Source of the DNA: Escherichia coli
GTDB taxonomy: Bacteria; Pseudomonadota; Gammaproteobacteria; Enterobacterales; Enterobacteriaceae
Length of the DNA: 64,000 bases
Direction: 5' to 3' (one strand)
Assembly: GCF_024502345.1 (NCBI RefSeq)
Contig: NZ_JALDNN010000001.1
In this document: positions 1 through 64,000 of the stretch, in pieces
How positions within the stretch are numbered: position 1 is the stretch's first letter
Layout of the letters: every line of letters starts with the position of its first letter
The notes under the pieces: model-generated
The model's database searches: none
What the model was told of the DNA's origin: nothing
Seen by the model: the letters and a program-made list of their open reading frames with translations, nothing else
Program-made: the position numbers and the translations under genes

Positions 1-278
1 GGTAAGGTTAATGCCAGCGTCAGCCAGGCCGGATCGGCCCCCATCGCTGCCAGATCGCTTAGGTTCACCGCCAGTGCTTTATAAGCCAGATCCGCAGGAT
101 CGATATCAGGGAGGAAGTGGTTGCCCGCCACCAGCGTATCAGTGCTGATCGCCAGGGTCTGTTTCTCGGGGATATTGAGAAGTGCGCAATCGTCGCCGAT
201 GCCCAGTTCGACATCAAGACGAGAACTTCTTACACGGTCAAAATAACGGGCAATCAGGGAGAACTCGCCACATGCCAT
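1..278 (-). CDS. thiL: thiamine-monophosphate kinase ThiL, N-terminal part (gene runs off the window start)
   Basis: Minus-strand ATG at 276-278 then [34 protein letters not shown]..., frame open through the positions translated (181-278); lies directly downstream of nusB as in the nusB-thiL operon. Confidence 0.8.
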
Positions 279-355
279 ACGTTATGCCTCAGCAGGTAAA
301 AAAGAAAAGGCCGGCGATCATGGAACGGTCTTCCGTGAATCTACCGGCCTGGATA

Positions 356-775
356 TTACTTTTTGTTAGGGCGAATCACAGGTGCTGCTTTATCGAGTAC
401 ACCGTTGACGAACTTATGGCTGTCTTCTGCGCCGAACGATTTCGCCAGTTCGATCGCTTCGTTAATGGCCACTTTGTATGGCACATCGCTACGTTTAGAC
501 AGTTCGTACAGCGCAATGCGCAGTACTGCTTTTTCTACCTGTCCCAGTTCTTCCAGCAGGCGGGACAGGTATGGCTTCATCAGTCCGTCGAGGTATGCGG
601 TATTAGTCGCCACCCCGGCCAGCAGCTCACGGAAGTACAGGACGTCAACGTCTTTTACATCCTGTTCAGCCAGGAACTGGTATTCAACATCAGCGATGTC
701 GTTCTGGGACAACTGCCAGGAGTAGAGCGCCTGGACGGCACACTCACGAGCGCGGCGACGAGCAGCAGGTTTCAC
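356..775 (-). CDS. nusB: transcription antitermination factor NusB
   Basis: Track ORF 139 aa, [20 protein letters not shown]...; length and sequence match NusB. Confidence 0.95.
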
Positions 776-794
776 GGATTTCCCCTTACTAATT

Positions 795-1265
795 TCAGGC
801 CTTGATGGCTTTCAATACATTAATCATTTCAAGCGCGGTCAGTGCAGCTTCTGCACCTTTGTTGCCAGCTTTGGTGCCAGCACGTTCGATCGCTTGTTCA
901 ATGCTTTCAGTGGTCAGAACCCCAAAAGCAACCGGAATTTCGCTGTCCTGGGCAACATGCGCCAGGCCGTTGCTTGCACCACCAGCGACATATTCAAAAT
1001 GGGCAGTGCCACCACGAATAACCGTACCCAGCGCAATCACCGCGTCGTATTTACCGGTTTTAGCCAGTGCACCCGCCGCCAGCGGCAGCTCATAGGCACC
1101 AGGCACCCAAACAACGGTAATGTTTTCATCTTTTACCTGACCGATACGTTTCAGTGCATCAATTGCACCTTCCAGCAGGCTGTCATTGATAAAGTTGTTG
1201 AAACGCGCGATGGTGATGGCGACGCGAGCGTCCGGGGTAGCAACGTTAGCTTCAATAATGTTCAT
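795..1265 (-). CDS. ribE: 6,7-dimethyl-8-ribityllumazine synthase
   Basis: Track ORF 795..1361; recognised N-terminus [24 protein letters not shown] gives a 156 aa product starting at 1265. Confidence 0.9.
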
Positions 1266-1353
1266 TTTCTTCCTTCGGGTTCGAGTATGGCCCCGCAGGG
1301 GGGCGGATTTTAGCATAATATTTCGTGCGCTGCTTCCCTTTCGAGCCGGGAGA

Positions 1354-2457
1354 TCATGCACCCACTAAATGCAGGCAAACATCCGGGCCTACATGACGTA
1401 TCTCTTTGAATTTAAATTGGGGGGCGTCAGCTAATTTCTCAAGCCCTGGCAGTGTGCATAATCCACGGGCGTCGCTGCCTAATAGTTTAGGTGCGATATA
1501 GACAATCAGCTCATCGACTAAACCCGCCTGCAGCAATGCGCCAGCGAGCGTTGGCCCCGCTTCCACCCAGATGCTGTTAATCTGCTGTTTACCCAGTTGC
1601 ATCATCAGTACAACCAGATCCAGATGACCTTTATGCTCTGGAATCAGCAAGGTACGCACCGTTTCCGGCCACTCACGAGAATCTTCCTGCGTACGCGCGA
1701 ACCAGGTTTCGCCGGGCTGCTGCACAATGTGATGTTCCGGCGTCACGCGATTTTGGCTATCAATCACAATACGTACCGGCTGGCGGAGATTTTGTTGCGG
1801 GTAGAGCGCCTGAGTTTGTTCATCCAGTTCAGACCAACGCACCGTTAAGGCAGGATCATCCGCCAGCACCGTAGCGCTGCTGGTTAAAATGGCATGACTT
1901 TGTGCGCGCAGTCGTTGTACGTCGCGCCGCGCCTGAGGCGAAGTGATCCACTGGCTTTCGCCGCTCGCCATCGCCGTGCGGCCATCAAGCGATGCGCCAA
2001 GTTTTAACTGAATATAAGGAAAGCCGGTGCGCATCCGCTTGAGAAAGCCTTTATTCAATTGCTCGGCTTCACTCATCATCAGCCCGTGGCTGACGTCAAT
2101 GCCAGCCTGTTGCAAACGGTAAAGTCCACGCCCAGCGACCTGCGGGTTCGGGTCCTGCATCGCAGCGACCACGCGCGCTACACCAGCGGCGATGAGTGCG
2201 TCACAGCACGGTGGCGTACGACCATGATGGCTACAGGGTTCGAGTGTGACATAGGCGGTCGCACCTTTGGCTTTTTCACCCGCCATTCGCAATGCGTGTA
2301 CTTCGGCATGTGGTTCACCCGCTCGTTGGTGGTAACCTTCACCGACAATTTCGCCATCTTTGACGATGACGCACCCGACATTCGGGTTGGGGTGGGTGGT
2401 AAAACGTCCTCGTTGCGCCAGCTTTAGCGCCCGCGCCATGTAATACTCGTCCTGCAC
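1354..2457 (-). CDS. ribD: bifunctional riboflavin biosynthesis deaminase/reductase RibD
   Basis: Track ORF 367 aa, [17 protein letters not shown]...; cytidine/dCMP deaminase zinc motif HAEVHAL...[11 protein letters not shown]. Confidence 0.95.
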
Positions 2458-2460
2458 GGC

Positions 2461-2946
<486 letters not shown>

Positions 2947-3060
2947 TTACCCTGAACTGACGATACAACAAAGGCGCAACGCTTTTGAGATAAAGGATCG
3001 ATGCTTTCGCTGCTTTTACCCTCTACCATTAGGCTAATTGCGACGAGAAAGGGACGACCT

Positions 3061-3600
3061 ATGAATATTAACGTTTTTCGACTGATCCTGCTGGGAAGCC
3101 TATTCAGCCTTAGCGCCTGTGTGCAGCAAAGTGAAGTGCGACAGATGAAACACAGCGTCAGCACGCTGAACCAGGAGATGACGCAACTCAATCAAGAAAC
3201 AGTCAAAATCACTCAGCAAAACAGGCTGAATGCAAAATCCAGCAGTGGGGTTTACCTTCTGCCTGGAGCGAAAACACCGGCAAGACTGGAAAGCCAGATC
3301 GGTACTTTACGTATGTCGCTGGTGAATATTACGCCTGATACAGATGGCACCACCCTGACACTACGTATTCAGGGTGAGTCGAATGATCCCTTGCCCGCAT
3401 TCAGCGGAACTGTTGAATATGGGCAAATTCAGGGAACAATAGACAACTTTCAGGAAATCAATGTACAGAATCAATTGATTAATGCCCCTGCCAGCGTCCT
3501 CGCCCCCAGCGATGTTGATATTCCGTTACAGTTAAAGGGGATTTCTGTGGATCAGTTAGGCTTTGTACGTATCCACGACATTCAACCTGTTATGCAGTAA
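3061..3600 (+). CDS. yajI: lipoprotein YajI
   Basis: Track ORF 3001..3600; lipoprotein signal peptide MNINVFRLILLGSLFSLSAC (lipobox LSAC) begins at 3061. Confidence 0.85.
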   Translation: MNINVFRLILLGSLFSLSACVQQSEVRQMKHSVSTLNQEMTQLNQETVKITQQNRLNAKSSSGVYLLPGAKTPARLESQIGTLRMSLVNITPDTDGTTLTLRIQGESNDPLPAFSGTVEYGQIQGTIDNFQEINVQNQLINAPASVLAPSDVDIPLQLKGISVDQLGFVRIHDIQPVMQ

Positions 3601-3898
3601 ACGTATAGCGGGGCGATTTTGTGCGTCCCGCAACATCCTTCCCCATCATTTTGTTACTCCGCTTACATAACCCAGATTGATAGTAAAAGTTTGCAACAAG
3701 GGCGAAAGTCAGTACAATCCCCGCCCGAATGTGTGTAAACGTGAACGCAATCGATTACGTAAATGATAGAACTGTGAAACGAAACATATTTTTGTGAGCA
3801 ATGATTTTTATAATAGGCTCCTCTGTATACGAAATATTTAGAAACGCAATTTGCGCCTTTTTCACTCCCGCAAGGGATTTTCAAACAGTGGCATACAT

Positions 3899-4783
3899 AT
3901 GAAAAAAACATTACTGGCAGCCGGTGCGGTACTGGCGCTCTCTTCGTCTTTTACTGTCAACGCAGCTGAAAACGACAAACCGCAGTATCTTTCCGACTGG
4001 TGGCACCAGAGCGTTAACGTTGTCGGAAGCTATCACACCCGTTTCGGACCGCAGATCCGCAACGATACCTACCTTGAGTACGAAGCATTCGCTAAAAAAG
4101 ACTGGTTCGACTTCTATGGTTATGCGGATGCGCCGGTATTCTTCGGCGGTAACTCCGATGCAAAAGGTATCTGGAACCACGGTTCTCCGCTGTTTATGGA
4201 AATCGAACCACGTTTCTCCATCGACAAGCTGACCAATACTGACCTTAGCTTCGGTCCGTTCAAAGAGTGGTACTTCGCGAACAACTACATTTACGACATG
4301 GGTCGTAATAAAGATGGTCGCCAGAGCACCTGGTACATGGGTCTGGGTACCGATATCGACACTGGCCTGCCGATGAGCCTGTCCATGAACGTCTATGCGA
4401 AATACCAGTGGCAGAACTATGGCGCAGCGAACGAAAACGAGTGGGACGGTTACCGTTTCAAAATTAAATACTTTGTGCCGATTACCGATCTGTGGGGCGG
4501 TCAGCTGAGCTACATCGGCTTTACCAACTTCGACTGGGGTTCCGATTTAGGGGATGACAGCGGTAACGCAATCAACGGTATTAAGACCCGTACTAATAAC
4601 TCTATCGCTTCCAGCCATATTCTGGCTCTGAACTACGATCACTGGCACTACTCTGTCGTAGCTCGTTACTGGCACGACGGTGGTCAGTGGAACGACGATG
4701 CAGAACTGAACTTCGGCAACGGCAACTTCAACGTTCGCTCTACCGGCTGGGGTGGTTACCTGGTAGTAGGTTACAACTTCTGA
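3899..4783 (+). CDS. tsx: nucleoside-specific outer membrane channel Tsx
   Basis: Track ORF 3851..4783; [25 protein letters not shown]... signal peptide starts at 3899; ends in aromatic residue (..VVGYNF) typical of OMPs; 294 aa. Confidence 0.95.
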
Positions 4784-4790
4784 TTATGAA

Positions 4791-4818
4791 AATGCCGGGA
4801 TTTATTCCCGGCATTTCA
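4791..4818 (+). terminator. rho-independent terminator of tsx
   Basis: Hairpin GCCGGGATTTATTCCCGGC (4794-4812) followed by ATTTCAG just after the tsx stop. Confidence 0.6.
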
Positions 4819-4844
4819 GATTGTTAACAACGTGCGCTTTGTTC

Positions 4845-4946
4845 ATGCCGGATGCGGCGTAAACGCTTTGTCCGGCCCACAAAAGCACGTAAATTCAATA
4901 TATTGCTGAAATAACGTAGGCCTGATAAGCGTAGCGCATCAGGCAA
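4845..4946. repeat. REP (repetitive extragenic palindrome) pair
   Basis: GCCGGATGCGGCGTAAACGCTTTGTCCGGC and GTAGGCCTGATAAGCGTAGCGCATCAGGC, canonical REP consensus, between convergent tsx and yajD. Confidence 0.8.
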
Positions 4947-4959
4947 TTTTACGTTTTAA

Positions 4960-5307
4960 TCACTTCTTCTTGTTCATCATCGCTTTCAGGTCAGCGAATG
5001 GGTTGTACTTCGCTTCACCGACATCTTTCTGCGCATCTTCCCCTGCGATAACGGTCGTACCATACTGATCCGCTTCGGTATATTTCGAATGCTCATGATC
5101 GTGGCAATAGAGACAAAGCAATTCCTAGTTACTGCCATCTTCCGGGTTATTGGTATGGTCGTGATCAATGTGGTGAACAGTAAGTTCACGCAGGTTGGAA
5201 TAGACAAACTCGCGGGAACAGCGACCGCAGACCCACGGATAGATTTTTAATGCTTTTTCGCGATAGCCGCTTTCTAACCGCGCATAGTTTTTTGGGATGA
5301 TAGCCAT
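4960..5307 (-). pseudogene. yajD: HNH-family protein YajD, interrupted by an in-frame amber codon (TAG at 5125-5127, minus strand)
   Basis: Track ORF 5125..5307 (60 aa, MAIIPKNYARLESGYREK...NNPEDGSN) stops at TAG; the same frame continues ELLCLYCH... to TGA at 4960-4962, giving the recalled 115 aa YajD length if read through. Confidence 0.75.
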
Positions 5308-5382
5308 GAAAAGTTACCTGGATGAAATGTAGAGTTACGCGCAGTTTCCCAAGATGCGGGGATTATCGCAATCTCCATACAT

Positions 5383-5414
5383 CAAAAAAAATCCCGATCT
5401 TCTGACCGGGATTT
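5383..5414 (-). terminator. rho-independent terminator downstream of secF
   Basis: Minus-strand hairpin AATCCCGGTCAGAAGATCGGGATT followed by a run of 8 T. Confidence 0.6.
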
Positions 5415-5435
5415 TCAACATCAACGGGAAATTGA

Positions 5436-6407
5436 TTAAGGCAGAATTGACGGCTGATCCGCTCCTTCTTTTTCCACTTTCTGCTGCAACATGTGTTCGC
5501 GCTTCATACCCAGTTTCAGAGCCAACGCAGATGCTACGTAGATGGAAGATGCAGTGCCGATGGAAACACCGATAAGCATGGTCAGCGAGAAGCCTTCCAG
5601 TACCGGACCACCGAAGAGATACAGCATCAGGATAACCATCAAGGTAGTACCGGATGTGATCAAGGTACGGTGCAGCGTCTGGGTCAAGGACACGTTAAAG
5701 ATTTCGTAAGGCGTACCGCGACGGATCTTGCGGAAGTTTTCACGAATACGGTCCGATACCACGATACTGTCGTTAAGCGAGTAACCGATAACCGACATCA
5801 ACGATGCCACAATGGTCAGGTCAATCTCGATATGGAATAACGACAAAATACCCAGCGTAATGATAACGTCGTGCGCCAGCGCAATAACCACCCCTGCCGC
5901 CAGTCGCCACTCAAAGCGGAAACCTACGTACACAAGGATAGACAGCAGCGCTGCCATCAACGCCATCGCACCGGTTTGCGCAAGGTCTGCCCCCACGCTC
6001 GGACCGACGAACTCAATACGCTTCACTGCTGCATTCTGATTGGTGGATTCGTTAATCACCTTCAGAACCTGGCTGCCCAGCACCTGACCGCCGGTTTCGC
6101 CTTCAGCAGGCGGCATACGGACCATGATGTCGTGGCTGCTACCAAAGTTTTGCAGCATCGGCTCTTCAAAACCGGCTTTTTGCAATGCATCACGCATTAC
6201 GTCAATTTCAGCCGGTTTTTCGAGCGTAATTTCGATAACCGTACCACCGGTGAAATCCAGCCCCCAGTTAAAGCCGCGCACGCCCATAATAACGATAGCA
6301 GCGATTAACAGCAGACCAGAGATGCCAAAAGCCCAGTAGTCCCAGCGCATAAAGTCATAGACTTTACGGCCGTGGTTTAGTTGTTCAACAGTATATTCCT
6401 GTGCCAC
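5436..6407 (-). CDS. secF: protein translocase subunit SecF
   Basis: Track ORF 5436..6452; recognised SecF N-terminus (V/M)[23 protein letters not shown] starts at a GTG at 6407, giving 323 aa. Confidence 0.9.
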
Positions 6408-6417
6408 ATCGCACTCC

Positions 6418-8265
6418 TCAGATTGACAGCTTCTTGACGCGCTTGCCGCCATATAGCAGGTTTACGATGGCACGCGTACCGACAATCGCGGTAAACATCG
6501 ACGTCGCCACACCGATACCGGTAGTAATCGCGAACCCTTTAATTGCCCCGGTACCCACTGCGTACAGGATGATGACTTTAATCAGCGTGGTGATGTTCGC
6601 ATCGAAGATAGAACTGAATGCGCCACGATAACCTTCATCAATTGCCTGTTGAACAGTACGTCCGTTGCTCAACTCTTCTTTAATACGTTCGTTGATCAGT
6701 ACGTTCGCATCGACCGCTACCGCAAGGGTTAAGACGATACCCGCGATACCTGGCATACTCAGTGTTGCGCCTGGCAACAGCGACATAATACCGACGATCA
6801 AGATCAAGTTGGCAATCAGAGCACTGGTCGCAATCAGACCAAACTTCTTATAGAAGATGATCATGAACAGAATAGAAACCAGCAGACCGGCAAGGCAAGC
6901 CTCCAGCCCCTGCTCAATGTTCTGCATACCCAGGGTCGGGCCAATTGTACGTTCTTCAACAATCTGAATCGGCGCGATCAACGCACCGGCACGCAGCAGC
7001 AGTGACAGCTGACGGGCTTCGTTCGGGTTGTTGATGCCGGTGATACGGAAGCTGTTACCCAGACGAGACTGGATGTTGGCGATGTTAATCACCTCTTCCT
7101 GTTTCACCAGAACCGCACGACCATTTGCATCTTTCTTACCGCTGTCTTTGTACTCCACAAACAGGGTTGCCATCGGTTTGCCGATGTTGTCCTTGGTGAA
7201 GTTAGACATAATGTTGCCACCAGCGCTATCGAGCGAGATGTTAACCTGCGGCTGGTTGTATTCGTCCTGGCTGGAAGTGGAGTCGGTGATATGGTCACCG
7301 GTAAGAATTACGCGTTTGTACAGCACAACCGGCTGACCTTCGCGGGTCTGTTTCACTTCAGAGTCGCCCGGTACGCGACCGGATGCCGCAGCGGCCTGAT
7401 CAACGTTGGTGTTTACCAGACGGAATTCCAGCGTTGCCGTCGCACCCAGAATCTCTTTCGCACGCGCAGTGTCCTGAATACCTGGCAGTTCAACAACGAT
7501 ACGGTCAGCACCCTGACGCTGAACCACCGGCTCCGCCACGCCAAGTTGGTTTACACGGTTACGCAGGATATTGATGTTCTGCTGCACCGCATATTCACGC
7601 GCTTCACTCAGACGAGCATCGCTCATTACCGCACGCAGCTGGTTGCTGCCCTGGCTACTAATCACCAGGTCCGGATGGCGCTTGCTCAGATACGCAATGG
7701 CTTCATCACGAGCTTTAGCATCGCGGAAAGTGATGCTCAGGCCGTAGTTGTTTTCTTTACGAACGGTGGTATACGGGATGCCCTTTTCGCGCAGGTCGCT
7801 GCGCAGGCTATCGATATTTTGTTCCTGGAGTTTGCCAAGCGCGGTGTCCATATCCACTTCCATCAGGAAGTGAACGCCGCCACGCAGGTCAAGGCCGAGC
7901 TTCATCGGCTCAGCGTGAATAGCTGCCAGCCAGCGCGGCGTTGCCGGGGCAAGGTTAAGCGCCACGACGTATTTGTCACCCATAACGCCCATTAATGCTT
8001 CACGAGCGCGCAGCTGGGTGTCAGTGGAGTCGAAGCGCGCAAGAATAGCGCCCTCTTCCAGTGCCACAGACTTAGCAGTTATTTTTTCTTCTTGTAACGT
8101 TTTCTGGACCTGGATCAGCGTTTGCTCACTGGCGGCGACTCCGCGCGCACCAGTGATCTGAACAGCCGGATCCTCACCAAACAGGTTGGGAAGCGCATAC
8201 AGCAGACCGATGACAATCACCACGATCAGCATGACGTACTTCCACAAAGGATAACGGTTTAACAC
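6418..8265 (-). CDS. secD: protein translocase subunit SecD
   Basis: Track ORF 615 aa, [39 protein letters not shown]... Confidence 0.95.
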
Positions 8266-8292
8266 GGCAATTCCCTTAGGGAAAAATTTTAA

Positions 8293-8625
8293 TTACAGCG
8301 CCTTCATGGTGCCTTTCGGCAGGACGGCAGCTACGAAGTCACGTTTAATAACTACTTCAGTGGTGTCATTCAGCGCGATAGCAATGTAGCCGTTTTCCGC
8401 TACTTTGGTTACGCGACCAACCAGGCCACCGTTCGTCAGAACTTCATCACCTTTGGCAATGGAGTCCATCAGCTTTTTGTGTTCTTTGGTGCGCTTCTGC
8501 TGTGGACGCAGGATCATGAAATAGAAAATCAGACCGAATACCACCAGCATCAAAATCAAAGACATCGGGCTACCTTGCGCCGGTGCACCCGTTGCCGCTA
8601 CCGCATCAGAAATAAAAAAGCTCAT
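8293..8625 (-). CDS. yajC: Sec translocon accessory subunit YajC
   Basis: Track ORF 8293..8655; recognised N-terminus MSFFISDAVAATGAPAQGSPMSLILMLVVFGLIFYFMILRPQQKR gives 110 aa. Confidence 0.9.
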   Translation of the reverse strand: MSFFISDAVAATGAPAQGSPMSLILMLVVFGLIFYFMILRPQQKRTKEHKKLMDSIAKGDEVLTNGGLVGRVTKVAENGYIAIALNDTTEVVIKRDFVAAVLPKGTMKAL

Positions 8626-8647
8626 TAAATTTCCCTCATTATTAATA

Positions 8648-9790
<1,143 letters not shown>

Positions 9791-9830
9791 TCAGAAAAAC
9801 AGTCCAACGTTTTAAACCAGCGCCGCGGAA

Positions 9831-10901
9831 TTACTCCCCGACGCGCTCATTAATTGCCTGCGGATTGTACGTGATAAACATCGCATCACCGTAACTAAAA
9901 AAGCGATATTTCTCTTCTACCGCTGCTTTATAGGCGTTCATGGTGTGTTGATAACCGGCAAAGGCCGAAACCAGCATAATCAGCGTCGATTCCGGCAGGT
10001 GGAAGTTTGTCACCAGCGCATCGACCACTTTGTACTGGAAGCCCGGATAGATAAAGATTTGGGTATCGTCAAAGAACGGTTCGATAAGATCGTTTTTCGC
10101 CGCCTGAGCCGCGCTTTCCAGCGAACGTACTGAGGTGGTGCCAACCGCAATCACCCGGTTACCGCGCGCTTTCGCCGCCAGTACCGCGTCTACCACATCC
10201 TGCGGCACTTCAGCGTATTCCGAGTGCATGATGTGATCTTCAATGGTGTCGACGCGCACCGGCTGGAAGGTGCCCGCACCAACGTGCAACGTCACAAACG
10301 CCATCTCCACGCCTTTGGCGCGTAATTTTTCCAGCAAAGGTTCGTCAAAATGCAGACCTGCGGTCGGGGCTGCAACCGCGCCCGGTTTTTCGCTATAAAC
10401 GGTTTGATAAAGTTCGCGGTCAGCGTCTTCGTCCGGACGGTCGATATACGGCGGCAGCGGCATATGGCCGATGCTATTGAGAATATCCAGCACCGAGCGT
10501 TCATCATTAAATTCGACTTCAAACAGTGCGCCGTGGCGCGCGGTCATTGTTGCGTTAATACTTTCGTCATCGCCCAGCAGCAGTTCTGCGCCAGGTTTTG
10601 GCGCTTTCGAGGCGCGAATATGCGCAAGAATGCGTTTGTCGTCGAGCATCCGTTCAACCAGCACTTCAATCTTGCCGCCGCTGGCTTTACGCCCAAACAG
10701 GCGCGCCGGGATCACGCGGGTATTATTAAAAACCAGAAGATCGCCGGGGTTGAGCTTATCAAGTAAATCGGTGAAAGTACCGTGCGTCAGCGCGCCCGTC
10801 GGCCCGTCCAGCGACAGTAAACGACAGCTACTGCGTTCAGGCATGGGATAGTGGGCAATCAGGGATTCGGGCAATTCAAAGGAGAAATCGGTAACGCGCA
10901 T
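9831..10901 (-). CDS. queA: S-adenosylmethionine:tRNA ribosyltransferase-isomerase QueA
   Basis: Track ORF 356 aa, [29 protein letters not shown]... Confidence 0.95.
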
Positions 10902-10993
10902 GACACTGACTCAGACTAAAATAAGAGGCGGGTAGTCTAGTGCCGGGGCGCTCTCCCTGCAACCTTTACCCCCTTTTGGATAGAATATAATCG

Positions 10994-11575
10994 ATGAATT
11001 TTTTAGCTCACCTGCATTTAGCCCATCTCGCGGAAAGCTCGCTTTCCGGCAATTTACTGGCTGATTTCGTACGCGGAAATCCTGAAGAAAGTTTTCCGCC
11101 CGACGTCGTGGCTGGCATTCATATGCATCGACGTATCGACGTATTAACCGACAATCTGCCGGAAGTCCGCGAAGCACGGGAATGGTTTCGTAGTGAAACT
11201 CGCCGCGTTGCGCCTATTACGCTGGATGTCATGTGGGATCACTTTCTTTCCCGCCACTGGTCGCAGCTGTCGCCGGACTTTCCGCTACAGGAATTTGTCT
11301 GTTATGCCCGCGAGCAAGTGATGACGATTTTGCCGGACTCACCGCCACGTTTTATCAATCTGAACAATTACTTGTGGTCAGAGCAGTGGCTGGTGCGCTA
11401 TCGCGATATGGATTTCATCCAGAACGTGTTAAACGGCATGGCAAGCCGCCGCCCACGTCTGGATGCCCTGCGTGACTCCTGGTACGATTTAGACGCTCAT
11501 TATGACGCCCTCGAAACCCGCTTCTGGCAGTTTTATCCGCGGATGATGGCGCAGGCGTCACACAAGGCGTTATAA
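10994..11575 (+). CDS. acpH: acyl carrier protein phosphodiesterase
   Basis: Track ORF 193 aa, [32 protein letters not shown]... Confidence 0.9.
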
Positions 11576-11579
11576 AACG

Positions 11580-13397
11580 TTAGTTCATCCATACCGTAGC
11601 CGAAATGGCAGGCAAAGCCAGAATCCCGTCAGTCAGTTGCCCATGCCCTTCTTTGCATTGCCATTGCACGGCATTGAGCAACGGTGACGCGGGTAGCACG
11701 ACTTCACAAGCTTCGCCACGGTTGATTGCCACCAGTACACGCTGCTGATTCAGCATGCGGACAAATACCACCACGTTATCTTCCGCATACAGCACCTGAC
11801 AGCCGCCATGACGTAGCGCCTGACTTTTCTTACGCAGCGCAATCATTCGCTGGTACAGCGCGAATAACGCCGTATCCTGCTTTTCCACCTGCCAGGGGAA
11901 CGGTTTACGGCAAAACGGATCGTTTTTGCCATCCAGTCCTACTTCATCACCGTAATAAATGCACGGTACACCAGGCCAGGTGAACAGCCAGACCACCGCC
12001 AGCGGCAGGCGCGCAATATCCCGACCGAGCAGCGTTTTAAATCGCGCAGTATCGTGGCTGTCGAGCTGATTAAACATACGTAATTGTTGTTGATGAGAAA
12101 GCCCTGCGCGGTAATTATCCATCCAGGCCATACAGGTTTGGGCATCAATTTGCTGCGGATCGTAAGAGATATCGGTATTGGCAAGAAATCCCCACAACGG
12201 GAATGTGAAGCCACGATAGTTCATGGCGGCATCTTCCACATCGGCCTGTAACCATTGCCGTGCATCGCCAAAATGTTCGCCGACAATATACGCTTCCGGC
12301 TGGGTTTCTTTCGCCGCTTCGGTGATCCCAGCAACGTGCTGCATATTATTGCGCGCCCCACCCGCCTCCCCTAGCATATGCACCACATCCAGCCGCCAGC
12401 CGTCCATACTCCACGGCGCTTTCAGCCAATGGCGGACAATACTGTCTTCCCCGCGATAAATTTCATTCACCAGACTTTCCGACTGATAATCCAGCTTCGG
12501 CAAGCTGGCATAGCCAAGCCAGTCGAGCGCCGTGCCATCATCACTAAACGAGTACCAGTCGCGCCAGGGCGATTCAGGGTTGTGACAAGCTCCCCCCGTG
12601 CCACGATTGTGCCTGTCAAACCAGGCATGGGAATCGCCACTGTGGTTAAACACGCCATCCAGCACCAGCCGCATTCCCAGCTGCTGCGTATTGTGGCGTA
12701 AGCGCAGCAACGCCCCATCACCGCCAAACTGCGGATCGACATGGCGATAATCCTCGGTATCGTATTTATGTACGCTGGGAGCTTTAAACACCGGATTGAG
12801 ATACAGCGCCGTCACGCCAAGCTTTTTCAGATACGGCAGTTTTTCGCTTATCCCGTCCAGATCGCCGCCATAGAACGTTGATCCGCCCGCCTGCGCCGTG
12901 ACCGGTTCATCCCAGTCACGCAAGATGATCTCTTGTCCGGCTGCATGATGGTAATAGACATGATCCTGTTCAGCTTCACGAGGAAGACTACGCGCAAAAC
13001 GATCAGGGAAGATCTGATAAAAAATCTGATCCGCAGCCCATTGTGGGCCGATATCCGGTACATCGACGGCAAACTGCTCCAGTCGTGCCGGCGGCATTCG
13101 GCTGAAGCCCTGCGGTGTAAACCAACGCTGGCGATCGTGCCACAGCAGTTTGAAACTGTAACGCCGCCGGGGTTGTCCGCTGGAGAGATCAATCGCCGCA
13201 CGCCATGCGGTGACGCCTGGCTGCGGCTGACTGCGCTGCTTATGCATTGGTACTGACATTTCTTCGTTATCGTGTTCTGTACGCAGCATAATGCGCTGCG
13301 GTGGGTCTTCGCCCGTCAGCCACAGTGTAATGAGCAGTTGATCTTTGCTTTGTTTAACAAATGGGGGCACCGGCAGGTGCCATGCATTTAACATCAT
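11580..13397 (-). CDS. malZ: maltodextrin glucosidase MalZ
   Basis: Track ORF 605 aa; GH13 alpha-amylase family motifs ([24 protein letters not shown]); position between acpH and proY. Confidence 0.9.
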
Positions 13398-13552
13398 AAT
13401 TCCCCTGTGATGAAAATCTGATCACCTTGCCATAGCCTAATGCAGGATCACTCATCATCTGAAGGATATTTGGGGGAGGAGGACGGGGGCGGATAACTTT
13501 CGGAATAGCCGGATCAGGATTTCCTCCTGAACCGGCTTACAGAACGCAAGTA

Positions 13553-14926
13553 TTATTGGTTTTCAGCCAGCTGACGATCGTGGCGACGCTTAAACATCCA
13601 GCCAATCAACAGCACAACAATCCACGCGAAACCGACATACAGCGAGATACGCGTATCCGGGTGATAACCAATCAACCCGATAATAAAGAGCAGGAAAATC
13701 AGCCCGCCGATGGTCGTTGCTACCCCACCCGGCACTTTAAATTTCAGCGCATTAACTTCTTCTGGCGGCAAACGGCGACGGAAGGCAATTTGCGACAGCA
13801 GGATCATAATCCACACCCACACCGTGGCGAAGGTTGCCAGCGAAGCGATCACCAGGAAGACGTTTTCCGGCATGATGTAGTTCAGATACACCGCAAACAG
13901 CAGCGCGGTAGTCATCACCAGCACCGTAACCCACGGAATACCGCGACGCGACGTTTTGCTGAAAATTTTCGGCGCGCTGCCCTGCTCTGCCATACCGTGG
14001 AGCATACGGCCTACGCCAAATACATCACTGTTAATTGCCGACAGCGAAGCAGTCAGCACAACAAAGTTAAGAATGCTGGCGGCAAAGGTAATGCCCATAT
14101 GCTGGAACGTCAGCACGAACGGGCTACCGGCAGTGCCAACCTGATTCCACGGGTAGATAGACATAATGACGAACAGCGTACCGACGTAGAACACCAGAAT
14201 ACGCATCGGCACGGAGTTAATCGCACGCGGTATCGATTTCTCAGGATCTTTCGCTTCACCGGCGGTAATCCCGATAATTTCGATCCCACCGTAAGCAAAC
14301 ATCACCATTTGCAACGACATTACCATGCCAAGCCAGCCGTTACTGAAGAAGCCGCCGTTGCTCCACAGGTTATGAATACCGGTCGGTTGCCCGCCGTTGC
14401 CAATCCCCCAGATGATGATGCCGAAACCGGCGACAATCATGATGATGATGGTGGCGACTTTAAAGAACGAGAACCAGAATTCCAGCTCACCGAAGACCTT
14501 CACGCTCATCAGGTTTACGGCGCAAATGATCAGCACCACGCTCAGTACCCAAATCCAGTGCGGCACCGTCGGGAACCAGACACCCATATAGATACCAAAA
14601 GCGGTCACATCGGCGATGGCGACAATAAGGATTTCAAAGCAGTAGGTCCATCCGGTAATGTAACCTGCCAGCGGGCCGAGGTTTTCCTGCGCATAACGCG
14701 AGAAAGAGCTGGCGGCCGGGTTATGTACCGACATTTCCCCCAGCGCACGCATAATGATATACGCCGCGATACCACCGATAATATAGGCCAACAACACGCT
14801 CGGACCGGCCATTTTGATGGCGTCTGCCGAACCGTAAAACAGCCCGGTGCCAATTGCTGAACCCAGTGCCATAAAGCGTATGTGGCGGGTACTTAGCCCA
14901 CGCTTTAGCTTGTTCTTACTTTCCAT
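13553..14926 (-). CDS. proY: proline-specific permease ProY (APC family)
   Basis: Track ORF 13553..14929 (MMESKNK...); taking the second Met gives the 457 aa amino acid permease. Confidence 0.9.
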
Positions 14927-15001
14927 CAATTCCTAACCCATCAACACAATAAAAAACCACGGGGCATCGCAGCCCCGTGGTTAAAACAAATGTTCAGTGA
15001 T

Positions 15002-16321
15002 TTAGTGAGCGCTGGAGGTCACCTGACGACCTGCCGCGCGATCCCAGATAATGGCCAGAACCACCATCACCACTGTTGGCATTAACCACGCCAGACCTTG
15101 TTCGGCCAGCGGTAAACGCTGCGCCCAGGACGGTAAGATATCGCTGAATGCAGATGCTTTGATCCCGTCGAGAATACCAAAAAGCAGGCTGATAAACATC
15201 GGCGGAGCAATCACGCGGGACGAATTATGCCACCATGAGCGTGTAAAACTTAATACAACCAGTGCGATACACGGCGGATAAATAGCGGTCAGCACCGGTA
15301 CGGAGATCTGGATCAGCTGGCTTAAGCCGAGGTTAGAAACCACCATCGAGAAGCCGCCGAGGATAAACACCAGCGTACGATAAGAGAGCGGTACGTACTG
15401 GGCAAAGAATTCTGCACAAGCACAGGTCAGGCCAACTGCCGTTACCAGGCAGGCGATGAAGATTAACGCCGCCAGCAGGAAGCTACCGCCGCCGCCAAAG
15501 GTGTGCTGAACGTAAGCATGCAGAATAGCAGCGCCGTTTGCAGACTGATCGACCAGCGACGCGCTGTCTGAACCCAGACGGAACAGCGCCAGGTACAGCA
15601 GAGTCAGACCAACACCCGCCATCAGGCCAGCCCAGACGGTATAACGGGTCAGCAGACGCGCTTCGGTAACGCCACGAGAACGCGCCGCGTTAACAATAAC
15701 GATACCAAACACCATTGCGCCCAGCGTATCCATGGTCAGATAGCCGTTAACGAAGCCGTTAGAAAACGCAGCGTTTTGATAAGCCTCAGTCGCCGTGCTG
15801 ATAGAACCCGCCGGCCAGACAATCGCGGCAACAGACAGGATGACCAGCGCGATAATTTTCAGCGGCGCAAGGAAGTTGCCCACGGTATCCAGCAGCTTGC
15901 CCGGATAGAGCGAAACCAGAATAACGATAGCGAAATAGACCAGGCTGTAGATAAACAGCGGCAGCGCGGAATCACCAGTCAGCGGCGCAATCCCCACTTC
16001 AAAGGAAACGGTAGCTGTACGCGGCGTAGCGAAAAGCGGCCCCACCGCCAGGTAACAAACCGTTGCCAGCAGCACGCCAGCGACTTTACCGATTGGCGTG
16101 CTGAGGCTGTCAACACCGCCGCCAACTTTTGCCAGCGCCACTACCGTTAATACCGGCAGGCCAACGGCAGTAATGAGGAAGCCGAATGCCGCAGTCCAGA
16201 CGTGTTCGCCTGCCTGCAAGCCGACCATTGGAGGGAAAATAATGTTACCTGCGCCGACGAACAACGCAAATGTCATAAAGCCCAGAGCGATGATATCGCG
16301 CGATCTTAATTGATGGGTCAT
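15002..16321 (-). CDS. brnQ: branched-chain amino acid transport system 2 carrier BrnQ
   Basis: Track ORF 439 aa, [38 protein letters not shown]... Confidence 0.95.
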
Positions 16322-16669
16322 AAATCATACTGCCTGTGGATGTGGTGTTGTAACGTTAAATTTTTGTGCCAATCCCTGGGGATGATACAGCGGTATATTT
16401 AAACAATTTTAGCGGGAAATACTCCCAACCAGGCGCGGCGAAGAATAGTTTTTCGATTTACCGCGTTAATGCAGTCAGTATGACAGCACCTGAAGCGCAA
16501 TTTAAACGCTTATAACGTTTTAAAGCAAGGAGGGATCTAAAAACCAGAGGTATATAGCGATAAGAAATCACCAACCAGTATAAAACACTATTTCCGTGAA
16601 AAAGACATGGCTAATCATGCGAACAAAAAATCACCAACCGTTGTAAAATCTAACGCCCGTATTTTGACT

Positions 16670-16698
16670 GCAAAGAAAATAAGCCAGCATCGGCTGGC
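16670..16698 (-). terminator. rho-independent terminator after phoR
   Basis: Minus-strand hairpin GCCAGCCGATGCTGGC (16683-16698) followed by TTATTTTCTTT. Confidence 0.6.
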
Positions 16699-16727
16699 TT
16701 ATGGCAATAAAAGATGACAAAGGCGGA

Positions 16728-18023
16728 TTAATCGCTGTTTTTGGCAATTAAACGTTCCGGGATAACAAAACTGAAACGTGTTCCTTTTCCTACTGTACTC
16801 TCAATATTCAGGCGACTTTCGTGATGATTCACAGCATGTTTCACGATCGCTAACCCTAATCCGCTACCGCCGGTTTGCCGGGAACGCGCTTTATCAACGC
16901 GATAAAAACGCTCGGTCAGGCGCGGAATATGCTCCGCTGCAATGCCCGGTCCGTTATCTTCAACGCTAAATTCGGCACCGTGCGGCACTCGCTGCCAGCG
17001 TACGGTGATATGCGTGCCTTCCGGCGTATGATTCACGGCGTTATAGACCAGGTTCGAAATCGCACTGCGTAGCTGATCTTCGTTGCCAGACACCTTGAGG
17101 CCGCTATCTATCTCAAAGGTAAATGTCTGTTTTTTCTGACTCAGAGTCTGAGCCTCACGCTCAACAACGCGCAGCATCATCGGCACATCAACCTTTTCAT
17201 TGAGCAAATGCGTCGGTGCGGCTTCTATTTTCGACAGCGTCAGCAATTGCTTCACCAGCCCTTCCATCCGCTGGGTCTGCTCGCGCATGGTGTGCAACGC
17301 TTTTTCACGTACAGCCCCCTCCAGGGGTTGCTCATCCATCATCTCCAGGTAACCCTGTAACACGGTCAATGGCGTACGTAACTCATGGCTCACGTTGGCA
17401 AAAAAGTTACGCCGCGCCCCTTCCAGTTGATGCATTTGCGTGACATCACGCGCCACCATCAGCAACTGTTTGTGGGTATAAGGCATGACACGAATTTCCA
17501 GATGCCGCCCGGTGTTGAGCACCAGATTGAGCGGGCGAGAAAAATCACGCGTTTTCAGATATTGCGTAAACTCCGGGTAACGCAGCAGGTTAAGGATGTT
17601 CTGCCCATTATCTTCCGGCCAGCGCAAACCAAGAATCTGTTGCGCCAGACCGTTACACCAGAAAATACCGCCCTCTTCCGTGGTCAGCACCACTGCGTCG
17701 GGTAGCGACTCCGCGCCGCTACGAAAGCGTTTAATCAGATTGCCCAGTTCACGGCGGCGTTTTTTATTTCGCAGCTGCATCTGGTGTAAGCCGTATAGCA
17801 GCGGTTCCCAGCTACCACGCCCCGGTGGTGGGGTCATACTACGATCCACCCACAGCCACCATGAAAGGCGCAATAAATTCCAGAAATGCCAGATAAGCAG
17901 TCCCGTTACCGATGCCAGCAAAAACCAGGGTAGGTAACCAAAAAATGCACCCAGGATGAAAGCCGGGAGGCAGCAAAGTAGCAGCTCCAGCACCAGCCTT
18001 TTCCACGACAGCCGTTCCAGCAC
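16728..18023 (-). CDS. phoR: phosphate regulon sensor histidine kinase PhoR
   Basis: Track ORF 431 aa; N-terminal membrane segment, HisKA H-box ([14 protein letters not shown]) and HATPase_c motifs. Confidence 0.95.
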
Positions 18024-18080
18024 GTAAGATACTCCAGTTAAGAAATCATAAGCCCTGCTCTGCGTCCGATGAGCAAGGCG

Positions 18081-18770
18081 TTAAAAGCGGGTTGAAAAAC
18101 GATATCCTGTACCGCGCACGGTCTGCACCATGCGGTCATGCCCGCCGGGCTCCAGTGCTTTACGCAGGCGACGAATGTGGACATCGACCGTGCGGTCTTC
18201 CACATACACGTTAGTTCCCCAGACGTGGTTTAACAGCTGCTCGCGGCTGTACACGCGCTCAGGATGCGTCATAAAAAAGTGCAGCAGTTTAAATTCTGTC
18301 GGCCCCATCTCCAGCGGCTCTTCGCCCGCCATCACCCGGTGAGATGTCGGGTCGAGACTTAATCCCTGCATCTCAATCACCTCTTCCACCGCCATTGGCG
18401 AAATACGGCGCATTACCGCTTTGATTCGCGCCACCAGCTCCTTCGGCGAAAACGGCTTGGTGATATAGTCATCCGCGCCGGTTTCAAGGCCGCGCACGCG
18501 ATCTTCTTCTTCCCCTCTGGCGGTCAACATCACCACTGGAATATCCCGGGTCATCGACTCGCGCTTGAGGTGTTTGATGAACTGGATACCGGAGCCGCCA
18601 GGTAACATCCAGTCAAGGAGAATTAAATCCGGCCAGGGTTCATTCAGTTGATTCACAGCACTGTCATAATCTTCCGCTTCGACCGGCTGAAAGCCATTTT
18701 GTTCGAGCACGAAGCAGACCATTTCGCGAATTGGAGCTTCATCTTCTACGACCAGAATACGTCTCGCCAT
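18081..18770 (-). CDS. phoB: phosphate regulon response regulator PhoB
   Basis: Track ORF 229 aa, [29 protein letters not shown]...; OmpR-family winged helix at the C-terminus. Confidence 0.95.
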
Positions 18771-18820
18771 GATTTGCCCTGTTGTAATAAATAGGTTGCG
18801 ATCATTAATGCGACGTCATT

Positions 18821-18851
18821 ATGCGTCAGATTTATGACAGATTTATGAAAA
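18821..18851 (-). promoter_or_regulatory. Pho box in the phoB promoter
   Basis: Minus strand reads TTTTCATAAATCTGTCATAAATCTGACGCAT, direct 7-bp CTGTCAT-like repeats at 11-bp phasing, 50-80 bp upstream of the phoB ATG. Confidence 0.8.
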
Positions 18852-18959
18852 GCTCGTCGCACATATCTTCAGGTTATTGATTTCCGTGGCGCAGAAAAAA
18901 GCAAATGGCACATCTGTTTGGGTATAATCGCGCCCATGCTTTTTCGCCAGGGAACCGTT

Positions 18960-20162
18960 ATGCGCATCCTTCACACCTCAGACTGGCATCTCGGCCAGAA
19001 CTTCTACAGTAAAAGCCGCGAAGCTGAACATCAGGCTTTTCTTGACTGGCTGCTGGAGACAGCACAAACCCATCAGGTGGATGCGATTATTGTTGCCGGT
19101 GATGTTTTCGATACCGGCTCGCCGCCCAGTTACGCCCGCACGTTATACAACCGTTTTGTTGTCAATTTACAGCAAACTGGCTGTCATCTGGTGGTACTGG
19201 CAGGAAACCATGACTCGGTCGCCACGCTGAATGAATCGCGCGATATCATGGCGTTCCTCAATACGACCGTGGTCGCCAGCGCCGGACATGCGCCGCAAAT
19301 CTTGCCTCGTCGCGACGGGACGCCAGGCGCAGTGCTGTGCCCCATTCCGTTTTTACGTCCGCGTGACATTATTACCAGCCAGGCGGGGCTTAACGGTATT
19401 GAAAAACAGCAGCATTTACTGGCAGCGATTACCGATTATTACCAACAACACTATGCCGATGCCTGCAAACTGCGCGGCGATCAGCCTCTGCCCATCATCG
19501 CCACGGGACATTTAACGACCGTGGGGGCCAGTAAAAGTGACGCCGTGCGTGACATTTATATTGGCACGCTGGACGCGTTTCCGGCACAAAACTTTCCACC
19601 AGCCGACTACATCGCGCTCGGGCATATTCACCGCGCACAGATTATTGGCGGCATGGAACATGTTCGCTATTGCGGCTCCCCCATTCCACTGAGTTTTGAT
19701 GAATGCGGTAAGAGTAAATATGTCCATCTGGTGACATTTTCAAACGGCAAATTAGAGAGCGTGGAAAACCTGAACGTACCGGTAACGCAACCCATGGCGG
19801 TGCTGAAAGGCGATCTGGCGTCGATTACCGCACAGCTGGAACAGTGGCGCGATGTATCACAGGAGCCGCCTGTCTGGCTGGATATCGAAATCACTACTGA
19901 TGAGTATCTGCATGATATTCAGCGCAAAATCCAGGCATTAACCGAATCATTGCCTGTTGAAGTATTGCTGGTACGCCGGAGTCGCGAACAGCGCGAGCGT
20001 GTGTTAGCCAGCCAACAGCGTGAAACCCTCAGCGAACTCAGCGTCGAAGAGGTGTTCAATCGCCGTCTGGCACTGGAAGAACTGGAGGAATCGCAGCAGC
20101 AACGTCTGCAGCATCTTTTCGCCACGACGTTGCATAGCCTCGCCGGAGAACACGAAGCATGA
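18960..20162 (+). CDS. sbcD: DNA hairpin nuclease SbcD (Mre11 homologue)
   Basis: Track ORF 18918..20162; recognised N-terminus [31 protein letters not shown] gives 400 aa; calcineurin-like phosphoesterase motifs. Confidence 0.9.
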
Positions 20163-23100
20163 AAATTCTCAGCCTGCGCCTGAAAAACCTGAACTCATTA
20201 AAAGGCGAATGGAAGATTGATTTCACCCGCGAGCCGTTCGCCAGCAACGGGCTGTTTGCCATTACCGGCCCAACCGGTGCGGGGAAAACCACCCTGCTGG
20301 ACGCCATTTGTCTGGCGCTGTATCACGAAACTCCGCGCCTCTCTAACGTTTCACAATCGCAAAATGATCTCATGACCCGTGATACCGCCGAATGTCTGGC
20401 GGAGGTGGAGTTTGAAGTGAAAGGTGAAGCGTATCGCGCGTTCTGGAGCCAGAATCGGGCGCGTAACCAGCCCGACGGTAATTTGCAGGTGCCACGCGTA
20501 GAGCTGGCGCGCTGCGCCGATGGCAAAATTCTCGCCGACAAAGTGAAAGATAAGCTGGAACTGACGGCGACGTTAACCGGACTGGATTACGGGCGCTTCA
20601 CCCGTTCGATGCTGCTTTCGCAGGGGCAATTTGCTGCCTTCCTGAATGCCAAACCAAAAGAACGCGCGGAATTGCTCGAGGAGTTAACCGGCACTGAAAT
20701 CTACGGGCAAATCTCGGCGATGGTTTTTGAGCAGCACAAATCGGCCCGCACTGAGCTGGAGAAGCTGCAAGCGCAGGCCAGCGGCGTCGCGTTGCTCACG
20801 CCGGAACAAGTGCAATCGCTGATAGCGAGTTTGCAGGTACTTACTGACGAAGAAAAACAGTTACTTACCGCGCAGCAGCAAGAACAACAATCACTAAACT
20901 GGTTAACGCGTCTGGACGAATTGCAGCAAGAAGCCAGCCGCCGTCAGCAGGCCTTGCAACAGGCGTTAGCCGAAGAAGAAAAAGCGCAACCTCAACTGGC
21001 GGCGCTCAGTCTGGCACAACCGGCACGAAATCTTCGTCCGCACTGGGAACGCATCGCAGAACACAGCGCGGCGCTGGCGCATACTCGCCAGCAGATTGAA
21101 GAAGTAAATACTCGCTTACAGAGCACAATGGCGCTTCGCGCGAGCATTCGCCACCACGCGGCGAAGCAGTCAGCAGAATTACAGCAGCAGCAACAAAGCC
21201 TGAATACCTGGTTACAGGAACACGACCGCTTCCGTCAGTGGAACAACGAACTGGCGGGTTGGCGTGCGCAGTTCTCCCAACAAACCAGCGATCGCGAGCA
21301 TCTGCGGCAATGGCAGCAACAGTTAACCCATGCTGAGCAAAAACTTAATACGCTTGCGGCGATCACGTTGACGTTAACCGCCGATGAAGTTGCTAGCGCC
21401 CTTGCGCAACATGCCGAGCAACGCCCACTGCGTCAGCGCCTGGTCGCGCTGCATGGGCAGATTGTTCCCCAACAAAAACGTCTGGCGCAGTTAATGGCCA
21501 CTATCCAGAATGTCACTCTGGAACAGACGCAACGTAATGCCGCACTTAACGAAATGCGCCAGCGTTATAAAGAAAAGACGCAGCAGCTTGCCGATGTGAA
21601 AACCATTTGCGAGCAGGAAGCGCGCATCAAAACGCTGGAAGCCCAGCGCGCGCAGTTACAGGCGGGTCAGCCTTGTCCACTTTGTGGTTCCACCAGCCAT
21701 CCAGCGGTCGAGGCGTATCAGGCGCTGGAACCAGGCGTTAATCAGGCCCGGCTATTAACGCTGGAAAAAGAAGTGAAAAAGCTCGGCGAAGAAGGTGCGG
21801 CGCTGCGCGGGCAACTGGATGCATTAACGAAGCAGCTTCAGCGCGATGAAAACGAAGCGCAAAGCCTCCGACAAGATGAGCAAGCACTTACTCAACAATG
21901 GCAAGCCGTCACGGCCAGCCTCAATATCACCCTGCAGCCACAGGACGATATTCAACCGTGGCTAGATGCACAAGATGAGCACGAACGCCAGCTGCGGTTA
22001 CTCAGCCAACGACATGAATTACAAGGGCAGATTGCCGCGCATAATCAGCAAATTATCCAGTATCAACAGCAAATTGAACAACGCCAGCAGCAGCTCTTAA
22101 CGGCATTGGCGGGTTATGCACTGACATTGCCACAGGAAGATGAAGAAGAGAGCTGGTTGGCGACACGTCAGCAAGAAGCGCAGAGTTGGCAGCAACGCCA
22201 GAACGAATTAACCGCGCGGCAAAACCGTATTCAGCAGCTGACGCCGATTCTGGAAACGTTGCCGCAAAGTGATGAGCTCCCGCACAGCGAAGAAACTGTG
22301 GCGCTGGAAAACTGGCGGCAGGTTCATGAACAATGTCTCGCATTACACAGCCAGCAGCAGACGTTACAGCAACAGGACTTTCTGGCGGCGCAAAGTCTGC
22401 AAAAAGCCCAGGCGCGGTTTGACACCGCGCTACAGGCCAGCGTCTTTGACGATCAGCAGGCGTTCCTTGCGGCGCTAGTGGATGAACAAACACTAACGCA
22501 GCTGGAACAGCTCAAGCAGAATCTGGAAAACCAGCGCCGTCAGGCGCAAACGCTGGTCACTCAGACAGCAGAAGCGCTGGCACAGCATCAGCAACACCGA
22601 CCTGACGGGTTGGCTCTCACTGTGACGGTGGAGCAGATTCAGCAAGAGTTAGCGCAAACTCACCAAAAGTTGCGTGAAAACACCACGAGTCAAGGCGAGA
22701 TTCGCCAGCAGCTGAAGCAGGATGCAGATAACCGTCAGCAACAACAAACCTTAATGCAGCAAATTGCTCAAATGACGCAGCAGGTTGAGGACTGGGGATA
22801 TCTGAATTCGCTAATAGGTTCCAAAGAGGGCGATAAATTCCGCAAGTTTGCCCAGGGGCTGACGCTGGATAATTTAGTCCATCTCGCTAATCAGCAACTT
22901 ACCCGGCTGCACGGGCGCTATCTGTTACAGCGCAAAGCCAGCGAGGCGCTGGAAGTCGAGGTTGTTGATACCTGGCAGGCAGATGCGGTACGCGATACCC
23001 GTACCCTTTCCGGCGGCGAAAGTTTCCTCGTTAGTCTGGCGCTGGCGCTGGCGCTTTCGGATCTGGTCAGCCATAAAACACGTATTGACTCGCTGTTCCT

Positions 23101-23302
23101 TGATGAAGGTTTTGGCACGCTGGATAGCGAAACGCTGGATACCGCCCTTGATGCGCTGGATGCCCTGAACGCCAGTGGCAAAACCATCGGTGTGATTAGC
23201 CACGTAGAAGCGATGAAAGAGCGTATTCCGGTGCAGATCAAAGTGAAAAAGATCAACGGCCTGGGCTACAGCAAACTGGAAAGTACGTTTGCAGTGAAAT
23301 AA
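20159..23302 (+). CDS. sbcC: DNA repair ATPase SbcC (Rad50 homologue)
   Basis: Track ORF 1047 aa; Walker [10 protein letters not shown] at the N-terminus, long Q/E-rich coiled coil, central CPLCGS zinc hook, C-terminal signature [16 protein letters not shown] and D-loop; start overlaps the sbcD stop (ATGA). Confidence 0.95.
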
Positions 23303-23427
23303 CTATTCAGCAGGATAATGAATACAGAGGGGCGAATTATCTCTTGGCCTTGTTGGTCGTTATCCTGCAAGCTATCACTTTATTGGCTACGGTGATTGGT
23401 AGCCGTTCTGGTGGTTGTGATGGTGGT

Positions 23428-24612
23428 ATGAAAAAAGTCATTTTATCTTTGGCTCTGGGCACGTTTGGTTTGGGGATGGCCGAATTTGGCATTATGGGCG
23501 TGCTCACAGAGCTGGCGCATAACGTAGGAATTTCGATTCCTGCTGCCGGGCATATGATCTCGTATTATGCGCTGGGGGTGGTGGTCGGTGCGCCAATAAT
23601 CGCACTCTTTTCCAGCCGCTACTCACTCAAACATATCTTGTTGTTTCTGGTGGCGTTGTGCGTCATTGGCAACGCCATGTTCACGCTCTCTTCGTCTTAC
23701 CTGATGCTTGCCATTGGTCGCCTGGTTTCCGGCTTTCCGCATGGCGCATTTTTTGGCGTCGGAGCGATCGTGTTATCAAAAATTATCAAACCCGGAAAAG
23801 TCACCGCCGCCGTGGCGGGGATGGTTTCCGGGATGACAGTCGCCAATTTGCTGGGCATTCCGCTGGGAACGTATTTAAGTCAGGAATTTAGCTGGCGTTA
23901 CACCTTTTTATTGATCGCTGTTTTTAATATTGCGGTGATGGCATCGGTCTATTTTTGGGTGCCGGATATTCGCGACGAGGCGAAAGGAAAGCTGCGCGAA
24001 CAATTTCACTTTTTGCGCAGCCCGGCCCCGTGGTTAATTTTCGCCGCCACCATGTTTGGCAACGCAGGTGTGTTTGCCTGGTTCAGCTACGTAAAGCCAT
24101 ACATGATGTTTATTTCCGGTTTTTCGGAAACGGCGATGACCTTTATTATGATGTTAGTTGGGCTAGGGATGGTGCTGGGAAATATGCTAAGTGGCAGGAT
24201 TTCAGGACGTTATTCACCACTGCGCATTGCAGCAGTGACTGACTTTATAATTGTACTGGCACTGCTGATGCTCTTTTTCTGCGGCGGCATGAAAACAACG
24301 TCGCTTATTTTTGCTTTTATTTGTTGCGCGGGATTATTTGCCCTTTCAGCACCTCTGCAAATATTGTTACTGCAAAATGCCAAAGGCGGAGAGTTATTAG
24401 GTGCCGCAGGTGGGCAAATAGCGTTTAACCTCGGTAGCGCTGTCGGCGCATATTGCGGAGGTATGATGCTGACGCTGGGGCTGGCATATAATTACGTGGC
24501 GCTGCCTGCCGCCCTGCTTTCGTTTGCTGCGATGTCATCGTTGTTGCTGTATGGTCGCTATAAGCGCCAGCAAGCGGCGGATAGTCCGGTGCTGGCGAAA
24601 CCACTGGGGTAG
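23428..24612 (+). CDS. araJ: MFS transporter AraJ
   Basis: Track ORF 23344..24612; recognised N-terminus MKKVILSLALGTFGLGMAEFGIMGVL gives 394 aa. Confidence 0.85.
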   Translation: MKKVILSLALGTFGLGMAEFGIMGVLTELAHNVGISIPAAGHMISYYALGVVVGAPIIALFSSRYSLKHILLFLVALCVIGNAMFTLSSSYLMLAIGRLVSGFPHGAFFGVGAIVLSKIIKPGKVTAAVAGMVSGMTVANLLGIPLGTYLSQEFSWRYTFLLIAVFNIAVMASVYFWVPDIRDEAKGKLREQFHFLRSPAPWLIFAATMFGNAGVFAWFSYVKPYMMFISGFSETAMTFIMMLVGLGMVLGNMLSGRISGRYSPLRIAAVTDFIIVLALLMLFFCGGMKTTSLIFAFICCAGLFALSAPLQILLLQNAKGGELLGAAGGQIAFNLGSAVGAYCGGMMLTLGLAYNYVALPAALLSFAAMSSLLLYGRYKRQQAADSPVLAKPLG

Positions 24613-24639
24613 ATTACTGTCACGGTGCGCGTTGCTTAT

Positions 24640-24730
24640 TGCCGGATGCGGCGTGAACGCCTTATCCGCCCTACGCGGTTCTGGCACATTTTGTAGGCCT
24701 GATAAGACGCGGCAAGCGTCGCATCAGGCA
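24640..24730. repeat. REP pair
   Basis: GCCGGATGCGGCGTGAACGCCTTATCCGCC and GTAGGCCTGATAAGACGCGGCAAGCGTCGCATCAGGC between convergent araJ and mak. Confidence 0.8.
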
Positions 24731-24754
24731 TGATGCGCCAATTGCCTACGTTTT

Positions 24755-25663
24755 TTACTCTTGTGGCCATAACCACGCAGCGCCGCGTACGCCGCTGGAA
24801 TCACCGTGCTTCGCCTTACGCACCGGCGTTTCACATTCGCCGCCGAAGACAAATTGTTTAATCAACTGCGGAACCGTTTGATATAAACGGTCTACATTGC
24901 TCATCCCGCCCCCCAGGACAATCACATCCGGATCGAGAATATTCACGACATGTGCCAGCGATTTTGCCAGCCGCAGCTCGTAGCGACGCAATGCCAGTTC
25001 CGCTACCGGATCGCTTTCTTCAACCAGGCGGATAATTTCACTGCCTTTCAGCGCATGTCCGCTCAAACGACGATAATCCGTCGCGAATCCCGTGCCCGAA
25101 ATAAAGGTTTCAATACAACCTTGTTTACCGCAATAACAAGGGACTTCCTCGCGATAACGCAGTTCGTCTTCGTCCATCCACGGTAGCGGATTGTGTCCCC
25201 ACTCACCTGCCGTGCCATTGCCGCCGATATGCGCCCGCCCATTGAATGCCACGCCCGCGCCGCATCCCGTGCCGATAATCACGGCAAATACCGTCTGCGC
25301 TCCCGCTGCCGCGCCATCTACTGCTTCTGAAACCGCCAGACAGTTGGCGTCATTTGCCAGCCGCACTTCCCGCTGCAACCTCGCGCTTAAGTCTTTATCG
25401 AATGGCTGACCGTTGAGCCAGGTTGAATTGGCATTCTTCACCACACCGGTGTAAGGCGAAATTGAGCCAGGAATGCCCATACCTACCGTTCCGCGCTGCC
25501 CTGTCGCCTGCTCCGCCATATCAACCAACGTGGCGATCGTTTCAATAGTCTGCCGGTAATCATCACGCGGCGTGGGCAGACGATGGCGGTACAACTGCTC
25601 CCCTGCATCGCCCAGTGCAATCACTTCAGTTTTGGTGCCGCCTAAATCGATACCTATACGCAC
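24755..25663 (-). CDS. mak: fructokinase/manno(fructo)kinase Mak (ROK family)
   Basis: Track ORF 24755..25801; recognised Mak N-terminus (V)[17 protein letters not shown] begins at a GTG at 25663, giving 302 aa. Confidence 0.85.
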
Positions 25664-25787
25664 GGTACTCTCCTTATTTTTTTCAATATCAATAGCGTAG
25701 AGACGGACAACCGGATTGGCAATGCAAGGCCGCCGACAATTCGTTATCATGCCCGCTAAATTTAACGACAAGGCCGTGGAAATTATC

Positions 25788-26699
25788 ATGCTGTGGTTCA
25801 AAAATTTAATGGTTTACCGTCTTAGCCGCGAGATTTCGCTGCGTGCAGAAGAGATGGAAAAACAGCTAGCCTCGATGGCATTTACCCCATGCGGCAGCCA
25901 GGACATGGCGAAGATGGGCTGGGTTCCTCCGATGGGATCGCACAGCGATGCGTTAACGCACGTTGCCAATGGTCAAATTGTTATCTGCGCGCGCAAAGAA
26001 GAAAAAATCCTCCCGTCTCCGGTGATTAAACAGGCGCTGGAAGCGAAAATCGCCAAACTGGAAGCGGAACAGGCGCGTAAGCTGAAGAAAACCGAAAAAG
26101 ATTCGCTGAAAGACGAAGTGCTGCACTCTCTGCTGCCGCGAGCTTTCAGCCGTTTTAGCCAGACAATGATGTGGATCGACACGGTTAATGGTTTGATTAT
26201 GGTGGACTGCGCCAGCGCCAAAAAAGCGGAAGATACGCTGGCACTGCTGCGTAAAAGCCTGGGGTCGTTACCTGTTGTACCATTGAGCATGGAAAACCCG
26301 ATTGAACTGACGCTGACCGAATGGGTACGTTCCGGTAGTGCGGCACAGGGCTTCCAGCTGCTTGATGAAGCCGAGCTGAAATCGTTGCTGGAAGATGGCG
26401 GAGTGATCCGCGCGAAGAAACAAGATCTGACCAGCGAAGAGATCACCAATCACATTGAAGCCGGAAAAGTGGTGACTAAACTGGCGCTCGACTGGCAGCA
26501 GCGCATTCAGTTTGTGATGTGCGACGATGGTTCGCTCAAGCGTCTGAAGTTCTGCGACGAGCTGCGCGATCAAAACGAAGATATCGACCGTGAAGATTTC
26601 GCCCAGCGTTTTGATGCCGATTTCATCCTGATGACTGGTGAACTGGCAGCGTTAATTCAAAACCTGATTGAAGGATTAGGTGGCGAAGCACAACGTTAA
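25788..26699 (+). CDS. rdgC: recombination-associated protein RdgC
   Basis: Track ORF 25716..26699; recognised N-terminus [18 protein letters not shown] gives 303 aa. Confidence 0.9.
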
Positions 26700-26718
26700 T
26701 TGCTGATTTTCCTTTAAT

Positions 26719-26752
26719 GCCGGATGCGACGCCTGCCGCGTCTTATCCGGCG
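26719..26752. repeat. REP element
   Basis: GCCGGATGCGACGCCTGCCGCGTCTTATCCGGC palindrome directly after the rdgC stop. Confidence 0.75.
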
Positions 26753-26776
26753 TACAAAGCCACACCAGGCATATAA

Positions 26777-27232
26777 TTATTCGCTACGGCGGGCAATAAT
26801 TTTTAGCGCAGCAATATTATGCGTTTTACGCCGTAACTGATCGAATCGTCTCATCCCTATTCGCCTGTCAGCAGCACGCAGAATATTCACTAACCCCCAT
26901 TTATCGCTGGTAAATTGTTTTGTTAACAGCTCCGCTTTTGGGGTATCAATATATTCACGCAATAAATCAGAAATTGAACAAATATCCGTCAGGTAAGGAT
27001 ACCAGCAAGTTTCACCGTGAAAATTACGCACTCCACCGTTACCTGCAATAAAGTCTTTCGGGTAATCCCAGATCACGTTTTTATCCAACGTGATCCAATA
27101 ACGCGGTAAATCGGTGCTTCCACCATTTAGGCTGCGCATGGGGTAACGGGTACAGTGAATTTGCAGGTTGATCGTTGGCGTCAGTAAGTCATAGATCTCC
27201 CGCTGTAACTTGCTCCAGGGGCGTTGTGTCAT
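26777..27232 (-). CDS. hypothetical protein, 151 aa, downstream gene of a two-gene cassette at the K-12 ykiA position
   Basis: Track ORF MTQRPWSKLQREIYDLLTPTINLQIHCTRYPM...; ATG overlaps the upstream ORF stop (ATGA at 27229-27232); no family recognised from sequence. Confidence 0.6.
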   Translation of the reverse strand: MTQRPWSKLQREIYDLLTPTINLQIHCTRYPMRSLNGGSTDLPRYWITLDKNVIWDYPKDFIAGNGGVRNFHGETCWYPYLTDICSISDLLREYIDTPKAELLTKQFTSDKWGLVNILRAADRRIGMRRFDQLRRKTHNIAALKIIARRSE

Positions 27233-27510
27233 TGTTTTTCCTCAAGCCGGTGACGCGCTTCACTGCGAATTTTCCGCATTGCCCCGGTTTTCACTAAATC
27301 CCGTAACAGCGAAAGATCGGGTTGTTCGACAAATAAGAGTAATGATGGATCCTCTTTTAACCACGTCGTTTTCACATCGGCAGCGAGCTGTGGATTATTC
27401 ATAGCTAGCGACCGATGCCGAGACTCGGTCAATGTCGTTAACAACGACGCCGGGGTATGTGCGTTGCGTAATGCCGTTTGGCGCAAATGATCATTGCGAC
27501 TTTGCAGCAA
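27229..27510 (-). CDS. hypothetical protein, 93 aa, upstream gene of the two-gene cassette
   Basis: Track ORF MLQSRNDHLRQTALRNAHTPASLLTTLTESRH...; translationally coupled to the 151 aa ORF; AT-rich 5' region 27511-27675. Confidence 0.55.
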   Translation of the reverse strand: MLQSRNDHLRQTALRNAHTPASLLTTLTESRHRSLAMNNPQLAADVKTTWLKEDPSLLLFVEQPDLSLLRDLVKTGAMRKIRSEARHRLEEKQ

Positions 27511-27717
27511 TGCACGCCACCATTCATCATCTGATTTATCTTTTATCGTAGCCAGTTCCGCAACAATATCTGGAGATCTTCACTGATATTTATATCAACC
27601 TTGATAAATTATGAATATATCGGAAATTGAAAAAATCGCAGCAAAGGAAATATTATTATGGGTTAAAGAAAGGATATTTCAGAAAAATGCCCTCCCGTTC
27701 AAGGGGAAGGCGAGGAA

Positions 27718-28002
27718 TTACAGATAGCGGCACAGATAAGAGGTGGGTTCGGCAACTTGCAGATGAAACTCACTGTGACCGGGAACATTAAACACCGAAC
27801 CGGCTTCATACACCTGCCAGTCGGTCGCGTCAGGCAGTAACACATTCAGCGCGCCACTGATTACCGTCATCTCTTCCGGCTCAGCGGTGCTGAAGGTGTA
27901 TTCGCCTTCAACCATAACACCCACGCTGGCGCGACCAGTGCTGCTGCTGGAAAAGCCGATTGATTTCACTTTGCCGGAAAAGTACTCATTACTTTGAAGC
28001 AT
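27718..28002 (-). CDS. ppnP: pyrimidine/purine nucleoside phosphorylase PpnP
   Basis: Track ORF 94 aa, [37 protein letters not shown]... Confidence 0.9.
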
Positions 28003-28073
28003 AAACTGGCCCTGTCTGGTAGTTGAACATCTACTTCACTATAGGGGCCAGAGGCGCTGGCTGTCACGCAAAA

Positions 28074-28751
28074 TTACACCAGTAATTCCGCAGCCAGCCG
28101 TGCAATCAATACGTTAGACAGCAAGACAGGAACATCGAGCTGTTTTTGCAGTAAATCGCGATGACGTTGGTGAAATCCTAAACAATCCAGCATGATGACA
28201 TCAGCCCCTTTTGCCAGTAATTCTTTCCCGGCATCAATGATTTTTTGTTCTGAATCATGAATGGGGTTACCCAATGAAAATACCGGCGATTTCTGCAAAA
28301 TTTGCCATTTTTGCGCCTGAACGGTCAGCATCTCCTCAACCGGTACGATAACCCCCACCTGATGATCTTCAACAATAGAGGAAACCAGCGGTGGCAATAT
28401 CCGCGACGGCTCAAGAAAGATCGTATTACGCGCAGTCATACTACTAATGTTTGCCGTACTCATTAATATAATGACGTCATAACCCTGATTATCGAGCACT
28501 TCAACCACACCTTGCAGGTCACGCTCTACTTTGCGACGCGAAACATGGGCCAGATGGTTGTCATTTAATAATGTGAGAATTGTGTCTTCGCCTGCTTCTG
28601 GCGCGTACTCCGCCATCACTTCTTCGCGGCTTAACTTCCCCAGCAGGCTATGATGGGAAATATTATCTTCGTCAATGTATTCTGTCAGGAGCGGCAAAAC
28701 TTCCTGCATAGGTACAATGCCGATGGTCAGGATCGCCAACGACGCACTCAT
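28074..28751 (-). CDS. aroM: protein AroM
   Basis: Track ORF 225 aa, [25 protein letters not shown]...; last gene of the aroL-yaiA-aroM arrangement. Confidence 0.9.
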
Positions 28752-29008
28752 TGTTCTTCCACCTTACTTTTATTTCGTCGTTAATTACCGGGCAAGTGTT
28801 AAGCACCACTGCTGACACTTACTTGTGCTACAAATGACAAAAAGCGTAGCAGCAGACGTGCACGGCATAATGTAAAGATTCCAAATGATTCCAGTAATGG
28901 ATTGTTATTGTTTAATATTCTAATTATTTGAAAAACATGAATTATGAAAAATGTGACGCAGATCCCTTGTAGTGGCACTCAGAATCCCTTCCGAGCAGTC
29001 TGATGCGG

Positions 29009-29209
<201 letters not shown>

Positions 29210-29249
29210 TTATTTCACGGGATGAACGTTAAGTATAGGCGCTCGAAAA

Positions 29250-29774
29250 TCAACAATTGATCGTCTGTGCCAGGGCGCTGCGAATTTCAGAAATCACCTG
29301 GCTGGGTTCGTTTGTTGCGTCGATGATAATATGCGCAACTTCGCGATATAGCGCATCGCGTTCTTCCAGCACTTCCTGAACTTCTTCGCTCAGCGGTTTT
29401 CCCGTTAAGGTTGGCCGTAAATCTTCTTCCGGTGCAGCTTGCAGTCGGTTAACCAGGACTGATACTGGCGCACACAAATAAACCACGATCCCGTTATTTT
29501 GCATGAAGTGACGATTAAATTCCGTCAGAATAATGCCGCCGCCTGTAGCGATAACGGTGGATGGCGCAGTTACCGCTTCCAGCGCCGCCGTTTCTCTGGC
29601 TCGGAATCCCGCCCACTCTTCCCTTTCGACGATCTCCGCGACCGTCATATTGAGCTGTGATTGCAACCACTGATCGGTATCGACAAACCGACGGTTAAGC
29701 GAATCGGCAAGGGCCATTCCGACCGTTGTTTTACCACAGCCCCGAGGCCCGATCAGAAAAAGAGGTTGTGTCAT
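29250..29774 (-). CDS. aroL: shikimate kinase II
   Basis: Track ORF 174 aa, [26 protein letters not shown]... with P-loop GPRGCGKTT. Confidence 0.95.
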
Positions 29775-29937
29775 CGTGGGTTTTCCCCAATAGGTCGCAA
29801 TGCGGCGAAAGCCGGTGTCATGAGAATAGCGATCATACCATCAAACTAGTACAATTTCGATTGTAAAGAAAAAATTCCACTTAAAGTGAAAATCTCAATA
29901 CATCCCTTACTATACCAATAAATATTCAAGAATGAAG

Positions 29938-29955
29938 TGTAAATAATAAATTACA
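29938..29955 (-). promoter_or_regulatory. TyrR box in the aroL regulatory region
   Basis: TGTAAATAATAAATTACA matches the TyrR consensus TGTAAA-N6-TTTACA; a weaker TGTAAAGAAAAAATTCCA lies at 29862-29879 and an ACTAGTACA TrpR-like half-site near 29845. Confidence 0.65.
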
Positions 29956-29956
29956 T

Positions 29957-30415
29957 TTAGCCACGACTACGTTGCACTTCCAGCCACCACTTCTCCAGCT
30001 CCGCGGCAAATGCCTGGCGGTCACGTTGTGAAAGGCTATCTGGTCCGCCAGTCTGGATCCCACTGGCACGTAAGGTATCCATAAAATCGCGCATCGTCAG
30101 GCGCTCACGAATGGTCGCTGGCGTGTAACGTTCACCGCGCGGATTAAGCGCCGCAGCGCCTTTCTCGATGGCTTCAGCAGCCAAAGGTATATCTGCGGTG
30201 ATCACCAAATCGCCCGCTTCACACTGCCGGACAATTTCGTTATCGGCAACGTCGAAACCTGCCGCGACGCGCAGCGTACGAATAAATCGCGATGGCGGCA
30301 CGCGTAAACTCTGGTTTGCTACCAGTACCAGCGGCATCTGCATACGTTCCGCCGCGCGATACAAAATCTCTTTAATTACATTGGGACACGCGTCGGCGTC
30401 CACCCAAATTGTCAT
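29957..30415 (-). CDS. yaiI: UPF0178 family protein YaiI
   Basis: Track ORF 29957..30535; recognised N-terminus [24 protein letters not shown] gives 152 aa. Confidence 0.85.
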
Positions 30416-30534
30416 AAAGTCATCCTTTGTTGGGTAATCCTCTATTGTGTCGCGCTTTTGCCTTCCGGCATAGTTCTGTTTATGCTTCTGCCAGCGATTA
30501 TCAAAACAATGAATTTCACGGCAGGAGTGAGGCA

Positions 30535-31344
30535 ATGGAAAAGAAAATCGGTTTTATTGGCTGCGGCAATATGGGAAAAGCCATTCTCGGCGGTCTGATT
30601 GCCAGCGGTCAGGTGCTTCCAGGGCAAATCTGGGTATATACCCCCTCCCCGGATAAAGTCGCCGCCCTGCATGACCAGTTCGGCATCAACGCCGCAGAAT
30701 CGGCGCAAGAAGTGGCGCAAATCGCCGACATCATTTTTGCTGCCGTTAAACCTGGCATCATGATTAAAGTGCTTAGCGAAATCACCTCCAGCCTGAATAA
30801 AGACTCTCTGGTCGTTTCTATTGCTGCAGGTGTCACGCTCGACCAGCTTGCCCGCGCGCTGGGCCATGACCGGAAAATTATCCGCGCCATGCCGAACACT
30901 CCCGCGCTGGTTAATGCCGGGATGACCTCGGTAACGCCAAACGCGCTGGTAACCCCAGAAGATACCGCTGATGTGCTGAATATTTTCCGCTGCTTTGGCG
31001 AAGCGGAAGTAATTGCTGAGCCGATGCTCCACCCGGTGGTCGGTGTGAGCGGTTCTTCGCCAGCCTACGTATTTATGTTTATCGAAGCGATGGCCGACGC
31101 CGCCGTGCTGGGCGGGATGCCACGCGCCCAGGCGTATAAATTTGCCGCTCAGGCAGTAATGGGTTCCGCAAAAATGGTGCTGGAAACGGGAGAACATCCG
31201 GGGGCACTGAAAGATATGGTCTGCTCACCGGGAGGCACCACCATTGAAGCGGTACGCGTACTGGAAGAGAAAGGCTTCCGTGCTGCAGTGATCGAAGCGA
31301 TGACGAAGTGTATGGAAAAATCAGAAAAACTCAGCAAATCCTGA
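30535..31344 (+). CDS. proC: pyrroline-5-carboxylate reductase
   Basis: Track ORF 30427..31344; recognised N-terminus [21 protein letters not shown] (NAD-binding GxGxxG) at 30535 gives 269 aa. Confidence 0.95.
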
Positions 31345-31360
31345 TGACTTTCGCCGGACG

Positions 31361-32476
31361 TCAGGCCGCCACTTCGGTGCGGTTACGTCCGGCTTTCTTT
31401 GCTTTGTAAAGCGCCAAATCTGCCGATTTCAACCACTCACGATAGTGACTCATTTGTGGGTTCAGCGGCGCAACCCCCACACTAATCCGTAAAGTTACCT
31501 GTGGCGTATTCGGCAAACGTAATGTATTTAGCCCTTCATGCACCCGTAACATGGCGGTAATGGCGCTCTCAGCTGGCGTACCGGACATGATTACTGCAAA
31601 CTCATCGCCGCCAAACCGACCAATCACATCGCTACCGCGCAGGGTAATTTGTAACTGTCGGGTAAGCGCCACAATCGCTTCATCGCCCACATCATGGCCC
31701 CAGGTATCGTTGATGCTCTTGAAATGGTCGATATCGATAATCAGTAACGTTGCATCGCGATTATGCCGCCGACAGTTATCAAATTCATTGCGTAACATAG
31801 TTTCCCAATGACGTCGGTTATACACGCCCGTCATGCCGTCGCGGGTACTCATGACCTGCAACCTGCGTTTATGTTCCGCCAGTTTGGTTGCCGTCTGGTA
31901 GCTGACCCAGCCAAACAGCAGAGGATAAATGACAATAATGGGAAGGGAGAGCCACCATTCCAGCGGCGCACTATTGAACGACACGGTAATGCCCGTCAGC
32001 TCGAGGGTGACAAGGCAGGAAACCACCATCAACACCAGACCCGCGACAAACAGACGGGGGCCGCCTGCCCCCATCAAATTCAGACACATAATCATCAACA
32101 TCGCGGTGGAAGGCAGCACGTTTACGCCCATTACGCCTACCCACATTCCCGCTAATACTGCATCGGTTTTTAAGTTGTAAATTTCCCGGCTAAGCGGATC
32201 GACGGCCCTGCTCGCTATCTGCCAGGCTAAATGCGGCCAGACGAACGCCCAGCCGACCAACACCAGCCACCACCAGCCCGGCGGCGGGTGCGAAACCAGC
32301 GTTGAAGCAATCGGTAAGAACATGCCAGCCAGGCCAACCGCGCGGGGTAGTCTGACGCGACGGGCGAAGCGCAGCCCGGACCGCTGATGTTCGTTTTGAG
32401 GAGTTAAAGGAGGTTCCTCCCCGTGCGCCGCCGCTTTTTTGAAAAAGTTTTCATCATTCATTATTTTTGGGAACAT
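31361..32476 (-). CDS. dgcC: diguanylate cyclase DgcC (AdrA)
   Basis: Track ORF 371 aa; N-terminal MASE2-like membrane region and C-terminal GGDEF domain (RFGGDEF present). Confidence 0.9.
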   Translation of the reverse strand: MFPKIMNDENFFKKAAAHGEEPPLTPQNEHQRSGLRFARRVRLPRAVGLAGMFLPIASTLVSHPPPGWWWLVLVGWAFVWPHLAWQIASRAVDPLSREIYNLKTDAVLAGMWVGVMGVNVLPSTAMLMIMCLNLMGAGGPRLFVAGLVLMVVSCLVTLELTGITVSFNSAPLEWWLSLPIIVIYPLLFGWVSYQTATKLAEHKRRLQVMSTRDGMTGVYNRRHWETMLRNEFDNCRRHNRDATLLIIDIDHFKSINDTWGHDVGDEAIVALTRQLQITLRGSDVIGRFGGDEFAVIMSGTPAESAITAMLRVHEGLNTLRLPNTPQVTLRISVGVAPLNPQMSHYREWLKSADLALYKAKKAGRNRTEVAA

Positions 32477-32577
32477 TCAGAAACAATTTTCCCAAATTAT
32501 AGAGACGGGGCTAAAGGCAGAAGTATGAAATTTCGGGTGAGCCATTTTAGTAGCTCACCCGTTAGCACTATCAGGTA

Positions 32578-32898
32578 TCAGGCGGCTTTCTTGAGGCAGG
32601 CGCTCATAAACTTATTACGATCATCACCTTTCAGTGATTGTTGCGTTGCTTGATTATTACATTCGCGCATCTTTTGCTGCTGTGGCGTCAAACTTTTTTC
32701 ACCAGGCGCAGACTTGCTGTTCTTCAGGCAATCACTCATGTAGGTCTTACGAGCATCCCCTTTCAACGCCTGTGCCGTCGCCTGCTGATTACAGGAGGTC
32801 ATACGCTGTTGTTGTGGGGTTAAGGTTCTCTCGGCAGCGCCGACGGTGGTTAAAAAAACCAGACCGAAAAGCAAGGTAACCAGTAATGTAATTTTCAT
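32578..32898 (-). CDS. psiF: phosphate starvation-inducible protein PsiF
   Basis: Track ORF 32578..32916; MKITLLVTLLFGLVFLTTVGAAE... signal peptide; tandem-duplicated LTPQQQ(R/K)M..CN.QAT motif; directly downstream of phoA. Confidence 0.9.
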   Translation of the reverse strand: MKITLLVTLLFGLVFLTTVGAAERTLTPQQQRMTSCNQQATAQALKGDARKTYMSDCLKNSKSAPGEKSLTPQQQKMRECNNQATQQSLKGDDRNKFMSACLKKAA

Positions 32899-32971
32899 AG
32901 CACCATCCCTCTTCATGTTTTAACCATGAGCGTATGCGCCCGTGATCTGCCATTAAGTCTGGTTGCTAACA

Positions 32972-33010
32972 GCAAAAAAACCACCCGGCAGCGAAAATTC
33001 ACTGCCGGGC
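32972..33010 (-). terminator. rho-independent terminator after phoA
   Basis: Minus-strand hairpin CCCGGCAGTGAATTTTCGCTGCCGGG followed by TGGTTTTTTTGCT. Confidence 0.7.
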
Positions 33011-33016
33011 GCGGTT

Positions 33017-34432
33017 TTATTTCAGCCCCAGAGCGGCTTTCATGGTGTAGAAGAGATCGGTCTGGTCGGTCAGTCCAACGACATTGGCGGCATGCGGGCC
33101 ATACGCCGCAATACGCAACTGACTGCCGGTATGTTCTTGTGAATCCTCTTCGGAGTTCCCGTAACTCATCACCATCACTGCGCCATCTTTGGTATTTAGC
33201 GCCTGGGTGAGGCCCGGAGCTTTGGTATCTGGCGCAACAATCTGGCTGGCGTGGGCGTGATCAGCGGTGACTATGACCAGCGTGTTACCATCCTTTTTGG
33301 CGAATTCCAGCGCCCGTTGTACGGCTTCATCGAGATCGACCGTCTCGCCAATTTGCCCACAAGGATTCGCAGCATGATCCTGTTTATCGATTGACGCACC
33401 TTCAACTTGCAGGAAAAAGCCTTTCTCATTTTTACTCAACAATTCAATGGCTTTGTCGGTCATCTGTGCCAGGGTCGGTACACTGTCATTACGTTGCGGA
33501 TTAGGCGTACAGGTGACTGCGGGCTTATCGATATTACCGTGGTACGTTGCTTTCGGTCCTAGCCAGCGCACTGGCATATTGCCGTCAGCAAACAGGCCAA
33601 GCAGGGGTTTTTGCTGATTCGCTTCCGTCACCGAATTCAGTGAGGCAGCATCGCTCACCAACTGATAACCACGCGCCTGTGCCTGTTCACGCAGCGTTTT
33701 TCCCTGCCATTCACCAGCGGTTGCCGTTTCAGCAAAGGTTTTTGCGCCGCCGCCAAGCGTAACGTCGGCACGAGCGTTAAGCAGCTGTTCGGTAATCGAT
33801 CCTTTTCCGCCTTTTTCCAGAGCGTTACCCGGACATTTTTCACTGGTCGCGCTCGGACCGTAGCATTTGCGCGAGGTCACATGCGCCACCAGCGCGGCGG
33901 GCGTGGCATCCTGCAACTCTGCGGTAGAAACGTTACCGGTCGCCAGACCTGCGGCTTTTGCCATTTCCAGAATCGTTGGGTGATCTTTTTCGTGAATATC
34001 GACGCCCAGCGCGCCGTTATAGGTTTTGACACCGGTTGACCAGGCGGTTGCTGATGCAGCCGAGTCGGTGACGTAGTCCGGTTTGCCGGTTTTTTTATTC
34101 AGCGCATAGTGAGTGTATTGCCCGGTAAGCGGTAAGGCATCGATACCTTTAAAAAAGCCGCCCGCACCTTCGGCATAATTACGTGCGGCAGTAATTTCCG
34201 AATCCCCCATCCCATCGCCAATCAGCAAAATAATATTTTTTGCTGGTTTATCGCTAAGAGAATCACGCAGAGCGGCGGTCTGATCAGCCGTTAAGCGGCG
34301 AGCACCGCCGGGTGCAGTAATATCGCCCTGAGCAGCCCGGTTTTCCAGAACAGGCATTTCTGATGTCCGGGCTTTTGTCACAGGGGTAAACAGTAACGGT
34401 AAGAGTGCCAGTGCAATAGTGCTTTGTTTCAC
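33017..34432 (-). CDS. phoA: alkaline phosphatase
   Basis: Track ORF 33017..34501; recognised precursor N-terminus (V)[20 protein letters not shown] from a GTG at 34432 gives 471 aa; active-site region DSAASATAW. Confidence 0.95.
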
Positions 34433-34493
34433 TTTATTTTCTCCATGTACAAATACATCAAAAAATAAAAACAAAGCGACTATAAGTCTCGGC

Positions 34494-34512
34494 CATGACA
34501 ACTTTATGACAG
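34494..34512 (-). promoter_or_regulatory. Pho box of the phoA promoter
   Basis: Minus strand reads CTGTCATAAAGTTGTCA, the classical PhoB-binding direct repeat, about 65 bp upstream of the phoA start. Confidence 0.8.
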
Positions 34513-34532
34513 CTGTTGAAAAGATTAACTTT

Positions 34533-34793
34533 TTACTGACGAGGATGCTTCAATAACTTCTTTACGTAATCGCGCAGCAGCTCCGTATCGTCGTCAGGAA
34601 TGCTGGCATCGGGCTTTACCTCGTACAGCGCCCCCTCTACCTGATCAATCAACCGTTGTTGGTCATTTTGCGCCATATTGCGAAGCATTGCAGTGACGAT
34701 AATCTCCAAAGCTTCTACCTGCGCATACAGTTCTTTCGACTCTTCTTCTTTTTGGGCAAGCTTAAATAACAACTCAGCAATGAGATTTTTCAT
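34533..34793 (-). CDS. iraP: anti-adaptor protein IraP
   Basis: Track ORF 86 aa, [33 protein letters not shown]... Confidence 0.9.
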
Positions 34794-35255
34794 GTCTGTA
34801 TTTCCTTATCCAAAGTATGGAGAAGTTAACATTATGTTTCACAACTTCATAGTGTCTGGAAGTATTATTTTTATGACAAAGGAAATACTTTGCGCAAATA
34901 TTTTTTGTTTGATTACCAGCGAAACGTTTCTCTTATTTAAATAATTACACACACAAAATATAGGCTTTTAATTATCAACTTTTATTATAAATAAAAGTTA
35001 TGAAATATATTCTCTTCGTTAACTTATAATTAAGAGAAAAAAACTCACCGCATGGCCATTTAAGCCAGGAATAAATTAGCTTCCCGTTCATCATTTTTGT
35101 GATCTTGCGCACATCTTTGAGATGACGCACTTTCTTCACCAGTACGTTGCACGCTTTGTCAGCAGAAGATTGCAACAATCTTTCAGAAGGCCGCGAATCC
35201 CCCGTTTTGTCGTGGTAATGTATGCACTTTGTGTTAGACGGGATAGGTTTTTAAG

Positions 35256-36350
35256 ATGGAAAAACTGCGGGTAGGAATCGTTTTTGGTGGTAAATCAGCG
35301 GAACATGAAGTGTCTCTGCAATCGGCAAAAAACATTGTCGATGCCATTGATAAAAGTCGCTTCGACGTTGTGCTGCTGGGCATTGATAAACAAGGGCAAT
35401 GGCACGTCAGCGATGCCAGCAATTATCTGCTAAATGCAGACGATCCTGCCCATATTGCGTTGCGCCCTTCGGCGACCAGCCTCGCCCAGGTGCCAGGTAA
35501 ACATGAGCATCAGCTTATCGACGCGCAAAACGGTCAGCCGTTGCCGACGGTGGATGTCATTTTCCCGATTGTCCACGGTACGCTGGGCGAAGATGGTTCC
35601 TTGCAGGGAATGCTGCGGGTCGCCAATTTACCGTTTGTAGGTTCTGATGTTCTGGCTTCAGCAGCCTGTATGGATAAAGATGTCACCAAACGTCTGCTAC
35701 GCGATGCCGGGCTGAACATTGCGCCATTTATTACCCTGACGCGCGCTAATCGTCACAACATCAGTTTTGCCGAAGTGGAGTCTAAACTGGGGTTACCACT
35801 GTTTGTAAAACCGGCTAATCAGGGCTCTTCTGTTGGTGTCAGCAAAGTAACCAGTGAAGAACAGTACGCAATTGCCGTCGATCTGGCGTTCGAGTTCGAT
35901 CATAAAGTGATCGTTGAGCAAGGGATCAAAGGTCGTGAGATCGAATGCGCAGTTCTGGGCAACGACAATCCGCAAGCCAGCACCTGTGGCGAGATCGTAC
36001 TCACCAGCGATTTCTATGCCTACGACACCAAGTACATTGACGAAGATGGCGCGAAAGTGGTAGTTCCGGCAGCCATTGCGCCAGAAATCAACGATAAGAT
36101 CCGGGCGATTGCCGTTCAGGCTTATCAGACGTTGGGATGCGCAGGCATGGCGCGTGTAGACGTGTTTTTAACCCCAGAGAACGAAGTGGTGATCAACGAG
36201 ATCAACACACTGCCTGGCTTCACCAACATCAGTATGTATCCGAAGCTGTGGCAAGCCAGCGGTCTGGGTTACACCGATCTGATCACACGTTTGATTGAGC
36301 TGGCGCTGGAGCGTCACGCTGCGGATAACGCATTGAAAACCACAATGTAA
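35256..36350 (+). CDS. ddlA: D-alanine--D-alanine ligase A
   Basis: Track ORF 364 aa, [38 protein letters not shown]...; ATP-grasp fold. Confidence 0.95.
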
Positions 36351-36357
36351 TATTTTA

Positions 36358-36390
36358 ACGCCCGATAATATTCTTATTGGGCGTTTTCAG
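36358..36390. terminator. bidirectional rho-independent terminator between ddlA and yaiZ
   Basis: Hairpin AACGCCCGATAATATTCTTATTGGGCGTT flanked by A/T runs on both sides between convergent genes. Confidence 0.55.
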
Positions 36391-36586
36391 TTTCTTCATC
36401 GCGACGACGAATAATCAACCCCGCCAGCCAGAAACTAATCACCCACGTCACCAGACCGACGGCATAGGTCTGCCAACCTTTTGCTTCAAATCCCAGTAAC
36501 CCCACCACGCCATTAAGAATGAATATAAGGCCAATGGCGAACGCATAGTAGTGCCAGTCACGGCGGATTTTTACAGGCAGATTCAT
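36374..36586 (-). CDS. yaiZ: small inner membrane protein YaiZ
   Basis: Track ORF 36374..36718; recognised N-terminus MNLPVKIRRDWHYYAFAIGLIFILNG gives 70 aa with two hydrophobic helices; the start could be further upstream. Confidence 0.7.
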   Translation of the reverse strand: MNLPVKIRRDWHYYAFAIGLIFILNGVVGLLGFEAKGWQTYAVGLVTWVISFWLAGLIIRRRDEETENAQ

Positions 36587-36845
36587 GGCAGCTCCGTTAA
36601 CGAAAAACAACATCCTTGCATATTCTGTAACAACCGTCTGTGGTGTAGACAACATTTTCGTAATTGTTAATAAATTTAACTTAAGGTTGCCATTTTGTGA
36701 CTCACAACGAAGATTCACGCTTCGGGAATATTCCCAACATCAATTTACCATGATTCTGATATTGACAATCTAAATGACCTGTCAGACTTGCCATAAGCCG
36801 CTGGTATCACACCAGAAGAGAAGCAGATGACTTCCGGAGGTTTTT

Positions 36846-37154
36846 ATGGCTGATTTCACCCTGTCAAAATCGCTGTTTAGCGGAAAATATCGCAATGCCT
36901 CTTCAACGCCTGGCAACATTGCCTATGCGTTGTTTGTGCTGTTTTGCTTTTGGGCTGGGGCGCAATTGCTGAACCTGTTAGTGCATGCGCCCGGCGTCTA
37001 TGAGCGTTTAATGCAGGTCCAGGAAACAGGTCGCCCACGGGTGGAAATTGGTTTAGGTGTCGGCACCATTTTCGGGCTGATCCCGTTTTTAGTAGGCTGC
37101 CTCATTTTTGCAGTGGTGGCGCTATGGCTGCACTGGCGACATCGCCGCCAGTAA
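36846..37154 (+). CDS. yaiY: inner membrane protein YaiY
   Basis: Track ORF 102 aa, [38 protein letters not shown]...; two predicted TM helices. Confidence 0.85.
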
Positions 37155-37174
37155 GATTTACGTTGCCAGATACG

Positions 37175-37205
37175 GCCTAAAACGCCTTATCTGGCATGAC
37201 ATTCC
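37175..37205. repeat. REP-like palindrome / convergent terminator
   Basis: GCCAGATACGGCCTAAAACGCCTTATCTGGC between the yaiY stop and the yaiW stop. Confidence 0.6.
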
Positions 37206-37212
37206 TGTTTGA

Positions 37213-38307
37213 TCACTGTTTCATACAACGCGCCCGCCGTTCGTCTACGCGCTTCGCAAACCAGGCCGTAGTCAGGTTGCGGGTGATTTTCGGGCTTTCC
37301 AGTTGAATGCCAGGCAACATTTCGCGGGGTAGTGATTTACCCGTTTTCGCTTCGGCAAGTTGATAAACTTTCTTGTACAGCGCCGTCTCCTCAAAAGAGA
37401 AGCTGTCACCTTTCTCTAACTGACGGCGAATTTCGCTGTCGCTCATCCCCAGTTTTCCCGCCAGTTTGCGCGTTGCCAGTTCGGTTTTCCCGGGTTCTTT
37501 ACTGTCGTAACGAATTAAATCACCGTCCAGTGCCAGCTTCACGCCGCTGGCCTTACTGACTGCGTTCTGAAACGCGGCATTACGGCTGGCATACCAGCCA
37601 GCGTTAAAATCAGCAAAGCGGTATATCGGTGCGCTATAGCTGGCGGGATAATTCAGTAAATGGTAAGTACCAAACCACAACCCGCCGCGGCGACTGAAGA
37701 CTTCCTGACGAACTGTACCGTCCATTTTCCACGGATACCCTTTGGTATGCTGTTCGGCAAAAGCAATGCTGACCTGCATCGGCCCACCGGTGCGCACAGG
37801 ATTAAGCGAACCAAACAGCGTCTGCCCCATTGGTACCATGCTGATCAGATCGTCAAAAATCGCGCTCAATTGCTTTTCTGTACGCACCGAATCTAACCGT
37901 TCGCTATAACTTTTGCCGTTTGGCGATTTGATTTTTAGCGCGGTATGAACCAGAAAAGCAGGAATGTGCATCCGTTCAGCACGACGGTCAATCTCTTGCC
38001 AGGCGATCTTGCTTAAGCCCGGAACGGCCGGATCTGCCTGATAATTTGACTCCTGCTGCGCCACCGCCAGCACCGAGCAGACGTTTTCCAGCGTCGGTGC
38101 CAGCCCCTGACTTTCAAAGGTGGTGGCGAGATCTTTCGCCCAGGCATCGCGGTCTTTCACGCTCGCAGGCATCTTCTGCCGCACGACGCTCGCTACATCT
38201 ATCGCTTTTTCGCCCTTTTTCAACGGTTGCGGAGCCTGACTACTACACCCCGCTAAAACCAGAACCGCCAACAATGACAGCGAAGATAGATGATTGACGC
38301 GCGACAT
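37213..38307 (-). CDS. yaiW: lipoprotein YaiW
   Basis: Track ORF 364 aa; signal peptide with lipobox (MSRVNHLSSLSLLAVLVLAGC); directly downstream of sbmA. Confidence 0.9.
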   Translation of the reverse strand: MSRVNHLSSLSLLAVLVLAGCSSQAPQPLKKGEKAIDVASVVRQKMPASVKDRDAWAKDLATTFESQGLAPTLENVCSVLAVAQQESNYQADPAVPGLSKIAWQEIDRRAERMHIPAFLVHTALKIKSPNGKSYSERLDSVRTEKQLSAIFDDLISMVPMGQTLFGSLNPVRTGGPMQVSIAFAEQHTKGYPWKMDGTVRQEVFSRRGGLWFGTYHLLNYPASYSAPIYRFADFNAGWYASRNAAFQNAVSKASGVKLALDGDLIRYDSKEPGKTELATRKLAGKLGMSDSEIRRQLEKGDSFSFEETALYKKVYQLAEAKTGKSLPREMLPGIQLESPKITRNLTTAWFAKRVDERRARCMKQ

Positions 38308-38319
38308 TACTTCTCCTTT

Positions 38320-39540
38320 TTAGCTCAAGGTATGGGTTACTTCCTGAATTTTGTCACCATCCAGCTCATGTTCAAAGCTGCGCAGACGTTTGTAGATAGA
38401 CATCAACTCAACCAGTGTGGTCCATGAGTTAATCAGGTACTGGAAAGCACCGCGAACCTGACCAAAAACGTTGGTAATCTGCGTCATCAGGCCGAGCGTA
38501 ATCGTACCGGCAACAATTGACGGAAACAGCAAGAACAAACCGAAAACGTTATCGACCTGCAAATAGAGAATGCGGGCGATGTTGAAATACATATAGTGAA
38601 AATAGAGGCGAAAATAGTTTTTCCGTACGGCGCTAAACAGCTCGCGTACCGTAGGCGGCGTCGCGCGCGTGGCATCGTCTTCACCATAAACCAGCTCTTT
38701 ACGGTAGGCGGCCTCTACTCGCTGGTTTTTAAACTCCAGCCCCGGCAGTTTGATCCCTACCACTGCCAGCAATCCGGTCCCCATCAGCGACCAGACGATA
38801 GCGGCAATCACCAGACCATACGGAATGTGCCCGATAATCGGCAGCTCCGGCACATGCGCGGAGAGCGTTACCAGCACCGGCAGGAAGGCGATCAACGTCA
38901 TGATGGCGTTGATAAAACTGACGCCCATATTCTCCAGCGTTGAAGCAAAACGCATGGTGTCTTCCTGCACACGCTGTGCGGCACCTTCGATATGACGCAG
39001 TTGTTGCCAGTTCGCCATGTAATATTCGTTCATCGCCGTACGCCAGCGGAACACATAGTGACTGACAAAGAAGTTGTTCAGTACACTGATCACCACCGCG
39101 ATCAGCGCAATCCCCAGAAAGACGCCCACTTCGCGGTAAAATTGTTCGATAGTGACTTTATGCGGCGAACTTAGCGCGGTTTGAATCAGATCATAGAACG
39201 GTGCATACCAGGCGTTGACGGCGACCCCGACTTCCACCAAAAACCAGGTGACGAAGATGATCAGTGCAGTACCGAGTATTGACCAGTATTGCCAACGGTG
39301 CGGGCTGTAGATAAACCAGAAAAATGCAAAAAGTCCTACGCAAACAATGTAGTAAGCGTAAAAAATCAGGAAATCCAACGACCAGAAACGCGCGGCGCTA
39401 ATCGGGATCTGCCCGGAAGCGCCGGTGATACGCGCCACCCAGTCACCCCCACCGGCTTGCCAGAAGATAACGGCAATCAATGCCCAAACAAAGGCCGAGA
39501 GAAAAAACGCTCCCGGCTTTGGGAAAAAAGACTTAAACAT
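38320..39540 (-). CDS. sbmA: peptide antibiotic transporter SbmA
   Basis: Track ORF 38320..39546 (MHMFKSFF...); second Met gives the 406 aa [24 protein letters not shown]... multi-TM protein. Confidence 0.9.
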
Positions 39541-39891
39541 ATGCACTCCTGCTAACTTCTTATCGTTTTAACAACTGCTGTGTATTAACCGCATGACCAC
39601 TACAAAGCGTCAGCCAAATGAAACCGCCCATTGTGACCCATAGCAAGGCGCTTAGTTCGCCAGCCTGACCATAAGAATTGTTTCGACGGATTTCACAAAC
39701 CAAAGATTGTTTACATAAGCGGATTAACACGCGCAGGATCACAAATGCAGGCATTGGTGAGCAGGAAAAAGATCGTGTTTACGCGCCGTTACGTTTTTAA
39801 CACTATTATTGCACTAATTCGCCCTTTGCAATCCATCAATGAGTAGTATAAATACGCTCAGTTACCTTCATTCAATCTATGGACACCACCG

Positions 39892-41049
39892 TTGAAACGT
39901 AGTCTGCTTTTTTCTGCCGTGCTGTGTGCGGCGTCATTGACCTCCGTCCATGCGGCGCAGCCGATCACTGAACCGGAGTTTGCCTCTGATATTGTCGATC
40001 GTTATGCCGATCATATTTTTTACGGCAGCGGTGCCACGGGGATGGCGCTGGTTGTTATCGACGGTAACCAGCGCGTCTTTCGTAGTTATGGCGAAACGCG
40101 ACCTGGTAATAACGTTCGCCCGCAGCTGGATTCGGTCGTGCGTATTGCTTCCCTCACCAAACTAATGACCAGTGAAATGCTGGTGAAATTGCTCGACCAG
40201 GGGACCGTAAAGTTAAACGACCCGCTAAGTAAATATGCTCCGCCAGGCGCACGCGTGCCGACCTACAATGGGACGCCCATTACCCTAGTGAATCTGGCAA
40301 CCCATACCAGCGCCCTGCCCCGTGAACAGCCCGGTGGCGCGGCACATCGTCCGGTGTTTGTCTGGCCAACGCGCGAGCAACGCTGGAAATACCTTTCTAC
40401 GGCGAAGCTGAAAGCCGCGCCAGGCAGTCAGGCGGCGTACTCTAACCTTGCGTTCGACCTGCTGGCAGATGCACTGGCGAATGCGTCCGGCAAGCCTTAT
40501 ACCCAGTTGTTTGAAGAGCAGATTACCCGTCCATTGGGGATGAAAGACACCACCTACACCCCCTCACCGGATCAGTGCCGCCGTTTAATGGTTGCTGAGC
40601 GCGGTGCCAGTCCGTGCAATAACACGCTGGCGGCAATTGGCAGCGGCGGCGTCTATTCCACGCCTGGCGATATGATGCGCTGGATGCAGCAGTATTTGTC
40701 ATCTGATTTTTATCAGCGCAGTAACCAGGCAGATCGCATGCAGACGTTGATTTATCAGCGCGCGCAGTTTACCAAAGTGATTGGCATGGATGTCCCCGGC
40801 AAAGCGGATGCGCTTGGTTTAGGCTGGGTATATATGGCCCCGAAAGAGGGGCGTCCGGGGATTATTCAGAAGACAGGCGGTGGTGGCGGTTTCATTACCT
40901 ATATGGCGATGATCCCGCAGAAGAATATTGGCGCGTTTGTGGTGGTCACTCGTTCGCCGTCGACGCGCTTTAAAAATATGAGCGATGGCATCAATGACCT
41001 GGTGACCGAGCTAAGCGGGAATAAACCGTTGGTTATCCCCGCATCCTGA
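39892..41049 (+). CDS. ampH: D-alanyl-D-alanine carboxypeptidase/endopeptidase AmpH
   Basis: Track ORF 385 aa; signal peptide; serine beta-lactamase-like SxxK motif (ASLTK). Confidence 0.9.
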   Translation: MKRSLLFSAVLCAASLTSVHAAQPITEPEFASDIVDRYADHIFYGSGATGMALVVIDGNQRVFRSYGETRPGNNVRPQLDSVVRIASLTKLMTSEMLVKLLDQGTVKLNDPLSKYAPPGARVPTYNGTPITLVNLATHTSALPREQPGGAAHRPVFVWPTREQRWKYLSTAKLKAAPGSQAAYSNLAFDLLADALANASGKPYTQLFEEQITRPLGMKDTTYTPSPDQCRRLMVAERGASPCNNTLAAIGSGGVYSTPGDMMRWMQQYLSSDFYQRSNQADRMQTLIYQRAQFTKVIGMDVPGKADALGLGWVYMAPKEGRPGIIQKTGGGGGFITYMAMIPQKNIGAFVVVTRSPSTRFKNMSDGINDLVTELSGNKPLVIPAS

Positions 41050-41738
<689 letters not shown>

Positions 41739-41739
41739 T

Positions 41740-44743
<3,004 letters not shown>

Positions 44744-45268
44744 TTGTCATCCCTCCTCAGGGACATAATAAGTTGATCCATCAATTATCAATGCATAGAA
44801 AACATATTATGTTTCGCGTTGACGATTATGCGGCGTTATAGAGGAATGGTTCAATTATTCTTTCCCCTAAGTCCGATTGCGGACATATATAAAGCACGTG
44901 AACACACACACAGAAATAAATAACAAAAACACAATATTTCAATACGTTAATGAAAGCGTTAATTTTAAAACATAGACCATGAAAATATAAAACAACTAAA
45001 ACAGACAAATAATGTATCAATAAGCAATGAACTTTAAGTTATTCACTTTTTGAAAACGTCACCAAATCCCCAAAAACAATAATCTATGGCTATAAATAAA
45101 AATTAAAAATATTTTCAGTGAATATGAAATTATTGCTATTTCTATTACAAAGATGTCCTGGTCTCTCTTTCATTCTCTTCTTGTCAACATCACGACAACT
45201 TTCGTAAAACACTCCTGCCCCGCTTCAGGTATACTGTGCACCTTAATTCCACAAACATCAGGCAGACC

Positions 45269-46243
45269 ATGACAGACTTAATCCAACGCCCTCGTCGCCT
45301 GCGCAAATCTCCTGCGCTGCGCGCTATGTTTGAAGAGACAACACTTAGCCTTAACGACCTGGTGTTGCCGATCTTTGTTGAAGAAGAAATTGACGACTAC
45401 AAAGCCGTTGAAGCCATGCCAGGCGTGATGCGCATTCCAGAGAAACATCTGGCACGCGAAATTGAACGCATCGCCAACGCCGGTATTCGTTCCGTGATGA
45501 CTTTTGGCATCTCTCACCATACCGATGAAACCGGCAGCGATGCCTGGCGGGAAGATGGACTGGTGGCGCGTATGTCGCGCATCTGCAAGCAGACAGTGCC
45601 AGAAATGATTGTTATGTCAGACACCTGTTTCTGTGAATACACTTCTCACGGTCACTGCGGTGTGCTGTGCGAGCATGGCGTCGACAACGACGCGACTCTG
45701 GAAAATTTAGGCAAGCAAGCCGTGGTTGCAGCTGCTGCAGGTGCAGACTTCATCGCCCCTTCCGCCGCGATGGATGGCCAGGTACAGGCGATTCGCCAGG
45801 CGCTGGACGCTGCTGGCTTTAAAGATACGGCGATTATGTCGTATTCGACCAAGTTCGCCTCCTCCTTTTATGGTCCGTTCCGTGAAGCTGCCGGAAGCGC
45901 ATTAAAAGGCGACCGCAAAAGCTATCAGATGAACCCAATGAACCGTCGTGAGGCGATTCGTGAGTCACTGCTGGATGAAGCCCAGGGCGCAGACTGCCTG
46001 ATGGTTAAACCTGCTGGAGCGTACCTCGACATCGTGCGTGAGCTGCGTGAACGTACTGAATTGCCGATTGGCGCGTATCAGGTGAGCGGTGAGTACGCGT
46101 TGATTAAGTTCGCCGCGCTGGCGGGTGCTATAGATGAAGAGAAAGTGGTGCTCGAAAGCTTAGGTTCGATTAAGCGTGCGGGTGCGGATCTGATTTTCAG
46201 CTACTTTGCGCTGGATTTGGCTGAGAAGAAGATTCTGCGTTAA
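45269..46243 (+). CDS. hemB: porphobilinogen synthase (delta-aminolevulinic acid dehydratase)
   Basis: Track ORF 45236..46243; recognised N-terminus [28 protein letters not shown] at 45269 gives 324 aa. Confidence 0.95.
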
Positions 46244-46293
46244 TTTTGTTTCCTCTCAGAAAGGGGGAGTTAACCTGTTGAAAGTACGGTGAA

Positions 46294-46334
46294 CGCCCCC
46301 TCACCCTAACCCTCTCCCCAAGGGGGCGAGGGGA
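46294..46334. repeat. GC-rich palindromic intergenic element / probable bidirectional terminator
   Basis: CGCCCCCTCACCCTAACCCTCTCCCCAAGGGGGCGAGGGG; CGCCCCC pairs with GGGGGCG; between convergent hemB and tauD. Confidence 0.5.
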
Positions 46335-46349
46335 CCGTCCACTCTCGTA

Positions 46350-47201
46350 TTACCCCGCCCGATAAAACGGTTTATCCCCAAGAATCGTCGCCCGATGCAT
46401 TATCCGTCGCTGTGGCAGGTAATCGGCATTGGCATAGTGCTGGGTCACGCGGTTATCCCAAATCGCAATATCATTTGGTTGCCAGCGCCAGCGCACCTGA
46501 AACTCCGGTTTGGTGATATGGGCAAACAAAAAACTTAACAAGGCTTCGCTCTCTTTCTCGCTCACATCAACAATTCGCGTAGTAAAGCCTTCATTCACAA
46601 ACAGCGCCTGTTTACCGCTCACCGGATGCGTTCGCACCACCGGATGTAGCAACGGCGGGTTTTTCGCGACCGCCTCGCGCCAGCGTTGATGTTCCTCCTC
46701 GGTTTTGCGGTATTTGTATTCCGGGAACGATTTACGAAAATCATGCTCCGCACGCAGCCCGCTCAGCAGCTGGCGGAAGGGAACAGAGAGCGCCTCATAG
46801 GCCGCAATACCGCTGGTCCAGAGCGTATCGCCGCCGGTCGAAGGTAACTCTTTCGCTGCCAGAATCGCCCCTGCGGGTGGCGTTTCAATAAATGTCACAT
46901 CGGTATGCCAGTTGTCGTTATCCGGCGGATTATCGTTATGGGTATCCAGCACGATGATCTCGTCAACCCCTTCAGCATGAGGGTAAACAGGGTGAATATG
47001 CAGTTCGCCAAAACGCTGGGCCAGCGCGCGTTGCTGCAGCGGCGTAATGGCTTGATCGCGCAGAAACACCACCTGATGGCGCAGTACCGCATGGTAAAGT
47101 TGTTCAAACTGATTATCGCTTAACGGGCGCGTCAGGTCGGCACCCGAAATTTGTGCTCCGATATACGGCCCCAGCGGGGTAATGCTCAGACGTTCACTCA
47201 T
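46350..47201 (-). CDS. tauD: taurine dioxygenase (alpha-ketoglutarate dependent)
   Basis: Track ORF 283 aa, [39 protein letters not shown]... Confidence 0.95.
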
Positions 47202-48025
47202 TGTACTTCTCCATGCCAGGGCGTCAGTCGGCGCTGTAACGCGCGCAAACCCAGTTCTAAAAGAAAGGCGATAATCGCAATCACCGCGATCCCCGCCAGC
47301 ACCACGTCAGTCGCGAGAAATTCACCCGCTGACTGAACCATAAATCCTAAACCGCGCGTCGCGGCAATCAGCTCCGCCGCTACCAGGGTAGACCAGCCCA
47401 CCCCCAGACCAATGCGTAATCCGGTGAGGATTTCCGGCAGCGCGCCGGGCAAAATGACAAACCACAGCACCTGCGCACGGCTGGCACCCAGCGACTGGGC
47501 GGCACGAATGCGAACCTGCTGCGCGCTTTTCACCCCTGCCAGCGCCGACATCGCCACCGGTGCAAAAATCGCTAAATAGATCAGTAAGATCTTCGAGGTT
47601 TCGCCAATACCAAACCAGATCACCATCAGTGGTAAATAAGCCAGCGGCGGCACCGGACGATAAAGTTCGATTACCGGATCCAGAATGCCGCGCACCGTCG
47701 GGCTTAGCCCCATGGCGATCCCGACCGGAATGCCGATCAACACCGCCGCGAGTAGCGCCAGCACAATGCGCGTCAGGCTGGCTGCCAGATGCTGCCACAG
47801 CGTGGCGTCCATAAATCCCTGCGGTCCGGCAATGGTGAGCAGTTTTGCCAGTACTTGTTGCGGCGGCGGCAAAAACAGCGGGCTAATCAGTTGCAGCGCC
47901 GCCACCGTCCACCATACAGTGAGTAAAACCGCTAACGTGCCAATGCTTAAGGTCACCTGACGCGAGAGCGGCCAGCGCCATTTCAGCCGCCGCGAATGCA
48001 GTTTTTCATTAATGAGCACACTCAT
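47198..48025 (-). CDS. tauC: taurine ABC transporter permease
   Basis: Track ORF 275 aa; ABC permease; start overlaps the tauB stop. Confidence 0.9.
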
Positions 48026-48789
48026 GAGAACGCCTCCCGTTGCTCAAATACGCGGCTTAAAACATATTCGCGCATGGCGATGAATTGTGGATCGGACTTG
48101 ATGCTGCGGCTCGACTCTCCCGCAACAAAGCGGCGAGCAAAGTTGAGCTGCAGCCGCTCCAGCACACGGCCAGGACCGGATGAAAGCAGAACCAGTTCAG
48201 TCGCCATAAACACCGCTTCTTCTATATCGTGGGTAATCAACAGCACCTGCTTGCCCGTCTCCTGCCAGAGTTTCAGCAGCAGGGTTTGCATCTGGTCGCG
48301 GGTGAAGGCGTCCAGCGCACCAAACGGTTCGTCGAGTAATAACAGCTGGGGATTCGCCGCCAGCGCGCGGGCAATCCCCACCCGCTGACGTTGACCACCG
48401 GAAAGCTGCCAGATGTAGCGTTTTTCTGCGCCTTCCAGCCCCACTTTTTTCAGCATCTGGTGCGCGATTTCCAGTCGCTGCATTTTCTCTATACCTGCCA
48501 ATTGCAGGCCGAACGCCACGTTGTCCTGTACATTGCGCCACAGTAGTAGCCCTTCATTCTGAAAAACTACGCCACGCTCTGCTCCCGGTCCCTCAATACG
48601 CTTACCCGCCAGTTGAATGCTGCCATGCTGATAAGGCACAAAACCGGCAATCAGATTCAGCAGGGTGGTTTTACCGCAGCCGGACGGCCCCAGCACCACC
48701 AGTAGCTCGCCGCTTTCCAGCGTCAGGTTGATATCTTCCAGTGCCGGTTTGCCGCCATAATCGGCGTAAAGATGAGAGATTTGCAGCAT
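48022..48789 (-). CDS. tauB: taurine ABC transporter ATP-binding protein
   Basis: Track ORF 255 aa; Walker [10 protein letters not shown], signature LSGGQRQRV. Confidence 0.95.
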
Positions 48790-48801
48790 CTGCGCCTCCT
48801 T

Positions 48802-49764
48802 TTATTGCACGAAGCGCGAGGTAACGTACTGGCTGTAATCATTCGCTACAGCCGGGACCTTGCCCTGCTCTTTCAAAAACTGCGCGGTGTCGATGATCGC
48901 TTTGTTCACCGGTCCGGTCAGTTCTGCCGTTTGTTGCTGCGGCGTCAGATAGGTATTCCCCTTCACCAGCCCCGGAACGTCACCTTCAGGCACGCCGCTT
49001 AAACGCGCCAGTTTGCTGATGTTTTCCGGCTGTTTCAGCCACGCGTCTGGGTTAGCAATGTACGGTTGCTGAGCATCGATGGCGCTTTTGGCGAACGCTT
49101 TCACGACCTCAGGATGTTTCTCGGCAAAATCTTTGCGCACCACCCAGACGTCCAGCGTTGGCGCACCCCACTGCCCGACCTGTTCAGAATCGGTCAGCAC
49201 CTTGCCGTCTTTTTCCAGGGCGTTAACCGCCGGTGCCCAGACATAAGCACCATCAATATCTCCCCGCTGCCAGGCAGCGATAATCGCGGGCGGCTGCAGG
49301 TTCACAATCTCCACTTGCCCGGGTTTAATGCCCCAGTGTTTCAGCGCCGCCAGCAGGCTGTAGTGGGTAGTGGAGATAAACGGTACGGCGATGCGTTTGC
49401 CAATCAGATCTTCGGGTTTGCTGATAGTTTTCTTCACCACCAGCGCTTCGGAGTTACCCAGTTTTGACGCCAGCAAGAAGACTTCAATCGGCACCTGTTG
49501 GCTGGCTGCAACCGCTAATGGGCTGGAACCGAGGTTGCCGATTTGCACGTCGCCAGAAGCCAGCGCCCGCACGATGCTGGCTCCGCTGTCAAACTTACGC
49601 CAGTCCACGGTTGCTCCGCTTTCTTTAGCAAAGGTGTTGTCGGCCTGAGCCACTTTCGCCGGTTCGGCTGAGGTTTGATACGCCACGGTGACGTTCACCG
49701 CCTGCGCCTGAAAAGCGATGAATGCCAGTGCGGCAAGAAGAGTGTTACGCGATGAAATTGCCAT
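48802..49764 (-). CDS. tauA: taurine ABC transporter periplasmic binding protein
   Basis: Track ORF 320 aa; signal peptide MAISSRNTLLAALAFIAFQAQA. Confidence 0.95.
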   Translation of the reverse strand: MAISSRNTLLAALAFIAFQAQAVNVTVAYQTSAEPAKVAQADNTFAKESGATVDWRKFDSGASIVRALASGDVQIGNLGSSPLAVAASQQVPIEVFLLASKLGNSEALVVKKTISKPEDLIGKRIAVPFISTTHYSLLAALKHWGIKPGQVEIVNLQPPAIIAAWQRGDIDGAYVWAPAVNALEKDGKVLTDSEQVGQWGAPTLDVWVVRKDFAEKHPEVVKAFAKSAIDAQQPYIANPDAWLKQPENISKLARLSGVPEGDVPGLVKGNTYLTPQQQTAELTGPVNKAIIDTAQFLKEQGKVPAVANDYSQYVTSRFVQ

Positions 49765-50066
49765 GATTGTCTGCTCCCCTGTCTTGTTATGGGAGCAGTA
49801 TTTCGTTGCGGGTCAGTTTGATAAAGGAATTAAAAGGTCTTGTTAAGAACAAAGCGTTTTTAGAAAAAAATCGGCAATGGTTAGCGAGTTTGCGCATTTT
49901 GCGGTTTTGGCGAACGTATCCCGCCGGTTCACAAGCCAGATAAGATGTGCGCGCTCCGGCAAATTATTGCCATTTTGTTACATCCATTCCATATCTGTCG
50001 CTGGTTGATTGCCAGCGCCGCGCCGTGATGCATGATAGGAGAATTAGATAATAAGAGAAGAAAAGT

Positions 50067-50696
50067 ATGATTCGGGTAGTGCTGGTGGATGACCATGTGG
50101 TGGTGCGCTCTGGCTTCGCACAATTACTCTCTCTGGAAGACGATCTGGAGGTCATTGGTCAGTACAGTAGTGCCGCGCAGGCATGGTCGGCATTAATCCG
50201 TGATGACGTCAATGTTGCCGTCATTGATATTGCCATGCCGGACGAAAACGGCCTCAGTTTGCTTAAGCGCCTGCGTGCACAAAAACCGCAATTTCGCGCC
50301 ATTATTCTTAGCATTTATGACGCGCCAACCTTTGTGCAAAGCGCGCTGGATGCCGGTGCCAGCGGGTATTTAACCAAACGCTGTGGGCCGGAAGAGTTAG
50401 TACAGGCGGTGCGCTCGGTCGGGCTGGGCGGGCATTATCTCTGTGCCGATGCGATTCGGGCTTTACGCGGCGGCGGGCAACCCGCCCAGGCGCTGGAAAT
50501 TCTCACCCCACGAGAACGTGAAGTGTTTGATTTACTGGTCAAAGGAGACAGCGTTAAAGAGATCGCCTTTAAACTCGAACTCAGTCATAAAACGGTACAT
50601 GTGCATCGCGCCAATGTGCTGGGAAAACTGAACTGCCATAGCACCATTGAACTGGTACATTTTGCGCTCGACCACCATCTGCTGGCGGGGCATTAA
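50067..50696 (+). CDS. UhpA-like response regulator (NarL/FixJ family, LuxR-type HTH)
   Basis: Track ORF 209 aa, MIRVVLVDDHVVVRSGFAQLL...; receiver domain with DD..D and C-terminal HTH (KEIAFKLELSHKTVHVHRANVLGKL); aligns along its length with recalled UhpA. Confidence 0.85.
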   Translation: MIRVVLVDDHVVVRSGFAQLLSLEDDLEVIGQYSSAAQAWSALIRDDVNVAVIDIAMPDENGLSLLKRLRAQKPQFRAIILSIYDAPTFVQSALDAGASGYLTKRCGPEELVQAVRSVGLGGHYLCADAIRALRGGGQPAQALEILTPREREVFDLLVKGDSVKEIAFKLELSHKTVHVHRANVLGKLNCHSTIELVHFALDHHLLAGH

Positions 50697-52237
50697 TGTC
50701 GCGCAATCTTCGTCATTGGGTGATTTCGCTGTTTATTGTGCTGGCCTGGGGAACCGGCTGGCTGATGCTGTGGACGCTCAGCTTTTATCTGACCAATAAC
50801 GGTCAACAGGCGGTGTTGTTTCTCCCGCAGGGAGTTTATCTCGCCCTTGTTATTTTGCTCTCTCGCCGCTACTGGCCTGCGTTGGTGCTCCCCCCTTTGC
50901 TGATGATGTTCTGGCTCCATAGTGAACAGCTATTGAACGGTTATCTCATGCTGGCAACGCCGGTTATTAGCCTGTTTCCTGTCCTCCTTGCGCAAAACTT
51001 CTGGCACCGTTTTCCACTTTACTGGCAGCGTCTGACGTTGCTGTTAGCCACTGTCACGGCAGCTTCATTGTTGAATACCGCCCTGCTCTCCCCTTTTATG
51101 TCAGGCCCAATAATGCTGCCGGGTTTGACCTCATTTACCGGCGGCGTATTACTGACGCCGTTTGTCTATCTTATCTTTGAGTTTCTGCGCCAGCAGCATC
51201 GCTACCAGCTCCTGGGACTCGATACGCATAATCCCCCCTTGCGTACCTCTTTAATCATCTGGTGTAGCCTGTTTTTTATTATTGGTATCGGCACTCAGAT
51301 GGTGCTGTCACCTGAAATTGAACGTCTGCTGTTGATCGTGGTCTTTTTGCCCAATGTGGTGATGGCGTGGAAATTTGGCTGGCAAGGTGGCGTACTCTCC
51401 GGGCTTTTGGGCAGCATGATGATCACCATCGCCCGCCAGATTGGCGTGGGCTTTAGTAACCTGGTGGAGCTGGAGATTTTCCTCGCGACCCAGGCCTTGC
51501 TGGGAATTGGCCTGGGCATTGCCATCAGTCGCCAGCAACATCTGGCGCTAAACCTGCACCATTACCGACAACGGCTGGAGGCCGAGCTGGCAGCGCGGCG
51601 GGCATTGGCGGAAAAGCTGATCCACACCGAGGAGGACACGCGAAAAAACCTGGCGCGAGAGCTGCACGACGAAATCGGTCAGAACATCACCGCCATTCAG
51701 ATCCAGTCGCAACTGGTGAAGCGGGCGCGTGATCCGGCGCAAATTCAATCCGCAGCCAGCCAAATCAATGAGCTCGCCCGCCGCATTCATCTCTCCACCC
51801 GCCAATTGCTGCGCCAGTTGCGGCCTCCCGCGCTTGATGAACTGACATTTCGCGAAGCGTTGCTGCATCTGATTAATGAATTTGCCTTTAGTGAACGCGG
51901 CATTCATTGCCAGTTTGCCTATCAACTGAACTCCACACCAGAAAACGAAACGGTGCGCTTTACCTTGTATCGGTTATTGCAGGAGTTGCTCAATAACATC
52001 TGTAAACACGCCGAAGCCAGCGAAGTGACGATTATCCTGCGCCAGCAGGGAGAGGTATTGCATCTGGAAGTCAGCGACAACGGTGTGGGGATCGCCAGCG
52101 GGAAAATGGCCGGATTTGGCATTCAGGGGATGCGTGAGCGCGTCAGCGCCCTGGGCGGCGACTTAACGCTCGAAAAACAGCACGGCACGCGGGTAATTGT
52201 TAACTTGCCCACATTTTTGCAACAAATCGCCGGATAA
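50696..52237 (+). CDS. UhpB-like sensor histidine kinase (MASE1-type membrane domain, HisKA_3, HATPase)
   Basis: Track ORF 513 aa; multiple N-terminal TM helices, H-box ELHDEIGQNITAI, ATP-binding region; start overlaps the stop of the upstream regulator. Confidence 0.85.
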   Translation: MSRNLRHWVISLFIVLAWGTGWLMLWTLSFYLTNNGQQAVLFLPQGVYLALVILLSRRYWPALVLPPLLMMFWLHSEQLLNGYLMLATPVISLFPVLLAQNFWHRFPLYWQRLTLLLATVTAASLLNTALLSPFMSGPIMLPGLTSFTGGVLLTPFVYLIFEFLRQQHRYQLLGLDTHNPPLRTSLIIWCSLFFIIGIGTQMVLSPEIERLLLIVVFLPNVVMAWKFGWQGGVLSGLLGSMMITIARQIGVGFSNLVELEIFLATQALLGIGLGIAISRQQHLALNLHHYRQRLEAELAARRALAEKLIHTEEDTRKNLARELHDEIGQNITAIQIQSQLVKRARDPAQIQSAASQINELARRIHLSTRQLLRQLRPPALDELTFREALLHLINEFAFSERGIHCQFAYQLNSTPENETVRFTLYRLLQELLNNICKHAEASEVTIILRQQGEVLHLEVSDNGVGIASGKMAGFGIQGMRERVSALGGDLTLEKQHGTRVIVNLPTFLQQIAG

Positions 52238-52309
52238 CCAGGAAAAAGTCTTAGGTATCCCGGATTTTCTCTCATCCCCTTTCACTTTCATTTTCATATA
52301 GTCAGCAAC

Positions 52310-53626
52310 ATGGAGACAACCATGCACGCGCGTTCAGCGAGAGAAATTAATCAATGCTACCGGACATTACGTCCGCGATTGCTGATGTGCATGATTATTG
52401 GCTACGCCGCATTTTATCTGACGCGAAAAAGCGTGAATTACGTCCTTCCGGCGCTACAAACCGACCTCGGACTGGATAAAGGCGACATTGGCCTGCTGGG
52501 TTCGCTGTTTTATCTCAGCTACGGATTGTCGAAATTTACCGCCGGACTGTGGCATGACAGCCATGGACAACGCGGTTTTATGGGCGTCGGCTTGTTCGCC
52601 ACCGGGTTATTGAACGTGGTGTTTGCCTTTGGCGAATCACTTACGCTTCTGCTTGTGGTCTGGACACTGAACGGTTTTTTTCAGGGCTGGGGATGGCCAC
52701 CGTGTGCCCGCTTGCTGACCCACTGGTACTCACGCAATGAGCGCGGTTTCTGGTGGGGCTGCTGGAATATGTCGATCAACATTGGCGGAGCGATTATTCC
52801 GCTGATTAGCGCCTTTGCCGCCCACTGGTGGGGCTGGCAGGCCGCGATGCTGACACCGGGGATAATCAGCATGGCATTAGGGATCTGGTTAACGCTACAA
52901 CTCAAAGGCACGCCCCAGGAAGAGGGATTACCGACAGTTGGTCACTGGCGTCACGATCCGCTGGAGTTACGTCAGGAACAACAAAGTCCGCCGATGGGGC
53001 TGTGGCAAATGTTGCGCACCACCATGCTGCAAAATCCGCTGATCTGGCTACTGGGCGTCTCTTATGTACTGGTTTATGTGATCCGGATTGCGCTTAACGA
53101 CTGGGGCAATATCTGGCTGACGGAAAGCCACGGTGTCAACCTGCTCAGCGCCAACGCCACGGTAATGCTGTTTGAAGTGGGCGGCTTACTCGGCGCGTTA
53201 TTTGCCGGATGGGGATCGGATTTGCTGTTTAGCGGGCAACGAGCGCCAATGATTTTGCTGTTCACGTTGGGGTTGATGGTGTCAGTCGCCGCACTGTGGC
53301 TGGCACCGGTTCATCACTACGCTCTGCTGGCAGTGTGCTTTTTTACCGTGGGCTTTTTCGTCTTTGGCCCACAAATGCTGATTGGACTTGCGGCGGTGGA
53401 GTGTGGGCACAAAGCTGCGGCGGGTTCAATCACCGGATTTCTCGGCCTGTTCGCTTACCTTGGCGCGGCGCTGGCAGGCTGGCCGCTGTCGCTGGTCATC
53501 GAACGCTACGGCTGGCCGGGAATGTTCAGTTTACTCTCGGTCGCCGCAGTACTTATGGGTTTACTGCTGATGCCGTTACTGATGGCGGGCATCACCACCA
53601 CTCACGCTCGAAGGATAAAACAATGA
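52310..53626 (+). CDS. UhpC-like MFS membrane protein (putative sugar-phosphate sensor)
   Basis: Track ORF 438 aa; organophosphate:Pi antiporter-type MFS motifs (YLTRKS, FFQGWGWPPCARLLTHWYS), similar in length and sequence to recalled UhpC. Confidence 0.8.
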   Translation: METTMHARSAREINQCYRTLRPRLLMCMIIGYAAFYLTRKSVNYVLPALQTDLGLDKGDIGLLGSLFYLSYGLSKFTAGLWHDSHGQRGFMGVGLFATGLLNVVFAFGESLTLLLVVWTLNGFFQGWGWPPCARLLTHWYSRNERGFWWGCWNMSINIGGAIIPLISAFAAHWWGWQAAMLTPGIISMALGIWLTLQLKGTPQEEGLPTVGHWRHDPLELRQEQQSPPMGLWQMLRTTMLQNPLIWLLGVSYVLVYVIRIALNDWGNIWLTESHGVNLLSANATVMLFEVGGLLGALFAGWGSDLLFSGQRAPMILLFTLGLMVSVAALWLAPVHHYALLAVCFFTVGFFVFGPQMLIGLAAVECGHKAAAGSITGFLGLFAYLGAALAGWPLSLVIERYGWPGMFSLLSVAAVLMGLLLMPLLMAGITTTHARRIKQ

Positions 53627-54654
53627 AAATGACCTTTACCTCTACTCTGATTGCTTCTGCCGTTGCGCTGGCGACTTTAACGGGTGCCGCGCAGGCAAAA
53701 GGCCGGCTGGTGGTCTATTGCAGCGCCACCAATGAAATGTGTGAGGCCGAAACCAAAGCGTTTGGCGAGAAATATGATGTAAAAACCTCGTTTATCCGCA
53801 ACGGTTCCGGAAGCACCCTGGCAAAAGTCGATGCTGAAAAGAAAAACCCCCAGGCTGACGTCTGGTACGGCGGCACTTTAGACCCGCAATCGCAGGCTGG
53901 CGAGATGGGCCTGCTACAGGCGTATAAATCCCCTAACCTTGAGCAGATCATGGAGAAATTCCGCGATCCGGCAAAAGTGAAAGGGAATCTGTCCTCTGCC
54001 GTTTATGTGGGGATCCTCGGTTTTGGCGTAAACACCGATCGTCTGAAAGAGAAAAACCTGCCGGTGCCGAAGTGCTGGAAAGATCTCACCAAACCGGAAT
54101 ATAAAGGCGAAATTCAAATTGCCGATCCGCAAAGTTCCGGTACTGCCTACACCGCCCTGGCTACTTTTGCGCAGCTGTGGGGGGAAGATCAGGCCTTTGA
54201 TTATCTAAAACAACTGAACGCCAACGTCTCTCAGTACACCAAATCAGGCATAGCCCCGGCACGTAACGCCGCCCGTGGCGAAACGGCGATTGGTATTGGC
54301 TTCCTGCATGACTACTCGCTGGAAAAAGAACAGGGCGCGCCGCTGGAGTTGATTTCCCCGTGTGAAGGTACGGGCTACGAAATTGGCGGCGTCAGCATTC
54401 TGAAAGGCGCGCGCAACCTCGACAACGCCAAACTGTTTGTGGACTGGGTATTATCAAAAGAAGCTCAGGAACTGGCGTGGAAGAAAGGGAAGTCTTATCA
54501 GATCCTGACCAATACCACCGCCGAAACGTCGCCAAATTCGCTGAAGCTCGACGACCTGAAATTAATCAACTACGACATGGATAAATATGGTTCCACGGAT
54601 GTTCGTAAGGCATTGATTAATAAATGGGTCAGCGAAGTGAAGATGGGTAAATAA
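53623..54654 (+). CDS. afuA: AfuA/FbpA-type periplasmic substrate-binding protein of an ABC importer
   Basis: In-frame ATG at 53623 within track ORF 53296..54654 gives 343 aa with signal peptide MKMTFTSTLIASAVALATLTGAAQA; ATG overlaps the stop of the UhpC-like gene (ATGA). Confidence 0.8.
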   Translation: MKMTFTSTLIASAVALATLTGAAQAKGRLVVYCSATNEMCEAETKAFGEKYDVKTSFIRNGSGSTLAKVDAEKKNPQADVWYGGTLDPQSQAGEMGLLQAYKSPNLEQIMEKFRDPAKVKGNLSSAVYVGILGFGVNTDRLKEKNLPVPKCWKDLTKPEYKGEIQIADPQSSGTAYTALATFAQLWGEDQAFDYLKQLNANVSQYTKSGIAPARNAARGETAIGIGFLHDYSLEKEQGAPLELISPCEGTGYEIGGVSILKGARNLDNAKLFVDWVLSKEAQELAWKKGKSYQILTNTTAETSPNSLKLDDLKLINYDMDKYGSTDVRKALINKWVSEVKMGK

Positions 54655-54722
54655 ACCCGCATTAGGCGTATTTGCCGGGTGCAGCACAAACGCCTGCCCC
54701 GGCCAACCATACCGGAACTACT

Positions 54723-56801
54723 ATGTCACAGACACTTGCACTCCATCCCGTGAAAAAGCGGGATGCGATTTTCCTTTGGGTTTTACTGGGCTGGCTGGCA
54801 TTTATACTGTTGCCGAGCTGGAGCCTCGATTATGGCCTGCTGGAGTCCACGAGTGATGAGATCCTCGAGGCTTATGGCTGGTCGCATTTTAATATCAGCT
54901 GGCTGTGGTATTTACTCCCGAGCCTGTTGCTGGTTCGCCCGTTTCGTGAGGCCACGCGCGAACAGCGTAGTCGTCATTATTTTGATGCCAGCTGGGCATT
55001 GCTCTGTATGGCGTTTATCGTCATCAGCGCCACCGTGGCTGGACGCGGTTTAGGCTACGCCGCCATCGTGCTGTTTGTTGAACTAGGCGCGATTATGACG
55101 CTGGCCTTAACCCGCCTCGAATGGCTGGGCGGCGACCGCTTCGTGATCGGCTCACTGATTGCGATTGTGGCGCTGATTGGCATTTTTATCGTCTGGCCGA
55201 GCATCGCCATTTTTATCCCGATGTTCACCAACGACGCGGGAGAGTTCGCCCCGCTGGCGTTTATGACCGTGCTCTCGCAGGCACATATTGTTCAGGTGAT
55301 CGTCAACTCTATCGTCTTGTCGATAGCGGTGGGGATAGGCTGTACTTTCTTCGGCCTGGTGCTGGCGATTTATACCACGCGCATCGCTAAACGCAGCGCC
55401 ATTATTGGTCGCATCTTTTCCATTTTGCCCATCGTTACGCCACCGTTTGTGGTCGGCTTAGGCGTGACGCTCATGATGGGGCGCTCCGGCTATGTTACGG
55501 AATTTATGGTGGAGTGGTTTGGGCTGACCAACACCAACTGGCTGTACGGTTTTACCGGGATCTGGCTGGCACAGGTTCTGGCATTCACGCCAATGGCATT
55601 TATGATCCTCGACGGGGCCATTAAAACCATTCATCCCTCGCTGGAAGAGGCCTCCTACACCCTGCGCGCCAGCCGCTGGCAAACCTTTAACGGCGTGTTT
55701 GTGCCGTTGTTGAAGCCCGCACTCGCCAATGCCTTTTTAATCGTCGTGGTACAGTCACTGGCTGATTTCAGTAACCCGCTGGTACTTGGCGGTAACTTCG
55801 ACGTACTGGCGACGCAAATTTACTTCTATATTACCGGCTCGCAGCTGGATTATCAGGCCGCCAGCACGCTTGGCGCTTTCCTGCTGCTGTTCTCGCTGCT
55901 GGTGTTCTGCATCCAGTATATGTGGATTGGTAAACGCTCTTACGTCACGGTTTCCGGCAAATCCTACCGTGGCGACGTCCAGCCGCTACCGGTCACCCTG
56001 GTGTGGAGCGTGGTCGCCATACTTGCGATATGGATTGCCTTTAACGCCCTGCTCTACGGCAGCATTTTCTACGGCAGCTTCACGGTGAACTGGGGCGTGG
56101 ACTACACCCTGACGCTGGATAACTTTATCAAGCTATTTGGTCAGGGAATGAGCGACGGCGCGTGGCCTTCACTGCTGGATACCCTGCTCTACGCCGGGAT
56201 TGCCGCTCCCATTACCGCTATCTTTGGCCTGCTCATCGCCTGGGTGGTGGTGCGTCAACAATTCAAAGGCAAAAAGACCATCGAGTTCACCACCATGCTG
56301 TGCTTTGCCGTACCGGGTACGGTGGCGGGCGTTTCGTATATTCTTGCCTTTAACAGCGCTCCGGTTTATCTCACCGGAACGGCGGCAATTGTGATTATCT
56401 CGATGGTGATGCGTAACGTTCCGGTGGGTATTCGCGCCGGGATTGCGGGTCTGGGGCAGATCGACAAATCGCTGGATGAAGCCTCACTCAGCCTGCGCGC
56501 GGGTTCCTTGCGAACCATAACCCACATTTTACTGCCGCTGCTGCGTCCGGCCATTCTCTCGGCCCTGATCTACAGCTTTGTGCGGGCCATCACGACGGTC
56601 AGCGCCATCGTCTTTCTCGTCACGCCGGACACCCGCGTGGCAACCGCCTACATTCTTAACCGCGTTGAAGACGGCGAATATGGCGTAGCCATCGCCTATG
56701 GTTCGATTCTGATCGTGGTGATGCTGGCGATTATTTTCCTCTTTGACTGGCTGATCGGAGAAGCTCGTATCTCCCGTTCTAAAGCCAAAAACAAGGCGTA
56801 A
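54723..56801 (+). CDS. afuB: AfuB/FbpB-type ABC permease with two fused transmembrane domains
   Basis: Track ORF 54672..56801 starts at a TTG; first ATG at 54723 (MSQTLALHP...) gives about 692 aa; duplicated ABC permease modules; the alternative start at 54672 cannot be excluded. Confidence 0.8.
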
Positions 56802-57859
56802 TGGAGCGCACTATGAGTCAGAAAAATTTTGTTGAACTGCGCAACGTCACTAAACGATTCGGCAGTAATACGGTTATCGACAATATCAATCTCACCATTC
56901 CACAAGGGCAAATGGTGACGCTGCTCGGTCCTTCCGGCTGTGGCAAAACCACCATTTTGCGTCTGGTTGCCGGGCTGGAAAAACCGAGCGAAGGGCAAAT
57001 TTTTATTGATGGCGAAGATGTCACGCATCGTTCCATTCAACAGCGCGATATCTGCATGGTGTTTCAGTCATACGCTCTGTTCCCGCATATGTCGCTGGGT
57101 GAAAACGTTGGCTACGGGCTGAAGATGCTTGGCGTCTCGCGTAGCGAAGTGAAACAGCGGGTGAAGGAGGCGCTGGCAATGGTGGATCTGGAAGGCTTCG
57201 AGGACCGCTATGTCGATCAGATTTCCGGTGGTCAGCAACAGCGTGTGGCACTGGCCCGCGCGTTGATCCTCAAGCCAAAGGTGCTGCTGTTTGATGAGCC
57301 GTTAAGTAACCTCGATGCCAACCTGCGCCGCAGTATGCGCGATAAGATCCGCGAGCTGCAAAAGCAGTTTAATATCACGTCGCTCTACGTCACTCACGAT
57401 CAAAGTGAAGCTTTCGCGGTGTCCGACACTGTGCTGGTGATGAATAAAGGTCACATCATGCAGATTGGCTCACCGCAGGATCTCTATCGTCAGCCAGCCT
57501 CCCGATTTATGGCAAGTTTTATGGGCGACGCCAACCTGTTCCCGGCGAACTTTAGCGAAGAGTATGTCGATATCTACGGTTATCGCCTGCCGCGCGCGGC
57601 GCATTTCCCGGCGCAAGGTAGCGGCACCGTCGGCGTTCGCCCGGAAGCCATCACCTTAAGCAATCACGGCGAAGAGAGTCAGCGTTGTGTTATTCGCCAT
57701 GTCGCCTACATGGGGCCGCAGTACGAAGTGACCGTAGAGTGGCATGGACAGGAGATTTTATTACAAGTAAACGCCACCCGTTTACAGCCCGATATTGGTG
57801 AGCACTATTACCTCGAAATCCATCCTTACGGGATGTTTGTTTTAGCGGATACGGCATAA
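56801..57859 (+). CDS. afuC: AfuC/FbpC-type ABC transporter ATP-binding protein
   Basis: Track ORF 352 aa; Walker [10 protein letters not shown], signature [14 protein letters not shown], Walker [11 protein letters not shown]-terminal TOBE-like regulatory domain; ATG overlaps the afuB stop (TAATG); a start at 56813 with a GGAG RBS is also possible. Confidence 0.85.
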
Positions 57860-57873
57860 AAATAGCACATAAA

Positions 57874-57900
57874 CGGTCCCCATCTGTCTTGAGGGACCGT
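57874..57900 (+). terminator. possible terminator hairpin after afuC
   Basis: GGTCCC-N12-GGGACC stem-loop 15 bp after the afuC stop; no strong T-tract. Confidence 0.4.
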
Positions 57901-57943
57901 TCACCTGGTTAGGCTTCGGACAACAATTATTCTCCAGTGTTAT

Positions 57944-57992
57944 ATACTATAGGGGGGTATGTATTGACATATAGCATACCCCCCTATAGTAT
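57944..57992 (+). promoter_or_regulatory. frmRAB promoter/operator: long inverted repeat with G6/C6 tracts
   Basis: ATACTATAGGGGGGTATG-(12 bp with TTGACA)-CATACCCCCCTATAGTAT, near-perfect 18-bp arms 27 bp upstream of the frmR ATG; matches the TACT-G6-N-AGTA type RcnR/FrmR operator. Confidence 0.75.
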
Positions 57993-58018
57993 ATTGCGTG
58001 CAGATGATGAGGTGCGAA

Positions 58019-58294
58019 ATGCCCAGTACTCCGGAAGAGAAGAAAAAGGTCCTTACTCGAGTTCGTCGTATTCGGGGGCAGATTGATGCTCTGGAACGGT
58101 CGCTGGAGGGTGATGCCGAATGCCGTGCCATACTCCAACAGATCGCTGCCGTTCGGGGCGCGGCTAACGGGCTGATGGCAGAAGTGCTTGAAAGCCATAT
58201 CCGGGAAACGTTTGACCGAAATGACTGCTACAGCCGCGAAGTCAGCCAATCCGTTGACGACACTATTGAACTGGTTCGAGCCTATCTTAAATAG
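58019..58294 (+). CDS. frmR: formaldehyde-responsive repressor FrmR (CsoR/RcnR family)
   Basis: Track ORF 57998..58294; recognised N-terminus [31 protein letters not shown] gives 91 aa. Confidence 0.9.
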
Positions 58295-58298
58295 CTGA

Positions 58299-59438
<1,140 letters not shown>

Positions 59439-59530
59439 TTTCCCGCTGGTTTACCCCGTCCACTTCAGACGGGGTTCTTAATACTCTCCCCGGGCAGCCG
59501 TCCGGGGGATTAACCGTGAGATAATGACTG

Positions 59531-60364
59531 ATGGAACTCATTGAAAAACATGCCAGCTTTGGCGGCTGGCAAAATGTGTATCGGCATTATTCCGCATCAC
59601 TGAAATGTGAAATGAATGTCGGCGTCTATCTCCCACCAAAAGCTGCAGGTGAAAAATTACCGGTGCTGTACTGGCTTTCGGGCCTGACCTGCAATGAGCA
59701 GAATTTCATTACTAAATCGGGGGTGCAGCGTTACGCGGCTGAGCACAACATTATTGTTGTTGCGCCGGATACCAGTCCGCGAGGCAGTCATGTCGCAGAT
59801 GCAGACCGTTACGATCTCGGGCAAGGTGCCGGGTTTTACCTGAACGCGACGCAAGCGCCGTGGAATGAACATTACAAAATGTATGACTATATCCGCAACG
59901 AGCTGCCGGATTTAGTGATGCATCATTTTCCGGCAACGGCCAAAAAGTCTATCTCTGGTCATTCTATGGGCGGGCTGGGCGCGCTGGTGCTGGCGTTACG
60001 TAACCCAGATGAATATGCCAGCGTCTCGGCGTTTTCGCCCATTGTCTCCCCATCGCAAGTACCGTGGGGACAGCAAGCCTTTGCTGCATATCTTGGTGAA
60101 AATAAAGATGCCTGGTTGTATTACGACCCGGTGAGTCTTATTTCACAAGGTCAACGCGTTGCGGAAATAATGGTTGATCAGGGGTTGAGTGATGATTTTT
60201 ACGCGGAACAGCTGCGGACTCCAAATCTTGAAAAGATCTGCCAGGAGATGAATATCAAGACGTTAATCCGTTATCACGAGGGTTACGACCACAGCTATTA
60301 TTTTGTCTCCAGTTTTATTGGCGAGCATATTGCCTACCACGCCAATAAACTGAATATGCGTTGA
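59531..60364 (+). CDS. frmB: S-formylglutathione hydrolase
   Basis: Track ORF 277 aa; esterase D family, GHSMGG serine-hydrolase motif. Confidence 0.95.
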   Translation: MELIEKHASFGGWQNVYRHYSASLKCEMNVGVYLPPKAAGEKLPVLYWLSGLTCNEQNFITKSGVQRYAAEHNIIVVAPDTSPRGSHVADADRYDLGQGAGFYLNATQAPWNEHYKMYDYIRNELPDLVMHHFPATAKKSISGHSMGGLGALVLALRNPDEYASVSAFSPIVSPSQVPWGQQAFAAYLGENKDAWLYYDPVSLISQGQRVAEIMVDQGLSDDFYAEQLRTPNLEKICQEMNIKTLIRYHEGYDHSYYFVSSFIGEHIAYHANKLNMR

Positions 60365-60377
60365 TAATAGTGCACGA

Positions 60378-60470
60378 CTGCCGGATGCGGCGTGAACGCC
60401 TTATCCGGCCTACACTTCGCCCATAAACCGTAGGCCTGATAAGACGCGTAAGCGTCGCATCAGGCATCTG
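60378..60470. repeat. REP pair
   Basis: CCGGATGCGGCGTGAACGCCTTATCCGG and GTAGGCCTGATAAGACGCGTAAGCGTCGCATCAGGC between convergent frmB and yaiL. Confidence 0.8.
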
Positions 60471-60488
60471 CGCACGACTTATCTATGT

Positions 60489-61028
60489 TTACCACATCAA
60501 ATCATCAGGCACTTTGAAGTCGGCATACGGGTCGTCTTCATCCTGCTCTTCGGCACTGAGCGCGCTGTGCAACACAATACTGCTGGCATCACGCTGAGCA
60601 ATTTTATCGGCAACGCTGGCGGGAATAATTGCGTATTCACCTTCGCTATTGTTATCGACCAACAAGCGGGCAATCGCCAGACGACCATTAATCAACTGCG
60701 CCTGTGTGAGCTTATCGACAAAAATCTTCTTAATCAGATTGCCGTCAGTGAAATTAAAACCAATATCGCCATTGGCAATGGTGATCCGGTTCATTTCAAT
60801 AAGCTGCTTCACCTGAGCTTTATATTCTTTCGCCAACGCCGCTTGTTTTTGCTGTTCGCTAAGCTGTTTATCACGCTCAAGCTGTGCCTTTTTATTTTCT
60901 TCTACCGCCGCCCGAGCTTCACGCGCCTGAACGCGCGATTTTTTCGCCGTTCTCTCGACCTTCGCCGCTTTTTTGCTGGTGACTAATCCTGCTTTGAGCA
61001 ACTGCTCTTGTAAGGTAAGTTTTGCCAT
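60489..61028 (-). CDS. yaiL: DUF2058-family protein YaiL
   Basis: Track ORF 60489..61145; recognised N-terminus MAKLTLQEQLLKAGLVTSKKAAKVER gives 179 aa. Confidence 0.8.
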   Translation of the reverse strand: MAKLTLQEQLLKAGLVTSKKAAKVERTAKKSRVQAREARAAVEENKKAQLERDKQLSEQQKQAALAKEYKAQVKQLIEMNRITIANGDIGFNFTDGNLIKKIFVDKLTQAQLINGRLAIARLLVDNNSEGEYAIIPASVADKIAQRDASSIVLHSALSAEEQDEDDPYADFKVPDDLMW

Positions 61029-61129
61029 CTTTGTTTCCAAACCCGCTGAATAATTTTTAGCGAGTATACCTGTAAACGCCGTGGGTGTATTGGGGGCAAG
61101 TCCCTTTCGCCCCTGCTTAATAAGGCGCG

Positions 61130-62341
61130 TCAGGCATCGGCACACGGCTGCATTCTTGATCTCCGACTCATCAAAATAAACACCGCCAACCCAGCAACAA
61201 GAATACCCGGTGCAGAAGCGGCCATTACGCCGACCGTGCCAGTGCCTAATGCCAGCATTTTCCCGGCCAGTAACGGACCGCTCATAGCCCCCAGACGCCC
61301 TACCGCCACGGCTGTTCCCACACCTGTTGCGCGGATCTGCGAACTGTAAAACAACGGTGCCAGGGCATATAAAACGCTTTGCCCACCTGTCGCAAACAAC
61401 CCCGCGACAAATCCCGCCAGCAACATACCGTTAAATGACGACACCGTTCCAAGCGCCAGCAGCGAAGCTAACATGCCGCTATAAATCAGTCGCGACATGG
61501 TTACTGGACGCAGCTTATCCATCAATGCGCCCAACATTAACGTCCCGCTTGCCGCCCCCATTTGCAGGGCAAACATCACCCCTGCCGCCTGCGATGGCTG
61601 GAATCCTTGCTCCACCAAAAGTAGCGGTAGCCAGTTGATCAACATATAAACCACCAGCAGAGTGAAGAAATAACACAACCACAGCAGCAGCGTCGCGGTT
61701 GCCGTTTCTGGCGCAAATAAGGCACGCAGTGGTGGCGCAGCCTGTTTTTCGCCAGCGAAAACCGCTGACTCCGGCAGCCAGCGCATTAATAGCGGCACCA
61801 GAATCAACGGCACCACACCACCTACCCAAAACACCGTTTGCCATGCTAAGTTTGCCCCCGCGAAACCCAGTGTCGCCGCCAGCGCCGCGCCAATGGGAAC
61901 ACCGCAATACATCAGGCTCACTGCCGTCCCACGAAAACGTGGACCCGCGGCTTCAGATGTCAGGGCGATAAGATTCGGCAACGCCGCCCCCAGCCCGACA
62001 CCGGTCATCAGCCGCGCAAAGACCAGTGAGGGGAAATCCCAGGCAATCGCCGTTGCCAGTGAGAACAAACCAAACAGCGCAACTGAGCCAATCAAAATAC
62101 GCTTACGACCATAACGGTCTGCCAGCATCCCGCCAACCAACGCGCCGGGTAGCAAACCGAGTATTCCGGCGCTAAATATCCAGCCCATTTGCATTTTATC
62201 GAGTGCGAAAGCCTGGGCGATGCCACCCGCCGCAATGCCAGCCGCCTGAAGATCCAGCCCTTCCATCAGAGCGACCAAAAAACAAAGCCCGATGGTCAGC
62301 ATCAGGCGGGATGAAGATGATGAAGGGGTACGAGTCGACAT
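61130..62341 (-). CDS. mhpT: 3-(3-hydroxyphenyl)propionate MFS transporter MhpT
   Basis: Track ORF 61130..62386; recognised N-terminus MSTRTPSSSSSRLMLTIGLCFLVALMEGLDLQ gives 403 aa; 12-TM MFS. Confidence 0.85.
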   Translation of the reverse strand: MSTRTPSSSSSRLMLTIGLCFLVALMEGLDLQAAGIAAGGIAQAFALDKMQMGWIFSAGILGLLPGALVGGMLADRYGRKRILIGSVALFGLFSLATAIAWDFPSLVFARLMTGVGLGAALPNLIALTSEAAGPRFRGTAVSLMYCGVPIGAALAATLGFAGANLAWQTVFWVGGVVPLILVPLLMRWLPESAVFAGEKQAAPPLRALFAPETATATLLLWLCYFFTLLVVYMLINWLPLLLVEQGFQPSQAAGVMFALQMGAASGTLMLGALMDKLRPVTMSRLIYSGMLASLLALGTVSSFNGMLLAGFVAGLFATGGQSVLYALAPLFYSSQIRATGVGTAVAVGRLGAMSGPLLAGKMLALGTGTVGVMAASAPGILVAGLAVFILMSRRSRMQPCADA

Positions 62342-62432
62342 AAGATGAACCTCATTGCGAGTGCAGGTGAATCGCGACTGATACATTGCCAGCCGCGTAA
62401 TCAGAACTATTTAATGACTGCCTACGGGCAAA

Positions 62433-62780
62433 ATGTAGGCCGGATAAGGCGTTCACGCCGCATCCGGCAGTCGTGTGCAGATGCCTGATGCGACGCTTGC
62501 GCGTCTTATCAGGCCTACAAATTCCCGCGCCATCCGTAGGCCGGACAAGACGTTTGCGCCGCATCTGGCAGTCGTGCGCAGATGCCTGATGCGACGCTAA
62601 CGCGTCTTATCAGGCCTACAAATTCCCGCGCCATCCGTAGGCCGGATAAGGCGTTCACGCCGCATCCGGCAGTCGTGCGCAGATGCCTGATGCGACGCTA
62701 ACGCGTCTTATCAGGCCTACAAATTCTCGCGCCATCCGTAGGCCGGATAAGGCGTTCACGCCGCATCCGGCAGTCGTGCT
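62433..62780. repeat. BIME: array of about seven alternating REP units (about 3.5 tandem doublets of roughly 100 bp)
   Basis: Repeated GTAGGCCGGATAAGGCGTTCACGCCGCATCCGGCAGTCGTG and GATGCCTGATGCGACGCT(A/T)(A/G)CGCGTCTTATCAGGCCTAC units with near-identical copies between mhpT and mhpE. Confidence 0.85.
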
Positions 62781-62819
62781 GGGATGGGCATACAAAATGC
62801 ACGTTCTCGGCAGTCAATA

Positions 62820-63833
62820 TTATTTGTTGTTGCGCAGATCCAGCGCCACGTCGACGATCATATCCTCCTGGCCGCCAACCATCCGGCGTTTGCCCAGCTC
62901 AACGAGAATATCCACCGCGCTTAAGCCATAACGCGCCGCCGCCGTTTCACAGTGACGCAGGAAGCTGGAGTAAACACCAGCATATCCCAGCGCCAGCGTT
63001 TCGCGATCGACTCGTACCGGTCGATCCTGCAACGGACGCACCAGGTCGTCGGCGGCATCCATTAACGCATAGAGATCGGCCCCATGCTGCCAACCCAGTT
63101 TATCCACGGCGGCAATAAATACTTCCAGCGGCGCGTTACCTGCGCCCGCGCCCATTCCCGCGAGGCTGGCGTCGATTCGGTCGCAGCCCTCTTCCACCGC
63201 CGCGATAGAGTTCGCCACGCCAAGACTCAGGTTATGGTGAGCGTGCATGCCAGTTTGCGTTTCTGGTTTCAGCACTGCTTTCAGGGCGCGGAAACGGTCA
63301 CGGATATCGCTCATGTTCATCGCACCGCCAGAATCCACCACATAAATACAGGTCGCACCGTAGCCTTCCATCAGCTTTGCCTGCTTGGCGAGATTCTCCG
63401 GCGTGGTCATATGGCTCATCATCAGAAAACCAACGGTGTCCATTCCGAGTTCGCGGGCATACTGAATATGCTGGGCGGAAACATCAGCTTCGGTACAGTG
63501 CGTAGCCACACGAACCACCCGCGCGCCAGCCTGCCAGGCATTTTTCAGATCGTGAATAGTGCCGATTCCTGGCAGCAACAACGTCGCGATTTTGGCGTGC
63601 TTCACCACATCCGCCGCTGCTTCAATCCATTCAAGGTCGCTATGTGCGCCGAAACCATAGTTAAAGCTGGACCCCTGCAAACCGTCGCCATGGGCCACTT
63701 CAATCGAATCCACGCGGGCATCGTCCAGTGCTTTGGCAATCTGCCGAACATTTTCCAGCGAATACTGATGACGAATGGCGTGCATACCGTCACGCAACGT
63801 GACGTCCGAGATATAAAGTTTTTTACCGTTCAT
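62820..63833 (-). CDS. mhpE: 4-hydroxy-2-oxovalerate aldolase
   Basis: Track ORF 337 aa, [26 protein letters not shown]... Confidence 0.95.
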
Positions 63834-64000
63834 GCCGCTTCTCCTGCCTTGCGCGCCAGTGACTGGGCCATTTTTTCTGCTGTCGCCAGCGCACTGGAAG
63901 TCATAATGTCGAGGTTGCCCGCATAGGCAGGCAGATAATGCGCTGCGCCTTCGACTTCCAGCCAGACCGCCGTTTTCAGCCCGGAGAACTGACCCACGCC
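63830..64000 (-). CDS. mhpF: acetaldehyde dehydrogenase (acetylating) MhpF, C-terminal part (gene runs off the window end)
   Basis: Minus-strand frame open to the window end, finishing ..LARKAGEAA with a stop overlapping the mhpE ATG; typical mhpF-mhpE coupling. Confidence 0.75.

What the first reader, a model, noticed from the sequence alone, without database searches (positions are those of the whole stretch)
5125..5127. In-frame amber codon truncates the HNH-family gene yajD
Seen in sequence: the yajD frame reads ...HHIDHDHTNNPEDGSN, then TAG, then continues in frame ELLCLYCH... to the expected stop at 4960. A single TGG to TAG change at a Trp codon explains it. The truncated product would lose the second half of the HNH/zinc-finger motif (the CxxC...H part). 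This is a recent pseudogenisation, a read-through event, or a base-call error.
Basis: seen in the sequence. Interest (0 to 1): 0.45.

Follow-up and report, generated by a model that had tools for sequence, protein, structure and literature searches.

The report
Strain-private amber stop in yajD
A single G-to-A change turns Trp codon 61 of the small, dispensable HNH-nuclease gene yajD into a stop codon in this E. coli strain only, which makes it an ordinary, recent gene-inactivating mutation (or, less likely, a base-call error).

Summary
On the minus strand, yajD (4960..5307) reads ...PEDGSN, then TAG at 5127..5125, then continues in frame to the normal stop at 4960-4962. Apart from that one base, the 115 codons encode exactly the standard E. 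coli YajD.

The change is TGG to TAG. Five assemblies of the window's own lineage (99.86-99.98% identical over about 21.8 kb) all have TGG, and 5126 is the only position where the window differs from all of them. No complete RefSeq E. coli genome has TAG or TGA there (0 hits, against 3,797 for the TGG control).

The same TAG does occur in an unrelated E. coli clone, sampled at least three times and about 1% divergent, and a third background has TGA at this codon. The allele is therefore viable and arose independently. Codon 61 carries 2 of the gene's 6 transition routes to a stop, and ten other truncated YajD products are on record at similar frequencies, so nothing suggests a hotspot or selection.

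The stop cuts the Pfam HNH domain (residues 27-75) at residue 60, removing the second CxxC and the final histidines. A Salmonella yajD deletion has no phenotype. Nothing supports read-through. A base-call error cannot be excluded without the reads. Verdict: ordinary, low interest.

The parts
4960..5307 (-). yajD reading frame (115 codons plus stop), interrupted at codon 61. It is a pseudogene or null allele of the YajD-family HNH nuclease.
   Evidence: for the translation; for NF008448 at 210 bits; for Pfam HNH at residues 27-75; for the same coordinates and neighbours as annotated yajD in TUM13936 and FDAARGOS_943.
5125..5127 (-). Amber codon TAG replacing Trp61 (TGG). The changed base is 5126 (G->A on the coding strand).
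   Evidence: 5126 is the only position at which the window differs from every one of its closest relatives L020-L024. L025 also has G there.
5128..5307 (-). The part still translated, a 60-aa N-terminal fragment. It keeps C27xxC30 and the HHIDHDH strand and ends at N60.
   Evidence: ORF 5125..5307; the fragment alone still scores 115 bits on NF008448, profile positions 2-60 of 113.
4960..5124 (-). Untranslated 3' remnant encoding residues 62-115 and the original stop codon. It contains C65xxC68 and H69/H71/H73 and is undamaged at the amino-acid level.
   Evidence: A 53-aa TTG ORF at 4960..5121 is not on record anywhere as a called gene.
5387..5416 (-). Terminator-like hairpin plus T-run after secF, just upstream of yajD. 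It suggests that yajD is a separate, final transcription unit.
   Evidence: 13-pair stem and a T-run. This is a consensus match only.
4900..4958 (.). Repeated palindromic (REP-like) element between the convergent genes yajD and tsx. No gene lies downstream of yajD on its strand, so no polar effect is expected.
   Evidence: The sequence (GCCTGATGCGCTACGCTTATCAGGCCTAC). The 501-base query that contains it matched a median of 16 places per genome. The REP name comes from my own knowledge.

Best explanation
This is a recent, strain-private nonsense mutation, a G->A transition that changes TGG (Trp61) to TAG in yajD. Translation stops after residue 60. The product keeps the first CxxC and the His-rich beta-strand of the HNH (beta-beta-alpha-metal) fold but lacks the second CxxC (C65, C68) and the following histidines. 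It therefore cannot complete the zinc site or the catalytic metal site and is almost certainly inactive. Because yajD is the last gene on its strand, with tsx converging on it, nothing downstream is affected. The gene is dispensable, so the null allele is tolerated.

Shown directly: the stop codon, its ancestral state, its absence from close relatives, and the domain boundaries. Inferred: loss of activity, and neutrality.
For: The sequence and translation are. The ancestral codon TGG is present in the nearest complete genome and in all assemblies of the window's own lineage, which were found through its exact MalZ variant. L020-L025 are 99.86-99.98% identical over about 21.8 kb, and 5126 is the only site that differs in all of them.

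In the census of complete E. coli genomes, the TAG 41-mer gave 0 hits, the TGA 41-mer gave 0 hits and the TGG control gave 3,797 of 5,426.

The allele is biologically viable. The identical TAG is present in L012, L013 and L014, three separate samples that are identical to each other over 7.2 kb and differ from the window at 76 sites. The exact 60-aa product is on 83 contigs.

The rest of the ORF has no further damage, which fits a recent event. Pfam HNH spans residues 27-75. A weak alignment to T4 endonuclease VII pairs HHIDHDH and LLCLYCH with that enzyme's catalytic and zinc segments. A Salmonella yajD deletion showed no growth, stress or mouse-virulence phenotype (PMC3878590).

The other 56 complete CDSs screened in the window have no internal stop, so this is not a generally error-ridden stretch.
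Against: No reads are available, so a consensus base error at 5126 cannot be excluded. Being the only private difference in 21.8 kb fits a single real mutation and a single error equally well. Loss of activity is inferred from the domain architecture and has not been measured. YajD has no known substrate or function, so neutrality rests on one Salmonella study.
Confidence: 0.83

Rival explanations
1. It is a base-call or assembly-consensus error. The strain really has TGG and an intact yajD.
For: Position 5126 is the single private difference between the window and its five closest relatives over 21.8 kb. No assembly with this haplotype and the TAG was found. The exact truncated EhaB product of the window is not on record, which suggests the source assembly has no independent replicate in the collection.
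Against: Substitution errors in finished consensus sequence are, from general knowledge, much rarer than real private SNPs. The window's relatives each carry about 3-15 private SNPs over the same 21.8 kb. The context ACTGGGAA is not a long homopolymer. The same change demonstrably occurs in nature (L012-L014). The window also carries a 4-bp tandem duplication in ehaB, a lesion type that is not a typical sequencing artefact, so the strain does appear to carry real inactivating mutations.
Confidence: 0.12
2. The stop is functionally read through. The strain carries an amber suppressor tRNA (supE- or supF-like), or the UAG is leaky, so that useful amounts of full-length YajD are still made.
For: There is no direct evidence. 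The downstream frame is fully intact, which is what one would see if it were still translated, but it is equally what a recent mutation would leave.
Against: The stop is not conserved: all close relatives and 3,797 complete genomes have TGG. It is therefore not a programmed recoding site. The window contains no tRNA gene. From general knowledge, basal UAG read-through in wild-type E. coli is of the order of 0.01-0.1%.
Confidence: 0.02
3. Codon 61 is hit repeatedly because losing or truncating YajD is advantageous, or because the site is a mutational hotspot. On this reading, the window is one instance of parallel evolution.
For: There are at least three independent nonsense events at this codon: TAG in the window, TAG in the L012-L014 clone on a background about 1% divergent, and TGA in L015 on a background carrying parDE.
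Against: There is ascertainment bias, because only the 60-aa product was used as bait. When ten other possible truncation products were looked up, all were on record on 30-259 contigs each, against 83 for the 60-aa product. Many of these are contig-end partials. Codon 61 carries 2 of only 6 transition routes to a stop in the gene. The site is not a Dcm CCWGG site (sequence). No complete genome carries either allele, so the frequency is very low.
Confidence: 0.03

Closest known systems
E. coli YajD (NCBIfam NF008448 'YajD family HNH nuclease'; UniProt YAJD_ECOLI; WP_000974813.1)
   Same: All 114 remaining codons encode the identical amino acids. The position between secF and tsx is the same, and the Pfam HNH domain is the same.
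   Different: Codon 61 is TAG instead of TGG, so only residues 1-60 are made. The second CxxC and the terminal His residues of the HNH motif are lost.
The same W61* (TAG) allele already on record: NCBI STK37146.1 'putative endonuclease [Escherichia coli]' and contigs L012, L013 and L014
   Same: The 60-aa product is identical, the codon change is identical, and the remainder of the gene is equally undamaged.
   Different: The chromosomal background is different: 76 differences in 7.2 kb, including two synonymous sites inside yajD and four sites just upstream. The event is therefore independent, unless a tract of less than 283 bp was transferred by recombination.
Sporadic nonsense pseudogenes of dispensable genes in natural E. 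coli and Shigella isolates
   Same: A single-base change creates a premature stop in an otherwise conserved ORF. The ancestral sense codon is present in close relatives, and there is no secondary decay.
   Different: Nothing distinguishes it. The window shows no IS expansion or multi-gene decay of the Shigella type: 56 of 57 complete reference CDSs screened have no internal stop, and the separately checked ehaB is frameshifted.
T4 endonuclease VII (PDB 1e7d/1en7), a zinc-containing beta-beta-alpha-metal nuclease
   Same: There is weak sequence similarity over YajD residues 15-73. H-x-D-H-D-H and L-L-C-x-x-C align (E = 0.008), and there is a faint Pfam Endonuclease_7 match. This helps identify which residues the truncation removes.
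   Different: The relationship is very distant and YajD has no dimerisation domain. It is used here only as a structural guide and not as a family assignment.

Membership tests
YajD family HNH nuclease (NCBIfam NF008448, equivalog) | Whole-protein HMM score above the curated cut-off of 87 bits | tested here: met
   the conceptual read-through protein scores 210.3 bits, and the 60-aa fragment alone scores 115.3 bits (profile positions 2-60 of 113).
YajD family HNH nuclease (NCBIfam NF008448, equivalog) | Conserved chromosomal position downstream of secDF, convergent with tsx | tested here: met
   the gene order and coordinates are identical to annotated yajD in two RefSeq genomes.
YajD family HNH nuclease (NCBIfam NF008448, equivalog) | Complete HNH domain (both CxxC pairs and the terminal His) in one uninterrupted ORF | tested here: not met
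   Pfam HNH spans residues 27-75 and the ORF stops after residue 60. The locus is therefore a yajD pseudogene or null allele and not a functional member.
Nonsense-mutation pseudogene (recent, lineage-private) | An in-frame stop at a codon that is a sense codon in the closest relatives | tested here: met
   L020-L025 (99.86-99.98% identical) all have TGG; 0 TAG and 0 TGA against 3,797 TGG among complete genomes.
Nonsense-mutation pseudogene (recent, lineage-private) | The stop is real in the organism and not an error in the record | not testable with these tools
   No reads are available. Indirect support only: the same allele occurs in an independent clone.
Programmed stop-codon read-through / recoding site | The stop codon is conserved at that position among relatives | tested here: not met
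   relatives carry TGG.
Amber-suppressed allele (supE/supF-type strain) | Presence of a tRNA gene with a CUA anticodon in the genome | not testable with these tools
   the 64-kb window contains no tRNA gene. The glnV/glnX and tyrT/tyrV loci lie elsewhere on the chromosome (my own knowledge of the K-12 map).

The most novel reading that the evidence does not exclude
Repeated, independent nonsense hits at Trp61 (TAG twice and TGA once, on three backgrounds) could reflect selection to switch off the YajD nuclease while keeping the 60-aa N-terminal zinc-knuckle fragment, or a strain-level amber suppressor could keep the gene partly active. Either would give the first functional clue for this uncharacterised nuclease, which is conserved in other enterobacterial genera.
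Probability: 0.03. Interest if true: 0.4.

Novelty: already known. Interest (0 to 1): 0.08.

Why it matters
It matters very little beyond correct annotation. The locus should be labelled a yajD pseudogene (W61*, amber) and not split into two small ORFs or silently "repaired". It adds a natural knockout of an uncharacterised but conserved HNH nuclease, which fits the reported lack of phenotype for yajD deletion in Salmonella. Anyone who wants to study YajD function would find this strain and the unrelated W61* clone useful as ready-made natural null alleles.

Tried and rejected
(1) Shigella-style genome decay. I suspected this because no complete E. coli genome is more than 99.4% identical to the window. 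I rejected it because the window is colinear with E. coli and has no IS insertions, and 56 of the 57 complete reference CDSs screened have no internal stop.

(2) Using neighbouring proteins (SecF, SecD, Tsx) to find the window's lineage failed, because they are identical across lineages. The YajI variant was too common (16,801 blocks) and was linked only to intact yajD on more distant backgrounds. The exact MalZ variant worked.

(3) I considered reading the 83 contigs that carry the 60-aa product as 83 amber alleles and rejected it. Several are partial genes cut at a contig end (L016-L019), and similar 60/61-aa "partial" products exist for Enterobacter and Salmonella.

(4) I considered a hotspot or selection at codon 61 and rejected it as unsupported after the background look-up of ten other truncation products and the count of mutational routes.

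(5) I considered re-initiation at the TTG three bases after the stop, which would give a 53-aa C-terminal ORF at 4960..5121. I rejected it as unlikely. The only Shine-Dalgarno-like AGGA lies one base from the TTG (sequence), and that product is not on record.

(6) An attempt to identify the source assembly through the truncated EhaB product found nothing on record. I could not establish whether the 4.39-Mb contig that carries STK37146.1 belongs to the window's strain or to the L012-type clone.

(7) I did not use the genome contigs or metagenome-contig scans, because the expected yield did not justify their cost.

Full report
OBSERVATION. On the minus strand, the window reads ...GAT GGC AGT AAC TAG GAA TTG CTT TGT CTC TAT TGC CAC..., with the TAG at 5127..5125. 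The mechanical ORF list gives a 60-aa ORF at 5125..5307(-), MAIIPKNY...HHIDHDHTNNPEDGSN. Translating 4960..5307(-) in one frame gives 115 sense positions with a single '*' at codon 61 and the natural stop at 4960-4962.

IDENTITY OF THE GENE. The conceptual read-through protein scores 210 bits on NCBIfam NF008448, 'YajD family HNH nuclease' (equivalog, cut-off 87). The 60-aa fragment alone still scores 115 bits. Pfam places the HNH domain at residues 27-75. The gene lies between secF and the convergent tsx, at the same coordinates as annotated yajD in RefSeq genomes. Apart from W61*, the encoded sequence is identical to WP_000974813.1.

WHAT CHANGED. Against the nearest complete genome, the only difference within the CDS is G->A at 5126, which turns TGG into TAG. 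I ran a census of the 5,426 complete RefSeq E. coli genomes with 41-mers centred on that base. Megablast needs an exact 28-mer, and every 28-mer of such a query contains the central base, so any hit is allele-specific. The TAG version gave no match, the TGA version gave no match, and the TGG control matched 3,797 genomes. The remaining roughly 30% of genomes have other SNPs nearby and were not assayed.

THE WINDOW'S OWN LINEAGE. No complete E. coli genome is closer than 98.9-99.4% to the window. The neighbouring proteins were too conserved to serve as lineage markers, and the YajI variant was too common. The window's exact MalZ variant did recover six loci (L020-L025), from metagenomes and from NCBI assemblies not classified further, that are 99.86-99.98% identical to the window over about 21.8 kb. 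All six encode an intact 115-aa YajD. In the mismatch lists, 5126 is the only position at which the window differs from every one of L020-L024, and L025 also has G there. The amber codon is therefore derived and private to this strain or this assembly. The remainder of the ORF carries no further damage, so the event is recent.

THE SAME ALLELE ELSEWHERE. The exact 60-aa product is on record on 83 contigs, including NCBI STK37146.1 on a 4.39-Mb contig. Reading the DNA shows three kinds of record.
- L012, L013 and L014 carry a real TAG. They come from three different samples, are identical to each other over 7.2 kb, and differ from the window at 76 sites in those 7.2 kb, including two synonymous sites inside yajD and four sites just upstream.
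- L015 has TGA at the same codon, on a background with a parDE pair inserted between secF and yajD.
- L016-L019 are ordinary genes cut by a contig end at codon 60. Similar 'partial' products exist for Enterobacter and Salmonella, so this class is an assembly artefact.

W61* has therefore arisen at least three times, it persists in at least one natural clone, and it is clearly tolerated.

IS CODON 61 SPECIAL? Probably not. Only six single-transition routes to a stop exist in yajD, and two of them are at W61. I had baited only with the 60-aa product, so as a control I looked up ten other possible truncation products. All were on record, on 30-259 contigs each, which brackets the 83 contigs of the 60-aa product. 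The sequence around the site (AACTGGGAA) is not a Dcm CCWGG site. The apparent recurrence is explained by ascertainment, the very large collection and limited mutational opportunity.

CONSEQUENCE FOR THE PROTEIN (inferred). The fragment keeps C27-x-x-C30 and the HHIDHDH strand. It loses C65-x-x-C68 and H69/H71/H73, the last 15 residues of the Pfam HNH domain. A weak alignment to T4 endonuclease VII (E = 0.008) pairs HHIDHDH and LLCLYCH with that enzyme's catalytic and zinc-binding segments. This supports the view that two of four zinc ligands and a metal-site residue are removed. The fragment is very unlikely to fold or to cut DNA.

There should be no polar effect. A terminator-like hairpin follows secF (5416-5387), and yajD is the last gene on its strand, followed by a REP-like repeat and the convergent tsx. 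A Salmonella Typhimurium yajD deletion grew, resisted stress and infected mice like the wild type (PMC3878590), so a null allele is expected to be nearly neutral.

RIVALS.
- A base-call error cannot be excluded without reads. Against it, the window's relatives each carry several real private SNPs over the same span, the same substitution occurs in nature, and the other 56 complete CDSs screened have no internal stop. I give it about 0.12.
- Read-through or suppression has no support. The stop is not conserved, the window has no tRNA gene, and the suppressor loci cannot be examined.
- Re-initiation at the TTG three bases after the stop is unlikely, because the AGGA lies only one base from it and the product is not on record.

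VERDICT. This is an ordinary, recent, strain-private nonsense allele of a dispensable gene. The allele itself is already present in public records. Interest is low.

IN PASSING. ehaB is also inactivated in this window, by a 4-bp tandem duplication at 43456-43459 that is absent from all complete E. coli genomes.

Noticed in passing
window 41761-44743 (-), lesion at 43456-43459: The autotransporter adhesin gene ehaB is frameshifted by a 4-bp tandem duplication (GTGACC-GACC-CTG, against GTGACC-CTG in strain GF3-3). The frame breaks after about residue 430 of 992. A 44-mer spanning the duplication has no match in 5,426 complete E. coli genomes. With it, the strain has two apparently private gene-inactivating lesions in 64 kb.
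   Followed up: partly
L015 (= L004), Logan SRR3173803, locus 10181-10183: A different nonsense allele, TGG->TGA, occurs at the same yajD codon 61 on another E. coli background. That background has a parD/parE toxin-antitoxin pair inserted between secF and yajD, which the window lacks. Intact-yajD loci L007, L008 and L011 have the same insertion.
   Followed up: partly
L012, L013, L014 (ENA ERZ28624014; Logan SRR29208642; Logan SRR22432250): One E. coli clone, with 0 differences over 7.2 kb among three samples, carries the same yajD W61* amber allele as the window but is about 1% divergent from it. Up to 15 further similar contigs were not shown. The 4.39-Mb contig that carries NCBI STK37146.1 may belong to this clone.
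   Followed up: partly
proteins P0003, P0005, P0010, P0035; loci L016-L019: Very many assemblies of E. coli, Enterobacter and Salmonella have contigs that end exactly at yajD codon 60 or 61. P0010 is on at least 1000 contigs and P0035 on 259. This looks like an assembly-graph break where the variable 5' half of the gene meets the conserved HNH core. It inflates counts of 'truncated' YajD proteins in databases.
   Followed up: no
window about 50067-57859: This block encodes a response regulator, a MASE1 histidine kinase, a UhpC-like sensor and an ABC iron-type transporter (substrate-binding protein, permease, FbpC). It appears to be accessory: only 440 of 5,426 complete genomes cover at least 80% of window 44001-64000, and the best matches include O55:H7 strains.
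   Followed up: no
window 5333 (26 bases upstream of the yajD ATG): The window has T (coding strand) here, where most relatives have C. Among the close relatives, only L020 shares the T. The site lies in the short secF-yajD spacer, where the yajD promoter or 5' UTR must be. The simple scan found no promoter-like site there.
   Followed up: no

What the first reader, a model, noticed from the sequence alone, without database searches (positions are those of the whole stretch)
16565..16650. Direct repeats AAATCACCAACC(A/G)(G/T)T(A/G)TAAAA in the brnQ 5' region
Two copies of a 21-23 nt motif with an identical 12-nt core, spaced 63 bp apart (16565-16586 and 16628-16650), lie between the phoR terminator and the brnQ start. 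Phased direct repeats upstream of an amino acid transporter gene suggest a regulator binding site pair (Lrp is a plausible candidate for a branched-chain amino acid carrier) or a leader RNA element.
Basis: inference. Interest (0 to 1): 0.3.

Follow-up and report, generated by a model that had tools for sequence, protein, structure and literature searches.

The report
Young direct repeat upstream of brnQ
The two repeats are really there, but they are a young, variable sequence coincidence in E. coli, sitting in the already known Lrp-bound control region upstream of the brnQ promoter, and are not a conserved binding-site pair or an RNA leader.

Summary
AAATCACCAACC occurs at 16565 and 16628, 63 bp apart, and the match extends to 20/24 without gaps and 24/30 with one gap. 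That extended match is unique in the window, with about 0.02 expected by chance.

- **Not conserved.** Across 75 distinct phoR-brnQ spacers from about 20 enterobacterial genera, only this allele has two identical cores. The proximal core is among the least conserved stretches. K-12 carries a SNP in the distal core.
- **Not RNA.** Published Cappable-seq on EDL933, whose spacer is identical to the window's, puts all brnQ start sites at 16493, 16470 and 16398, at least 72 bp downstream of the repeats. The stretch also shows no RNA structure.
- **Lrp is plausible for the region.** A genomic SELEX study lists an Lrp peak in this spacer. The two best family-wide matches to the Lrp consensus are 16576-16590 and 16545-16559, 31 bp apart. 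Only the AT-rich flank of the proximal copy belongs to one of them.
- **Fixed geometry.** The upstream module has invariant length in all genomes.

The only directly seen consequence of the repeats is a precise 63-bp deletion between them in one of about 5,400 genomes, strain A39. This is ordinary and of low interest.

The parts
16557..16585 (-). The core GGTTGGTGATTT in brnQ sense is 16565-16576, which is -83 to -72 from the main brnQ start site.
   Evidence: The core is poorly conserved (mean majority fraction 0.53).
16619..16648 (-). The core is 16628-16639, which is -146 to -135. K-12 has A instead of G at 16638.
   Evidence: K-12 SNP.
16576..16590 (-). Lrp-consensus-like box TAGTGTTTTATACTG (TAG-N9-CTG), centred at -90. 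It overlaps the AT-rich flank and the first base of the proximal copy's core.
   Evidence: 13/15 to YAGHAWATTWTDCTR, one of 11 such hits in 64 kb. Second best family-wide position, mean 11.2/15. Termini Y138, G140, C150, T151, R152 are conserved.
16545..16559 (-). Second Lrp-consensus-like box CGCTATATACCTCTG, centred at -59, 31 bp from the first box. In many genera it reads TAGCATAATCATCTG.
   Evidence: Best family-wide position, mean 12.0/15, and 75% of sequences score at least 12/15. Permuted-consensus control.
16607..16630 (-). Deeply conserved block TTTTTTGTTCGCATGATTAGCCAT (-137 to -114) of unknown function. Its T-run overlaps the last bases of the distal copy's core. It contains a weak Lrp-like 15-mer at 16608-16622.
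   Evidence: Mean majority fraction 0.90 over 75 sequences. Family mean 10.4/15 for the Lrp consensus. No convincing match to the CRP, Pho box, IHF, TyrR or Nac consensus strings.
16500..16528 (-). Core of the main brnQ promoter: -35 TTGCTT (16523-16528), 17-bp spacer, -10 TTAAAT (16500-16505).
   Evidence: The sequence upstream of the mapped start site was read directly. The stretch is nearly invariant in 75 sequences.
16493..16493 (-). Main brnQ transcription start site (EDL933 481400; 172 nt from the start site to the ATG). Detected in all eight growth conditions.
   Evidence: PMC10469882 Table S5. EDL933 spacer identical to the window, 406/406.
16470..16470 (-). Secondary brnQ start site (EDL933 481423; five conditions).
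16398..16398 (-). Stationary-phase-only brnQ start site (EDL933 481495), preceded by TAAAAT.
16679..16702 (-). phoR intrinsic terminator hairpin, followed by a T-run.
16328..16375 (-). Part of the brnQ leader with a CA-rich stretch (ACAACACCACATCCACA, 16335-16351) next to the ribosome-binding site. This is the likely GcvB target region.
   Evidence: Near-invariant (0.95). Best predicted pairing with GcvB R1 is at 16346-16375, -24.5 kcal/mol. brnQ is listed as a verified GcvB R1 target in Salmonella and conserved in E. coli (PMC9299463).
16644..16656 (+). Weak antisense promoter. The -10-like TAAAAT (16644-16649) lies inside the distal copy, with an antisense start site at 16656.
   Evidence: EDL933 antisense start site 481237, seen in one of eight conditions. 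Mapped.

Best explanation
The two copies are a real but evolutionarily young and polymorphic coincidence of sequence. They lie inside the fixed-geometry upstream control region of the brnQ promoter. brnQ is transcribed mainly from 16493 (-35 TTGCTT, -10 TTAAAT). Upstream lies a 145-bp module whose length is invariant across enterobacterial genera. It contains two conserved Lrp-type boxes (YAG-N9-CTR) centred at -59 and -90, three helical turns apart, and a deeply conserved block at -137 to -114. By inference, an Lrp oligomer occupies this module, and the spacer is a published Lrp SELEX target. GcvB acts later, on the CA-rich leader. The proximal copy consists of the 3' part of the -90 Lrp box plus the unconserved linker after it. 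The distal copy consists of unconserved sequence plus the T-run edge of the conserved block. The identical 12-mer itself is not a recognised element. Its only demonstrable consequence is that it can mediate a precise 63-bp slippage deletion. Separately, the AT-rich flank of the distal copy (outside the 12-mer) carries a weak antisense -10 (TAAAAT).
For: - **Conservation.** In-register identity of the two cores is 12/12 only in the window and 10/12 or less in 73 of the other 74 distinct spacers (one could not be scored in register). Repeat similarity is seen only within Escherichia.
- **Polymorphism.** K-12 has GATTGGTGATTT in the distal copy.
- **Separate histories.** Each copy aligns to its own orthologous position, and the distance between those positions never varies. 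Spacer positions 98-181 are 84 nt in 75/75 sequences, and 88-232 are 145 nt in 74/75, whether or not the repeat is present.
- **Start sites.** 16493, 16470 and 16398 are all downstream of both copies.
- **Lrp.** SELEX peak in the spacer. The top two of 392 positions for family-wide match to the Lrp consensus are 31 bp apart. Both scores are reached together by only 0.4% of 2,000 column-permuted consensus strings.
- **Deletion.** Strain A39 has an exact 63-bp deletion that keeps one 12-mer, with brnQ intact.
Against: - No base-resolution Lrp footprint or in vivo ChIP at this locus could be retrieved, so the Lrp boxes are inferred from a degenerate consensus.
- The 20/24 similarity is rarer than chance (0.02 expected per window). 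A selective or templated origin in the E. coli lineage therefore cannot be excluded.
- 63 bp equals two Lrp box spacings, and each core contains a G-N3-TTT motif of the kind reported in Lrp sites. A contribution of both copies to an extended Lrp complex in E. coli is therefore possible.
- The effect of Lrp on brnQ expression was not found in the papers searched.
Confidence: 0.7

Rival explanations
1. The two copies are a functional pair of binding sites for one regulator, Lrp or another protein, placed six helical turns apart on the same face of the DNA. They would have been acquired or sharpened in the E. coli lineage.
For: - The similarity exceeds chance.
- The SELEX peak lies between the copies.
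- Spacing of 63 bp is twice 31.5 bp, the same period as the conserved Lrp-like boxes.
- TAG-N9-C(T/G)G precedes both cores.
- Each core contains a G-N3-TTT motif, of the kind described for Lrp sites.
Against: - The cores are not conserved, even in E. albertii and the cryptic Escherichia clades.
- They are polymorphic in E. coli itself.
- The distal flank matches the Lrp consensus only 9/15 (hand count).
- The proximal core is among the least conserved stretches.
- A natural strain lacks one copy.
Confidence: 0.12
2. The identity arose by a templated event, such as short-patch gene conversion or template switching between the two box-plus-linker units. It would have no function of its own.
For: Compared with sister Escherichia clades (GTCTGG), the E. 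coli distal copy carries two adjacent changes (G[G/A]TTGG) that raise identity to the proximal copy. The same repeats do recombine, as the A39 deletion shows.
Against: Two substitutions are also compatible with independent drift. No polarity or tract can be demonstrated from these data.
Confidence: 0.1
3. The repeats are remnants of an old 63-bp tandem duplication of the upstream region.
For: The arrangement is head to tail, and the similarity extends weakly to about 30 nt.
Against: There is no similarity over the rest of the units. Genomes without the repeat have exactly the same spacing, so no unit was added. The conserved parts of the two units are unrelated.
Confidence: 0.03
4. The repeats are part of a brnQ leader RNA, such as an attenuator, a riboswitch, or a mimic of the sRNA binding site.
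For: The sense strand is G/U-rich and could in principle pair with the CA-rich site near the ribosome-binding site (-15.0 and -8.5 kcal/mol for the proximal and distal copies).
Against: - All mapped brnQ start sites are at least 72 nt downstream of the repeats.
- The phoR terminator lies upstream.
- Folding z-score is +0.30.
- There is no Rfam hit.
- No conserved small ORF or leader peptide is present.
- The repeats are not conserved.
Confidence: 0.02

Closest known systems
Multi-site Lrp control regions (ilvIH, pap, livJ/livK, artPIQM)
   Same: Several adjacent Lrp-type boxes (CAG-N9 AT-rich-CTG) with about three helical turns between centres lie upstream of an amino-acid-related promoter. 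The spacer is an Lrp genomic-SELEX target.
   Different: The boxes here are inferred, not footprinted. The direction of any Lrp effect on brnQ is unknown.
Short direct repeats as substrates for slippage or microhomology deletion
   Same: One complete genome (A39) has lost exactly the 63 bp between the copies and kept one 12-mer.
   Different: It is rare, 1 of about 5,400 genomes. There is no sign that it is a programmed switch.
Direct-repeat operators of OmpR/PhoB-type response regulators (for example Pho boxes next door at phoB)
   Same: Direct rather than inverted repeats upstream of a promoter.
   Different: Those repeats are 10-11 bp apart and conserved. Here the spacing is 63 bp, the cores are unconserved, and the Pho-box consensus scores poorly.
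Leader-based control of branched-chain amino acid genes (ilv and leu leader peptides; T-box leaders of Firmicute brnQ)
   Same: The target is a branched-chain amino acid gene with a long, conserved 5' region.
   Different: The repeats are not transcribed with brnQ. No leader peptide, terminator or conserved fold is present. The known RNA-level control here is GcvB pairing near the ribosome-binding site.

Membership tests
Lrp binding site | [quoted passage not shown] | tested here: inconclusive
   Proximal copy: its flank is part of a 13/15 match at 16576-16590. Distal copy flank: 9/15 by hand count. The shared 12-mer core lies outside the consensus. The form of the consensus is confirmed. The exact IUPAC string is from my own knowledge (Cui et al. 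1995).
Lrp binding site | Binding by Lrp protein | not testable with these tools
   Only region-level published evidence exists: a genomic SELEX peak at 418534 in the phoR>brnQ spacer. No footprint or ChIP data could be retrieved.
Lrp binding site | Several adjacent sites with about 30-bp centre-to-centre spacing | tested here: met
   This is met by the conserved boxes 16576-16590 and 16545-16559, 31 bp apart, with a weaker third box 32 bp further upstream (control). It is not met by the two repeat copies as such.
Lrp binding site | Conservation of the site in orthologous promoters | tested here: not met
   This applies to the repeated cores. Identical cores occur only in the window allele, and the proximal core scores 0.53 majority fraction. 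By contrast, the box termini are conserved.
cis-regulatory leader RNA (attenuator or riboswitch) | Lies within the transcribed 5' UTR | tested here: not met
   Start sites at 16493, 16470 and 16398. The repeats are at 16565-16650.
cis-regulatory leader RNA (attenuator or riboswitch) | Stable or conserved secondary structure, or membership of a known RNA family | tested here: not met
   z = +0.30 against shuffles. No Rfam hit apart from noise.
Tandem duplication | Similarity across the whole unit, and extra length relative to genomes without it | tested here: not met
   Similarity is limited to about 30 nt. The module length is identical in all 75 sequences.
Slippage-prone direct repeat | A deletion allele that removes exactly one unit and keeps one copy | tested here: met
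   The A39 spacer is the window spacer minus 63 bp between the 12-mers, and otherwise 343/343 identical.

The most novel reading that the evidence does not exclude
The invariant-length 145-bp module upstream of the brnQ promoter may be a stereospecific nucleoprotein platform. Its near-invariant 24-bp block (TTTTTTGTTCGCATGATTAGCCAT, 16607-16630) matches none of the consensus strings tried. That block would dock an unidentified regulator that works together with an Lrp array. In E. coli alleles with two perfect 12-mers, the upstream half of the platform can be excised by slippage, as in strain A39, giving natural variants of brnQ control.
Probability: 0.15. Interest if true: 0.35.

Novelty: already known. 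Interest (0 to 1): 0.12.

Why it matters
It matters little for the repeats themselves. The check shows that an eye-catching phased repeat can be a lineage-specific accident, and that comparison across genera separates it from the parts that are really constrained.

The useful by-product is a base-level map of the brnQ control region:
- start sites;
- core promoter;
- two conserved Lrp-type boxes 31 bp apart;
- a conserved block of unknown function;
- strict length conservation;
- the GcvB target region.

This map could guide experiments on how uptake of branched-chain amino acids is tied to Lrp.

Tried and rejected
1. **An upstream promoter.** I first read the conserved yATAwT at 16551-16556 as the -10 of a promoter starting near 16544, which would have put the proximal copy on a -35. 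That hexamer is instead the AT-rich centre of the best Lrp-like box.
2. **Simple promoter scan.** It found no sigma-70-like site in the spacer. The real main promoter has a weak -35 and escapes the scan's thresholds.
3. **Start-site searches that found nothing.** Thomason 2015 and the published (PMC) version of Kroner 2019 are not held under the ids I tried, although the Kroner preprint was read; the Sharma 2011 GcvB paper and Cho 2008 are not held either. The Cappable-seq MG1655, ROSE and Shigella M90T supplements held no brnQ entry. No Rend-seq supplements are held, and none for the Kroner preprint.
4. **Small ORFs.** ORFs on either strand, including the 36-aa antisense ORF that starts in the conserved block, are interrupted in most genera.
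5. **Leader structure.** The consensus RNA structure of the leader is only a trivial hairpin.
6. **Other regulators.** Consensus scans for CRP, Pho box, IHF, TyrR and Nac gave no convincing conserved match. These strings are from memory, so this is a lead rather than a test.
7. **Paralogues.** The region has no second copy in E. coli; it is single-copy in 5,424 genomes.
8. **Failed analyses.** An unrestricted duplexfold of the whole leader against GcvB was meaningless and was replaced by a windowed scan. The junction BLAST could not count deletion alleles, because the tool joins the two pieces.
9. **Salmonella.** It was not among the 80 loci returned, and I did not fetch it.

Full report
**Context**

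The window is E. coli, with this region in reverse orientation. On the minus strand lie phoB (18081-18770), phoR (16728-18023), brnQ (15002-16321) and proY (13553-14929). The 406-nt phoR-brnQ spacer (16322-16727) is present in 5,424 of 5,426 complete E. coli genomes and carries no annotation. It is identical, 406/406, to the spacer of O157:H7 EDL933. It differs from K-12 MG1655 at two positions. Below, 'spacer position p' is counted in brnQ sense, so that window coordinate = 16728 - p.

Yes. AAATCACCAACC occurs at 16565 and 16628 on the + strand and nowhere else in the window, even with one mismatch.
- The ungapped similarity is 20/24 with spacing 63.
- With one gap it is 24/30.
- An exact 12-mer pair within 100 nt is not unusual at the scale of 64 kb: there are 3 in the window, and 27% of simulated windows have at least one.
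- The 20/24 match is the only one in the window, with 0.02 expected per simulated window.

**Conservation**

One scan of species-representative genomes returned 80 loci from about 20 enterobacterial genera, with BrnQ 83-100% identical. Of these, 78 have phoR upstream. Most spacers are 397-423 nt, and the 75 distinct sequences under 500 nt, including the window's own, were aligned.

The spacer contains strongly conserved blocks, but the repeats are not among them.
- The two cores compared in register are 12/12 identical only in the window.
- E. albertii scores 10/12, the other Escherichia clades 8-9/12, and most genera 2-7/12.
- Searching each genome for a second copy of its own distal motif gives a signal only within Escherichia, apart from a weaker, differently sequenced in-register similarity in Kluyvera and a few other genera (z about 2.6-3.3).
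- The proximal core has a mean majority fraction of 0.53, among the lowest in the spacer. The neighbouring blocks reach 0.90-0.95.

Within E. coli the identity is polymorphic.
- K-12 reads GATTGGTGATTT in the distal copy.
- Of 5,359 genomes matched, 3,425 are identical to the window over 16606-16670.

**Not a duplication**

Each copy aligns to its own orthologous position in every genus, and the distance between those positions never changes.
- Spacer positions 98-181 are 84 nt long in 75 of 75 sequences.
- Positions 88-232 are 145 nt long in 74 of 75.
- The stretches on either side vary in length: 27-40 nt upstream and 105-126 nt downstream.

So the 63-bp spacing is a property of a length-constrained module that exists with or without the repeat.

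**Where transcription starts**

Cappable-seq of EDL933 (PMC10469882, Table S5) lists three brnQ start sites.

| EDL933 coordinate | Conditions detected | Window coordinate |
|---|---|---|
| 481400 | all eight | 16493 |
| 481423 | five | 16470 |
| 481495 | stationary phase only | 16398 |

- Because the spacers are identical, the window coordinates follow directly.
- The main site is preceded by TTGCTT, a 17-bp spacer and TTAAAT, all nearly invariant across genera.
- The same table gives 103 nt as the RegulonDB distance for K-12.
- Relative to the main start site, the proximal core lies at -83 to -72 and the distal core at -146 to -135.
- Both copies are therefore upstream DNA, not leader RNA.
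- In agreement, the stretch does not fold better than shuffles (z = +0.30), Rfam finds nothing, the leader has no consensus structure, and no small ORF is conserved.

**Lrp**

Shimada et al. 2015 list the phoR>brnQ spacer among 314 Lrp genomic-SELEX sites, at position 418534. In the old MG1655 numbering this is spacer position about 126, between the copies. I take the resolution to be roughly 100 bp, which is my assumption.

[quoted passage not shown] Lrp-regulated promoters commonly carry several adjacent sites.
- In the window, the only 13/15 match to YAGHAWATTWTDCTR in the spacer is TAGTGTTTTATACTG at 16576-16590. It is one of 11 such hits in 64 kb.
- Scoring every spacer position across all 75 sequences, the two best of 392 positions are 16545-16559 (mean 12.0/15) and 16576-16590 (mean 11.2/15), exactly 31 bp apart.
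- A weaker one (10.4/15) lies 32 bp further upstream, inside the conserved block.
- With 2,000 column-permuted versions of the consensus, both scores are reached together in 0.4% of cases. A 30-32 bp spacing of the top two occurs in 1.4%.
- The termini Y-R-G ... C-T-R are conserved at both boxes.

I therefore infer a phased Lrp array centred at -59 and -90, possibly extending to about -122. This is inference from a degenerate consensus plus region-level published binding, not a footprint.

**What the repeats are, in this map**

- The proximal copy is the 3' two-thirds of the -90 box plus the unconserved linker that follows it.
- The distal copy is unconserved sequence plus the T-run that begins the conserved block TTTTTTGTTCGCATGATTAGCCAT (16607-16630).
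- The flank of the distal copy resembles the box form (TAG-N9-CGG) but matches the consensus only 9/15 and is not conserved.
- The shared 12-mer lies outside the recognised part of either box.

The best reading is that two T/G-rich linker stretches drifted to identity in the E. coli lineage. A short templated conversion may have helped, because the distal copy differs from sister clades by two adjacent changes that raise identity.

**Consequences that can be seen**

- **Deletion.** Strain A39 (NZ_CP028737.1) has a spacer identical to the window's, except for a precise 63-bp deletion that leaves one 12-mer. The deletion removes the conserved block and the -90 box. brnQ is intact. It is the only such genome among about 5,400.
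- **Antisense transcription.** On the opposite strand, the AT-rich flank of the distal copy is a -10-like TAAAAT (16644-16649). A weak antisense start site at 16656 was seen in one of eight conditions.

**Comparison with known systems**

The region works like other multi-site Lrp control regions and is already listed as an Lrp target. The RNA-level control of brnQ by GcvB is also known. Consistent with that, a near-invariant CA-rich stretch sits next to the ribosome-binding site, and the best predicted pairing with GcvB R1 is at 16346-16375. The repeats add nothing categorically new.

What remains unexplained is the 24-bp conserved block and the strict length conservation of the 145-bp module. 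None of the consensus strings I tried (CRP, Pho box, IHF, TyrR, Nac) fits the block.

**Verdict**

The feature is ordinary and of low interest.

Noticed in passing
window 16577-16639 (deleted stretch); locus L085 2916-3258 (the strain A39 spacer): E. coli strain A39 (NZ_CP028737.1, from rodent faeces, Australia) has a precise 63-bp deletion between the two 12-mers. It removes the conserved block and one Lrp-like box. brnQ is intact. It is the only such genome among about 5,400.
   Followed up: yes
window 16496-16640 (spacer positions 88-232): This 145-bp stretch upstream of, and including, the brnQ core promoter has exactly the same length in 74 of 75 distinct enterobacterial sequences, and 84 nt of it in 75 of 75. 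Parts of it are poorly conserved in sequence, and the flanking stretches vary in length. This points to a stereospecific protein-DNA architecture.
   Followed up: partly
window 16607-16630: The near-invariant block TTTTTTGTTCGCATGATTAGCCAT lies at -137 to -114 from the main brnQ start site. It matches none of the regulator consensus strings tried, and no ORF through it is conserved. Its function is unexplained.
   Followed up: partly
window 16545-16559 and 16576-16590: Two conserved Lrp-consensus-like boxes lie 31 bp apart, centred at -59 and -90. They are the two best family-wide matches in the spacer. Two weaker boxes, also 31 bp apart, lie in the leader at 16441-16455 and 16410-16424, next to the stationary-phase start site.
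   Followed up: partly
window 16335-16375: A near-invariant CA-rich stretch (ACAACACCACATCCACA) sits just upstream of the brnQ ribosome-binding site. The best predicted pairing with the G/U-rich R1 region of GcvB is at 16346-16375 (-24.5 kcal/mol). This fits brnQ being a reported GcvB target.
   Followed up: partly
window 16644-16656 (+): A weak antisense start site at 16656 (EDL933 481237, one of eight conditions) is driven by a TAAAAT that is part of the distal repeat copy.
   Followed up: partly
window 16638: K-12 MG1655 has A where the window has G, inside the distal 12-mer. In K-12 the exact shared core is therefore only 10 nt. The second spacer difference from K-12 (spacer position 35, window 16693) lies in the loop of the phoR terminator hairpin.
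   Followed up: yes
locus L003, about 1354-2500: In Escherichia sp. MOD1-EC7003 the phoR-brnQ spacer is 1,147 nt long. By eye, the inserted sequence looks like REP/BIME-type palindromic repeats, placed at the phoR terminator. The regulatory module downstream is intact.
   Followed up: no
window 16500-16523: The spacer between the -35 and -10 of the main brnQ promoter is an almost invariant imperfect palindrome, TTTAAAACG-TTATAAG-CGTTTAAA. This looks like an operator overlapping the core promoter, but no regulator could be assigned.
   Followed up: no

What the first reader, a model, noticed from the sequence alone, without database searches (positions are those of the whole stretch)
18821..18851. 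Pho regulon landmarks (phoB Pho box; phoA Pho box at 34494-34512) are intact
Both canonical PhoB-binding direct repeats are present with correct spacing relative to phoB and phoA, and psiF follows phoA. This is an ordinary, well-described arrangement, recorded to anchor the annotation rather than as a novelty.
Basis: established knowledge. Interest (0 to 1): 0.15.

Follow-up and report, generated by a model that had tools for sequence, protein, structure and literature searches.

The report
Standard E. coli phoB and phoA Pho boxes
The two sequences are the well-known binding sites through which the phosphate-starvation regulator PhoB switches on phoB-phoR and phoA-psiF in E. coli; they are present and correctly placed, so the finding is ordinary, and the only wrinkle is a rare, apparently harmless two-base variant in the phoA promoter.

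Summary
Confirmed and ordinary. The window is E. coli chromosome, collinear in reverse with K-12 MG1655 435,911-373,701. Both motifs lie on the minus strand.

- **phoB Pho box:** TTTTCATAAATCTGTCAT at 18834-18851, with a third repeat reaching 18823. It ends 10 nt upstream of the -10 CATAAT. The whole sbcD-phoB intergenic region is identical to K-12.
- **phoA Pho box:** CTGTCATAAAGTTGTCAT at 34495-34512. It ends 10 nt upstream of the -10 TATAGT.
- **Against chance:** a weight matrix built from 56 other ChIP-seq PhoB sites ranks these two sites first and second of about 128,000 window positions (21.3 and 20.2 bits; simulated maximum 14.9 ± 1.7).
- **Genes:** phoB, phoR, phoA and psiF are full length. 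PhoB and PsiF proteins are identical to K-12.
- **One nuance:** the iraP-phoA spacer has two substitutions relative to K-12. C→T at 34495 is the last Pho box base and stays within the published consensus. A→G at 34459 is in the leader. Each is very rare among 5,426 complete E. coli genomes. They occur together in four independent public contigs, so they form a real haplotype, predicted to be neutral.

Nothing here is new.

The parts
18834..18851 (-). phoB promoter Pho box, core 18-mer TTTTCATAAATCTGTCAT (two 11-bp PhoB half-site units)
   Evidence: Sequence read. Identical to K-12. Highest-scoring PhoB matrix hit in the window at 21.26 bits (register 18833-18850). Same sequence as K-12 ChIP-seq peak 417093.
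18823..18833 (-). AAAT spacer plus a third, degenerate repeat CTGACGC. Together with the preceding CTGTCAT unit this forms an overlapping weaker second site (TGTCATAAATCTGACGCA, 18822-18839).
   Evidence: match at 18823-18840. One search gives 13.21 bits, below the simulated maximum. PMC10294691 notes that the phoB upstream region has been reported to hold two PhoB sites.
18818..18823 (-). phoB promoter -10 hexamer CATAAT, 10 nt downstream of the 18-bp Pho box. No -35-like hexamer.
   Evidence: Sequence. The sigma-70 two-hexamer scan finds no site in 18700-19000, as expected when the Pho box replaces the -35. The -10 assignment rests on established knowledge of the K-12 promoter.
18081..18770 (-). 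phoB, response regulator, 229 aa
   Evidence: ORF. Two synonymous differences from K-12 and an identical protein. Annotated as phoB in matching genomes.
16728..18023 (-). phoR, sensor kinase, 431 aa, GTG start
   Evidence: ORF. Full length, with N230D, N307S and P363A relative to K-12. The phoB-phoR spacer is identical to K-12.
18651..18668 (+). Intragenic PhoB site inside the phoB coding sequence, ATTCACAGCACTGTCATA, oriented opposite to phoB
   Evidence: Exact match to the site under K-12 ChIP-seq peak 417245. Third-highest matrix score in the window, 16.22 bits.
34495..34512 (-). phoA promoter Pho box CTGTCATAAAGTTGTCAT. The last base (34495) is T where K-12 has C.
   Evidence: Matrix score 20.18 bits, against 19.70 for the K-12 allele. 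K-12 ChIP-seq peak 401676. The consensus allows C or T at this position.
34479..34484 (-). phoA promoter -10 hexamer TATAGT, 10 nt downstream of the Pho box
   Evidence: Sequence. No sigma-70 two-hexamer site on the minus strand here. The assignment rests on established knowledge of the K-12 phoA promoter.
34459..34459 (-). Leader substitution A->G relative to K-12, 27 nt upstream of the phoA GTG and upstream of the GGAG ribosome-binding site
   Evidence: At most 1 of 5,418 matching records is >=99% identical over the 76-nt query, and none of the 12 listed full-length hits is exact. Present in L003, L004, L006 and L007. No change in the predicted leader fold.
33017..34432 (-). phoA, alkaline phosphatase, 471 aa, GTG start
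   Evidence: Same length as K-12, with P24S, G49A and E381D. Pfam Alk_phosphatase on identical public proteins.
32982..33011 (-). Terminator-like hairpin with a 13-bp stem followed by a T-run, between phoA and psiF
   Evidence: The spacer is identical to K-12.
32578..32898 (-). psiF, phosphate-starvation-inducible protein, 106 aa
   Evidence: the mechanical ORF starts at an upstream ATG; the K-12 start is used here. Protein identical to K-12. Pfam PsiF_repeat on the public orthologue.

Best explanation
These are the native PhoB-dependent promoters of the phoBR and phoA-psiF operons of an E. coli chromosome.

Mechanism, from established knowledge of the K-12 system: when phosphate is scarce, PhoR phosphorylates PhoB. 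A PhoB dimer binds head-to-tail to the two 11-bp units of each Pho box. The box occupies the place of a -35 hexamer, 10 bp upstream of the -10, and PhoB recruits sigma-70 RNA polymerase from there. At phoB this gives positive autoregulation of phoB-phoR. At phoA it induces alkaline phosphatase, and psiF is expressed at a lower level, probably by read-through of the hairpin after phoA.

Shown here: the sequences, their positions and spacing, their identity or near-identity to the K-12 sites that are bound in vivo, and the integrity of all four genes.

Inferred: that binding and induction actually occur in this strain, and that the two phoA-promoter substitutions (box C->T, leader A->G) are functionally neutral.
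For: - Gene order and orientation match K-12 435,911->373,701 in reverse.
- The sbcD-phoB, phoB-phoR and phoA-psiF spacers are identical to K-12. The iraP-phoA spacer has 2 substitutions in 100 nt and no indel.
- Consensus scan: 3 hits against 0.12 expected, all at these two promoters.
- A matrix built from 56 independent ChIP-seq sites ranks the phoB box first, the phoA box second and the intragenic phoB site third.
- K-12 ChIP-seq peaks lie at exactly these three sites. K-12 RNA-seq wild type versus delta-phoB gives log2 fold changes of 7.6 for phoA, 6.8 for phoR and 5.4 for psiF (PMC10294691).
- Both boxes have the 10-nt gap to the -10, and no -35-like hexamer is found.
- PhoB protein is identical to K-12 and PhoR is full length.
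- The T allele lies inside the published consensus CTGT(C/A)A(C/T) (PMC3465305). T is the commoner base at that position among ChIP-seq sites (30 T, 23 C).
- The exact T-form 18-mer sits 20-105 nt upstream of phosphate-related genes (phoA, a PhoB-type regulator, ppk, a pstS-like gene, a PHO4-family transporter, phoX) in other Proteobacteria.
Against: Nothing in the data contradicts it. Caveats:
- No binding or expression data exist for this strain.
- The T+G phoA promoter haplotype is absent from all 5,426 complete E. coli genomes searched, so its effect has presumably never been measured.
- A matrix score difference of 0.5 bit is not a measurement of affinity.
- PhoR carries three substitutions of untested effect.
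Confidence: 0.96

Rival explanations
1. The phoA promoter of this lineage is a cis-regulatory variant. The C->T change brings the second half-site to the consensus CTGTCAT-type ending, and together with the leader A->G it measurably changes PhoB affinity, induction threshold or translation of phoA relative to K-12.
For: - Both substitutions fall in the only 100-nt regulatory spacer of phoA, and one lies inside the Pho box.
- Each is very rare among complete genomes: 2 to 4 of 5,396 matching records for T, and at most 1 for G.
- They travel together in 4 independent contigs.
- The matrix score rises slightly, from 19.70 to 20.18 bits.
Against: - C and T are about equally used at this position in bound sites (23 against 30 of 56), and the classical consensus lists both.
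- The predicted leader fold and its energy are unchanged at -18.7 kcal/mol.
- Two changes in 100 nt (2%) is close to the divergence of the neighbouring phoA coding sequence (18 of 1416, 1.3%), so drift is a sufficient explanation.
- The G is upstream of the ribosome-binding site and creates no new start codon.
Confidence: 0.1
2. The motifs are chance matches to a short AT-rich consensus and have no regulatory meaning.
For: The window holds 13 positions scoring 12 bits or more, against 4.25 expected. Weak Pho-box-like matches are therefore common. One example at 32882-32899 (+) overlaps the psiF start and scores below the simulated maximum.
Against: - The two sites score 21.3 and 20.2 bits, against a simulated maximum of 14.9 +/- 1.7.
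- The consensus scan gives 0.12 expected against 3 found.
- They are orthologous, base for base, to in vivo bound and functionally required K-12 sites.
Confidence: 0.01

Closest known systems
E. coli K-12 phoB (phoBR) promoter Pho box, ChIP-seq peak 417093 in PMC10294691
   Same: The whole 189-nt sbcD-phoB intergenic region is identical, including the three repeats, the 10-nt gap, the -10 and the distance to the ATG.
   Different: Nothing in the regulatory region differs. phoB has 2 synonymous changes, and PhoR has N230D, N307S and P363A.
E. coli K-12 phoA promoter Pho box CTGTCATAAAGTTGTCAC, ChIP-seq peak 401676 (also given in PMC8601176 and PMC3465305)
   Same: 17 of 18 box bases, the 10-nt gap, the -10 TATAGT, the leader length, the GTG start and the downstream hairpin and psiF are the same.
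   Different: The last box base is T instead of C (window 34495), and the leader has G instead of A (window 34459). The combination is in no complete E. coli genome of the 5,426 searched but is in 4 public draft or metagenomic contigs.
Intragenic PhoB site within phoB, ChIP-seq peak 417245 in PMC10294691
   Same: The 18-mer ATTCACAGCACTGTCATA is identical, at the same place in the gene.
   Different: None. The paper argues that intragenic PhoB sites in general are transcriptionally inert (abstract).
Pho boxes of other Proteobacteria carrying the exact same 18-mer
   Same: CTGTCATAAAGTTGTCA(C/T) lies 1-105 nt upstream of alkaline phosphatase (Proteus columbae, T form), PhoB-type regulators (Kushneria spp., T and C forms), PstS-like, Ppk, PHO4-family, PhoX and 5'-nucleotidase genes.
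   Different: These are different genes and species, and none of the sites is tested. The remaining hits to the same 18-mer are coincidences, most of them inside a conserved coding sequence whose translation reads like ClpP (that identification is from my own knowledge, not a tool result).

Membership tests
PhoB-activated Pho-box promoter (E. coli Pho regulon) | Two tandem 11-bp units, each a 7-bp CTGTCAT-like element plus a 4-bp spacer that is A/T-rich in the consensus (consensus CTGTCAT-A(A/T)A(T/A)-CTGT(C/A)A(C/T)) | tested here: met
   phoB has TTTTCAT AAAT CTGTCAT and phoA has CTGTCAT AAAG TTGTCAT. Each has 2 mismatches to the 18-mer consensus, against 0.12 matches expected by chance. Independent matrix ranks 1 and 2. 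Consensus taken from PMC3465305.
PhoB-activated Pho-box promoter (E. coli Pho regulon) | The box replaces the -35 hexamer and ends 10 bp upstream of the -10 hexamer | tested here: met
   Exactly 10 nt lie between the box and CATAAT (phoB) and between the box and TATAGT (phoA). The sigma-70 two-hexamer scan finds no site on the gene strand at either promoter. The -10 assignments come from knowledge of K-12.
PhoB-activated Pho-box promoter (E. coli Pho regulon) | Orthology to sites shown to bind PhoB in vivo and to drive PhoB-dependent transcription | tested here: met
   Base-for-base alignment to K-12. K-12 ChIP-seq peaks and RNA-seq from PMC10294691.
PhoB-activated Pho-box promoter (E. coli Pho regulon) | The cognate PhoB/PhoR two-component system is present and uninterrupted | tested here: met
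   PhoB (229 aa) is identical to K-12. PhoR (431 aa) is full length with 3 substitutions.
PhoB-activated Pho-box promoter (E. coli Pho regulon) | PhoB~P binding and phosphate-limitation-dependent induction in this strain | not testable with these tools
   Needs EMSA or footprinting and reporter or alkaline phosphatase assays.
phoA-psiF operon | psiF lies directly downstream of phoA on the same strand, with a conserved spacer | tested here: met
   phoA is 33017-34432 (-) and psiF is 32578-32898 (-). The 118-nt spacer is identical to K-12. Public contigs show the same order.
phoA-psiF operon | Co-regulation of psiF with phoA by PhoB | not testable with these tools
   In K-12, psiF has a log2 fold change of 5.4 and phoA 7.6, wild type versus delta-phoB. 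A strong hairpin lies between the genes, so read-through is inferred and was not shown here.

The most novel reading that the evidence does not exclude
The T (Pho box) plus G (leader) haplotype of the phoA promoter marks a distinct E. coli lineage and is a natural cis-regulatory allele that shifts PhoB affinity or the phosphate threshold of alkaline phosphatase induction. The haplotype is absent from 5,426 complete genomes but recurs in public draft and metagenomic assemblies.
Probability: 0.08. Interest if true: 0.2.

Novelty: already known. Interest (0 to 1): 0.05.

Why it matters
It matters only as an annotation anchor. It fixes the identity, orientation and integrity of the phoBR and phoA-psiF loci in this window, and it shows the strain has a complete phosphate-starvation switch. 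The rare two-base phoA promoter haplotype could serve as a lineage marker. phoA is widely used as a reporter and PCR target, so anyone designing primers or promoter constructs from K-12 should know the allele exists. No open biological question is touched.

Tried and rejected
1. **Polarising the C/T allele with other Escherichia species.** Most of the hits are coincidences, the majority of them inside a conserved coding sequence (Acinetobacter and various Firmicutes) whose translation I recognise as ClpP; that name is from my own knowledge, not from a tool.

2. **Sequencing error or artefact as the source of the two phoA promoter differences.** Rejected. The same two bases occur in four independent public contigs that are 99.8-99.94% identical to the window.

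3. **An effect of the leader substitution on mRNA structure.** The predicted fold and energy are identical for both alleles.

4. **Additional Pho boxes elsewhere in the window.** Candidates were 3762-3779, 49965-49982 (upstream of tauA) and 32882-32899 (at the psiF start). All score 13-14 bits, below the mean maximum of simulated sequence (14.9), and none corresponds to a K-12 ChIP-seq peak. I treat them as noise.

5. **A Shigella origin as the reason for the 99.2% best identity.** Not supported. The only non-K-12 stretches seen in the K-12 comparison are a known accessory island (found in other E. coli genomes) and allelic variants, not insertion sequences. The source lineage remains unnamed.

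Full report
**Observation.** I read both sites directly. Both are on the minus strand.

At the first site, 18851->18821 reads TTTTCATAAAT CTGTCATAAAT CTGACGCAT. These are three 7-bp repeats with an 11-bp period. The classical 18-bp Pho box is 18834-18851. Ten nucleotides further on is CATAAT (18818-18823), and the phoB ATG is at 18770.

At the second site, 34512->34495 reads CTGTCATAAAG TTGTCAT. Ten nucleotides further on is TATAGT (34479-34484), and the phoA GTG is at 34432.

The ORF lists give brnQ, phoR (16728-18023), phoB (18081-18770), the divergent sbcD-sbcC, then dgcC, psiF (32578-32898), phoA (33017-34432), iraP and the divergent ddlA. So psiF does follow phoA.

**More than chance.** The consensus CTGTCATAWAWCTGTCAY with up to 3 mismatches finds three matches in 64 kb, all at these two promoters, against 0.12 expected from shuffles.

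For a test independent of the local sequences, I took the 59 site sequences under PhoB ChIP-seq peaks in K-12 (Fitzgerald et al. 2023, PMC10294691, Table 1). I removed the three that lie in this interval, built a log-odds matrix and scanned both strands.
- The phoB box scores 21.26 bits and ranks first.
- The phoA box scores 20.18 bits and ranks second.
- A site inside the phoB coding sequence (18651-18668, + strand, ATTCACAGCACTGTCATA) scores 16.22 bits and ranks third.
- The maximum in 100 simulated 64-kb sequences averaged 14.87 +/- 1.65 bits.

The third site is an exact copy of the sequence under K-12 ChIP-seq peak 417245.

**Comparison with K-12 and other E. coli.** The window is collinear with MG1655 435,911->373,701, in reverse.
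- The 301 bases around the phoB promoter are identical to K-12 and to many other genomes; 5,266 of 5,424 matching records are at least 99% identical.
- The sbcD-phoB, phoB-phoR and phoA-psiF spacers have no differences from K-12.
- The 100-nt iraP-phoA spacer has exactly two substitutions and no indel. One is C->T at window 34495, the last base of the Pho box. The other is A->G at window 34459, in the leader, 27 nt upstream of the GTG.

No complete genome among 5,426 is identical over the 301 bases around the phoA promoter; the best is 99.3%. A 76-nt query holding only the box variant is matched exactly and in full by two horse isolates, and 4 records are at least 99% identical. A 76-nt query holding only the leader variant has at most one record at least 99% identical, and none of the 12 listed full-length hits is exact.

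The variants are not errors. The window's exact PhoA protein is encoded on many public contigs. Four of the five contigs I read (L003, L004, L006, L007) carry both substitutions. Those four are 99.8-99.94% identical to the window over 5-7.4 kb.

Over 24 kb the closest complete genome is only 99.2% identical. The window therefore comes from an E. coli lineage poorly represented among finished genomes.

**Is the phoA box still a proper Pho box?** Yes.
- The published consensus is CTGTCAT-A(A/T)A(T/A)-CTGT(C/A)A(C/T) (PMC3465305). A degenerate PHO box used to build functional synthetic promoters also ends in Y (PMC8601176).
- Among the 56 independent ChIP-seq sites, that position is T in 30 and C in 23. 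The window allele scores 20.18 bits and the K-12 allele 19.70.
- The exact 18-mer, in both forms, occurs in other Proteobacteria 1-105 nt upstream of genes I confirmed by Pfam. These are alkaline phosphatase in Proteus columbae (T form), OmpR/PhoB-type regulators in Kushneria (T form; a sister species has C at the same place) and in a metagenome-assembled genome (C form), a PstS-like binding protein, polyphosphate kinase, a PHO4-family transporter, PhoX and a 5'-nucleotidase.
- The leader substitution lies upstream of the GGAG ribosome-binding site, creates no start codon and leaves the predicted leader fold unchanged.

**Genes.** All four genes have the K-12 length, start and stop codons, and no internal stops.
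- PhoB: identical protein.
- PsiF: identical protein.
- PhoR: N230D, N307S, P363A.
- PhoA: P24S, G49A, E381D.

**Mechanism.** From established knowledge of the K-12 system, summarised in PMC10294691 and PMC8601176: under phosphate limitation PhoR phosphorylates PhoB. A PhoB dimer binds the two direct-repeat units, which sit where a -35 hexamer would be, and recruits sigma-70 RNA polymerase.

Consistent with this, the simple sigma-70 scan finds no -35/-10 pair on the gene strand at either promoter, and both boxes keep the 10-nt gap to the -10.

In K-12, deleting phoB lowers phoA by 7.6 log2 units, phoR by 6.8 and psiF by 5.4, and psiF reads are about ten-fold fewer than phoA reads. A strong hairpin followed by a T-run lies between phoA and psiF (32982-33011, minus strand). 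Partial read-through is therefore the likely route to psiF expression. That step is inference.

Binding and induction in this particular strain are also inferred, not shown.

**Verdict.** This is the textbook arrangement and is already known. The only item beyond the textbook is a rare two-base phoA promoter haplotype that everything available predicts to be neutral. Interest is low.

Noticed in passing
window 18651-18668 (+), inside phoB: Exact copy of the intragenic PhoB binding site mapped by ChIP-seq in K-12 (peak 417245, ATTCACAGCACTGTCATA). It has the third-best PhoB matrix score in the window. The source paper regards intragenic PhoB sites as transcriptionally inert.
   Followed up: yes
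window 34459 and 34495 (iraP-phoA spacer): A two-substitution phoA promoter haplotype (box C->T, leader A->G). It is absent from 5,426 complete E. coli genomes but present in four independent public draft or metagenomic contigs that are 99.8-99.94% identical to the window.
   Followed up: yes
window 14000-38000 (checked); probably the whole window: Over these 24 kb the closest complete E. coli genome is only 99.2% identical, with top hits from baboon, otter, fresh water, pig and deer isolates. The source lineage is poorly represented among finished genomes and I could not name it.
   Followed up: partly
window ~49800-57930: An 8.1-kb accessory island replaces the K-12 yaiS-yaiP-yaiX(IS2)-yaiO segment. 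It encodes a LuxR-type response regulator, a MASE1 histidine kinase, a UhpC-like MFS protein and an ABC transporter (binding protein, permease, ATPase annotated fbpC). From memory this resembles the AfuABC sugar-phosphate uptake island. It is present in full in 518 of 5,426 genomes, with top matches 99.8-99.9% identical.
   Followed up: partly
window ~41760-44745 (-), yaiT: The autotransporter gene yaiT lacks the IS3 insertion that interrupts it in K-12. It is still split into two reading frames (445 and 566 codons), and its central ~1.5 kb is too divergent to align with K-12. It is probably a pseudogene or a divergent allele.
   Followed up: partly
window ~26780-27233 (-): An uninterrupted ORF of about 150 codons lies at the position of ykiA, which is annotated as a pseudogene in K-12. 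The window has about 360 bp here that did not align to K-12. Several close genomes carry a further 1.9-kb insertion (a DUF2773 protein) in the 14-38 kb interval, probably here, that the window lacks.
   Followed up: no
window 62435-62779: A tandem array of 3.4 copies of a 101-bp unit (94% matches) made of REP-like palindromic sequence. It lies in the mhpE-mhpT intergenic region and also resembles a repeat between mak and araJ in K-12 (83-87% identity).
   Followed up: no
window 32982-33011 (-): A strong terminator-like hairpin (13-bp stem followed by a T-run) lies between phoA and psiF, although the two genes are treated as one PhoB-dependent operon. In K-12 RNA-seq psiF is about ten-fold lower than phoA, which fits partial termination.
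   Followed up: partly
loci L013, L016-L018, L022, L023 and others (Acinetobacter and Firmicutes): The phoA Pho box 18-mer CTGTCATAAAGTTGTCAC also occurs as the reverse complement of a conserved coding stretch (…RDTDRDNFMTAQ…), which I recognise from my own knowledge as ClpP. It is a reminder that exact Pho-box matches can be coding coincidences.
   Followed up: partly
window 34533-34793 (-), iraP: IraP carries C23Y relative to K-12. In K-12 RNA-seq iraP is only weakly PhoB-dependent (log2 fold change 1.2).
   Followed up: no

Follow-up and report, generated by a model that had tools for sequence, protein, structure and literature searches.

In Escherichia coli, flanking DNA hitch-hikes with hypervariable surface-antigen loci, as gnd does by the O-antigen cluster. 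Allsopp and colleagues reportedly described, in 2012, H-NS repression of the adhesin gene upaC. That work is the source given in PMC5012682, where H-NS is named, at second hand, as repressing upaC in UPEC. A single gene exists in an EhaB and a UpaC form (PMC8281228), and SeaB/EhaB phenotypes have been reported on overexpression only (PMC13248724). Next to ehaB, yaiV/iprA is marked as bound by H-NS in K-12, SE11 and SE15 (PMC4720273 supplement), and our literature search found no paper joining yaiT with H-NS. H-NS-bound upstream gaps diversify faster than others in E. coli, with medians of 0.016 vs 0.0067 (Higashi et al., 2016, PMC4720273); that analysis excluded gaps longer than 300 bp, and the gap between hemB and ehaB is therefore not in it. 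Finally, alternative intergenic variants located between conserved genes are known as switched intergenic regions or horizontal regulatory transfer, according to the account of Oren et al., 2014 given with the Piggy software (PMC5890482).

The window analysed here, meaning the whole 64,000-nucleotide stretch of E. coli DNA, contains one such gap between conserved genes, in the order iprA, ehaB/yaiT (− strand), gap, hemB (+ strand), tauDCBA (− strand). The window has a match in 5,423 of 5,426 complete genomes, the top match being strain FDAARGOS_943 at 99.8%, and the K-12 arrangement is yaiT, a 523-bp gap (388952–389474 in U00096.2) and hemB. We found that the gap consists of three modules, a hemB promoter, an AT-rich core, and an ehaB promoter with its leader, which together with the flanking genes give the following features:

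41761–44743, − strand: ehaB/yaiT autotransporter adhesin gene, a pseudogene here, present as two ORFs split by a 4-bp insertion at 43460–43463
44744–45268, no strand: the whole divergent intergenic region between hemB and ehaB/yaiT/upaC, 525 bp, 33% GC
44744–44818, − strand: 5′ leader predicted for ehaB, ~75 nt, its SD GAGGAGGG at 44758–44751
44825–44854, − strand: predicted sigma-70 promoter of ehaB/yaiT, −35 TTGAAC at 44854–44849, N18, −10 CATAAT at 44830–44825
44885–45105, no strand: hypervariable AT-rich core, ~24% GC, class I in the window, one of at least five discrete allele classes
45200–45242, + strand: hemB promoter, with block TTTCGTAAAACAC at 45200–45212 (−35 region), −10 TATACT at 45230–45235 and TSS at 45242
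45269–46243, + strand: hemB, porphobilinogen synthase, 324 aa

The earlier note on this DNA had described a 525-bp AT-rich gap with poly-A/T runs between the divergent starts of yaiT and hemB, and each part of this description held. In matching E. coli genomes, RefSeq lists ehaB or an autotransporter at one end of the gap and hemB at its opposite end, and the gene names in the earlier note are correct. The start codon of ehaB/yaiT (CAT on the + strand) occupies 44741–44743 and the hemB ATG 45269–45271, which places the two starts on opposite strands and leaves exactly 44744–45268 between the divergent genes. GC content is 0.330 in the gap vs 0.518 in the window, where 525-bp stretches of such low GC make up 0.26% of the total; the minimum, 0.316, lies at 44687–45211 and overlaps the gap. 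The centre of the gap (44900–45120) falls to 24.4% GC. Runs of five A or T bases lie at 44925, 45047, 45072, 45098 and 45105, and tracts of at least four (A4+/T4+) reach a density of 48.8 per kb in the core vs 9.7 per kb in the window.

On the adhesin side, the 4-bp insertion shifts the reading frame, which then meets a stop after 444 codons. Apart from that insertion, only 14 substitutions in 2,979 bp separate the window ehaB from the allele of 2014C-3599, which is intact with 993 codons (992 aa), and in CFT073 an intact 995-aa autotransporter adjoins hemB. Mobile DNA was also seen at the locus, namely IS3 in K-12 yaiT, IS2 in FDAARGOS_943, IS1 in 4848 and O121, an IS3-family element in EC26, and a Tn3 fragment in GENOMIC23-001. 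These repeated mobile-element hits in six strains suggest that the adhesin gene is often inactivated.

On the other side of the gap, the hemB promoter is a compact sigma-70 promoter. In K-12 the hemB TSS maps to 388978(−) in U00096.2, giving a 27-nt 5′ UTR, and the sequence upstream of it reads ...TTTCGTAAAACA...CAGGTATACT... (Kim et al., 2012 supplement, PMC3415461). This TSS transfers to 45242 in the window, the promoter sequence is identical at 45230–45242, and the −10 hexamer TATACT lies upstream of the mapped start. The block at 45200–45212, TTTCGTAAAACAC, is kept across genera (33 sequences, about 10 genera). In strain 4848, a blood isolate, an IS1-mediated deletion took ehaB and the gap up to 45218, so that the last 51 bp stay, and hemB is intact despite the loss of the whole AT-rich core. 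Because this strain keeps hemB after the core deletion, hemB has no need for the AT-rich tract. The core is likewise dispensable for viability in a second strain, GENOMIC23-001. The earlier note had set H-NS-type composition against the essential hemB gene sharing the region; this contrast dissolves once the promoter is placed in the last ~70 bp, with a TSS 27 nt before the ATG, and strain 4848 is seen to be viable.

Two further observations concern hemB. At the deletion junction of strain 4848 (L006 3960–4020), a TTGGCA contributed by the end of IS1, in its terminal repeat, lies 18 bp upstream of TATACT at hemB, and from its sequence the combination of IS1 end and TATACT looks like a ready-made hybrid promoter for this essential gene. 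Within the hemB 5′ end, the 14 E. coli loci compared have zero nucleotide diversity over ~125 bp (45281–45405), even at synonymous sites, unlike in the remainder of hemB, where it is 0.003–0.05.

The ehaB side of the gap is also strongly conserved. The predicted promoter, TTGAAC-N18-CATAAT, scores 9/12 against consensus, and the predicted ehaB TSS lies near 44818. The scan returned two promoter-like sites vs 3.1 expected, one of them this conserved promoter. Both of its hexamers are at least 95% conserved (33 sequences, about 10 genera), as are the signal-peptide codons of ehaB and the leader at 44744–44800, a stretch that is nearly invariant between genera. At the four-fold sites of hemB, by comparison, E. 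coli and Citrobacter are ~45% apart, yet the ehaB leader and promoter stay at least 95% conserved. Diversity in E. coli is at most 0.01 over 44685–44810. Folding of the leader RNA revealed nothing unusual (z = −0.94). Two symmetric elements were found on this side of the gap:

44773–44784, no strand: perfect palindrome TTGAT-CC-ATCAA (TTGATCCATCAA) in the ehaB leader, followed by TTATCAAT, conserved across genera
44871–44884, no strand: inverted repeat GTCCG-N4-CGGAC, centred ~60 bp upstream of where ehaB transcription is predicted to start

The palindrome and TTATCAAT together span 44773–44792. The inverted repeat is partly conserved between genera, and class II reads TGGAC. The leader palindrome is a possible operator, and it and GTCCG-N4-CGGAC are candidate regulator sites, perhaps for IprA/YaiV, which is encoded next door.

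What the earlier note missed is the main structure of the gap, a hypervariable allelic core between two conserved promoter modules. We compared six E. coli gaps, 14 loci, and 33 sequences from about 10 genera. Mean pairwise difference is 0.018 in hemB, 0.053 in the hemB-proximal gap and 0.233 in the core; it is 0.031 across the island formed by the leader and signal peptide, and 0.35 in the passenger domain. The core classes differ from one another by 22–34%. Class I comprises the window, FDAARGOS_943, Ch1, CFT073 and RMDEC465; class II comprises K-12, 2014C-3599, 14EC017, O121 and NCCP15648; class III comprises O157:H7 and 2009C-4687; and classes IV and V are represented by CFSAN061771 and wlxctx60, respectively. 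A sixth core type was observed in the divergent ‘E. coli’ SCPM-O-B-8794 (GTDB representative). Its hemB four-fold sites lie 0.24 from the window, the same distance as those of E. whittamii, and it is probably a cryptic Escherichia lineage, not E. coli proper.

When the class I core was used as a query against the 5,426 complete genomes, 1,506 carried a match at 95% identity or above, 57 at 80–95% and 3,667 at 60–80%, a strongly bimodal distribution. Queries with classes II, III and IV recovered about 3,170, 407 and 304 of these genomes, giving frequencies for classes I–IV of roughly 28%, 58%, 7.5% and 5.6%. The core is single-copy in each genome, which rules out a repeat or mobile element. Alleles of the classes align collinearly at 66–78% identity with 0–3 gap positions, and scattered invariant motifs are common to these collinear variants.

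For the same strains, the hemB four-fold-site distance is 0.031–0.049 vs 0.22–0.34 between core classes, and the core alleles have diverged as much as different Escherichia species have at neutral sites. Local hypermutation was considered as the cause of core divergence and rejected, given the distances within classes: the window and CFT073 differ by 0.02 in the core and 0.08 at hemB four-fold sites, and O157 and Escherichia sp. E1V33 by 0.09 and 0.08. Because within-class core divergence is about equal to or below four-fold divergence, the pattern is one of old alleles, not of raised local mutation. The O157 core is 9% from that of Escherichia sp. E1V33, 16% from that of E. whittamii and 31% from that of K-12; by these sequence comparisons, core alleles cross species lines within Escherichia.

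Core alleles are also unlinked to their surroundings. Distance matrices for core and passenger domain are uncorrelated (Spearman 0.04), the corresponding values are 0.11 for core vs hemB and 0.05 for core vs the hemB-proximal segment, and every allele combination was seen. An identical passenger was found with cores I, II and IV; for example, the window passenger equals that of 2014C-3599 over the 1.2 kb compared, and the 2014C-3599 core is class II. Conversely, CFT073 has a core like that of the window (98% identical) and a passenger that is 48% different. The hemB-proximal segment has two haplotypes of its own, likewise unlinked. Since core, passenger and hemB-proximal alleles are all unlinked, we conclude that the locus is a mosaic recombining at its conserved modules.

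Such a distribution could arise if the core alleles were functional regulatory variants, maintained by balancing or niche selection and spread by horizontal regulatory transfer, that fix, class by class, how strongly or under which condition the adhesin or hemB is expressed. The classes are discrete, with few intermediates (the 57 genomes at 80–95%), several species have alleles in common, and the distribution is incongruent with the flanking segments; class-specific SNPs also fall between the two hexamers predicted for ehaB, and switched intergenic regions elsewhere go with expression differences (PMC5890482). However, ehaB is a pseudogene or IS-disrupted in the window, K-12, FDAARGOS_943, O121, EC26 and 4848, and strong selection on its regulation is disfavoured because the gene is so often lost in this way. 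Moreover, old alleles could be retained simply because they are linked to a passenger domain that diversifies. We regard functional variants as unlikely.

The earlier note ascribed the composition of the gap to H-NS-bound, silenced promoters of surface-protein genes. The composition is indeed typical of H-NS targets, at 33% GC over 525 bp and 24% over the 220-bp core in a window of 51.8%, and the CFT073 upaC gene, which H-NS is reported to repress, stands behind a core 98% identical to that of the window. For the upaC form of this locus, silencing by H-NS was in essence already in print. Transcription start mapping, which the earlier note had proposed as a check, offers indirect support. Among the + strand Cappable-seq TSSs of K-12 (U00096.2), no yaiT-sense TSS is listed between 388394 and 389570, and there is therefore none in the K-12 gap. 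A weak sense TSS (score 1.8) does appear at 389570 (+, U00096.2), ~95 bp inside yaiT, and may come from spurious promoter activity within the gene, the DNA there being AT-rich and of H-NS type.

The check on curvature came out the other way, as the A-tracts lack helical phasing at periods of 9.5–12 bp (p = 0.24 and 0.78). The high-affinity H-NS motif TCGATAAATT is not enriched, with two matches at up to two mismatches, and no site for the IHF consensus WATCAANNNNTTR was found in the gap. A nucleation motif and phased A-tracts are common in H-NS targets, not obligatory. H-NS silencing of ehaB at this gap is plausible, and its support is indirect.

Our preferred explanation, which we consider probable without being firmly committed to it, is that the gap is a shared control region of three modules in which an AT-rich spacer acts as an H-NS platform that silences the adhesin, and in which the spacer exists as old, recombining alleles. 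Under this explanation, hemB is driven by a compact, constitutively used sigma-70 promoter within the last ~70 bp, and the adhesin gene ehaB/yaiT/upaC has a conserved predicted promoter and ~75-nt leader within the first ~110 bp. The intervening spacer of ~220 bp and ~24% GC would most likely serve as a platform for H-NS nucleation and spreading. From this spacer, whose occupancy we infer, H-NS would silence the adhesin promoter in laboratory conditions and stop short of the hemB promoter. Because H-NS reads composition and not sequence, selection would keep the AT content and length of the spacer but not its bases. With the bases free of selection, several very old spacer alleles could persist in the species, which is the inferred reason for their age. 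Homologous recombination at the two conserved modules would then shuffle spacers independently of the equally variable passenger domain.

What the core retains over longer distances bears on whether it has any function at all. Gap length is 522–525 bp in 17 of 17 Escherichia sequences. In 25 loci of other genera the gap measures 439–617 bp at 31–44% GC, and the 200-bp GC minimum is 18–28% in all 29 loci of other species-level genomes (25 of them outside Escherichia). For 44911–45110 and the orthologous cores, 43 sequences in about 11 genera, A exceeds T on the hemB-sense (+) strand in every one, and C exceeds G in 40 of the 43.

A simpler account would have the core as a functionless spacer, its AT content due to mutational bias, its alleles hitchhiking with the passenger domain, and any H-NS binding incidental. 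This would fit with the lack of columns conserved across genera in the core (33 sequences, about 10 genera), with the dispensability of the core, with the hypervariability of the adjoining passenger domain, and with within-class divergence at or below the neutral rate. It sits poorly with the persistence of an AT-rich gap and strand bias in the 43 sequences even though the sequence is saturated, with the constant length in Escherichia, including indels of −1 and +1 that offset one another in the class III core, and with the lack of linkage between core and passenger alleles. In addition, the window has just one other stretch as AT-rich as this, and there the A>T and C>G strand bias is lacking. 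We therefore find a functionless core quite unlikely.

The H-NS platform that we prefer does not account for everything either. H-NS is not known to prefer either strand, and the A>T, C>G bias is left unexplained by H-NS for that reason; nor is the constancy of length at 522–525 bp in Escherichia obviously explained. A bolder proposal, which we rate as distinctly improbable, is that the core is an orientation-dependent, composition-encoded element whose alleles are silencing settings under balancing selection, exchanged as cassettes via the promoter modules. If orientation-dependent reading were true, then length, AT content and an A/C-rich hemB-sense strand would be selected across about 11 genera while the bases remained free.

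We also considered whether the core is read as RNA or protein or switched by its repeats, for which the following features are relevant:

44826–45020, − strand: 64-aa TTG-start ORF, not a gene, found only in the window, Ch1 and CFT073
44902–44912, no strand: CA run ACACACACACA (given as ‘CACACACACA’ in the earlier note), whose allele differences are substitutions

The 64-aa ORF is missing from RMDEC465, which is also class I, and from all other classes. Its presence in only some class I alleles, together with core substitutions that carry no 3-base codon periodicity (p = 0.30), bears out the suggestion that it is non-coding. Other ORFs of 30–91 aa do occur in various alleles (82–91 aa in class II), and the conserved strand bias could reflect transcription, both of which would be expected if the core encoded a small protein or sRNA. 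However, no ORF is common to different core classes, the substitutions lack the codon signal noted above, and an Rfam scan of 43000–47000 on both strands gave no match at E up to 1. Furthermore, the K-12 gap is without a yaiT-sense TSS and has only the hemB TSS on the other strand (Kim 2012), and K-12 RefSeq is empty there, though small proteins such as ytiB are listed nearby. A coding or sRNA function is thus very improbable. Separately, a 39-aa ATG ORF at 45153–45272 (+) ends in an ATGA overlap with hemB and is present in most Escherichia alleles. It was rejected as a candidate, as its start codon lies upstream of the TSS mapped for hemB, CFT073 and RMDEC465 lack it, and it is not conserved between genera; it is probably spurious.

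The CA run noted earlier is real, but its position had slipped by 10 bp, the run occupying 44902–44912 rather than 44893–44902. Since a surface-protein gene is preceded here by a (CA)5 run and by several A5 runs, one of which (poly-A at ~45072) ranges from A3 to A9 within class II, these runs might be taken for slipped-strand phase-variation tracts that switch the adhesin promoter on and off. Against this, the CA run differs between alleles by substitution and not by copy number, no copy-number change was found for it between close genomes, and it is missing from the other classes. Among the class I matches listed, 18 of 18 span exactly 216 bp. The tracts also lie 80–250 bp upstream of the predicted −35, outside the promoter spacer, and we find phase variation here barely credible. 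A terminator-like hairpin at the CA run was set aside as specific to class I.

The locus has several uses beyond its own regulation. The gap could serve strain typing, as a core-genome position at which more than 5,400 genomes carry 4–6 recombining alleles of deep divergence, and the same allelic core can introduce spurious divergence into alignments and into pan-genome calls on intergenic regions. It is also a natural experiment on whether H-NS platforms are constrained in composition only. Finally, the ehaB leader palindrome and the core strand bias are leads to how a widely conserved, rarely expressed adhesin is switched on.

Set beside the systems described at the outset, the locus resembles the H-NS-silenced upaC, upaH and upaG promoters, as these are summarised in PMC5012682, in having an AT-rich region upstream of an adhesin that is not expressed in laboratory culture. 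It is the same locus as CFT073 upaC, with the same class I core allele; unlike CFT073 upaC, the window ehaB has an ehaB-type passenger and is frameshifted. As in the regions studied by Higashi et al. (PMC4720273), the position and composition of a putatively silenced region are conserved while its sequence diverges. In contrast to their median of 0.016, the core reaches 0.233 and falls into discrete classes that cross species, and this speaks for old alleles over a mere increase in rate.

Switched intergenic regions, as outlined in PMC5890482, have conserved flanking genes, variants of less than 90% identity and a distribution incongruent with the flanks, and we found the same here, with at least five classes differing by 22–34% between hemB and the conserved ehaB 5′ end. 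In this locus, however, switching is confined to the central 220 bp, whose variants are diverged homologues that align collinearly, not unrelated replacements. Only the relaxed ‘<90% identity’ definition fits, and not the strict one of no detectable similarity (PMC5890482). The gap resembles the hitch-hiking of gnd with the O-antigen cluster in that deeply diverged alleles lie beside a segment under diversifying selection (passenger 0.35), and differs from it in having a nearly invariant 200-bp island, made up of signal peptide, leader and promoter, between the variable segments and alleles that are unlinked. What the locus adds to the known picture is modest, namely an allelic core, an ultra-conserved ehaB leader and a conserved strand bias.

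What the first reader, a model, noticed from the sequence alone, without database searches (positions are those of the whole stretch)
46294..46334. GC-rich palindromic element between convergent hemB and tauD
CGCCCCCTCACCCTAACCCTCTCCCCAAGGGGGCGAGGGG can form a G/C-only stem. It is unlike the REP consensus seen elsewhere in the window and looks like a member of a different small intergenic repeat family. It probably acts as a bidirectional terminator or RNA-stabilising hairpin.
Basis: seen in the sequence. Interest (0 to 1): 0.25.

Follow-up and report, generated by a model that had tools for sequence, protein, structure and literature searches.

The report
Known E. coli BoxC repeat copy
The GC-rich palindrome between hemB and tauD is a known copy of the E. 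coli BoxC intergenic repeat (also published as PIT, TMECO no. 5 and G-quadruplex motif HPGQ 13); it probably acts as a 3'-end-protecting RNA hairpin, not a terminator, so the finding is ordinary.

Summary
The sequence is real, and the window is E. coli chromosome. The reverse complement of window 46297-46332 is CCCTCGCCCCCTTGGGGAGAGGGTTAGGGTGAGGGG. That is letter for letter TMECO no. 5 (MG1655 388,664-388,699) of Holder et al. 2015, which is the BoxC/PIT repeat. The same copy is G-quadruplex motif HPGQ 13 of Kaplan et al. 2016.

The terminator idea is not supported:
- Neither strand has a U tract after the stem.
- Holder et al. cite an earlier study that found no terminator activity for PIT elements.
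- Published data put a Rho termination region about 165 nt downstream on the hemB transcript.
- No curated Term-seq 3' end lies at this copy.

The "RNA-stabilising hairpin" alternative is plausible. Term-seq 3' ends sit 3-12 nt after the hairpin of six sibling copies, and two of those have Rho termination regions downstream.

The spacer is dimorphic: 1,819 of 5,426 E. coli genomes carry an unrelated 39-nt spacer with a plain hairpin instead.

Verdict: already known, low interest.

The parts
46297..46332 (-). BoxC core, identical to TMECO no. 5 (type A, one mismatched triplet): C block CCCTCGCCC, loop CCTTG, G block 1 GGGAGAGGG, loop TTA, G block 2 GGGTGAGGG(G).
   Evidence: Matches the published pattern. 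Identical to Table 1 entry no. 5 of PMC4666352 at MG1655 388,664-388,699. The spacer is identical to K-12. The copy was re-found by regex together with the other 22 K-12 copies.
46298..46318 (-). G-quadruplex-type tract GGGAGAGGGTTAGGGTGAGGG (G3N3G3N3G3N3G3), the HPG1 motif, HPGQ no. 13.
   Evidence: It is the only such tract in the window, with zero expected by chance. Kaplan et al. list it between tauD and hemB with midpoint 388,688.
46310..46333 (+). Proximal Watson-Crick hairpin on the hemB-sense (C-rich) RNA: CCCUCUCCCC-AA(G)-GGGGCGAGGG(G). By analogy with the lldD and yjbD copies, the processed 3' end is predicted near 46335-46336.
   Evidence: This hairpin is in the minimum-free-energy fold of the spacer. 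The 51-nt element folds at -19.9 kcal/mol. At sibling copies the 3' end falls at GGGGACC| and GGGGACT|.
46285..46349 (-). Extended hairpin on the tauD-sense (G-rich) RNA. It starts 3 nt after the tauD stop codon; the flanks GUGGACG/CGUUCAC and UACG/CGUA extend the BoxC stem.
   Evidence: The fold is -38.5 kcal/mol with z = -4.3, and none of 200 shuffles fold as well.
46252..46269 (-). Possible degenerate BoxC half-copy CTCCCCCTTTCTGAGAGG just after the hemB stop. On the + strand its G-rich part (AGGGGGAG) can pair with the distal C block of the intact element.
   Evidence: Direct repeat D1 and inverted repeat I1. Local alignment to the BoxC consensus is matched or beaten by 18 of 2000 shuffles.
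45269..46243 (+). hemB (porphobilinogen synthase). Its 3' UTR carries the element in the C-rich sense.
   Evidence: RefSeq annotation under the match. Coordinates are mapped from MG1655 388,753-389,727.
46350..47201 (-). tauD (taurine dioxygenase, last gene of tauABCD). Its 3' UTR carries the element in the G-rich sense.
46344..46497 (+). Stretch downstream of the element on the hemB transcript, antisense to tauD. Its first 50 nt are C-rich (19 C, 8 G). It runs to the published Rho termination region peak (MG1655 388,499(-), window about 46497).
   Evidence: Adams et al. supplementary file 2: Rho score 3.8, p = 2e-9. C/G counts.

Best explanation
This is copy no. 5 of the E. coli BoxC repeat family, also published as PIT element, TMECO and HPG1 G-quadruplex motif. 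It is a ~36-nt core of one C-rich 9-mer and two G-rich 9-mers (GGGWGAGGG) with semi-conserved flanks.

Shown: its identity, its family, its intergenic position, the lack of a U tract, and a Rho termination region downstream on the hemB strand.

Inferred: at this locus it works passively at the RNA level.
1. hemB transcription runs through the element. The RNA carries the C-rich arms plus one hairpin.
2. Rho terminates transcription roughly 160 nt further on, inside antisense tauD.
3. 3'-to-5' exonucleases (PNPase, RNase II) trim back to the BoxC hairpin. This would set a stable hemB 3' end about 3-4 nt after the stem, near window 46336.
4. On the other strand, the much stronger G-rich hairpin starts 3 nt after the tauD stop codon. 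It would cap the tauABCD mRNA in the same way when that operon is expressed.

At the DNA level the element marks a rearrangement-prone spacer.
For: Identity:
- Exact match to the published pattern and to Table 1 entry no. 5 of PMC4666352.
- The spacer is identical to MG1655.
- All 23 published K-12 copies were re-found.
- The 60-nt query hits a median of 18 places per genome.
- The copy is listed as HPGQ 13.

RNA role:
- No terminator-like site is called here.
- A Rho termination region peaks at 388,499(-), score 3.8, p = 2e-9, about 165 nt downstream of the element.
- C exceeds G just downstream of the hairpin, as described for Rho-dependent termini.
- Term-seq 3' ends lie 3-12 nt after the hairpin of six sibling copies: lldD 3,781,065; yjbD 4,231,270; glnH 847,200; the ppiC side 3,959,467; cstA 632,098; and the fepB leader 624,567.
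- The lldD 3' end has an intrinsic-terminator score of 1.32 (threshold 3) and is flagged as lying in a Rho termination region.
- Rho region peaks lie 430 nt (lldD) and 179 nt (yjbD) downstream of those ends.
- The general mechanism is from Dar & Sorek 2018: U-less stem-loops protect Rho-terminated RNAs from PNPase and RNase II.
- The alternative allele, in 1,819 genomes, also places a stable U-less hairpin in the spacer.
Against: - No curated Term-seq 3' end is listed at this copy in three growth conditions. hemB coverage is low (86 reads in the 800-nt upstream window), so this absence is weak evidence.
- The hemB-sense hairpin is no more stable than shuffles of the same composition (z = -0.8).
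- The Rho region coordinate comes from 800-nt windows and is coarse.
- Only a minority of BoxC copies show 3' ends.
- The 3' ends at sibling copies could be incidental consequences of any stable hairpin rather than a selected function.
- There are no tauD data, because tauABCD is not expressed in the media used.
Confidence: 0.5

Rival explanations
1. Neutral or selfish repeat. The copy is a remnant of a spreading or recombining intergenic repeat with no selected role at this locus, and any RNA 3' ends at sibling copies are by-products of a stable hairpin.
For: - One third of E. coli genomes (1,819 of 5,426) lack it and carry an unrelated spacer.
- A further allele has a 51-nt insertion that brings the canonical flank of other copies, which suggests exchange between copies.
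- Published work found no link to gene function, distance or orientation.
- A degenerate half-copy lies beside it.
Against: - The core is kept nearly identical among 23 K-12 copies.
- Both spacer alleles provide a stable hairpin, which hints at a constraint on having one.
- 3' ends sit precisely at sibling copies.
Confidence: 0.25
2. DNA-level non-B structure. The G-rich strand folds into an intrastrand purine-motif triplex or a G-quadruplex when single-stranded. This stalls replication or repair and makes the locus a source of genomic variation or a regulatory switch (Holder 2015; Kaplan 2016).
For: - The sequence fits the triplex pattern and the G3N3 quadruplex pattern.
- Triplex formation and a G4/hairpin switch are reported in vitro.
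- TMECO loci are more variable than control loci.
- This locus is dimorphic, with an extra insertion allele.
Against: - Published CD and NMR of the double-stranded form showed only duplex.
- In vivo DMS footprinting showed no protection of the triplex guanines.
- Holder et al. report that PIT elements blocked polymerase only in vitro and had no in vivo effect.
- Variability could equally come from recombination between repeat copies.
- This reading is compatible with the RNA role rather than exclusive of it.
Confidence: 0.15
3. Bidirectional intrinsic (Rho-independent) terminator that serves both hemB and tauD.
For: - It is a GC-rich palindrome centred between convergent genes.
- The tauD-sense hairpin is strong (-38.5 kcal/mol) and is followed by UUU.
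- Kaplan et al. speculated about a terminator role for these motifs.
Against: - No U tract meets the scan's criteria on either strand.
- Holder et al. cite an earlier study that found no terminator activity for PIT elements.
- A Rho termination region lies downstream on the hemB strand.
- The lldD sibling's 3' end has an intrinsic-terminator score of 1.32, below the threshold of 3.
- No Term-seq 3' end is listed here.
Confidence: 0.07

Closest known systems
BoxC / PIT element / TMECO (Holder et al. 2015, PMC4666352). Holder et al. attribute BoxC to work of the 1990s and PIT to Maher and co-workers, 2000-2002.
   Same: Same sequence, same genomic position. It is entry no. 5 of the published MG1655 list: type A (TTA second loop) with one mismatched triplet, intergenic.
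   Different: Nothing structural. This report adds the allele frequencies at this locus in 5,426 genomes and the overlap of sibling copies with published RNA 3' ends.
HPG1 G-quadruplex-hairpin-duplex switch motif (Kaplan et al. 2016, PMC5100583)
   Same: GGGAGAGGGTTAGGGTGAGGG preceded by a C-rich block. This copy is HPGQ no. 13, between tauD and hemB.
   Different: It is the same object seen through a G-quadruplex prediction. Quadruplex formation in vivo is untested.
REP/BIME elements acting as mRNA 3' stabilisers (Newbury et al. 1987 and Khemici & Carpousis 2004, as cited in PMC6061677)
   Same: Both are dispersed intergenic palindromes transcribed into 3' UTRs or intra-operon spacers. Both are U-less stable hairpins at which 3' ends accumulate. 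The glnH-glnP BoxC copy parallels the classic intra-operon REP case.
   Different: The sequence is unrelated, and the REP consensus is absent here. BoxC has three blocks with two alternative pairings, far fewer copies (about 20-30 against several hundred), and no known dedicated transposase or binding protein.
[quoted passage not shown]
   Same: A stable stem-loop without a U tract, C>G sequence downstream, and a Rho termination region further downstream.
   Different: For this particular copy, the steady-state 3' end at the foot of the hairpin has not been observed.
Canonical intrinsic terminator
   Same: A GC-rich stem-loop downstream of a stop codon.
   Different: There is no U tract, and Holder et al. 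report that an earlier study found no terminator activity for the family.

Membership tests
BoxC / PIT / TMECO repeat | Three-block pattern CCCTCNCCC-N3-6-GGGNGAGGG-N3-GGGNGAGGG (Holder et al.) | tested here: met
   One exact match, at 46298-46332(-); zero expected in shuffles.
BoxC / PIT / TMECO repeat | Identity with a catalogued copy | tested here: met
   The sequence equals Table 1 no. 5, MG1655 388,664-388,699. The window spacer is identical to MG1655.
BoxC / PIT / TMECO repeat | Dispersed and multi-copy in the genome | tested here: met
   23 strict copies re-found in MG1655. The 60-nt query hits a median of 18 places per genome in 5,425 genomes.
BoxC / PIT / TMECO repeat | Strictly intergenic location | tested here: met
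   It lies in the 106-nt spacer between the hemB and tauD stop codons.
BoxC / PIT / TMECO repeat | Forms an intrastrand purine-motif triplex as single-stranded DNA | not testable with these tools
   Reported in vitro for the family and not seen in vivo. Only the sequence prerequisites could be checked here.
HPG1 G-quadruplex motif | GGGAGAGGGTTAGGGTGAGGG (four G3 tracts with 3-nt loops) and a C-rich 5' flank | tested here: met
   Exact match at 46298-46318(-). Listed as HPGQ 13.
Intrinsic (Rho-independent) terminator | GC-rich stem-loop followed directly by a U tract (at least 5 T in 8 nt) | tested here: not met
   No terminator-like site is called at 46285-46349 on either strand. The tails are ACCGUCCA on the + strand and UUUCAACA on the - strand.
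Intrinsic (Rho-independent) terminator | An RNA 3' end at the site in vivo, independent of Rho | tested here: not met
   No curated Term-seq 3' end lies at 388,4xx-388,8xx or contains this copy's sequence. A Rho termination region lies downstream. This rests on one published data set.
REP/BIME | REP consensus GCCKGATGCGRCGY | tested here: not met
   There are 13 matches in the window and none in 46200-46400.
Protective 3' stem-loop of Rho-terminated transcripts | Stable U-less stem-loop with a Rho termination region and C>G sequence downstream | tested here: met
   Folds. Rho region at 388,499(-). C/G is 19/8 in the 50 nt after the element.
Protective 3' stem-loop of Rho-terminated transcripts | Steady-state 3' end immediately after the stem | tested here: inconclusive
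   Not listed for this copy. Present at six sibling copies. hemB coverage is low.
Rfam RNA families | A match at or above a family's gathering score | tested here: not met
   Only chance-level matches, E of at least 1.3 and far below the gathering scores.

The most novel reading that the evidence does not exclude
The same three 9-mers, with the same choices at the free positions (CCCTC[T/G]CCC, GGGAGAGGG, GGGTGAGGG), recur in distant lineages: E. coli, the betaproteobacterium Mitsuaria chitosanitabida (at least 145 copies, mostly in inverted pairs), a Methylomirabilota MAG, a Contendobacter MAG and an unclassified MAG.

This could mean that BoxC is recognised by a conserved trans-acting factor, such as a mobilising enzyme or a structure-specific nucleic-acid-binding protein. 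In that reading it is not only a passive hairpin, and its RNA 3'-end role in E. coli would be a domesticated side effect.
Probability: 0.1. Interest if true: 0.5.

Novelty: already known. Interest (0 to 1): 0.12.

Why it matters
The finding itself matters little. The element and this very copy are already in the literature under four names.

Two points remain of modest use. First, BoxC still has no accepted function. Overlaying published 3'-end maps suggests that it behaves like REP, as an exonuclease stop for Rho-terminated mRNAs, and this is cheap to test. Second, the hemB-tauD spacer is a natural two-allele system (a BoxC spacer and a plain-hairpin spacer) across thousands of genomes. It could serve to measure what, if anything, BoxC adds.

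Tried and rejected
- Rfam scan of 45700-46900 at a permissive threshold: only chance-level hits.
- Consensus terminator and promoter scan: nothing at the element, and nothing in the UTI89 allele either.
- REP membership: rejected.
- Other 3'-end data sets (Dar & Sorek 2018, Choe et al. 2022, a 2025 3'-seq comparison, a nanopore study): no supplementary tables are held, so there was no second source for a hemB 3' end.
It gave no picture of the distribution within Enterobacteriaceae and no outgroup for the hemB-tauD spacer. I therefore cannot say which allele is ancestral.
- Search for a transposase-like gene bracketed by inverted motif copies in Mitsuaria: the genes between wider pairs are ordinary (LysE, MFS, GGDEF/TPR).
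- Counting Mitsuaria copies inside long ORFs was uninformative, because spurious ORFs abound in high-GC DNA.
- A palindromic extension through the conserved flanks of the other copies was examined by eye and is not general. Only copy-specific outer stems exist.
- I considered the C-rich arm as a rut site for Rho. This is compatible with the C/G counts but was not tested.
- Literature search for a published link between the BoxC repeat and RNA 3' ends found none. The other 'boxC' hits concern the rRNA antitermination box.

Full report
**Observation**

It lies in a 106-nt spacer between two convergent ORFs, one ending at 46243 on the + strand and one at 46350-47201 on the - strand. A 1,966-nt stretch covering both ORFs and the spacer matches 5,424 of 5,426 complete E. 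coli genomes. The genes under the match are annotated hemB, tauD and tauC. The MG1655 record has the same layout.

The inverted repeats are real. They are CGCCCCCT/AGGGGGCG (8 of 8 complementary) and CCCCTCACCC/GGGCGAGGGG (9 of 10). The stems are G/C-rich but not G/C-only. The motif occurs once in the window, and none is expected by chance. REP sequences occur 13 times elsewhere in the window and not here.

**Identity**

A 60-nt query centred on the element finds a median of 18 similar places per genome in 5,425 E. coli genomes, so it is a dispersed repeat. The literature search led to Holder et al. 2015 (PMC4666352). They define the pattern CCCTCNCCC-N3-6-GGGNGAGGG-N3-GGGNGAGGG and state that the motif had earlier been described as BoxC and as the PIT element. 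Their Table 1 lists 23 copies in MG1655. No. 5, at 388,664-388,699, is CCCTCGCCCCCTTGGGGAGAGGGTTAGGGTGAGGGG. That is exactly the reverse complement of window 46297-46332.

- The pattern matches the window once, at that place.
- The window spacer is identical to MG1655.
- I fetched all 18 published MG1655 loci and re-found all 23 copies by regular expression.
- The flanks outside the 35-nt core are semi-conserved..gtC on the left and gAA.ag..cGc on the right. The unit is therefore somewhat longer than the core, in line with the 50-56 bp quoted for BoxC.
- Kaplan et al. 2016 (PMC5100583) describe the same object as a G-quadruplex/hairpin switch and list this copy as HPGQ 13 between tauD and hemB. 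The tract GGGAGAGGGTTAGGGTGAGGG is the only G3N3G3N3G3N3G3 tract in the window.
- Rfam has nothing for it.

**Is it a terminator?**

- The consensus scan calls no terminator at the element on either strand.
- The hemB-sense tail after the stem is ACCGUCCA. The tauD-sense tail is UUUCAACA.
- Holder et al. report that an earlier study by Maher and co-workers found no promoter or terminator activity for PIT elements and no effect on RNA polymerase.
- In the MG1655 data of Adams et al. 2021 (PMC7815308), a bicyclomycin-sensitive Rho termination region peaks at 388,499 on the minus strand, antisense to tauD (Rho score 3.8, p = 2e-9). This is about 165 nt beyond the element in the direction of hemB transcription.
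- Their curated Term-seq lists for three growth conditions hold no 3' end at 388,4xx-388,8xx and no entry containing this copy's sequence.

hemB transcription therefore seems to pass through the element. hemB coverage is low, so the missing 3' end is weak evidence.

**Is it an RNA-stabilising hairpin?**

I searched the sequence column of the same Term-seq tables for BoxC 9-mers. This found 3' ends at six other BoxC or BoxC-like copies. I checked the position of the 3' nucleotide against the genome sequence.

| Copy | 3' end | Sequence at the end |
|---|---|---|
| lldD | 3,781,065(+) | ...GGGAGAGGGGACC\| |
| yjbD, convergent with rluF | 4,231,270(-) | ...GGGGCGAGGGGACT\| |
| glnH, inside glnHPQ | 847,200(-) | ...GGGGAGAGGATTA\| |
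| ppiC side of ilvC/ppiC | 3,959,467(-) | ...GGGAGAGGGTCGG\| |
| cstA | 632,098(+) | 11 nt after the stem |
| fepB leader | 624,567(-) | 12 nt after the stem |

- The lldD end has an intrinsic-terminator score of 1.32 (threshold 3) and is flagged as lying in a Rho termination region.
- Rho region peaks lie 430 nt downstream of the lldD end and 179 nt downstream of the yjbD end.
- ilvC transcripts that cross their BoxC copy in the C-rich sense meet a Rho region roughly 350 nt on.

This is the architecture that Dar & Sorek 2018 (PMC6061677) describe for Rho-dependent transcripts. Termination happens far downstream, exonucleases trim the RNA back to a stable U-less stem-loop, and C>G sequence follows the stem.

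At hemB the same pieces are present:
- a hairpin on the hemB-sense RNA;
- 19 C against 8 G in the next 50 nt;
- the Rho region about 165 nt on.

By analogy with lldD and yjbD, which share the GGGGAC flank, the processed hemB 3' end should fall near window 46335-46336. On the tauD strand the element with its flanks folds into a much stronger hairpin that starts 3 nt after the stop codon (-38.5 kcal/mol, z = -4.3). No expression data exist for tauD, because the tau operon is off in the media used. Two caveats apply. The hemB-sense fold is no better than composition-matched shuffles (z = -0.8). The inference for this copy rests on its siblings.

**Population view**

The spacer is dimorphic.
- About 3,600 of 5,426 genomes carry the BoxC spacer.
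- 1,819 genomes, UTI89 among them, carry an unrelated 39-nt spacer. Its only feature is a plain 10-bp GC hairpin (-16.7 and -17.2 kcal/mol on the two strands), again with no U tract.
- About 237 genomes fall in the 80-90% identity band. The one I examined (DETEC-S565) has the BoxC spacer with a 51-nt insertion beside the element. The insertion brings the canonical flank GACTGTCCGTGCTCGC seen at other copies, which suggests exchange between copies.

This fits the report that TMECO loci are unusually variable. It also shows that both alleles keep a stable hairpin between the two stop codons. I could not obtain an outgroup, so the ancestral allele is unknown.

**DNA-structure readings**

The sequence meets the requirements for an intrastrand purine-motif triplex and for a G-quadruplex. 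Both have been shown in vitro for the family. However, Holder et al. saw only duplex for the double-stranded form and no protection of the triplex guanines in vivo. These readings can be neither tested here nor excluded, and they are compatible with an RNA-level role.

**Beyond E. coli**

Even so, it returned at least 145 copies from Mitsuaria chitosanitabida, 13 from a Methylomirabilota MAG, 3 from a Contendobacter MAG and 5 from an unclassified MAG. All make the same choices at the three free positions of the pattern; the loops and flanks are lineage-specific. In Mitsuaria most copies form inverted pairs less than 300 nt apart. The genes between the wider pairs are ordinary (LysE, MFS, GGDEF), not transposases. 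Occurrence of the motif in many proteobacteria, and partial conservation across bacteria, are already published.

**Verdict**

The element is already known, down to this copy. The terminator reading is not supported. The stabilising-hairpin reading is the best current explanation, at about even odds. Interest is low.

Noticed in passing
window 46252-46269 (- strand): CTCCCCCTTTCTGAGAGG, just after the hemB stop, looks like a degenerate BoxC half-copy. Its alignment to the BoxC consensus is matched or beaten by 18 of 2000 shuffles. On the + strand its G-rich part can pair with the distal C block of the intact element (inverted repeat I1, 14 nt, 86% complementary).
   Followed up: partly
L018 301-339 (UTI89), against window 46244-46349: The hemB-tauD spacer is dimorphic in E. 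coli. 1,819 of 5,426 genomes have an unrelated 39-nt spacer with a plain hairpin ATGCCGGGTT-ATCC-AACCCGGCAT. About 3,600 have the BoxC spacer.
   Followed up: yes
L019 about 390-440 (strain DETEC-S565): A third allele has a 51-nt insertion next to a slightly mutated BoxC. The insertion starts with GACTGTCCGTGCTCGC, the canonical flank of other BoxC copies, which suggests recombination between copies. About 237 genomes fall in the same 80-90% identity band; only this one was examined.
   Followed up: partly
MG1655 3,781,065(+), 4,231,270(-), 847,200(-), 3,959,467(-), 632,098(+), 624,567(-) (loci L012, L141, L142, L014, L143, L005): Published Term-seq 3' ends fall 3-12 nt after the hairpin of six other BoxC or BoxC-like copies. 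Three of these (near glnH, yjbD and cstA) are degenerate copies that are not in the 23-copy TMECO list. I found no paper that states this link.
   Followed up: partly
L029-L135 (Mitsuaria chitosanitabida), L021-L028 (Methylomirabilota MAG), L036-L038, L136-L140: The same three-block motif, with the same bases at the free positions, is very abundant in distant lineages. The fetched Mitsuaria loci alone hold at least 145 copies, mostly as inverted pairs less than 300 nt apart with the constant loop GCTTGC and right flank TCTTCGGGC.
   Followed up: partly
window 62455-62771; 24641-24729; 60380-60465; 4847; 26719: REP/BIME elements. There is an array of seven REPs in alternating orientation with a period of about 100 nt at 62455-62771, two inverted pairs, and two single copies.
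   Followed up: no
L020 (NZ_LR536431.1 4,622,974-4,624,274): One E. coli isolate has a second hemB, only 84% identical over the 101-nt stretch that matched (its 3' end). It lies next to a lysophospholipid acyltransferase gene instead of tauD.
   Followed up: no
window 45236-45269: The mechanical ORF for hemB starts at a GTG at 45236 (335 aa). The RefSeq K-12 start maps to 45269 (324 aa).
   Followed up: no

What the first reader, a model, noticed from the sequence alone, without database searches (positions are those of the whole stretch)
49765..50066. Island junctions carry no mobility signatures
The left junction (tauA start to regulator start, about 300 bp) and right junction (57860-57943, ending at the frmR operator) show no integrase, IS fragment or tRNA. 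I did not see flanking direct repeats by eye. This points to an old replacement, or a deletion in the K-12 lineage, rather than a recent mobile insertion.
Basis: inference. Interest (0 to 1): 0.35.

Follow-up and report, generated by a model that had tools for sequence, protein, structure and literature searches.

The report
Ancestral OI-20 block, not an insertion
The 8-kb "island" between tauA and frmR (the known O157 O-island 20, encoding the FusKR sensor and the AfuABC sugar-phosphate importer) has clean junctions because it is an old, vertically inherited piece of enterobacterial chromosome that K-12-like E. coli replaced and ST131-like E. coli deleted, so the finding is correct but ordinary.

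Summary
Neither junction (49765-50066; 57860-57943) holds a tRNA, integrase, IS or REP fragment, or a bracketing repeat above chance. Both are single-copy in 5,426 complete E. coli genomes.

The block is O-island 20 of O157:H7 (fusR, fusK, uhpC-like, afuABC).

- **Left junction:** it is the native divergent tauA/fusR promoter region, alignable in 30 loci from 10 genera. It is not an insertion scar.
- **Synteny:** the block sits in the same slot (hemB-tauDCBA | block | ... mhpT) as in Citrobacter.
- **Age:** its synonymous-site divergence from Citrobacter and Klebsiella equals that of the flanking core genes.

E. coli has three main alleles at this locus:

- The ancestral afu block, in about 450 genomes.
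- A K-12-type replacement of window 49803 to about 57916 by yaiS-yaiO, in about 4,135 genomes.
- A B2/ST131-type deletion of 49903 to about 57916 that leaves one REP, in 595 genomes.

Two qualifications apply. About 69 genomes carry the same block as cargo beside a tyrosine integrase, at tRNA-Phe or next to ulaE. K-12 also holds an IS-bounded, Citrobacter-like afuB'-afuC remnant in CP4-6.

The block is already known and interest is low to moderate. The main value is that reviews call FusKR "laterally acquired", and this evidence argues against that.

The parts
48802..49764 (-). tauA, the first gene of tauABCD, which forms the left flank
   Evidence: NCBIfam NF008553, 698 bits. RefSeq annotation of the near-identical strain L26 agrees.
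49765..49802 (-). tauA 5' leader shared by all E. coli alleles. The K-12-type replacement begins immediately after 49802.
   Evidence: Homology to the K-12-type allele ends at 49802. This 38-bp stretch is 86-100% identical across genera.
49803..49902 (-). Ancestral tauA promoter and activator region. It is shared with the B2 'empty' allele and with other genera. In the K-12 type it is replaced by a 48%-identical, in-register version.
   Evidence: Cross-genus alignment. B2 homology ends at 49902. In-register identity to the K-12 type is 48/100, against a null of 25.5 +/- 4.5 with a maximum of 42 over 7,368 offsets.
49903..49962 (.). Hypervariable spacer of the divergent intergenic region. No repeat element is present here in the window.
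   Evidence: This stretch is unalignable between genera. The equivalent position holds REPs (L007, L012, L017, L047, L013), ERIC-like elements (L009, L023) or 2.6-3.6 kb gene cassettes (L046, L015) elsewhere.
49963..50066 (+). Conserved fusR promoter region, with promoter-like TTGCCA 50009-50014 and CATGAT 50031-50036. The integrase-island copies start to match at about 49974.
   Evidence: Cross-genus conservation, promoter scan and island-copy alignment.
50067..50696 (+). fusR, a LuxR/UhpA-like response regulator
   Evidence: Best NCBIfam match is UhpA at 193 bits, below the cutoff of 258, so it is a paralogue and not UhpA itself. It is named FusR and placed in OI-20 in PMC4546632 and PMC11644481.
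50696..52237 (+). fusK, a MASE1 histidine kinase (UhpB-like)
   Evidence: UhpB model scores 381.7 bits, below the cutoff of 408. RefSeq calls it a 'MASE1 domain-containing sensor histidine kinase'.
52310..53626 (+). UhpC-like MFS sugar-phosphate receptor or transporter (RefSeq start at 52322 in L26)
   Evidence: NF008661, 587.7 bits, above the cutoff. Annotation agrees.
53623..54654 (+). afuA, periplasmic sugar-phosphate binding protein
   Evidence: Annotation. It is 85-98% identical in amino acids to orthologues in 80 Enterobacterales loci. Function as described in PMC4546632.
54723..56801 (+). afuB, fused ABC permease
56813..57859 (+). afuC (annotated fbpC), ABC ATPase
   Evidence: NF008513, 699 bits. 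Annotation agrees.
57860..57916 (+). afuC 3' region with an imperfect hairpin at 57874-57903 and no T-run. It is private to afu-type alleles and travels with the block in the tRNA-Phe island copy.
   Evidence: RNA fold gives a centroid of -17 kcal/mol, but the z-score for the whole 68 nt is only -1.4. Alignments. Single copy in 450 genomes.
57917..57941 (+). Zone where the K-12-type and B2-type alleles rejoin the window (57917-57927). The tRNA-Phe island copy still matches up to about 57937, so this DNA was contiguous with both afuC and frmR in the ancestor.
   Evidence: Alignment A3 and BLAST boundaries.
57942..57994 (+). frmR operator palindrome overlapping the frmR promoter (TTGACA 57964-57969, N17, TAGTAT 57987-57992). 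Shared by all alleles.
   Evidence: Inverted repeat I1, promoter scan and alignment.
58019..58294 (+). frmR, which begins the right flank (frmRAB). This flank is specific to Escherichia.
   Evidence: NF008464. tblastn finds frmR only in the E. coli loci. frmA and frmB are absent downstream of afuC in other genera.

Best explanation
The 8.0-kb block (window about 49903-57916; fusR-fusK-uhpC-like-afuA-afuB-afuC, O-island 20 of EHEC O157:H7) is not an inserted element. It is a vertically inherited segment of the ancestral Enterobacteriaceae chromosome, still in its native slot.

The left 'junction' is the native bidirectional regulatory region between tauA and fusR. The right 'junction' is the native afuC 3' end running into the frmR promoter. 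Mobility scars are therefore not expected.

The presence/absence pattern in E. coli arose in the other alleles:
- K-12-type genomes (about 76%) replaced window 49803 to about 57916 with an unrelated 3.9-kb segment, made of the yaiS-yaiP-yaiX-yaiO cassette plus about 580 bp of private upstream DNA.
- B2/ST131-type genomes (about 11%) deleted 49903 to about 57916, leaving one REP element.

Shown here: the synteny, the orthology of the intergenic region, the equal divergence, the breakpoints and the allele counts.

Inferred: that the alleles then spread or were kept among E. coli lineages by homologous recombination in the conserved tau and frm flanks, and that the tauA-fusR spacer is a hotspot where cassettes enter without integrases.
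For: 1. **Identity.** NCBIfam and RefSeq annotation and PMC4546632 place afuABC and fusKR on OI-20. O157:H7 genomes match the block at 99.2%.

2. **Gene order and left adjacency.** All 80 Enterobacterales loci found with AfuA keep the six-gene order where enough flank was recovered. In 30 loci from Citrobacter, Escherichia, Klebsiella, Raoultella, Enterobacter, Leclercia, Lelliottia, Silvania, Huaxiibacter and Intestinirhabdus, tauDCBA(-) lies next to fusR(+) as in the window.

3. **Intergenic orthology.** The tauA-proximal ~135 bp and the fusR-proximal ~100 bp of the 302-bp left junction align across these genera. Only the middle varies.

4. **Wider synteny.** Citrobacter has hemB-tauDCBA | block | REP-mmuM(-mmuP)-mhpT-mhpE. 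The window has hemB-tauDCBA | block | frmRAB-yaiL-mhpT-mhpE.

5. **Equal age.** Third-codon-position identity of the window to Citrobacter, Klebsiella and Raoultella is about 50-68% for block genes, about 53-65% for hemB/tauABCD and 50-56% for mhpT. The divergent Escherichia locus L011 is 90-94% identical in nucleotides in hemB/tau and 92-95% in the block.

6. **Breakpoints.** The B2 allele keeps the ancestral tauA promoter segment (49803-49902) that the K-12 type lacks, so it derives from an afu-type ancestor and not from the K-12 type. The tRNA-Phe island copy carries afuC-downstream DNA to about 57937. That overlaps the stretch from 57917 that K-12 and B2 alleles keep beside frmR, so afuC and frmR were contiguous in the ancestor.

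7. **Clean junctions.**

8. **Allele counts.** 450 afu-type, 595 B2-type and 4,135 K-12-type left junctions.
Against: - The block is patchy within E. coli, at about 8% of complete genomes, dominated by O157:H7, O55:H7 and O145. That is also what a later import would give.
- Identity along the block is mosaic. O157 versus the window is 99.4-100% over most of the block but 95.6% at the afuC end, so recombination has acted here.
- Synonymous sites between E. coli and Citrobacter are close to saturation. The equal-age test excludes recent transfer but not an ancient one.
- Only one non-coli Escherichia locus (L011) was recovered, and its contig ends just after afuC, so the right junction outside E. 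coli is unseen.
- E. albertii and E. fergusonii did not appear among the best 80 loci and their state was not determined.
- No phylogeny of the 5,426 genomes was built.
Confidence: 0.8

Rival explanations
1. The block was lost early in Escherichia coli and later brought back into the phylogroup E-like lineages. The route would be homologous recombination from another Escherichia or enterobacterial chromosome, using the conserved tau and frm flanks. This is horizontal transfer without any mobility gene, which would also leave clean junctions.
For: - Only about 8% of genomes carry the block at this locus.
- Identity tracts inside the block are mosaic.
- Escherichia-level variants of the block about 94% identical to the window circulate (L084, L011).
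- The yai allele is itself deeply split, with 94-95% and about 86-90% identity classes, which shows frequent allele exchange at this locus.
Against: - The block and its flanks show the same divergence to L011 and to other genera.
- The flanks of afu+ strains are not unusually divergent from K-12-type flanks: tauA 98.5%, frmA 98.7%.
- The B2 allele independently retains the ancestral tauA promoter segment. This shows the ancestral-type left end persisted in a second E. coli lineage.
- This rival differs from the best explanation only in the within-species route, not in what the junctions are.
Confidence: 0.15
2. The block is a site-specific genomic island whose integrase, att repeats and tRNA target have decayed beyond recognition at this site.
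For: The same six genes, matching from window about 49974 to 57881 or about 57937, lie directly downstream of a tyrosine recombinase in about 69 genomes. In L085 they are beside tRNA-Phe. In L084 and L086 they are beside ulaE, with IS and other island cargo downstream.
Against: - The left junction is orthologous, base for base, with the tauA-fusR intergenic region of 10 genera.
- There is no tRNA in the window.
- There are no repeats above chance.
- The junction DNA is single-copy.
- GC content matches the flanks.
- The integrase-island copies contain less of the intergenic DNA than the window does, so they look like captures from a chromosomal locus rather than its source.
Confidence: 0.03
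3. The apparent cleanliness is an artefact of looking in the wrong place. The real insertion would be larger, for example including tauABCD or frmRAB, with scars further out.
For: - frmRAB is absent downstream of afuC in all other genera, so the frm side was rearranged at some time in Escherichia.
- REPs lie at 60430-60465 and 62483-62724.
Against: - hemB, tauDCBA, yaiL, mhpT and mhpE are syntenic with Citrobacter on both sides.
- All 5,424 matching E. coli genomes share the tau and frm flanks whatever the allele.
- The variable segment is bounded by 49803/49903 and 57917-57927.
Confidence: 0.02

Closest known systems
O-island 20 (OI-20) of E. coli O157:H7 EDL933/Sakai: fusKR, a UhpC-like gene (z0461 from memory, not checked here) and afuABC
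   Same: Same six genes in the same order and at the same tauA|frmR location. Identity to many O157:H7 genomes is 99.2%. Functions are as published: AfuABC imports glucose-6-P, fructose-6-P and sedoheptulose-7-P (PMC4546632), and FusKR senses fucose and represses ler (PMC11644481, citing Pacheco 2012).
   Different: The window is not O157. Its best match is chicken isolate L26 (99.7-99.9%). The literature treats OI-20 as a 'putative pathogenicity island' or a 'laterally acquired' two-component system. The evidence here points to ancestral chromosome lost from most E. coli.
Replacement or 'hotspot' variable segments of the E. coli chromosome, where alternative gene cassettes occupy one site between conserved core genes and are exchanged by homologous recombination of the flanks (general concept from my own knowledge of comparative E. 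coli genomics)
   Same: At least three alternative contents lie between the same core flanks. They share breakpoints to within about 10 bp on the frmR side. There are no integrase or att sites. The alleles are spread over many lineages.
   Different: One allele here can be shown to be the ancestral, family-wide state rather than another import. The K-12-type swap also removed most of the ancestral tauA promoter region.
tRNA-associated integrative genomic islands with a P4-like tyrosine integrase
   Same: The identical block occurs as first cargo next to such an integrase at tRNA-Phe (L085) and at a site beside ulaE (L084, L086).
   Different: None of the defining parts (integrase, tRNA, att repeats) is present in the window.
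UhpABC-UhpT hexose-phosphate sensing and uptake system of E. coli K-12
   Same: The response regulator, MASE1 kinase and UhpC-like MFS protein are paralogues of UhpA, UhpB and UhpC. Both systems deal with sugar phosphates.
   Different: The regulator and kinase score below the equivalog cutoffs (193 against 258 bits; 382 against 408 bits). The transporter partner is an ABC importer (AfuABC), not UhpT. K-12's uhp locus is elsewhere, so K-12 does not carry 'the same genes under other names'.

Membership tests
Integrative genomic island (integrase/att/tRNA type) | Tyrosine or serine recombinase gene at one end | tested here: not met
   No such ORF lies between 48802 and 58294. The junction ORFs have no Pfam hits.
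Integrative genomic island (integrase/att/tRNA type) | Insertion next to a tRNA or tmRNA gene | tested here: not met
   ARAGORN finds 0 genes in the whole window.
Integrative genomic island (integrase/att/tRNA type) | Flanking direct repeats (attL/attR) | tested here: not met
   The longest direct match between the junctions is 8 nt, against shuffles of 7.5 +/- 1.0.
Integrative genomic island (integrase/att/tRNA type) | An empty site in relatives that equals the two flanks joined | tested here: not met
   The B2 'empty' allele is not flank plus flank. It lacks 49903-57916 and carries 64-75 bp of private DNA with a REP. Other genera have the block in place.
IS-bounded composite element | IS copies or IS-end remnants at both borders, with target-site duplication | tested here: not met
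   The junction DNA is single-copy in 5,426 genomes and has no transposase-like ORFs. By contrast, K-12's afuB'-afuC-mmuMP fragment is IS1/IS5-bounded.
O-island 20 / FusKR-AfuABC locus | Six genes fusR-fusK-uhpC-like-afuA-afuB-afuC between tauA and frmR, near-identical to O157:H7 | tested here: met
   99.1-99.2% identity over the whole block and flanks to O157:H7 genomes. OI-20 content as given in PMC4546632.
O-island 20 / FusKR-AfuABC locus | Sugar-phosphate transport by AfuABC and fucose signalling by FusKR | not testable with these tools
   Function is taken from the literature. Only sequence identity was tested here.
Ancestral (vertically inherited) chromosomal segment | Conserved synteny on both sides in related genera | tested here: met
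   The left side (tauDCBA, hemB) is conserved in 10 genera. On the right, mhpT/mhpE (and yaiL in L008) follow within 1-3 kb in Citrobacter. The immediate right neighbour differs: mmuM/mmuP there, frmRAB here.
Ancestral (vertically inherited) chromosomal segment | Divergence equal to that of neighbouring core genes | tested here: met
   Third-position identity is about 50-68% for the block and about 53-65% for hemB/tau against Citrobacter, Klebsiella and Raoultella. L011 shows 92-95% against 90-94% nucleotide identity.
Ancestral (vertically inherited) chromosomal segment | Distribution on the species tree compatible with retention plus losses | not tested
   No core-genome phylogeny of the 5,426 genomes could be built with these tools. 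Only allele counts and strain names are available.

The most novel reading that the evidence does not exclude
The tauA-fusR spacer and the afuC-frmR gap may form an integrase-independent cassette-exchange hotspot shared across Enterobacteriaceae.

Unrelated modules occupy the same intergenic position with no mobility genes:
- yaiSPXO in E. coli.
- yaiSPXO directly upstream of fusR in C. braakii, where it replaces tauABCD.
- A PAAR toxin module in C. amalonaticus.
- A DUF7916/DUF218 pair in an Enterobacter.
- REP and ERIC elements in several species.

The K-12-type swap also brought in a xenologous tauA promoter, 48% identical but in exact register with conserved motifs. On this reading, the textbook K-12 tauA regulatory region is the foreign one. 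It would also follow that FusKR/AfuABC, described in reviews as 'laterally acquired' by EHEC, is really an ancestral enterobacterial nutrient-sensing locus that most E. coli lost.
Probability: 0.35. Interest if true: 0.45.

Novelty: already known. Interest (0 to 1): 0.3.

Why it matters
The block itself (OI-20, FusKR, AfuABC) is well studied, and clean junctions on a K-12-absent segment are common.

The useful point is a correction of framing. EHEC literature treats FusKR/OI-20 as a horizontally acquired pathogenicity island specific to a few hypervirulent serotypes (PMC4546632; PMC11644481). The comparative evidence here indicates something different:
- It is a family-wide, syntenic enterobacterial locus.
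- About 8% of complete E. coli genomes retain it at the native site.
- It was replaced in K-12-like strains and deleted in ST131-like strains.
- It has been secondarily re-mobilised on integrase islands.

This affects how its role in virulence evolution is interpreted: loss in commensals rather than gain in pathogens. It also shows that the experimentally characterised K-12 tauA promoter differs radically from the ancestral one carried by O157 and B2 strains.

Tried and rejected
- **Bracketing repeats.** The repeat finder over 49500-58300 and a dedicated junction-versus-junction test with shuffles gave only chance-level matches.
- **IS or REP remnants in the window junctions.** Rejected because both junctions are single-copy in all E. 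coli genomes and have no Pfam or Rfam hits.
- **Terminator after afuC.** The hairpin at 57874-57903 has no T-run and its fold z-score is only -1.4. It is not claimed as an intrinsic terminator.
- **K-12 private DNA upstream of yaiS (L002 2304-2880).** It has no nucleotide homologue in any fetched locus beyond the shared 38-bp leader. A gapped local alignment to the ancestral promoter was not significant on its own (score 23 against shuffles 17.8 +/- 2.3). Only the ungapped in-register comparison was.
- **yai cassette between tauA and fusR as an 'intermediate'.** L015's 3.6-kb insert turned out to be a PAAR module, not yai. The only yai-next-to-fusR case found is C. braakii, where tau is missing.
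- **L084 island copy derived from the L011 lineage.** Rejected. They are 93.2% identical, no closer than either is to the window.
- **Error noted.** The frmR protein query was out of frame (58020 instead of 58019). It was repeated correctly with the same conclusion. The frmR third-position values should be ignored.

Full report
**What is at the coordinates.** tauA occupies 48802-49764 on the minus strand. A six-gene plus-strand block follows:
- 50067-50696: LuxR/UhpA-like response regulator.
- 50696-52237: MASE1 histidine kinase.
- 52310-53626: UhpC-like MFS protein.
- 53623-54654: ABC substrate-binding protein.
- 54723-56801: fused permease.
- 56813-57859: ATPase annotated fbpC.

frmR (58019-58294), frmA and frmB come next. 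The left gap (49765-50066) is 302 bp. The right gap runs from 57860 to the 20-nt-armed frmR operator palindrome at 57942-57994. That palindrome overlaps a TTGACA-N17-TAGTAT promoter-like site.

The block matches many O157:H7 genomes at 99.2%. It is O-island 20, which carries the fucose-sensing FusKR two-component system and the AfuABC sugar-phosphate importer (PMC4546632; PMC11644481).

**Checking the observation.**
- ARAGORN finds no tRNA or tmRNA anywhere in the window.
- ORFs spanning the junctions have no Pfam domain, and Rfam finds nothing at either junction.
- The left 302 bp has a median of one place per genome across 5,426 complete E. coli genomes and is full-length in 450.
- The right 86 bp occurs in exactly 450 genomes, once each. 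A genuine repeat behaves differently: the REP in the B2 allele has a median of eight places per genome.
- Between the two junctions, the longest exact direct match is 8 nt (shuffles 7.5 +/- 1.0) and the best 16-mer match is 11/16 (shuffles 11.7 +/- 0.6).
- The block's GC content (0.51-0.57) resembles the tau operon.

**Alleles and exact breakpoints.** A 10-kb query spanning the locus matched 5,424 of 5,426 genomes, but only 449 over its full length. Three states were fetched:
- afu-type (L003, strain 272).
- K-12-type (L002), with yaiS-ykiC-yaiP-yaiX-yaiO.
- An 'empty' ST131-like type (L001), with only 305 bp between tauA and frmR.

Pairwise BLAST and alignment give the breakpoints. K-12-type homology to the window stops at 49802/49803. 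The B2-type continues to 49902/49903. Both rejoin the window between 57917 and 57927, just upstream of the frmR operator.

The B2 allele carries 64-75 bp of private DNA containing a REP. It matches REP copies at window 60430-60465 and 62483-62724 and is multi-copy genome-wide.

Junction-specific queries give these counts:

| Allele | Genomes |
|---|---|
| afu-type | 450 |
| B2-type | 595 |
| K-12-type left junction | 4,135 |
| unresolved | about 250 |

**The left junction is an orthologous intergenic region.** A scan of one genome per GTDB species with AfuA returned 348 relatives. The best 80 are all Enterobacterales. Every locus with enough flank keeps the six-gene order.

In 30 loci, tauDCBA lies divergently next to fusR exactly as in the window. 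These loci come from Citrobacter, Escherichia (L011), Klebsiella, Raoultella, Enterobacter, Leclercia, Lelliottia, Silvania, Huaxiibacter and Intestinirhabdus.

Aligning these intergenic regions shows three zones:
- The tauA-proximal ~135 bp is conserved.
- The fusR-proximal ~100 bp is conserved, including the promoter-like TTGCCA-N16-CAT(C/G)AT.
- Only the middle (window about 49903-49962) varies.

That middle position holds REPs, ERIC-like elements, a PAAR module (L015) or a DUF7916/DUF218 pair (L046) in other species.

**Synteny and age.** In several Citrobacter species the order is hemB-tauDCBA | block | REPs-mmuM(-mmuP)-mhpT-mhpE. The window has hemB-tauDCBA | block | frmRAB-yaiL-mhpT-mhpE. 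frmR, frmA and frmB are absent downstream of afuC in all non-coli loci, so the right junction is specific to Escherichia.

Third-codon-position identity of the window to Citrobacter, Klebsiella and Raoultella is:

| Genes | Identity |
|---|---|
| block genes | about 50-68% |
| hemB/tauABCD | about 53-65% |
| mhpT | 50-56% |

L011 is a GTDB species representative labelled E. coli. It is only 90-94% identical to the window in hemB/tau, and 92-95% identical in the block. The block is therefore as old as its neighbours, which excludes recent import from another genus.

**Polarity within E. coli.** The B2 allele retains the ancestral tauA promoter segment (49803-49902) that the K-12 type lacks. It therefore derives from an afu-type ancestor by deletion.

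The copy of the block on the tRNA-Phe island (L085) carries afuC-downstream DNA to about 57937. That overlaps the stretch from 57917 which K-12 and B2 alleles keep next to frmR. So afuC and frmR were contiguous in the E. coli ancestor. The other alleles were carved out of that arrangement.

**The K-12-type replacement.** Its private DNA beside tauA has no BLAST-detectable homologue elsewhere. However, it is 48/100 identical to window 49803-49902 in exact register. The null is 25.5 +/- 4.5, with a maximum of 42 over 7,368 offsets, and no shuffle out of 5,000 reached 48. The shared motifs are the same ones conserved across genera.

I infer a very diverged, probably xenologous, tauA regulatory region that arrived with the yai cassette. 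The crossover would lie in the highly conserved 38-bp leader.

The yaiSPXO cassette is itself nomadic:
- It sits between hemB and fusR in C. braakii, replacing tauABCD.
- It sits next to a fimbrial operon in Citrobacter sp. FP75.
- It sits near a resolvase and transposases in Salmonella.
- It occupies a second locus in E. coli G749.

It also exists in E. coli as deeply split variants (94-95% and about 86-90% identity classes).

**Two qualifications to 'no mobility'.**

First, a block-only query found 518 genomes with at least 80% coverage, about 69 more than at the native site. In L084 and L086 the block follows a tyrosine integrase beside ulaE. In L085 it follows an integrase beside tRNA-Phe, with IS and other cargo downstream. 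These copies match from about 49974 (the fusR promoter) to 57881 or about 57937. They are 94.3-99.4% identical to the window, which is Escherichia-level rather than Citrobacter-level divergence. They look like captures of the chromosomal locus.

Second, K-12 and about 450 other records carry IS1B | afuB' (348 bp) | afuC | mmuM | mmuP | IS5 in CP4-6. This is 85.5% identical to the window. It is colinear with, and 92-93% identical to, the C. youngae and C. braakii chromosome. It is a Citrobacter-derived fragment, not the same locus under another name.

**Verdict.** The block is ancestral. K-12-type strains replaced it and B2-type strains deleted it. The absence of mobility scars follows directly.

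The block is already known. The locus behaves as an ordinary flank-recombination hotspot. The modest added value is the contradiction with reviews that call FusKR/OI-20 laterally acquired, together with the xenologous K-12 tauA promoter.

Main caveats:
- No species phylogeny was built.
- Only one non-coli Escherichia locus was recovered.
- Synonymous sites against other genera are near saturation.

Noticed in passing
L084 7001-14909, L085 7001-14911, L086 7001-14909 (E. coli OkiPb01677, JML285, EC22): The same six-gene fus/afu block is the first cargo directly downstream of a tyrosine integrase. This occurs at tRNA-Phe (L085) or beside ulaE (L084, L086), in about 69 complete genomes. The copies are 94.3-99.4% identical to the window.
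   Followed up: partly
L088 6002-9838 (K-12 MG1655 CP4-6 region): K-12 carries IS1B | afuB' remnant | afuC | mmuM | mmuP | IS5. The fragment is colinear with, and 92-93% identical to, the C. youngae and C. braakii chromosome (98.6% to C. portucalensis over mmuMP). It is a Citrobacter-derived chromosomal fragment trapped between IS elements. The same fragment also occurs on some plasmids (H66, H72).
   Followed up: partly
L090 5594-8783 and L006 about 3046-6200 (Citrobacter braakii): The yaiS-yaiP-yaiX-yaiO cassette lies between hemB and fusR, replacing tauABCD. This is the mirror image of E. coli K-12, where the cassette replaces fus/afu. YaiO is only about 60% identical to the E. coli protein.
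   Followed up: partly
L087 4965-8171 (E. coli G749); L089, L091, L092: A second-locus copy of the yai cassette, about 90% identical in nucleotides, lies in E. coli beside IbrB/PAPS-reductase genes and an IS66 remnant. Other copies lie near a fimbrial operon in Citrobacter sp. FP75 and near a resolvase and transposases in Salmonella. The cassette is nomadic.
   Followed up: partly
L015 2820-6444; L046 3827-6441: Other species hold different cargo in the tauA-fusR spacer, with no mobility genes seen. C. amalonaticus S646 has a PAAR-domain protein with two small ORFs. Enterobacter sp. BIGb0383 has a DUF7916 protein plus a DUF218/TPR protein.
   Followed up: partly
window 62483-62724 and 60430-60465: Three REP copies at 101-bp spacing (a BIME-like cluster) lie between mhpT and mhpE. 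A single REP lies between frmB and yaiL.
   Followed up: no
window 54631-54704 (-): A sub-threshold Rfam hit to naRNA4, a REP-derived RNA family (26.9 bits, E = 0.15), falls in the afuA-afuB intergenic region. It is probably an intra-operon GC-rich hairpin.
   Followed up: no
window 56973-57881 compared with L003 (O157 strain 272): Identity to O157 drops to 95.6% over the afuC end and to 97.2% around 54473-54973, against 99.4-100% over most of the rest of the block. These look like recombination tracts inside the block.
   Followed up: no
window 44500-45250: A low-GC stretch (0.32-0.38) lies between the large autotransporter gene (ehaB-like) and hemB.
   Followed up: no
L095 5001-5287 (E. coli GmM066) compared with L002 2266-2560: The K-12-type tauA-yaiS intergenic region exists in two subtypes only about 86% identical overall. 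They are nearly identical for the first ~140 bp and then diverge. This divergence is far above normal within-species levels.
   Followed up: partly
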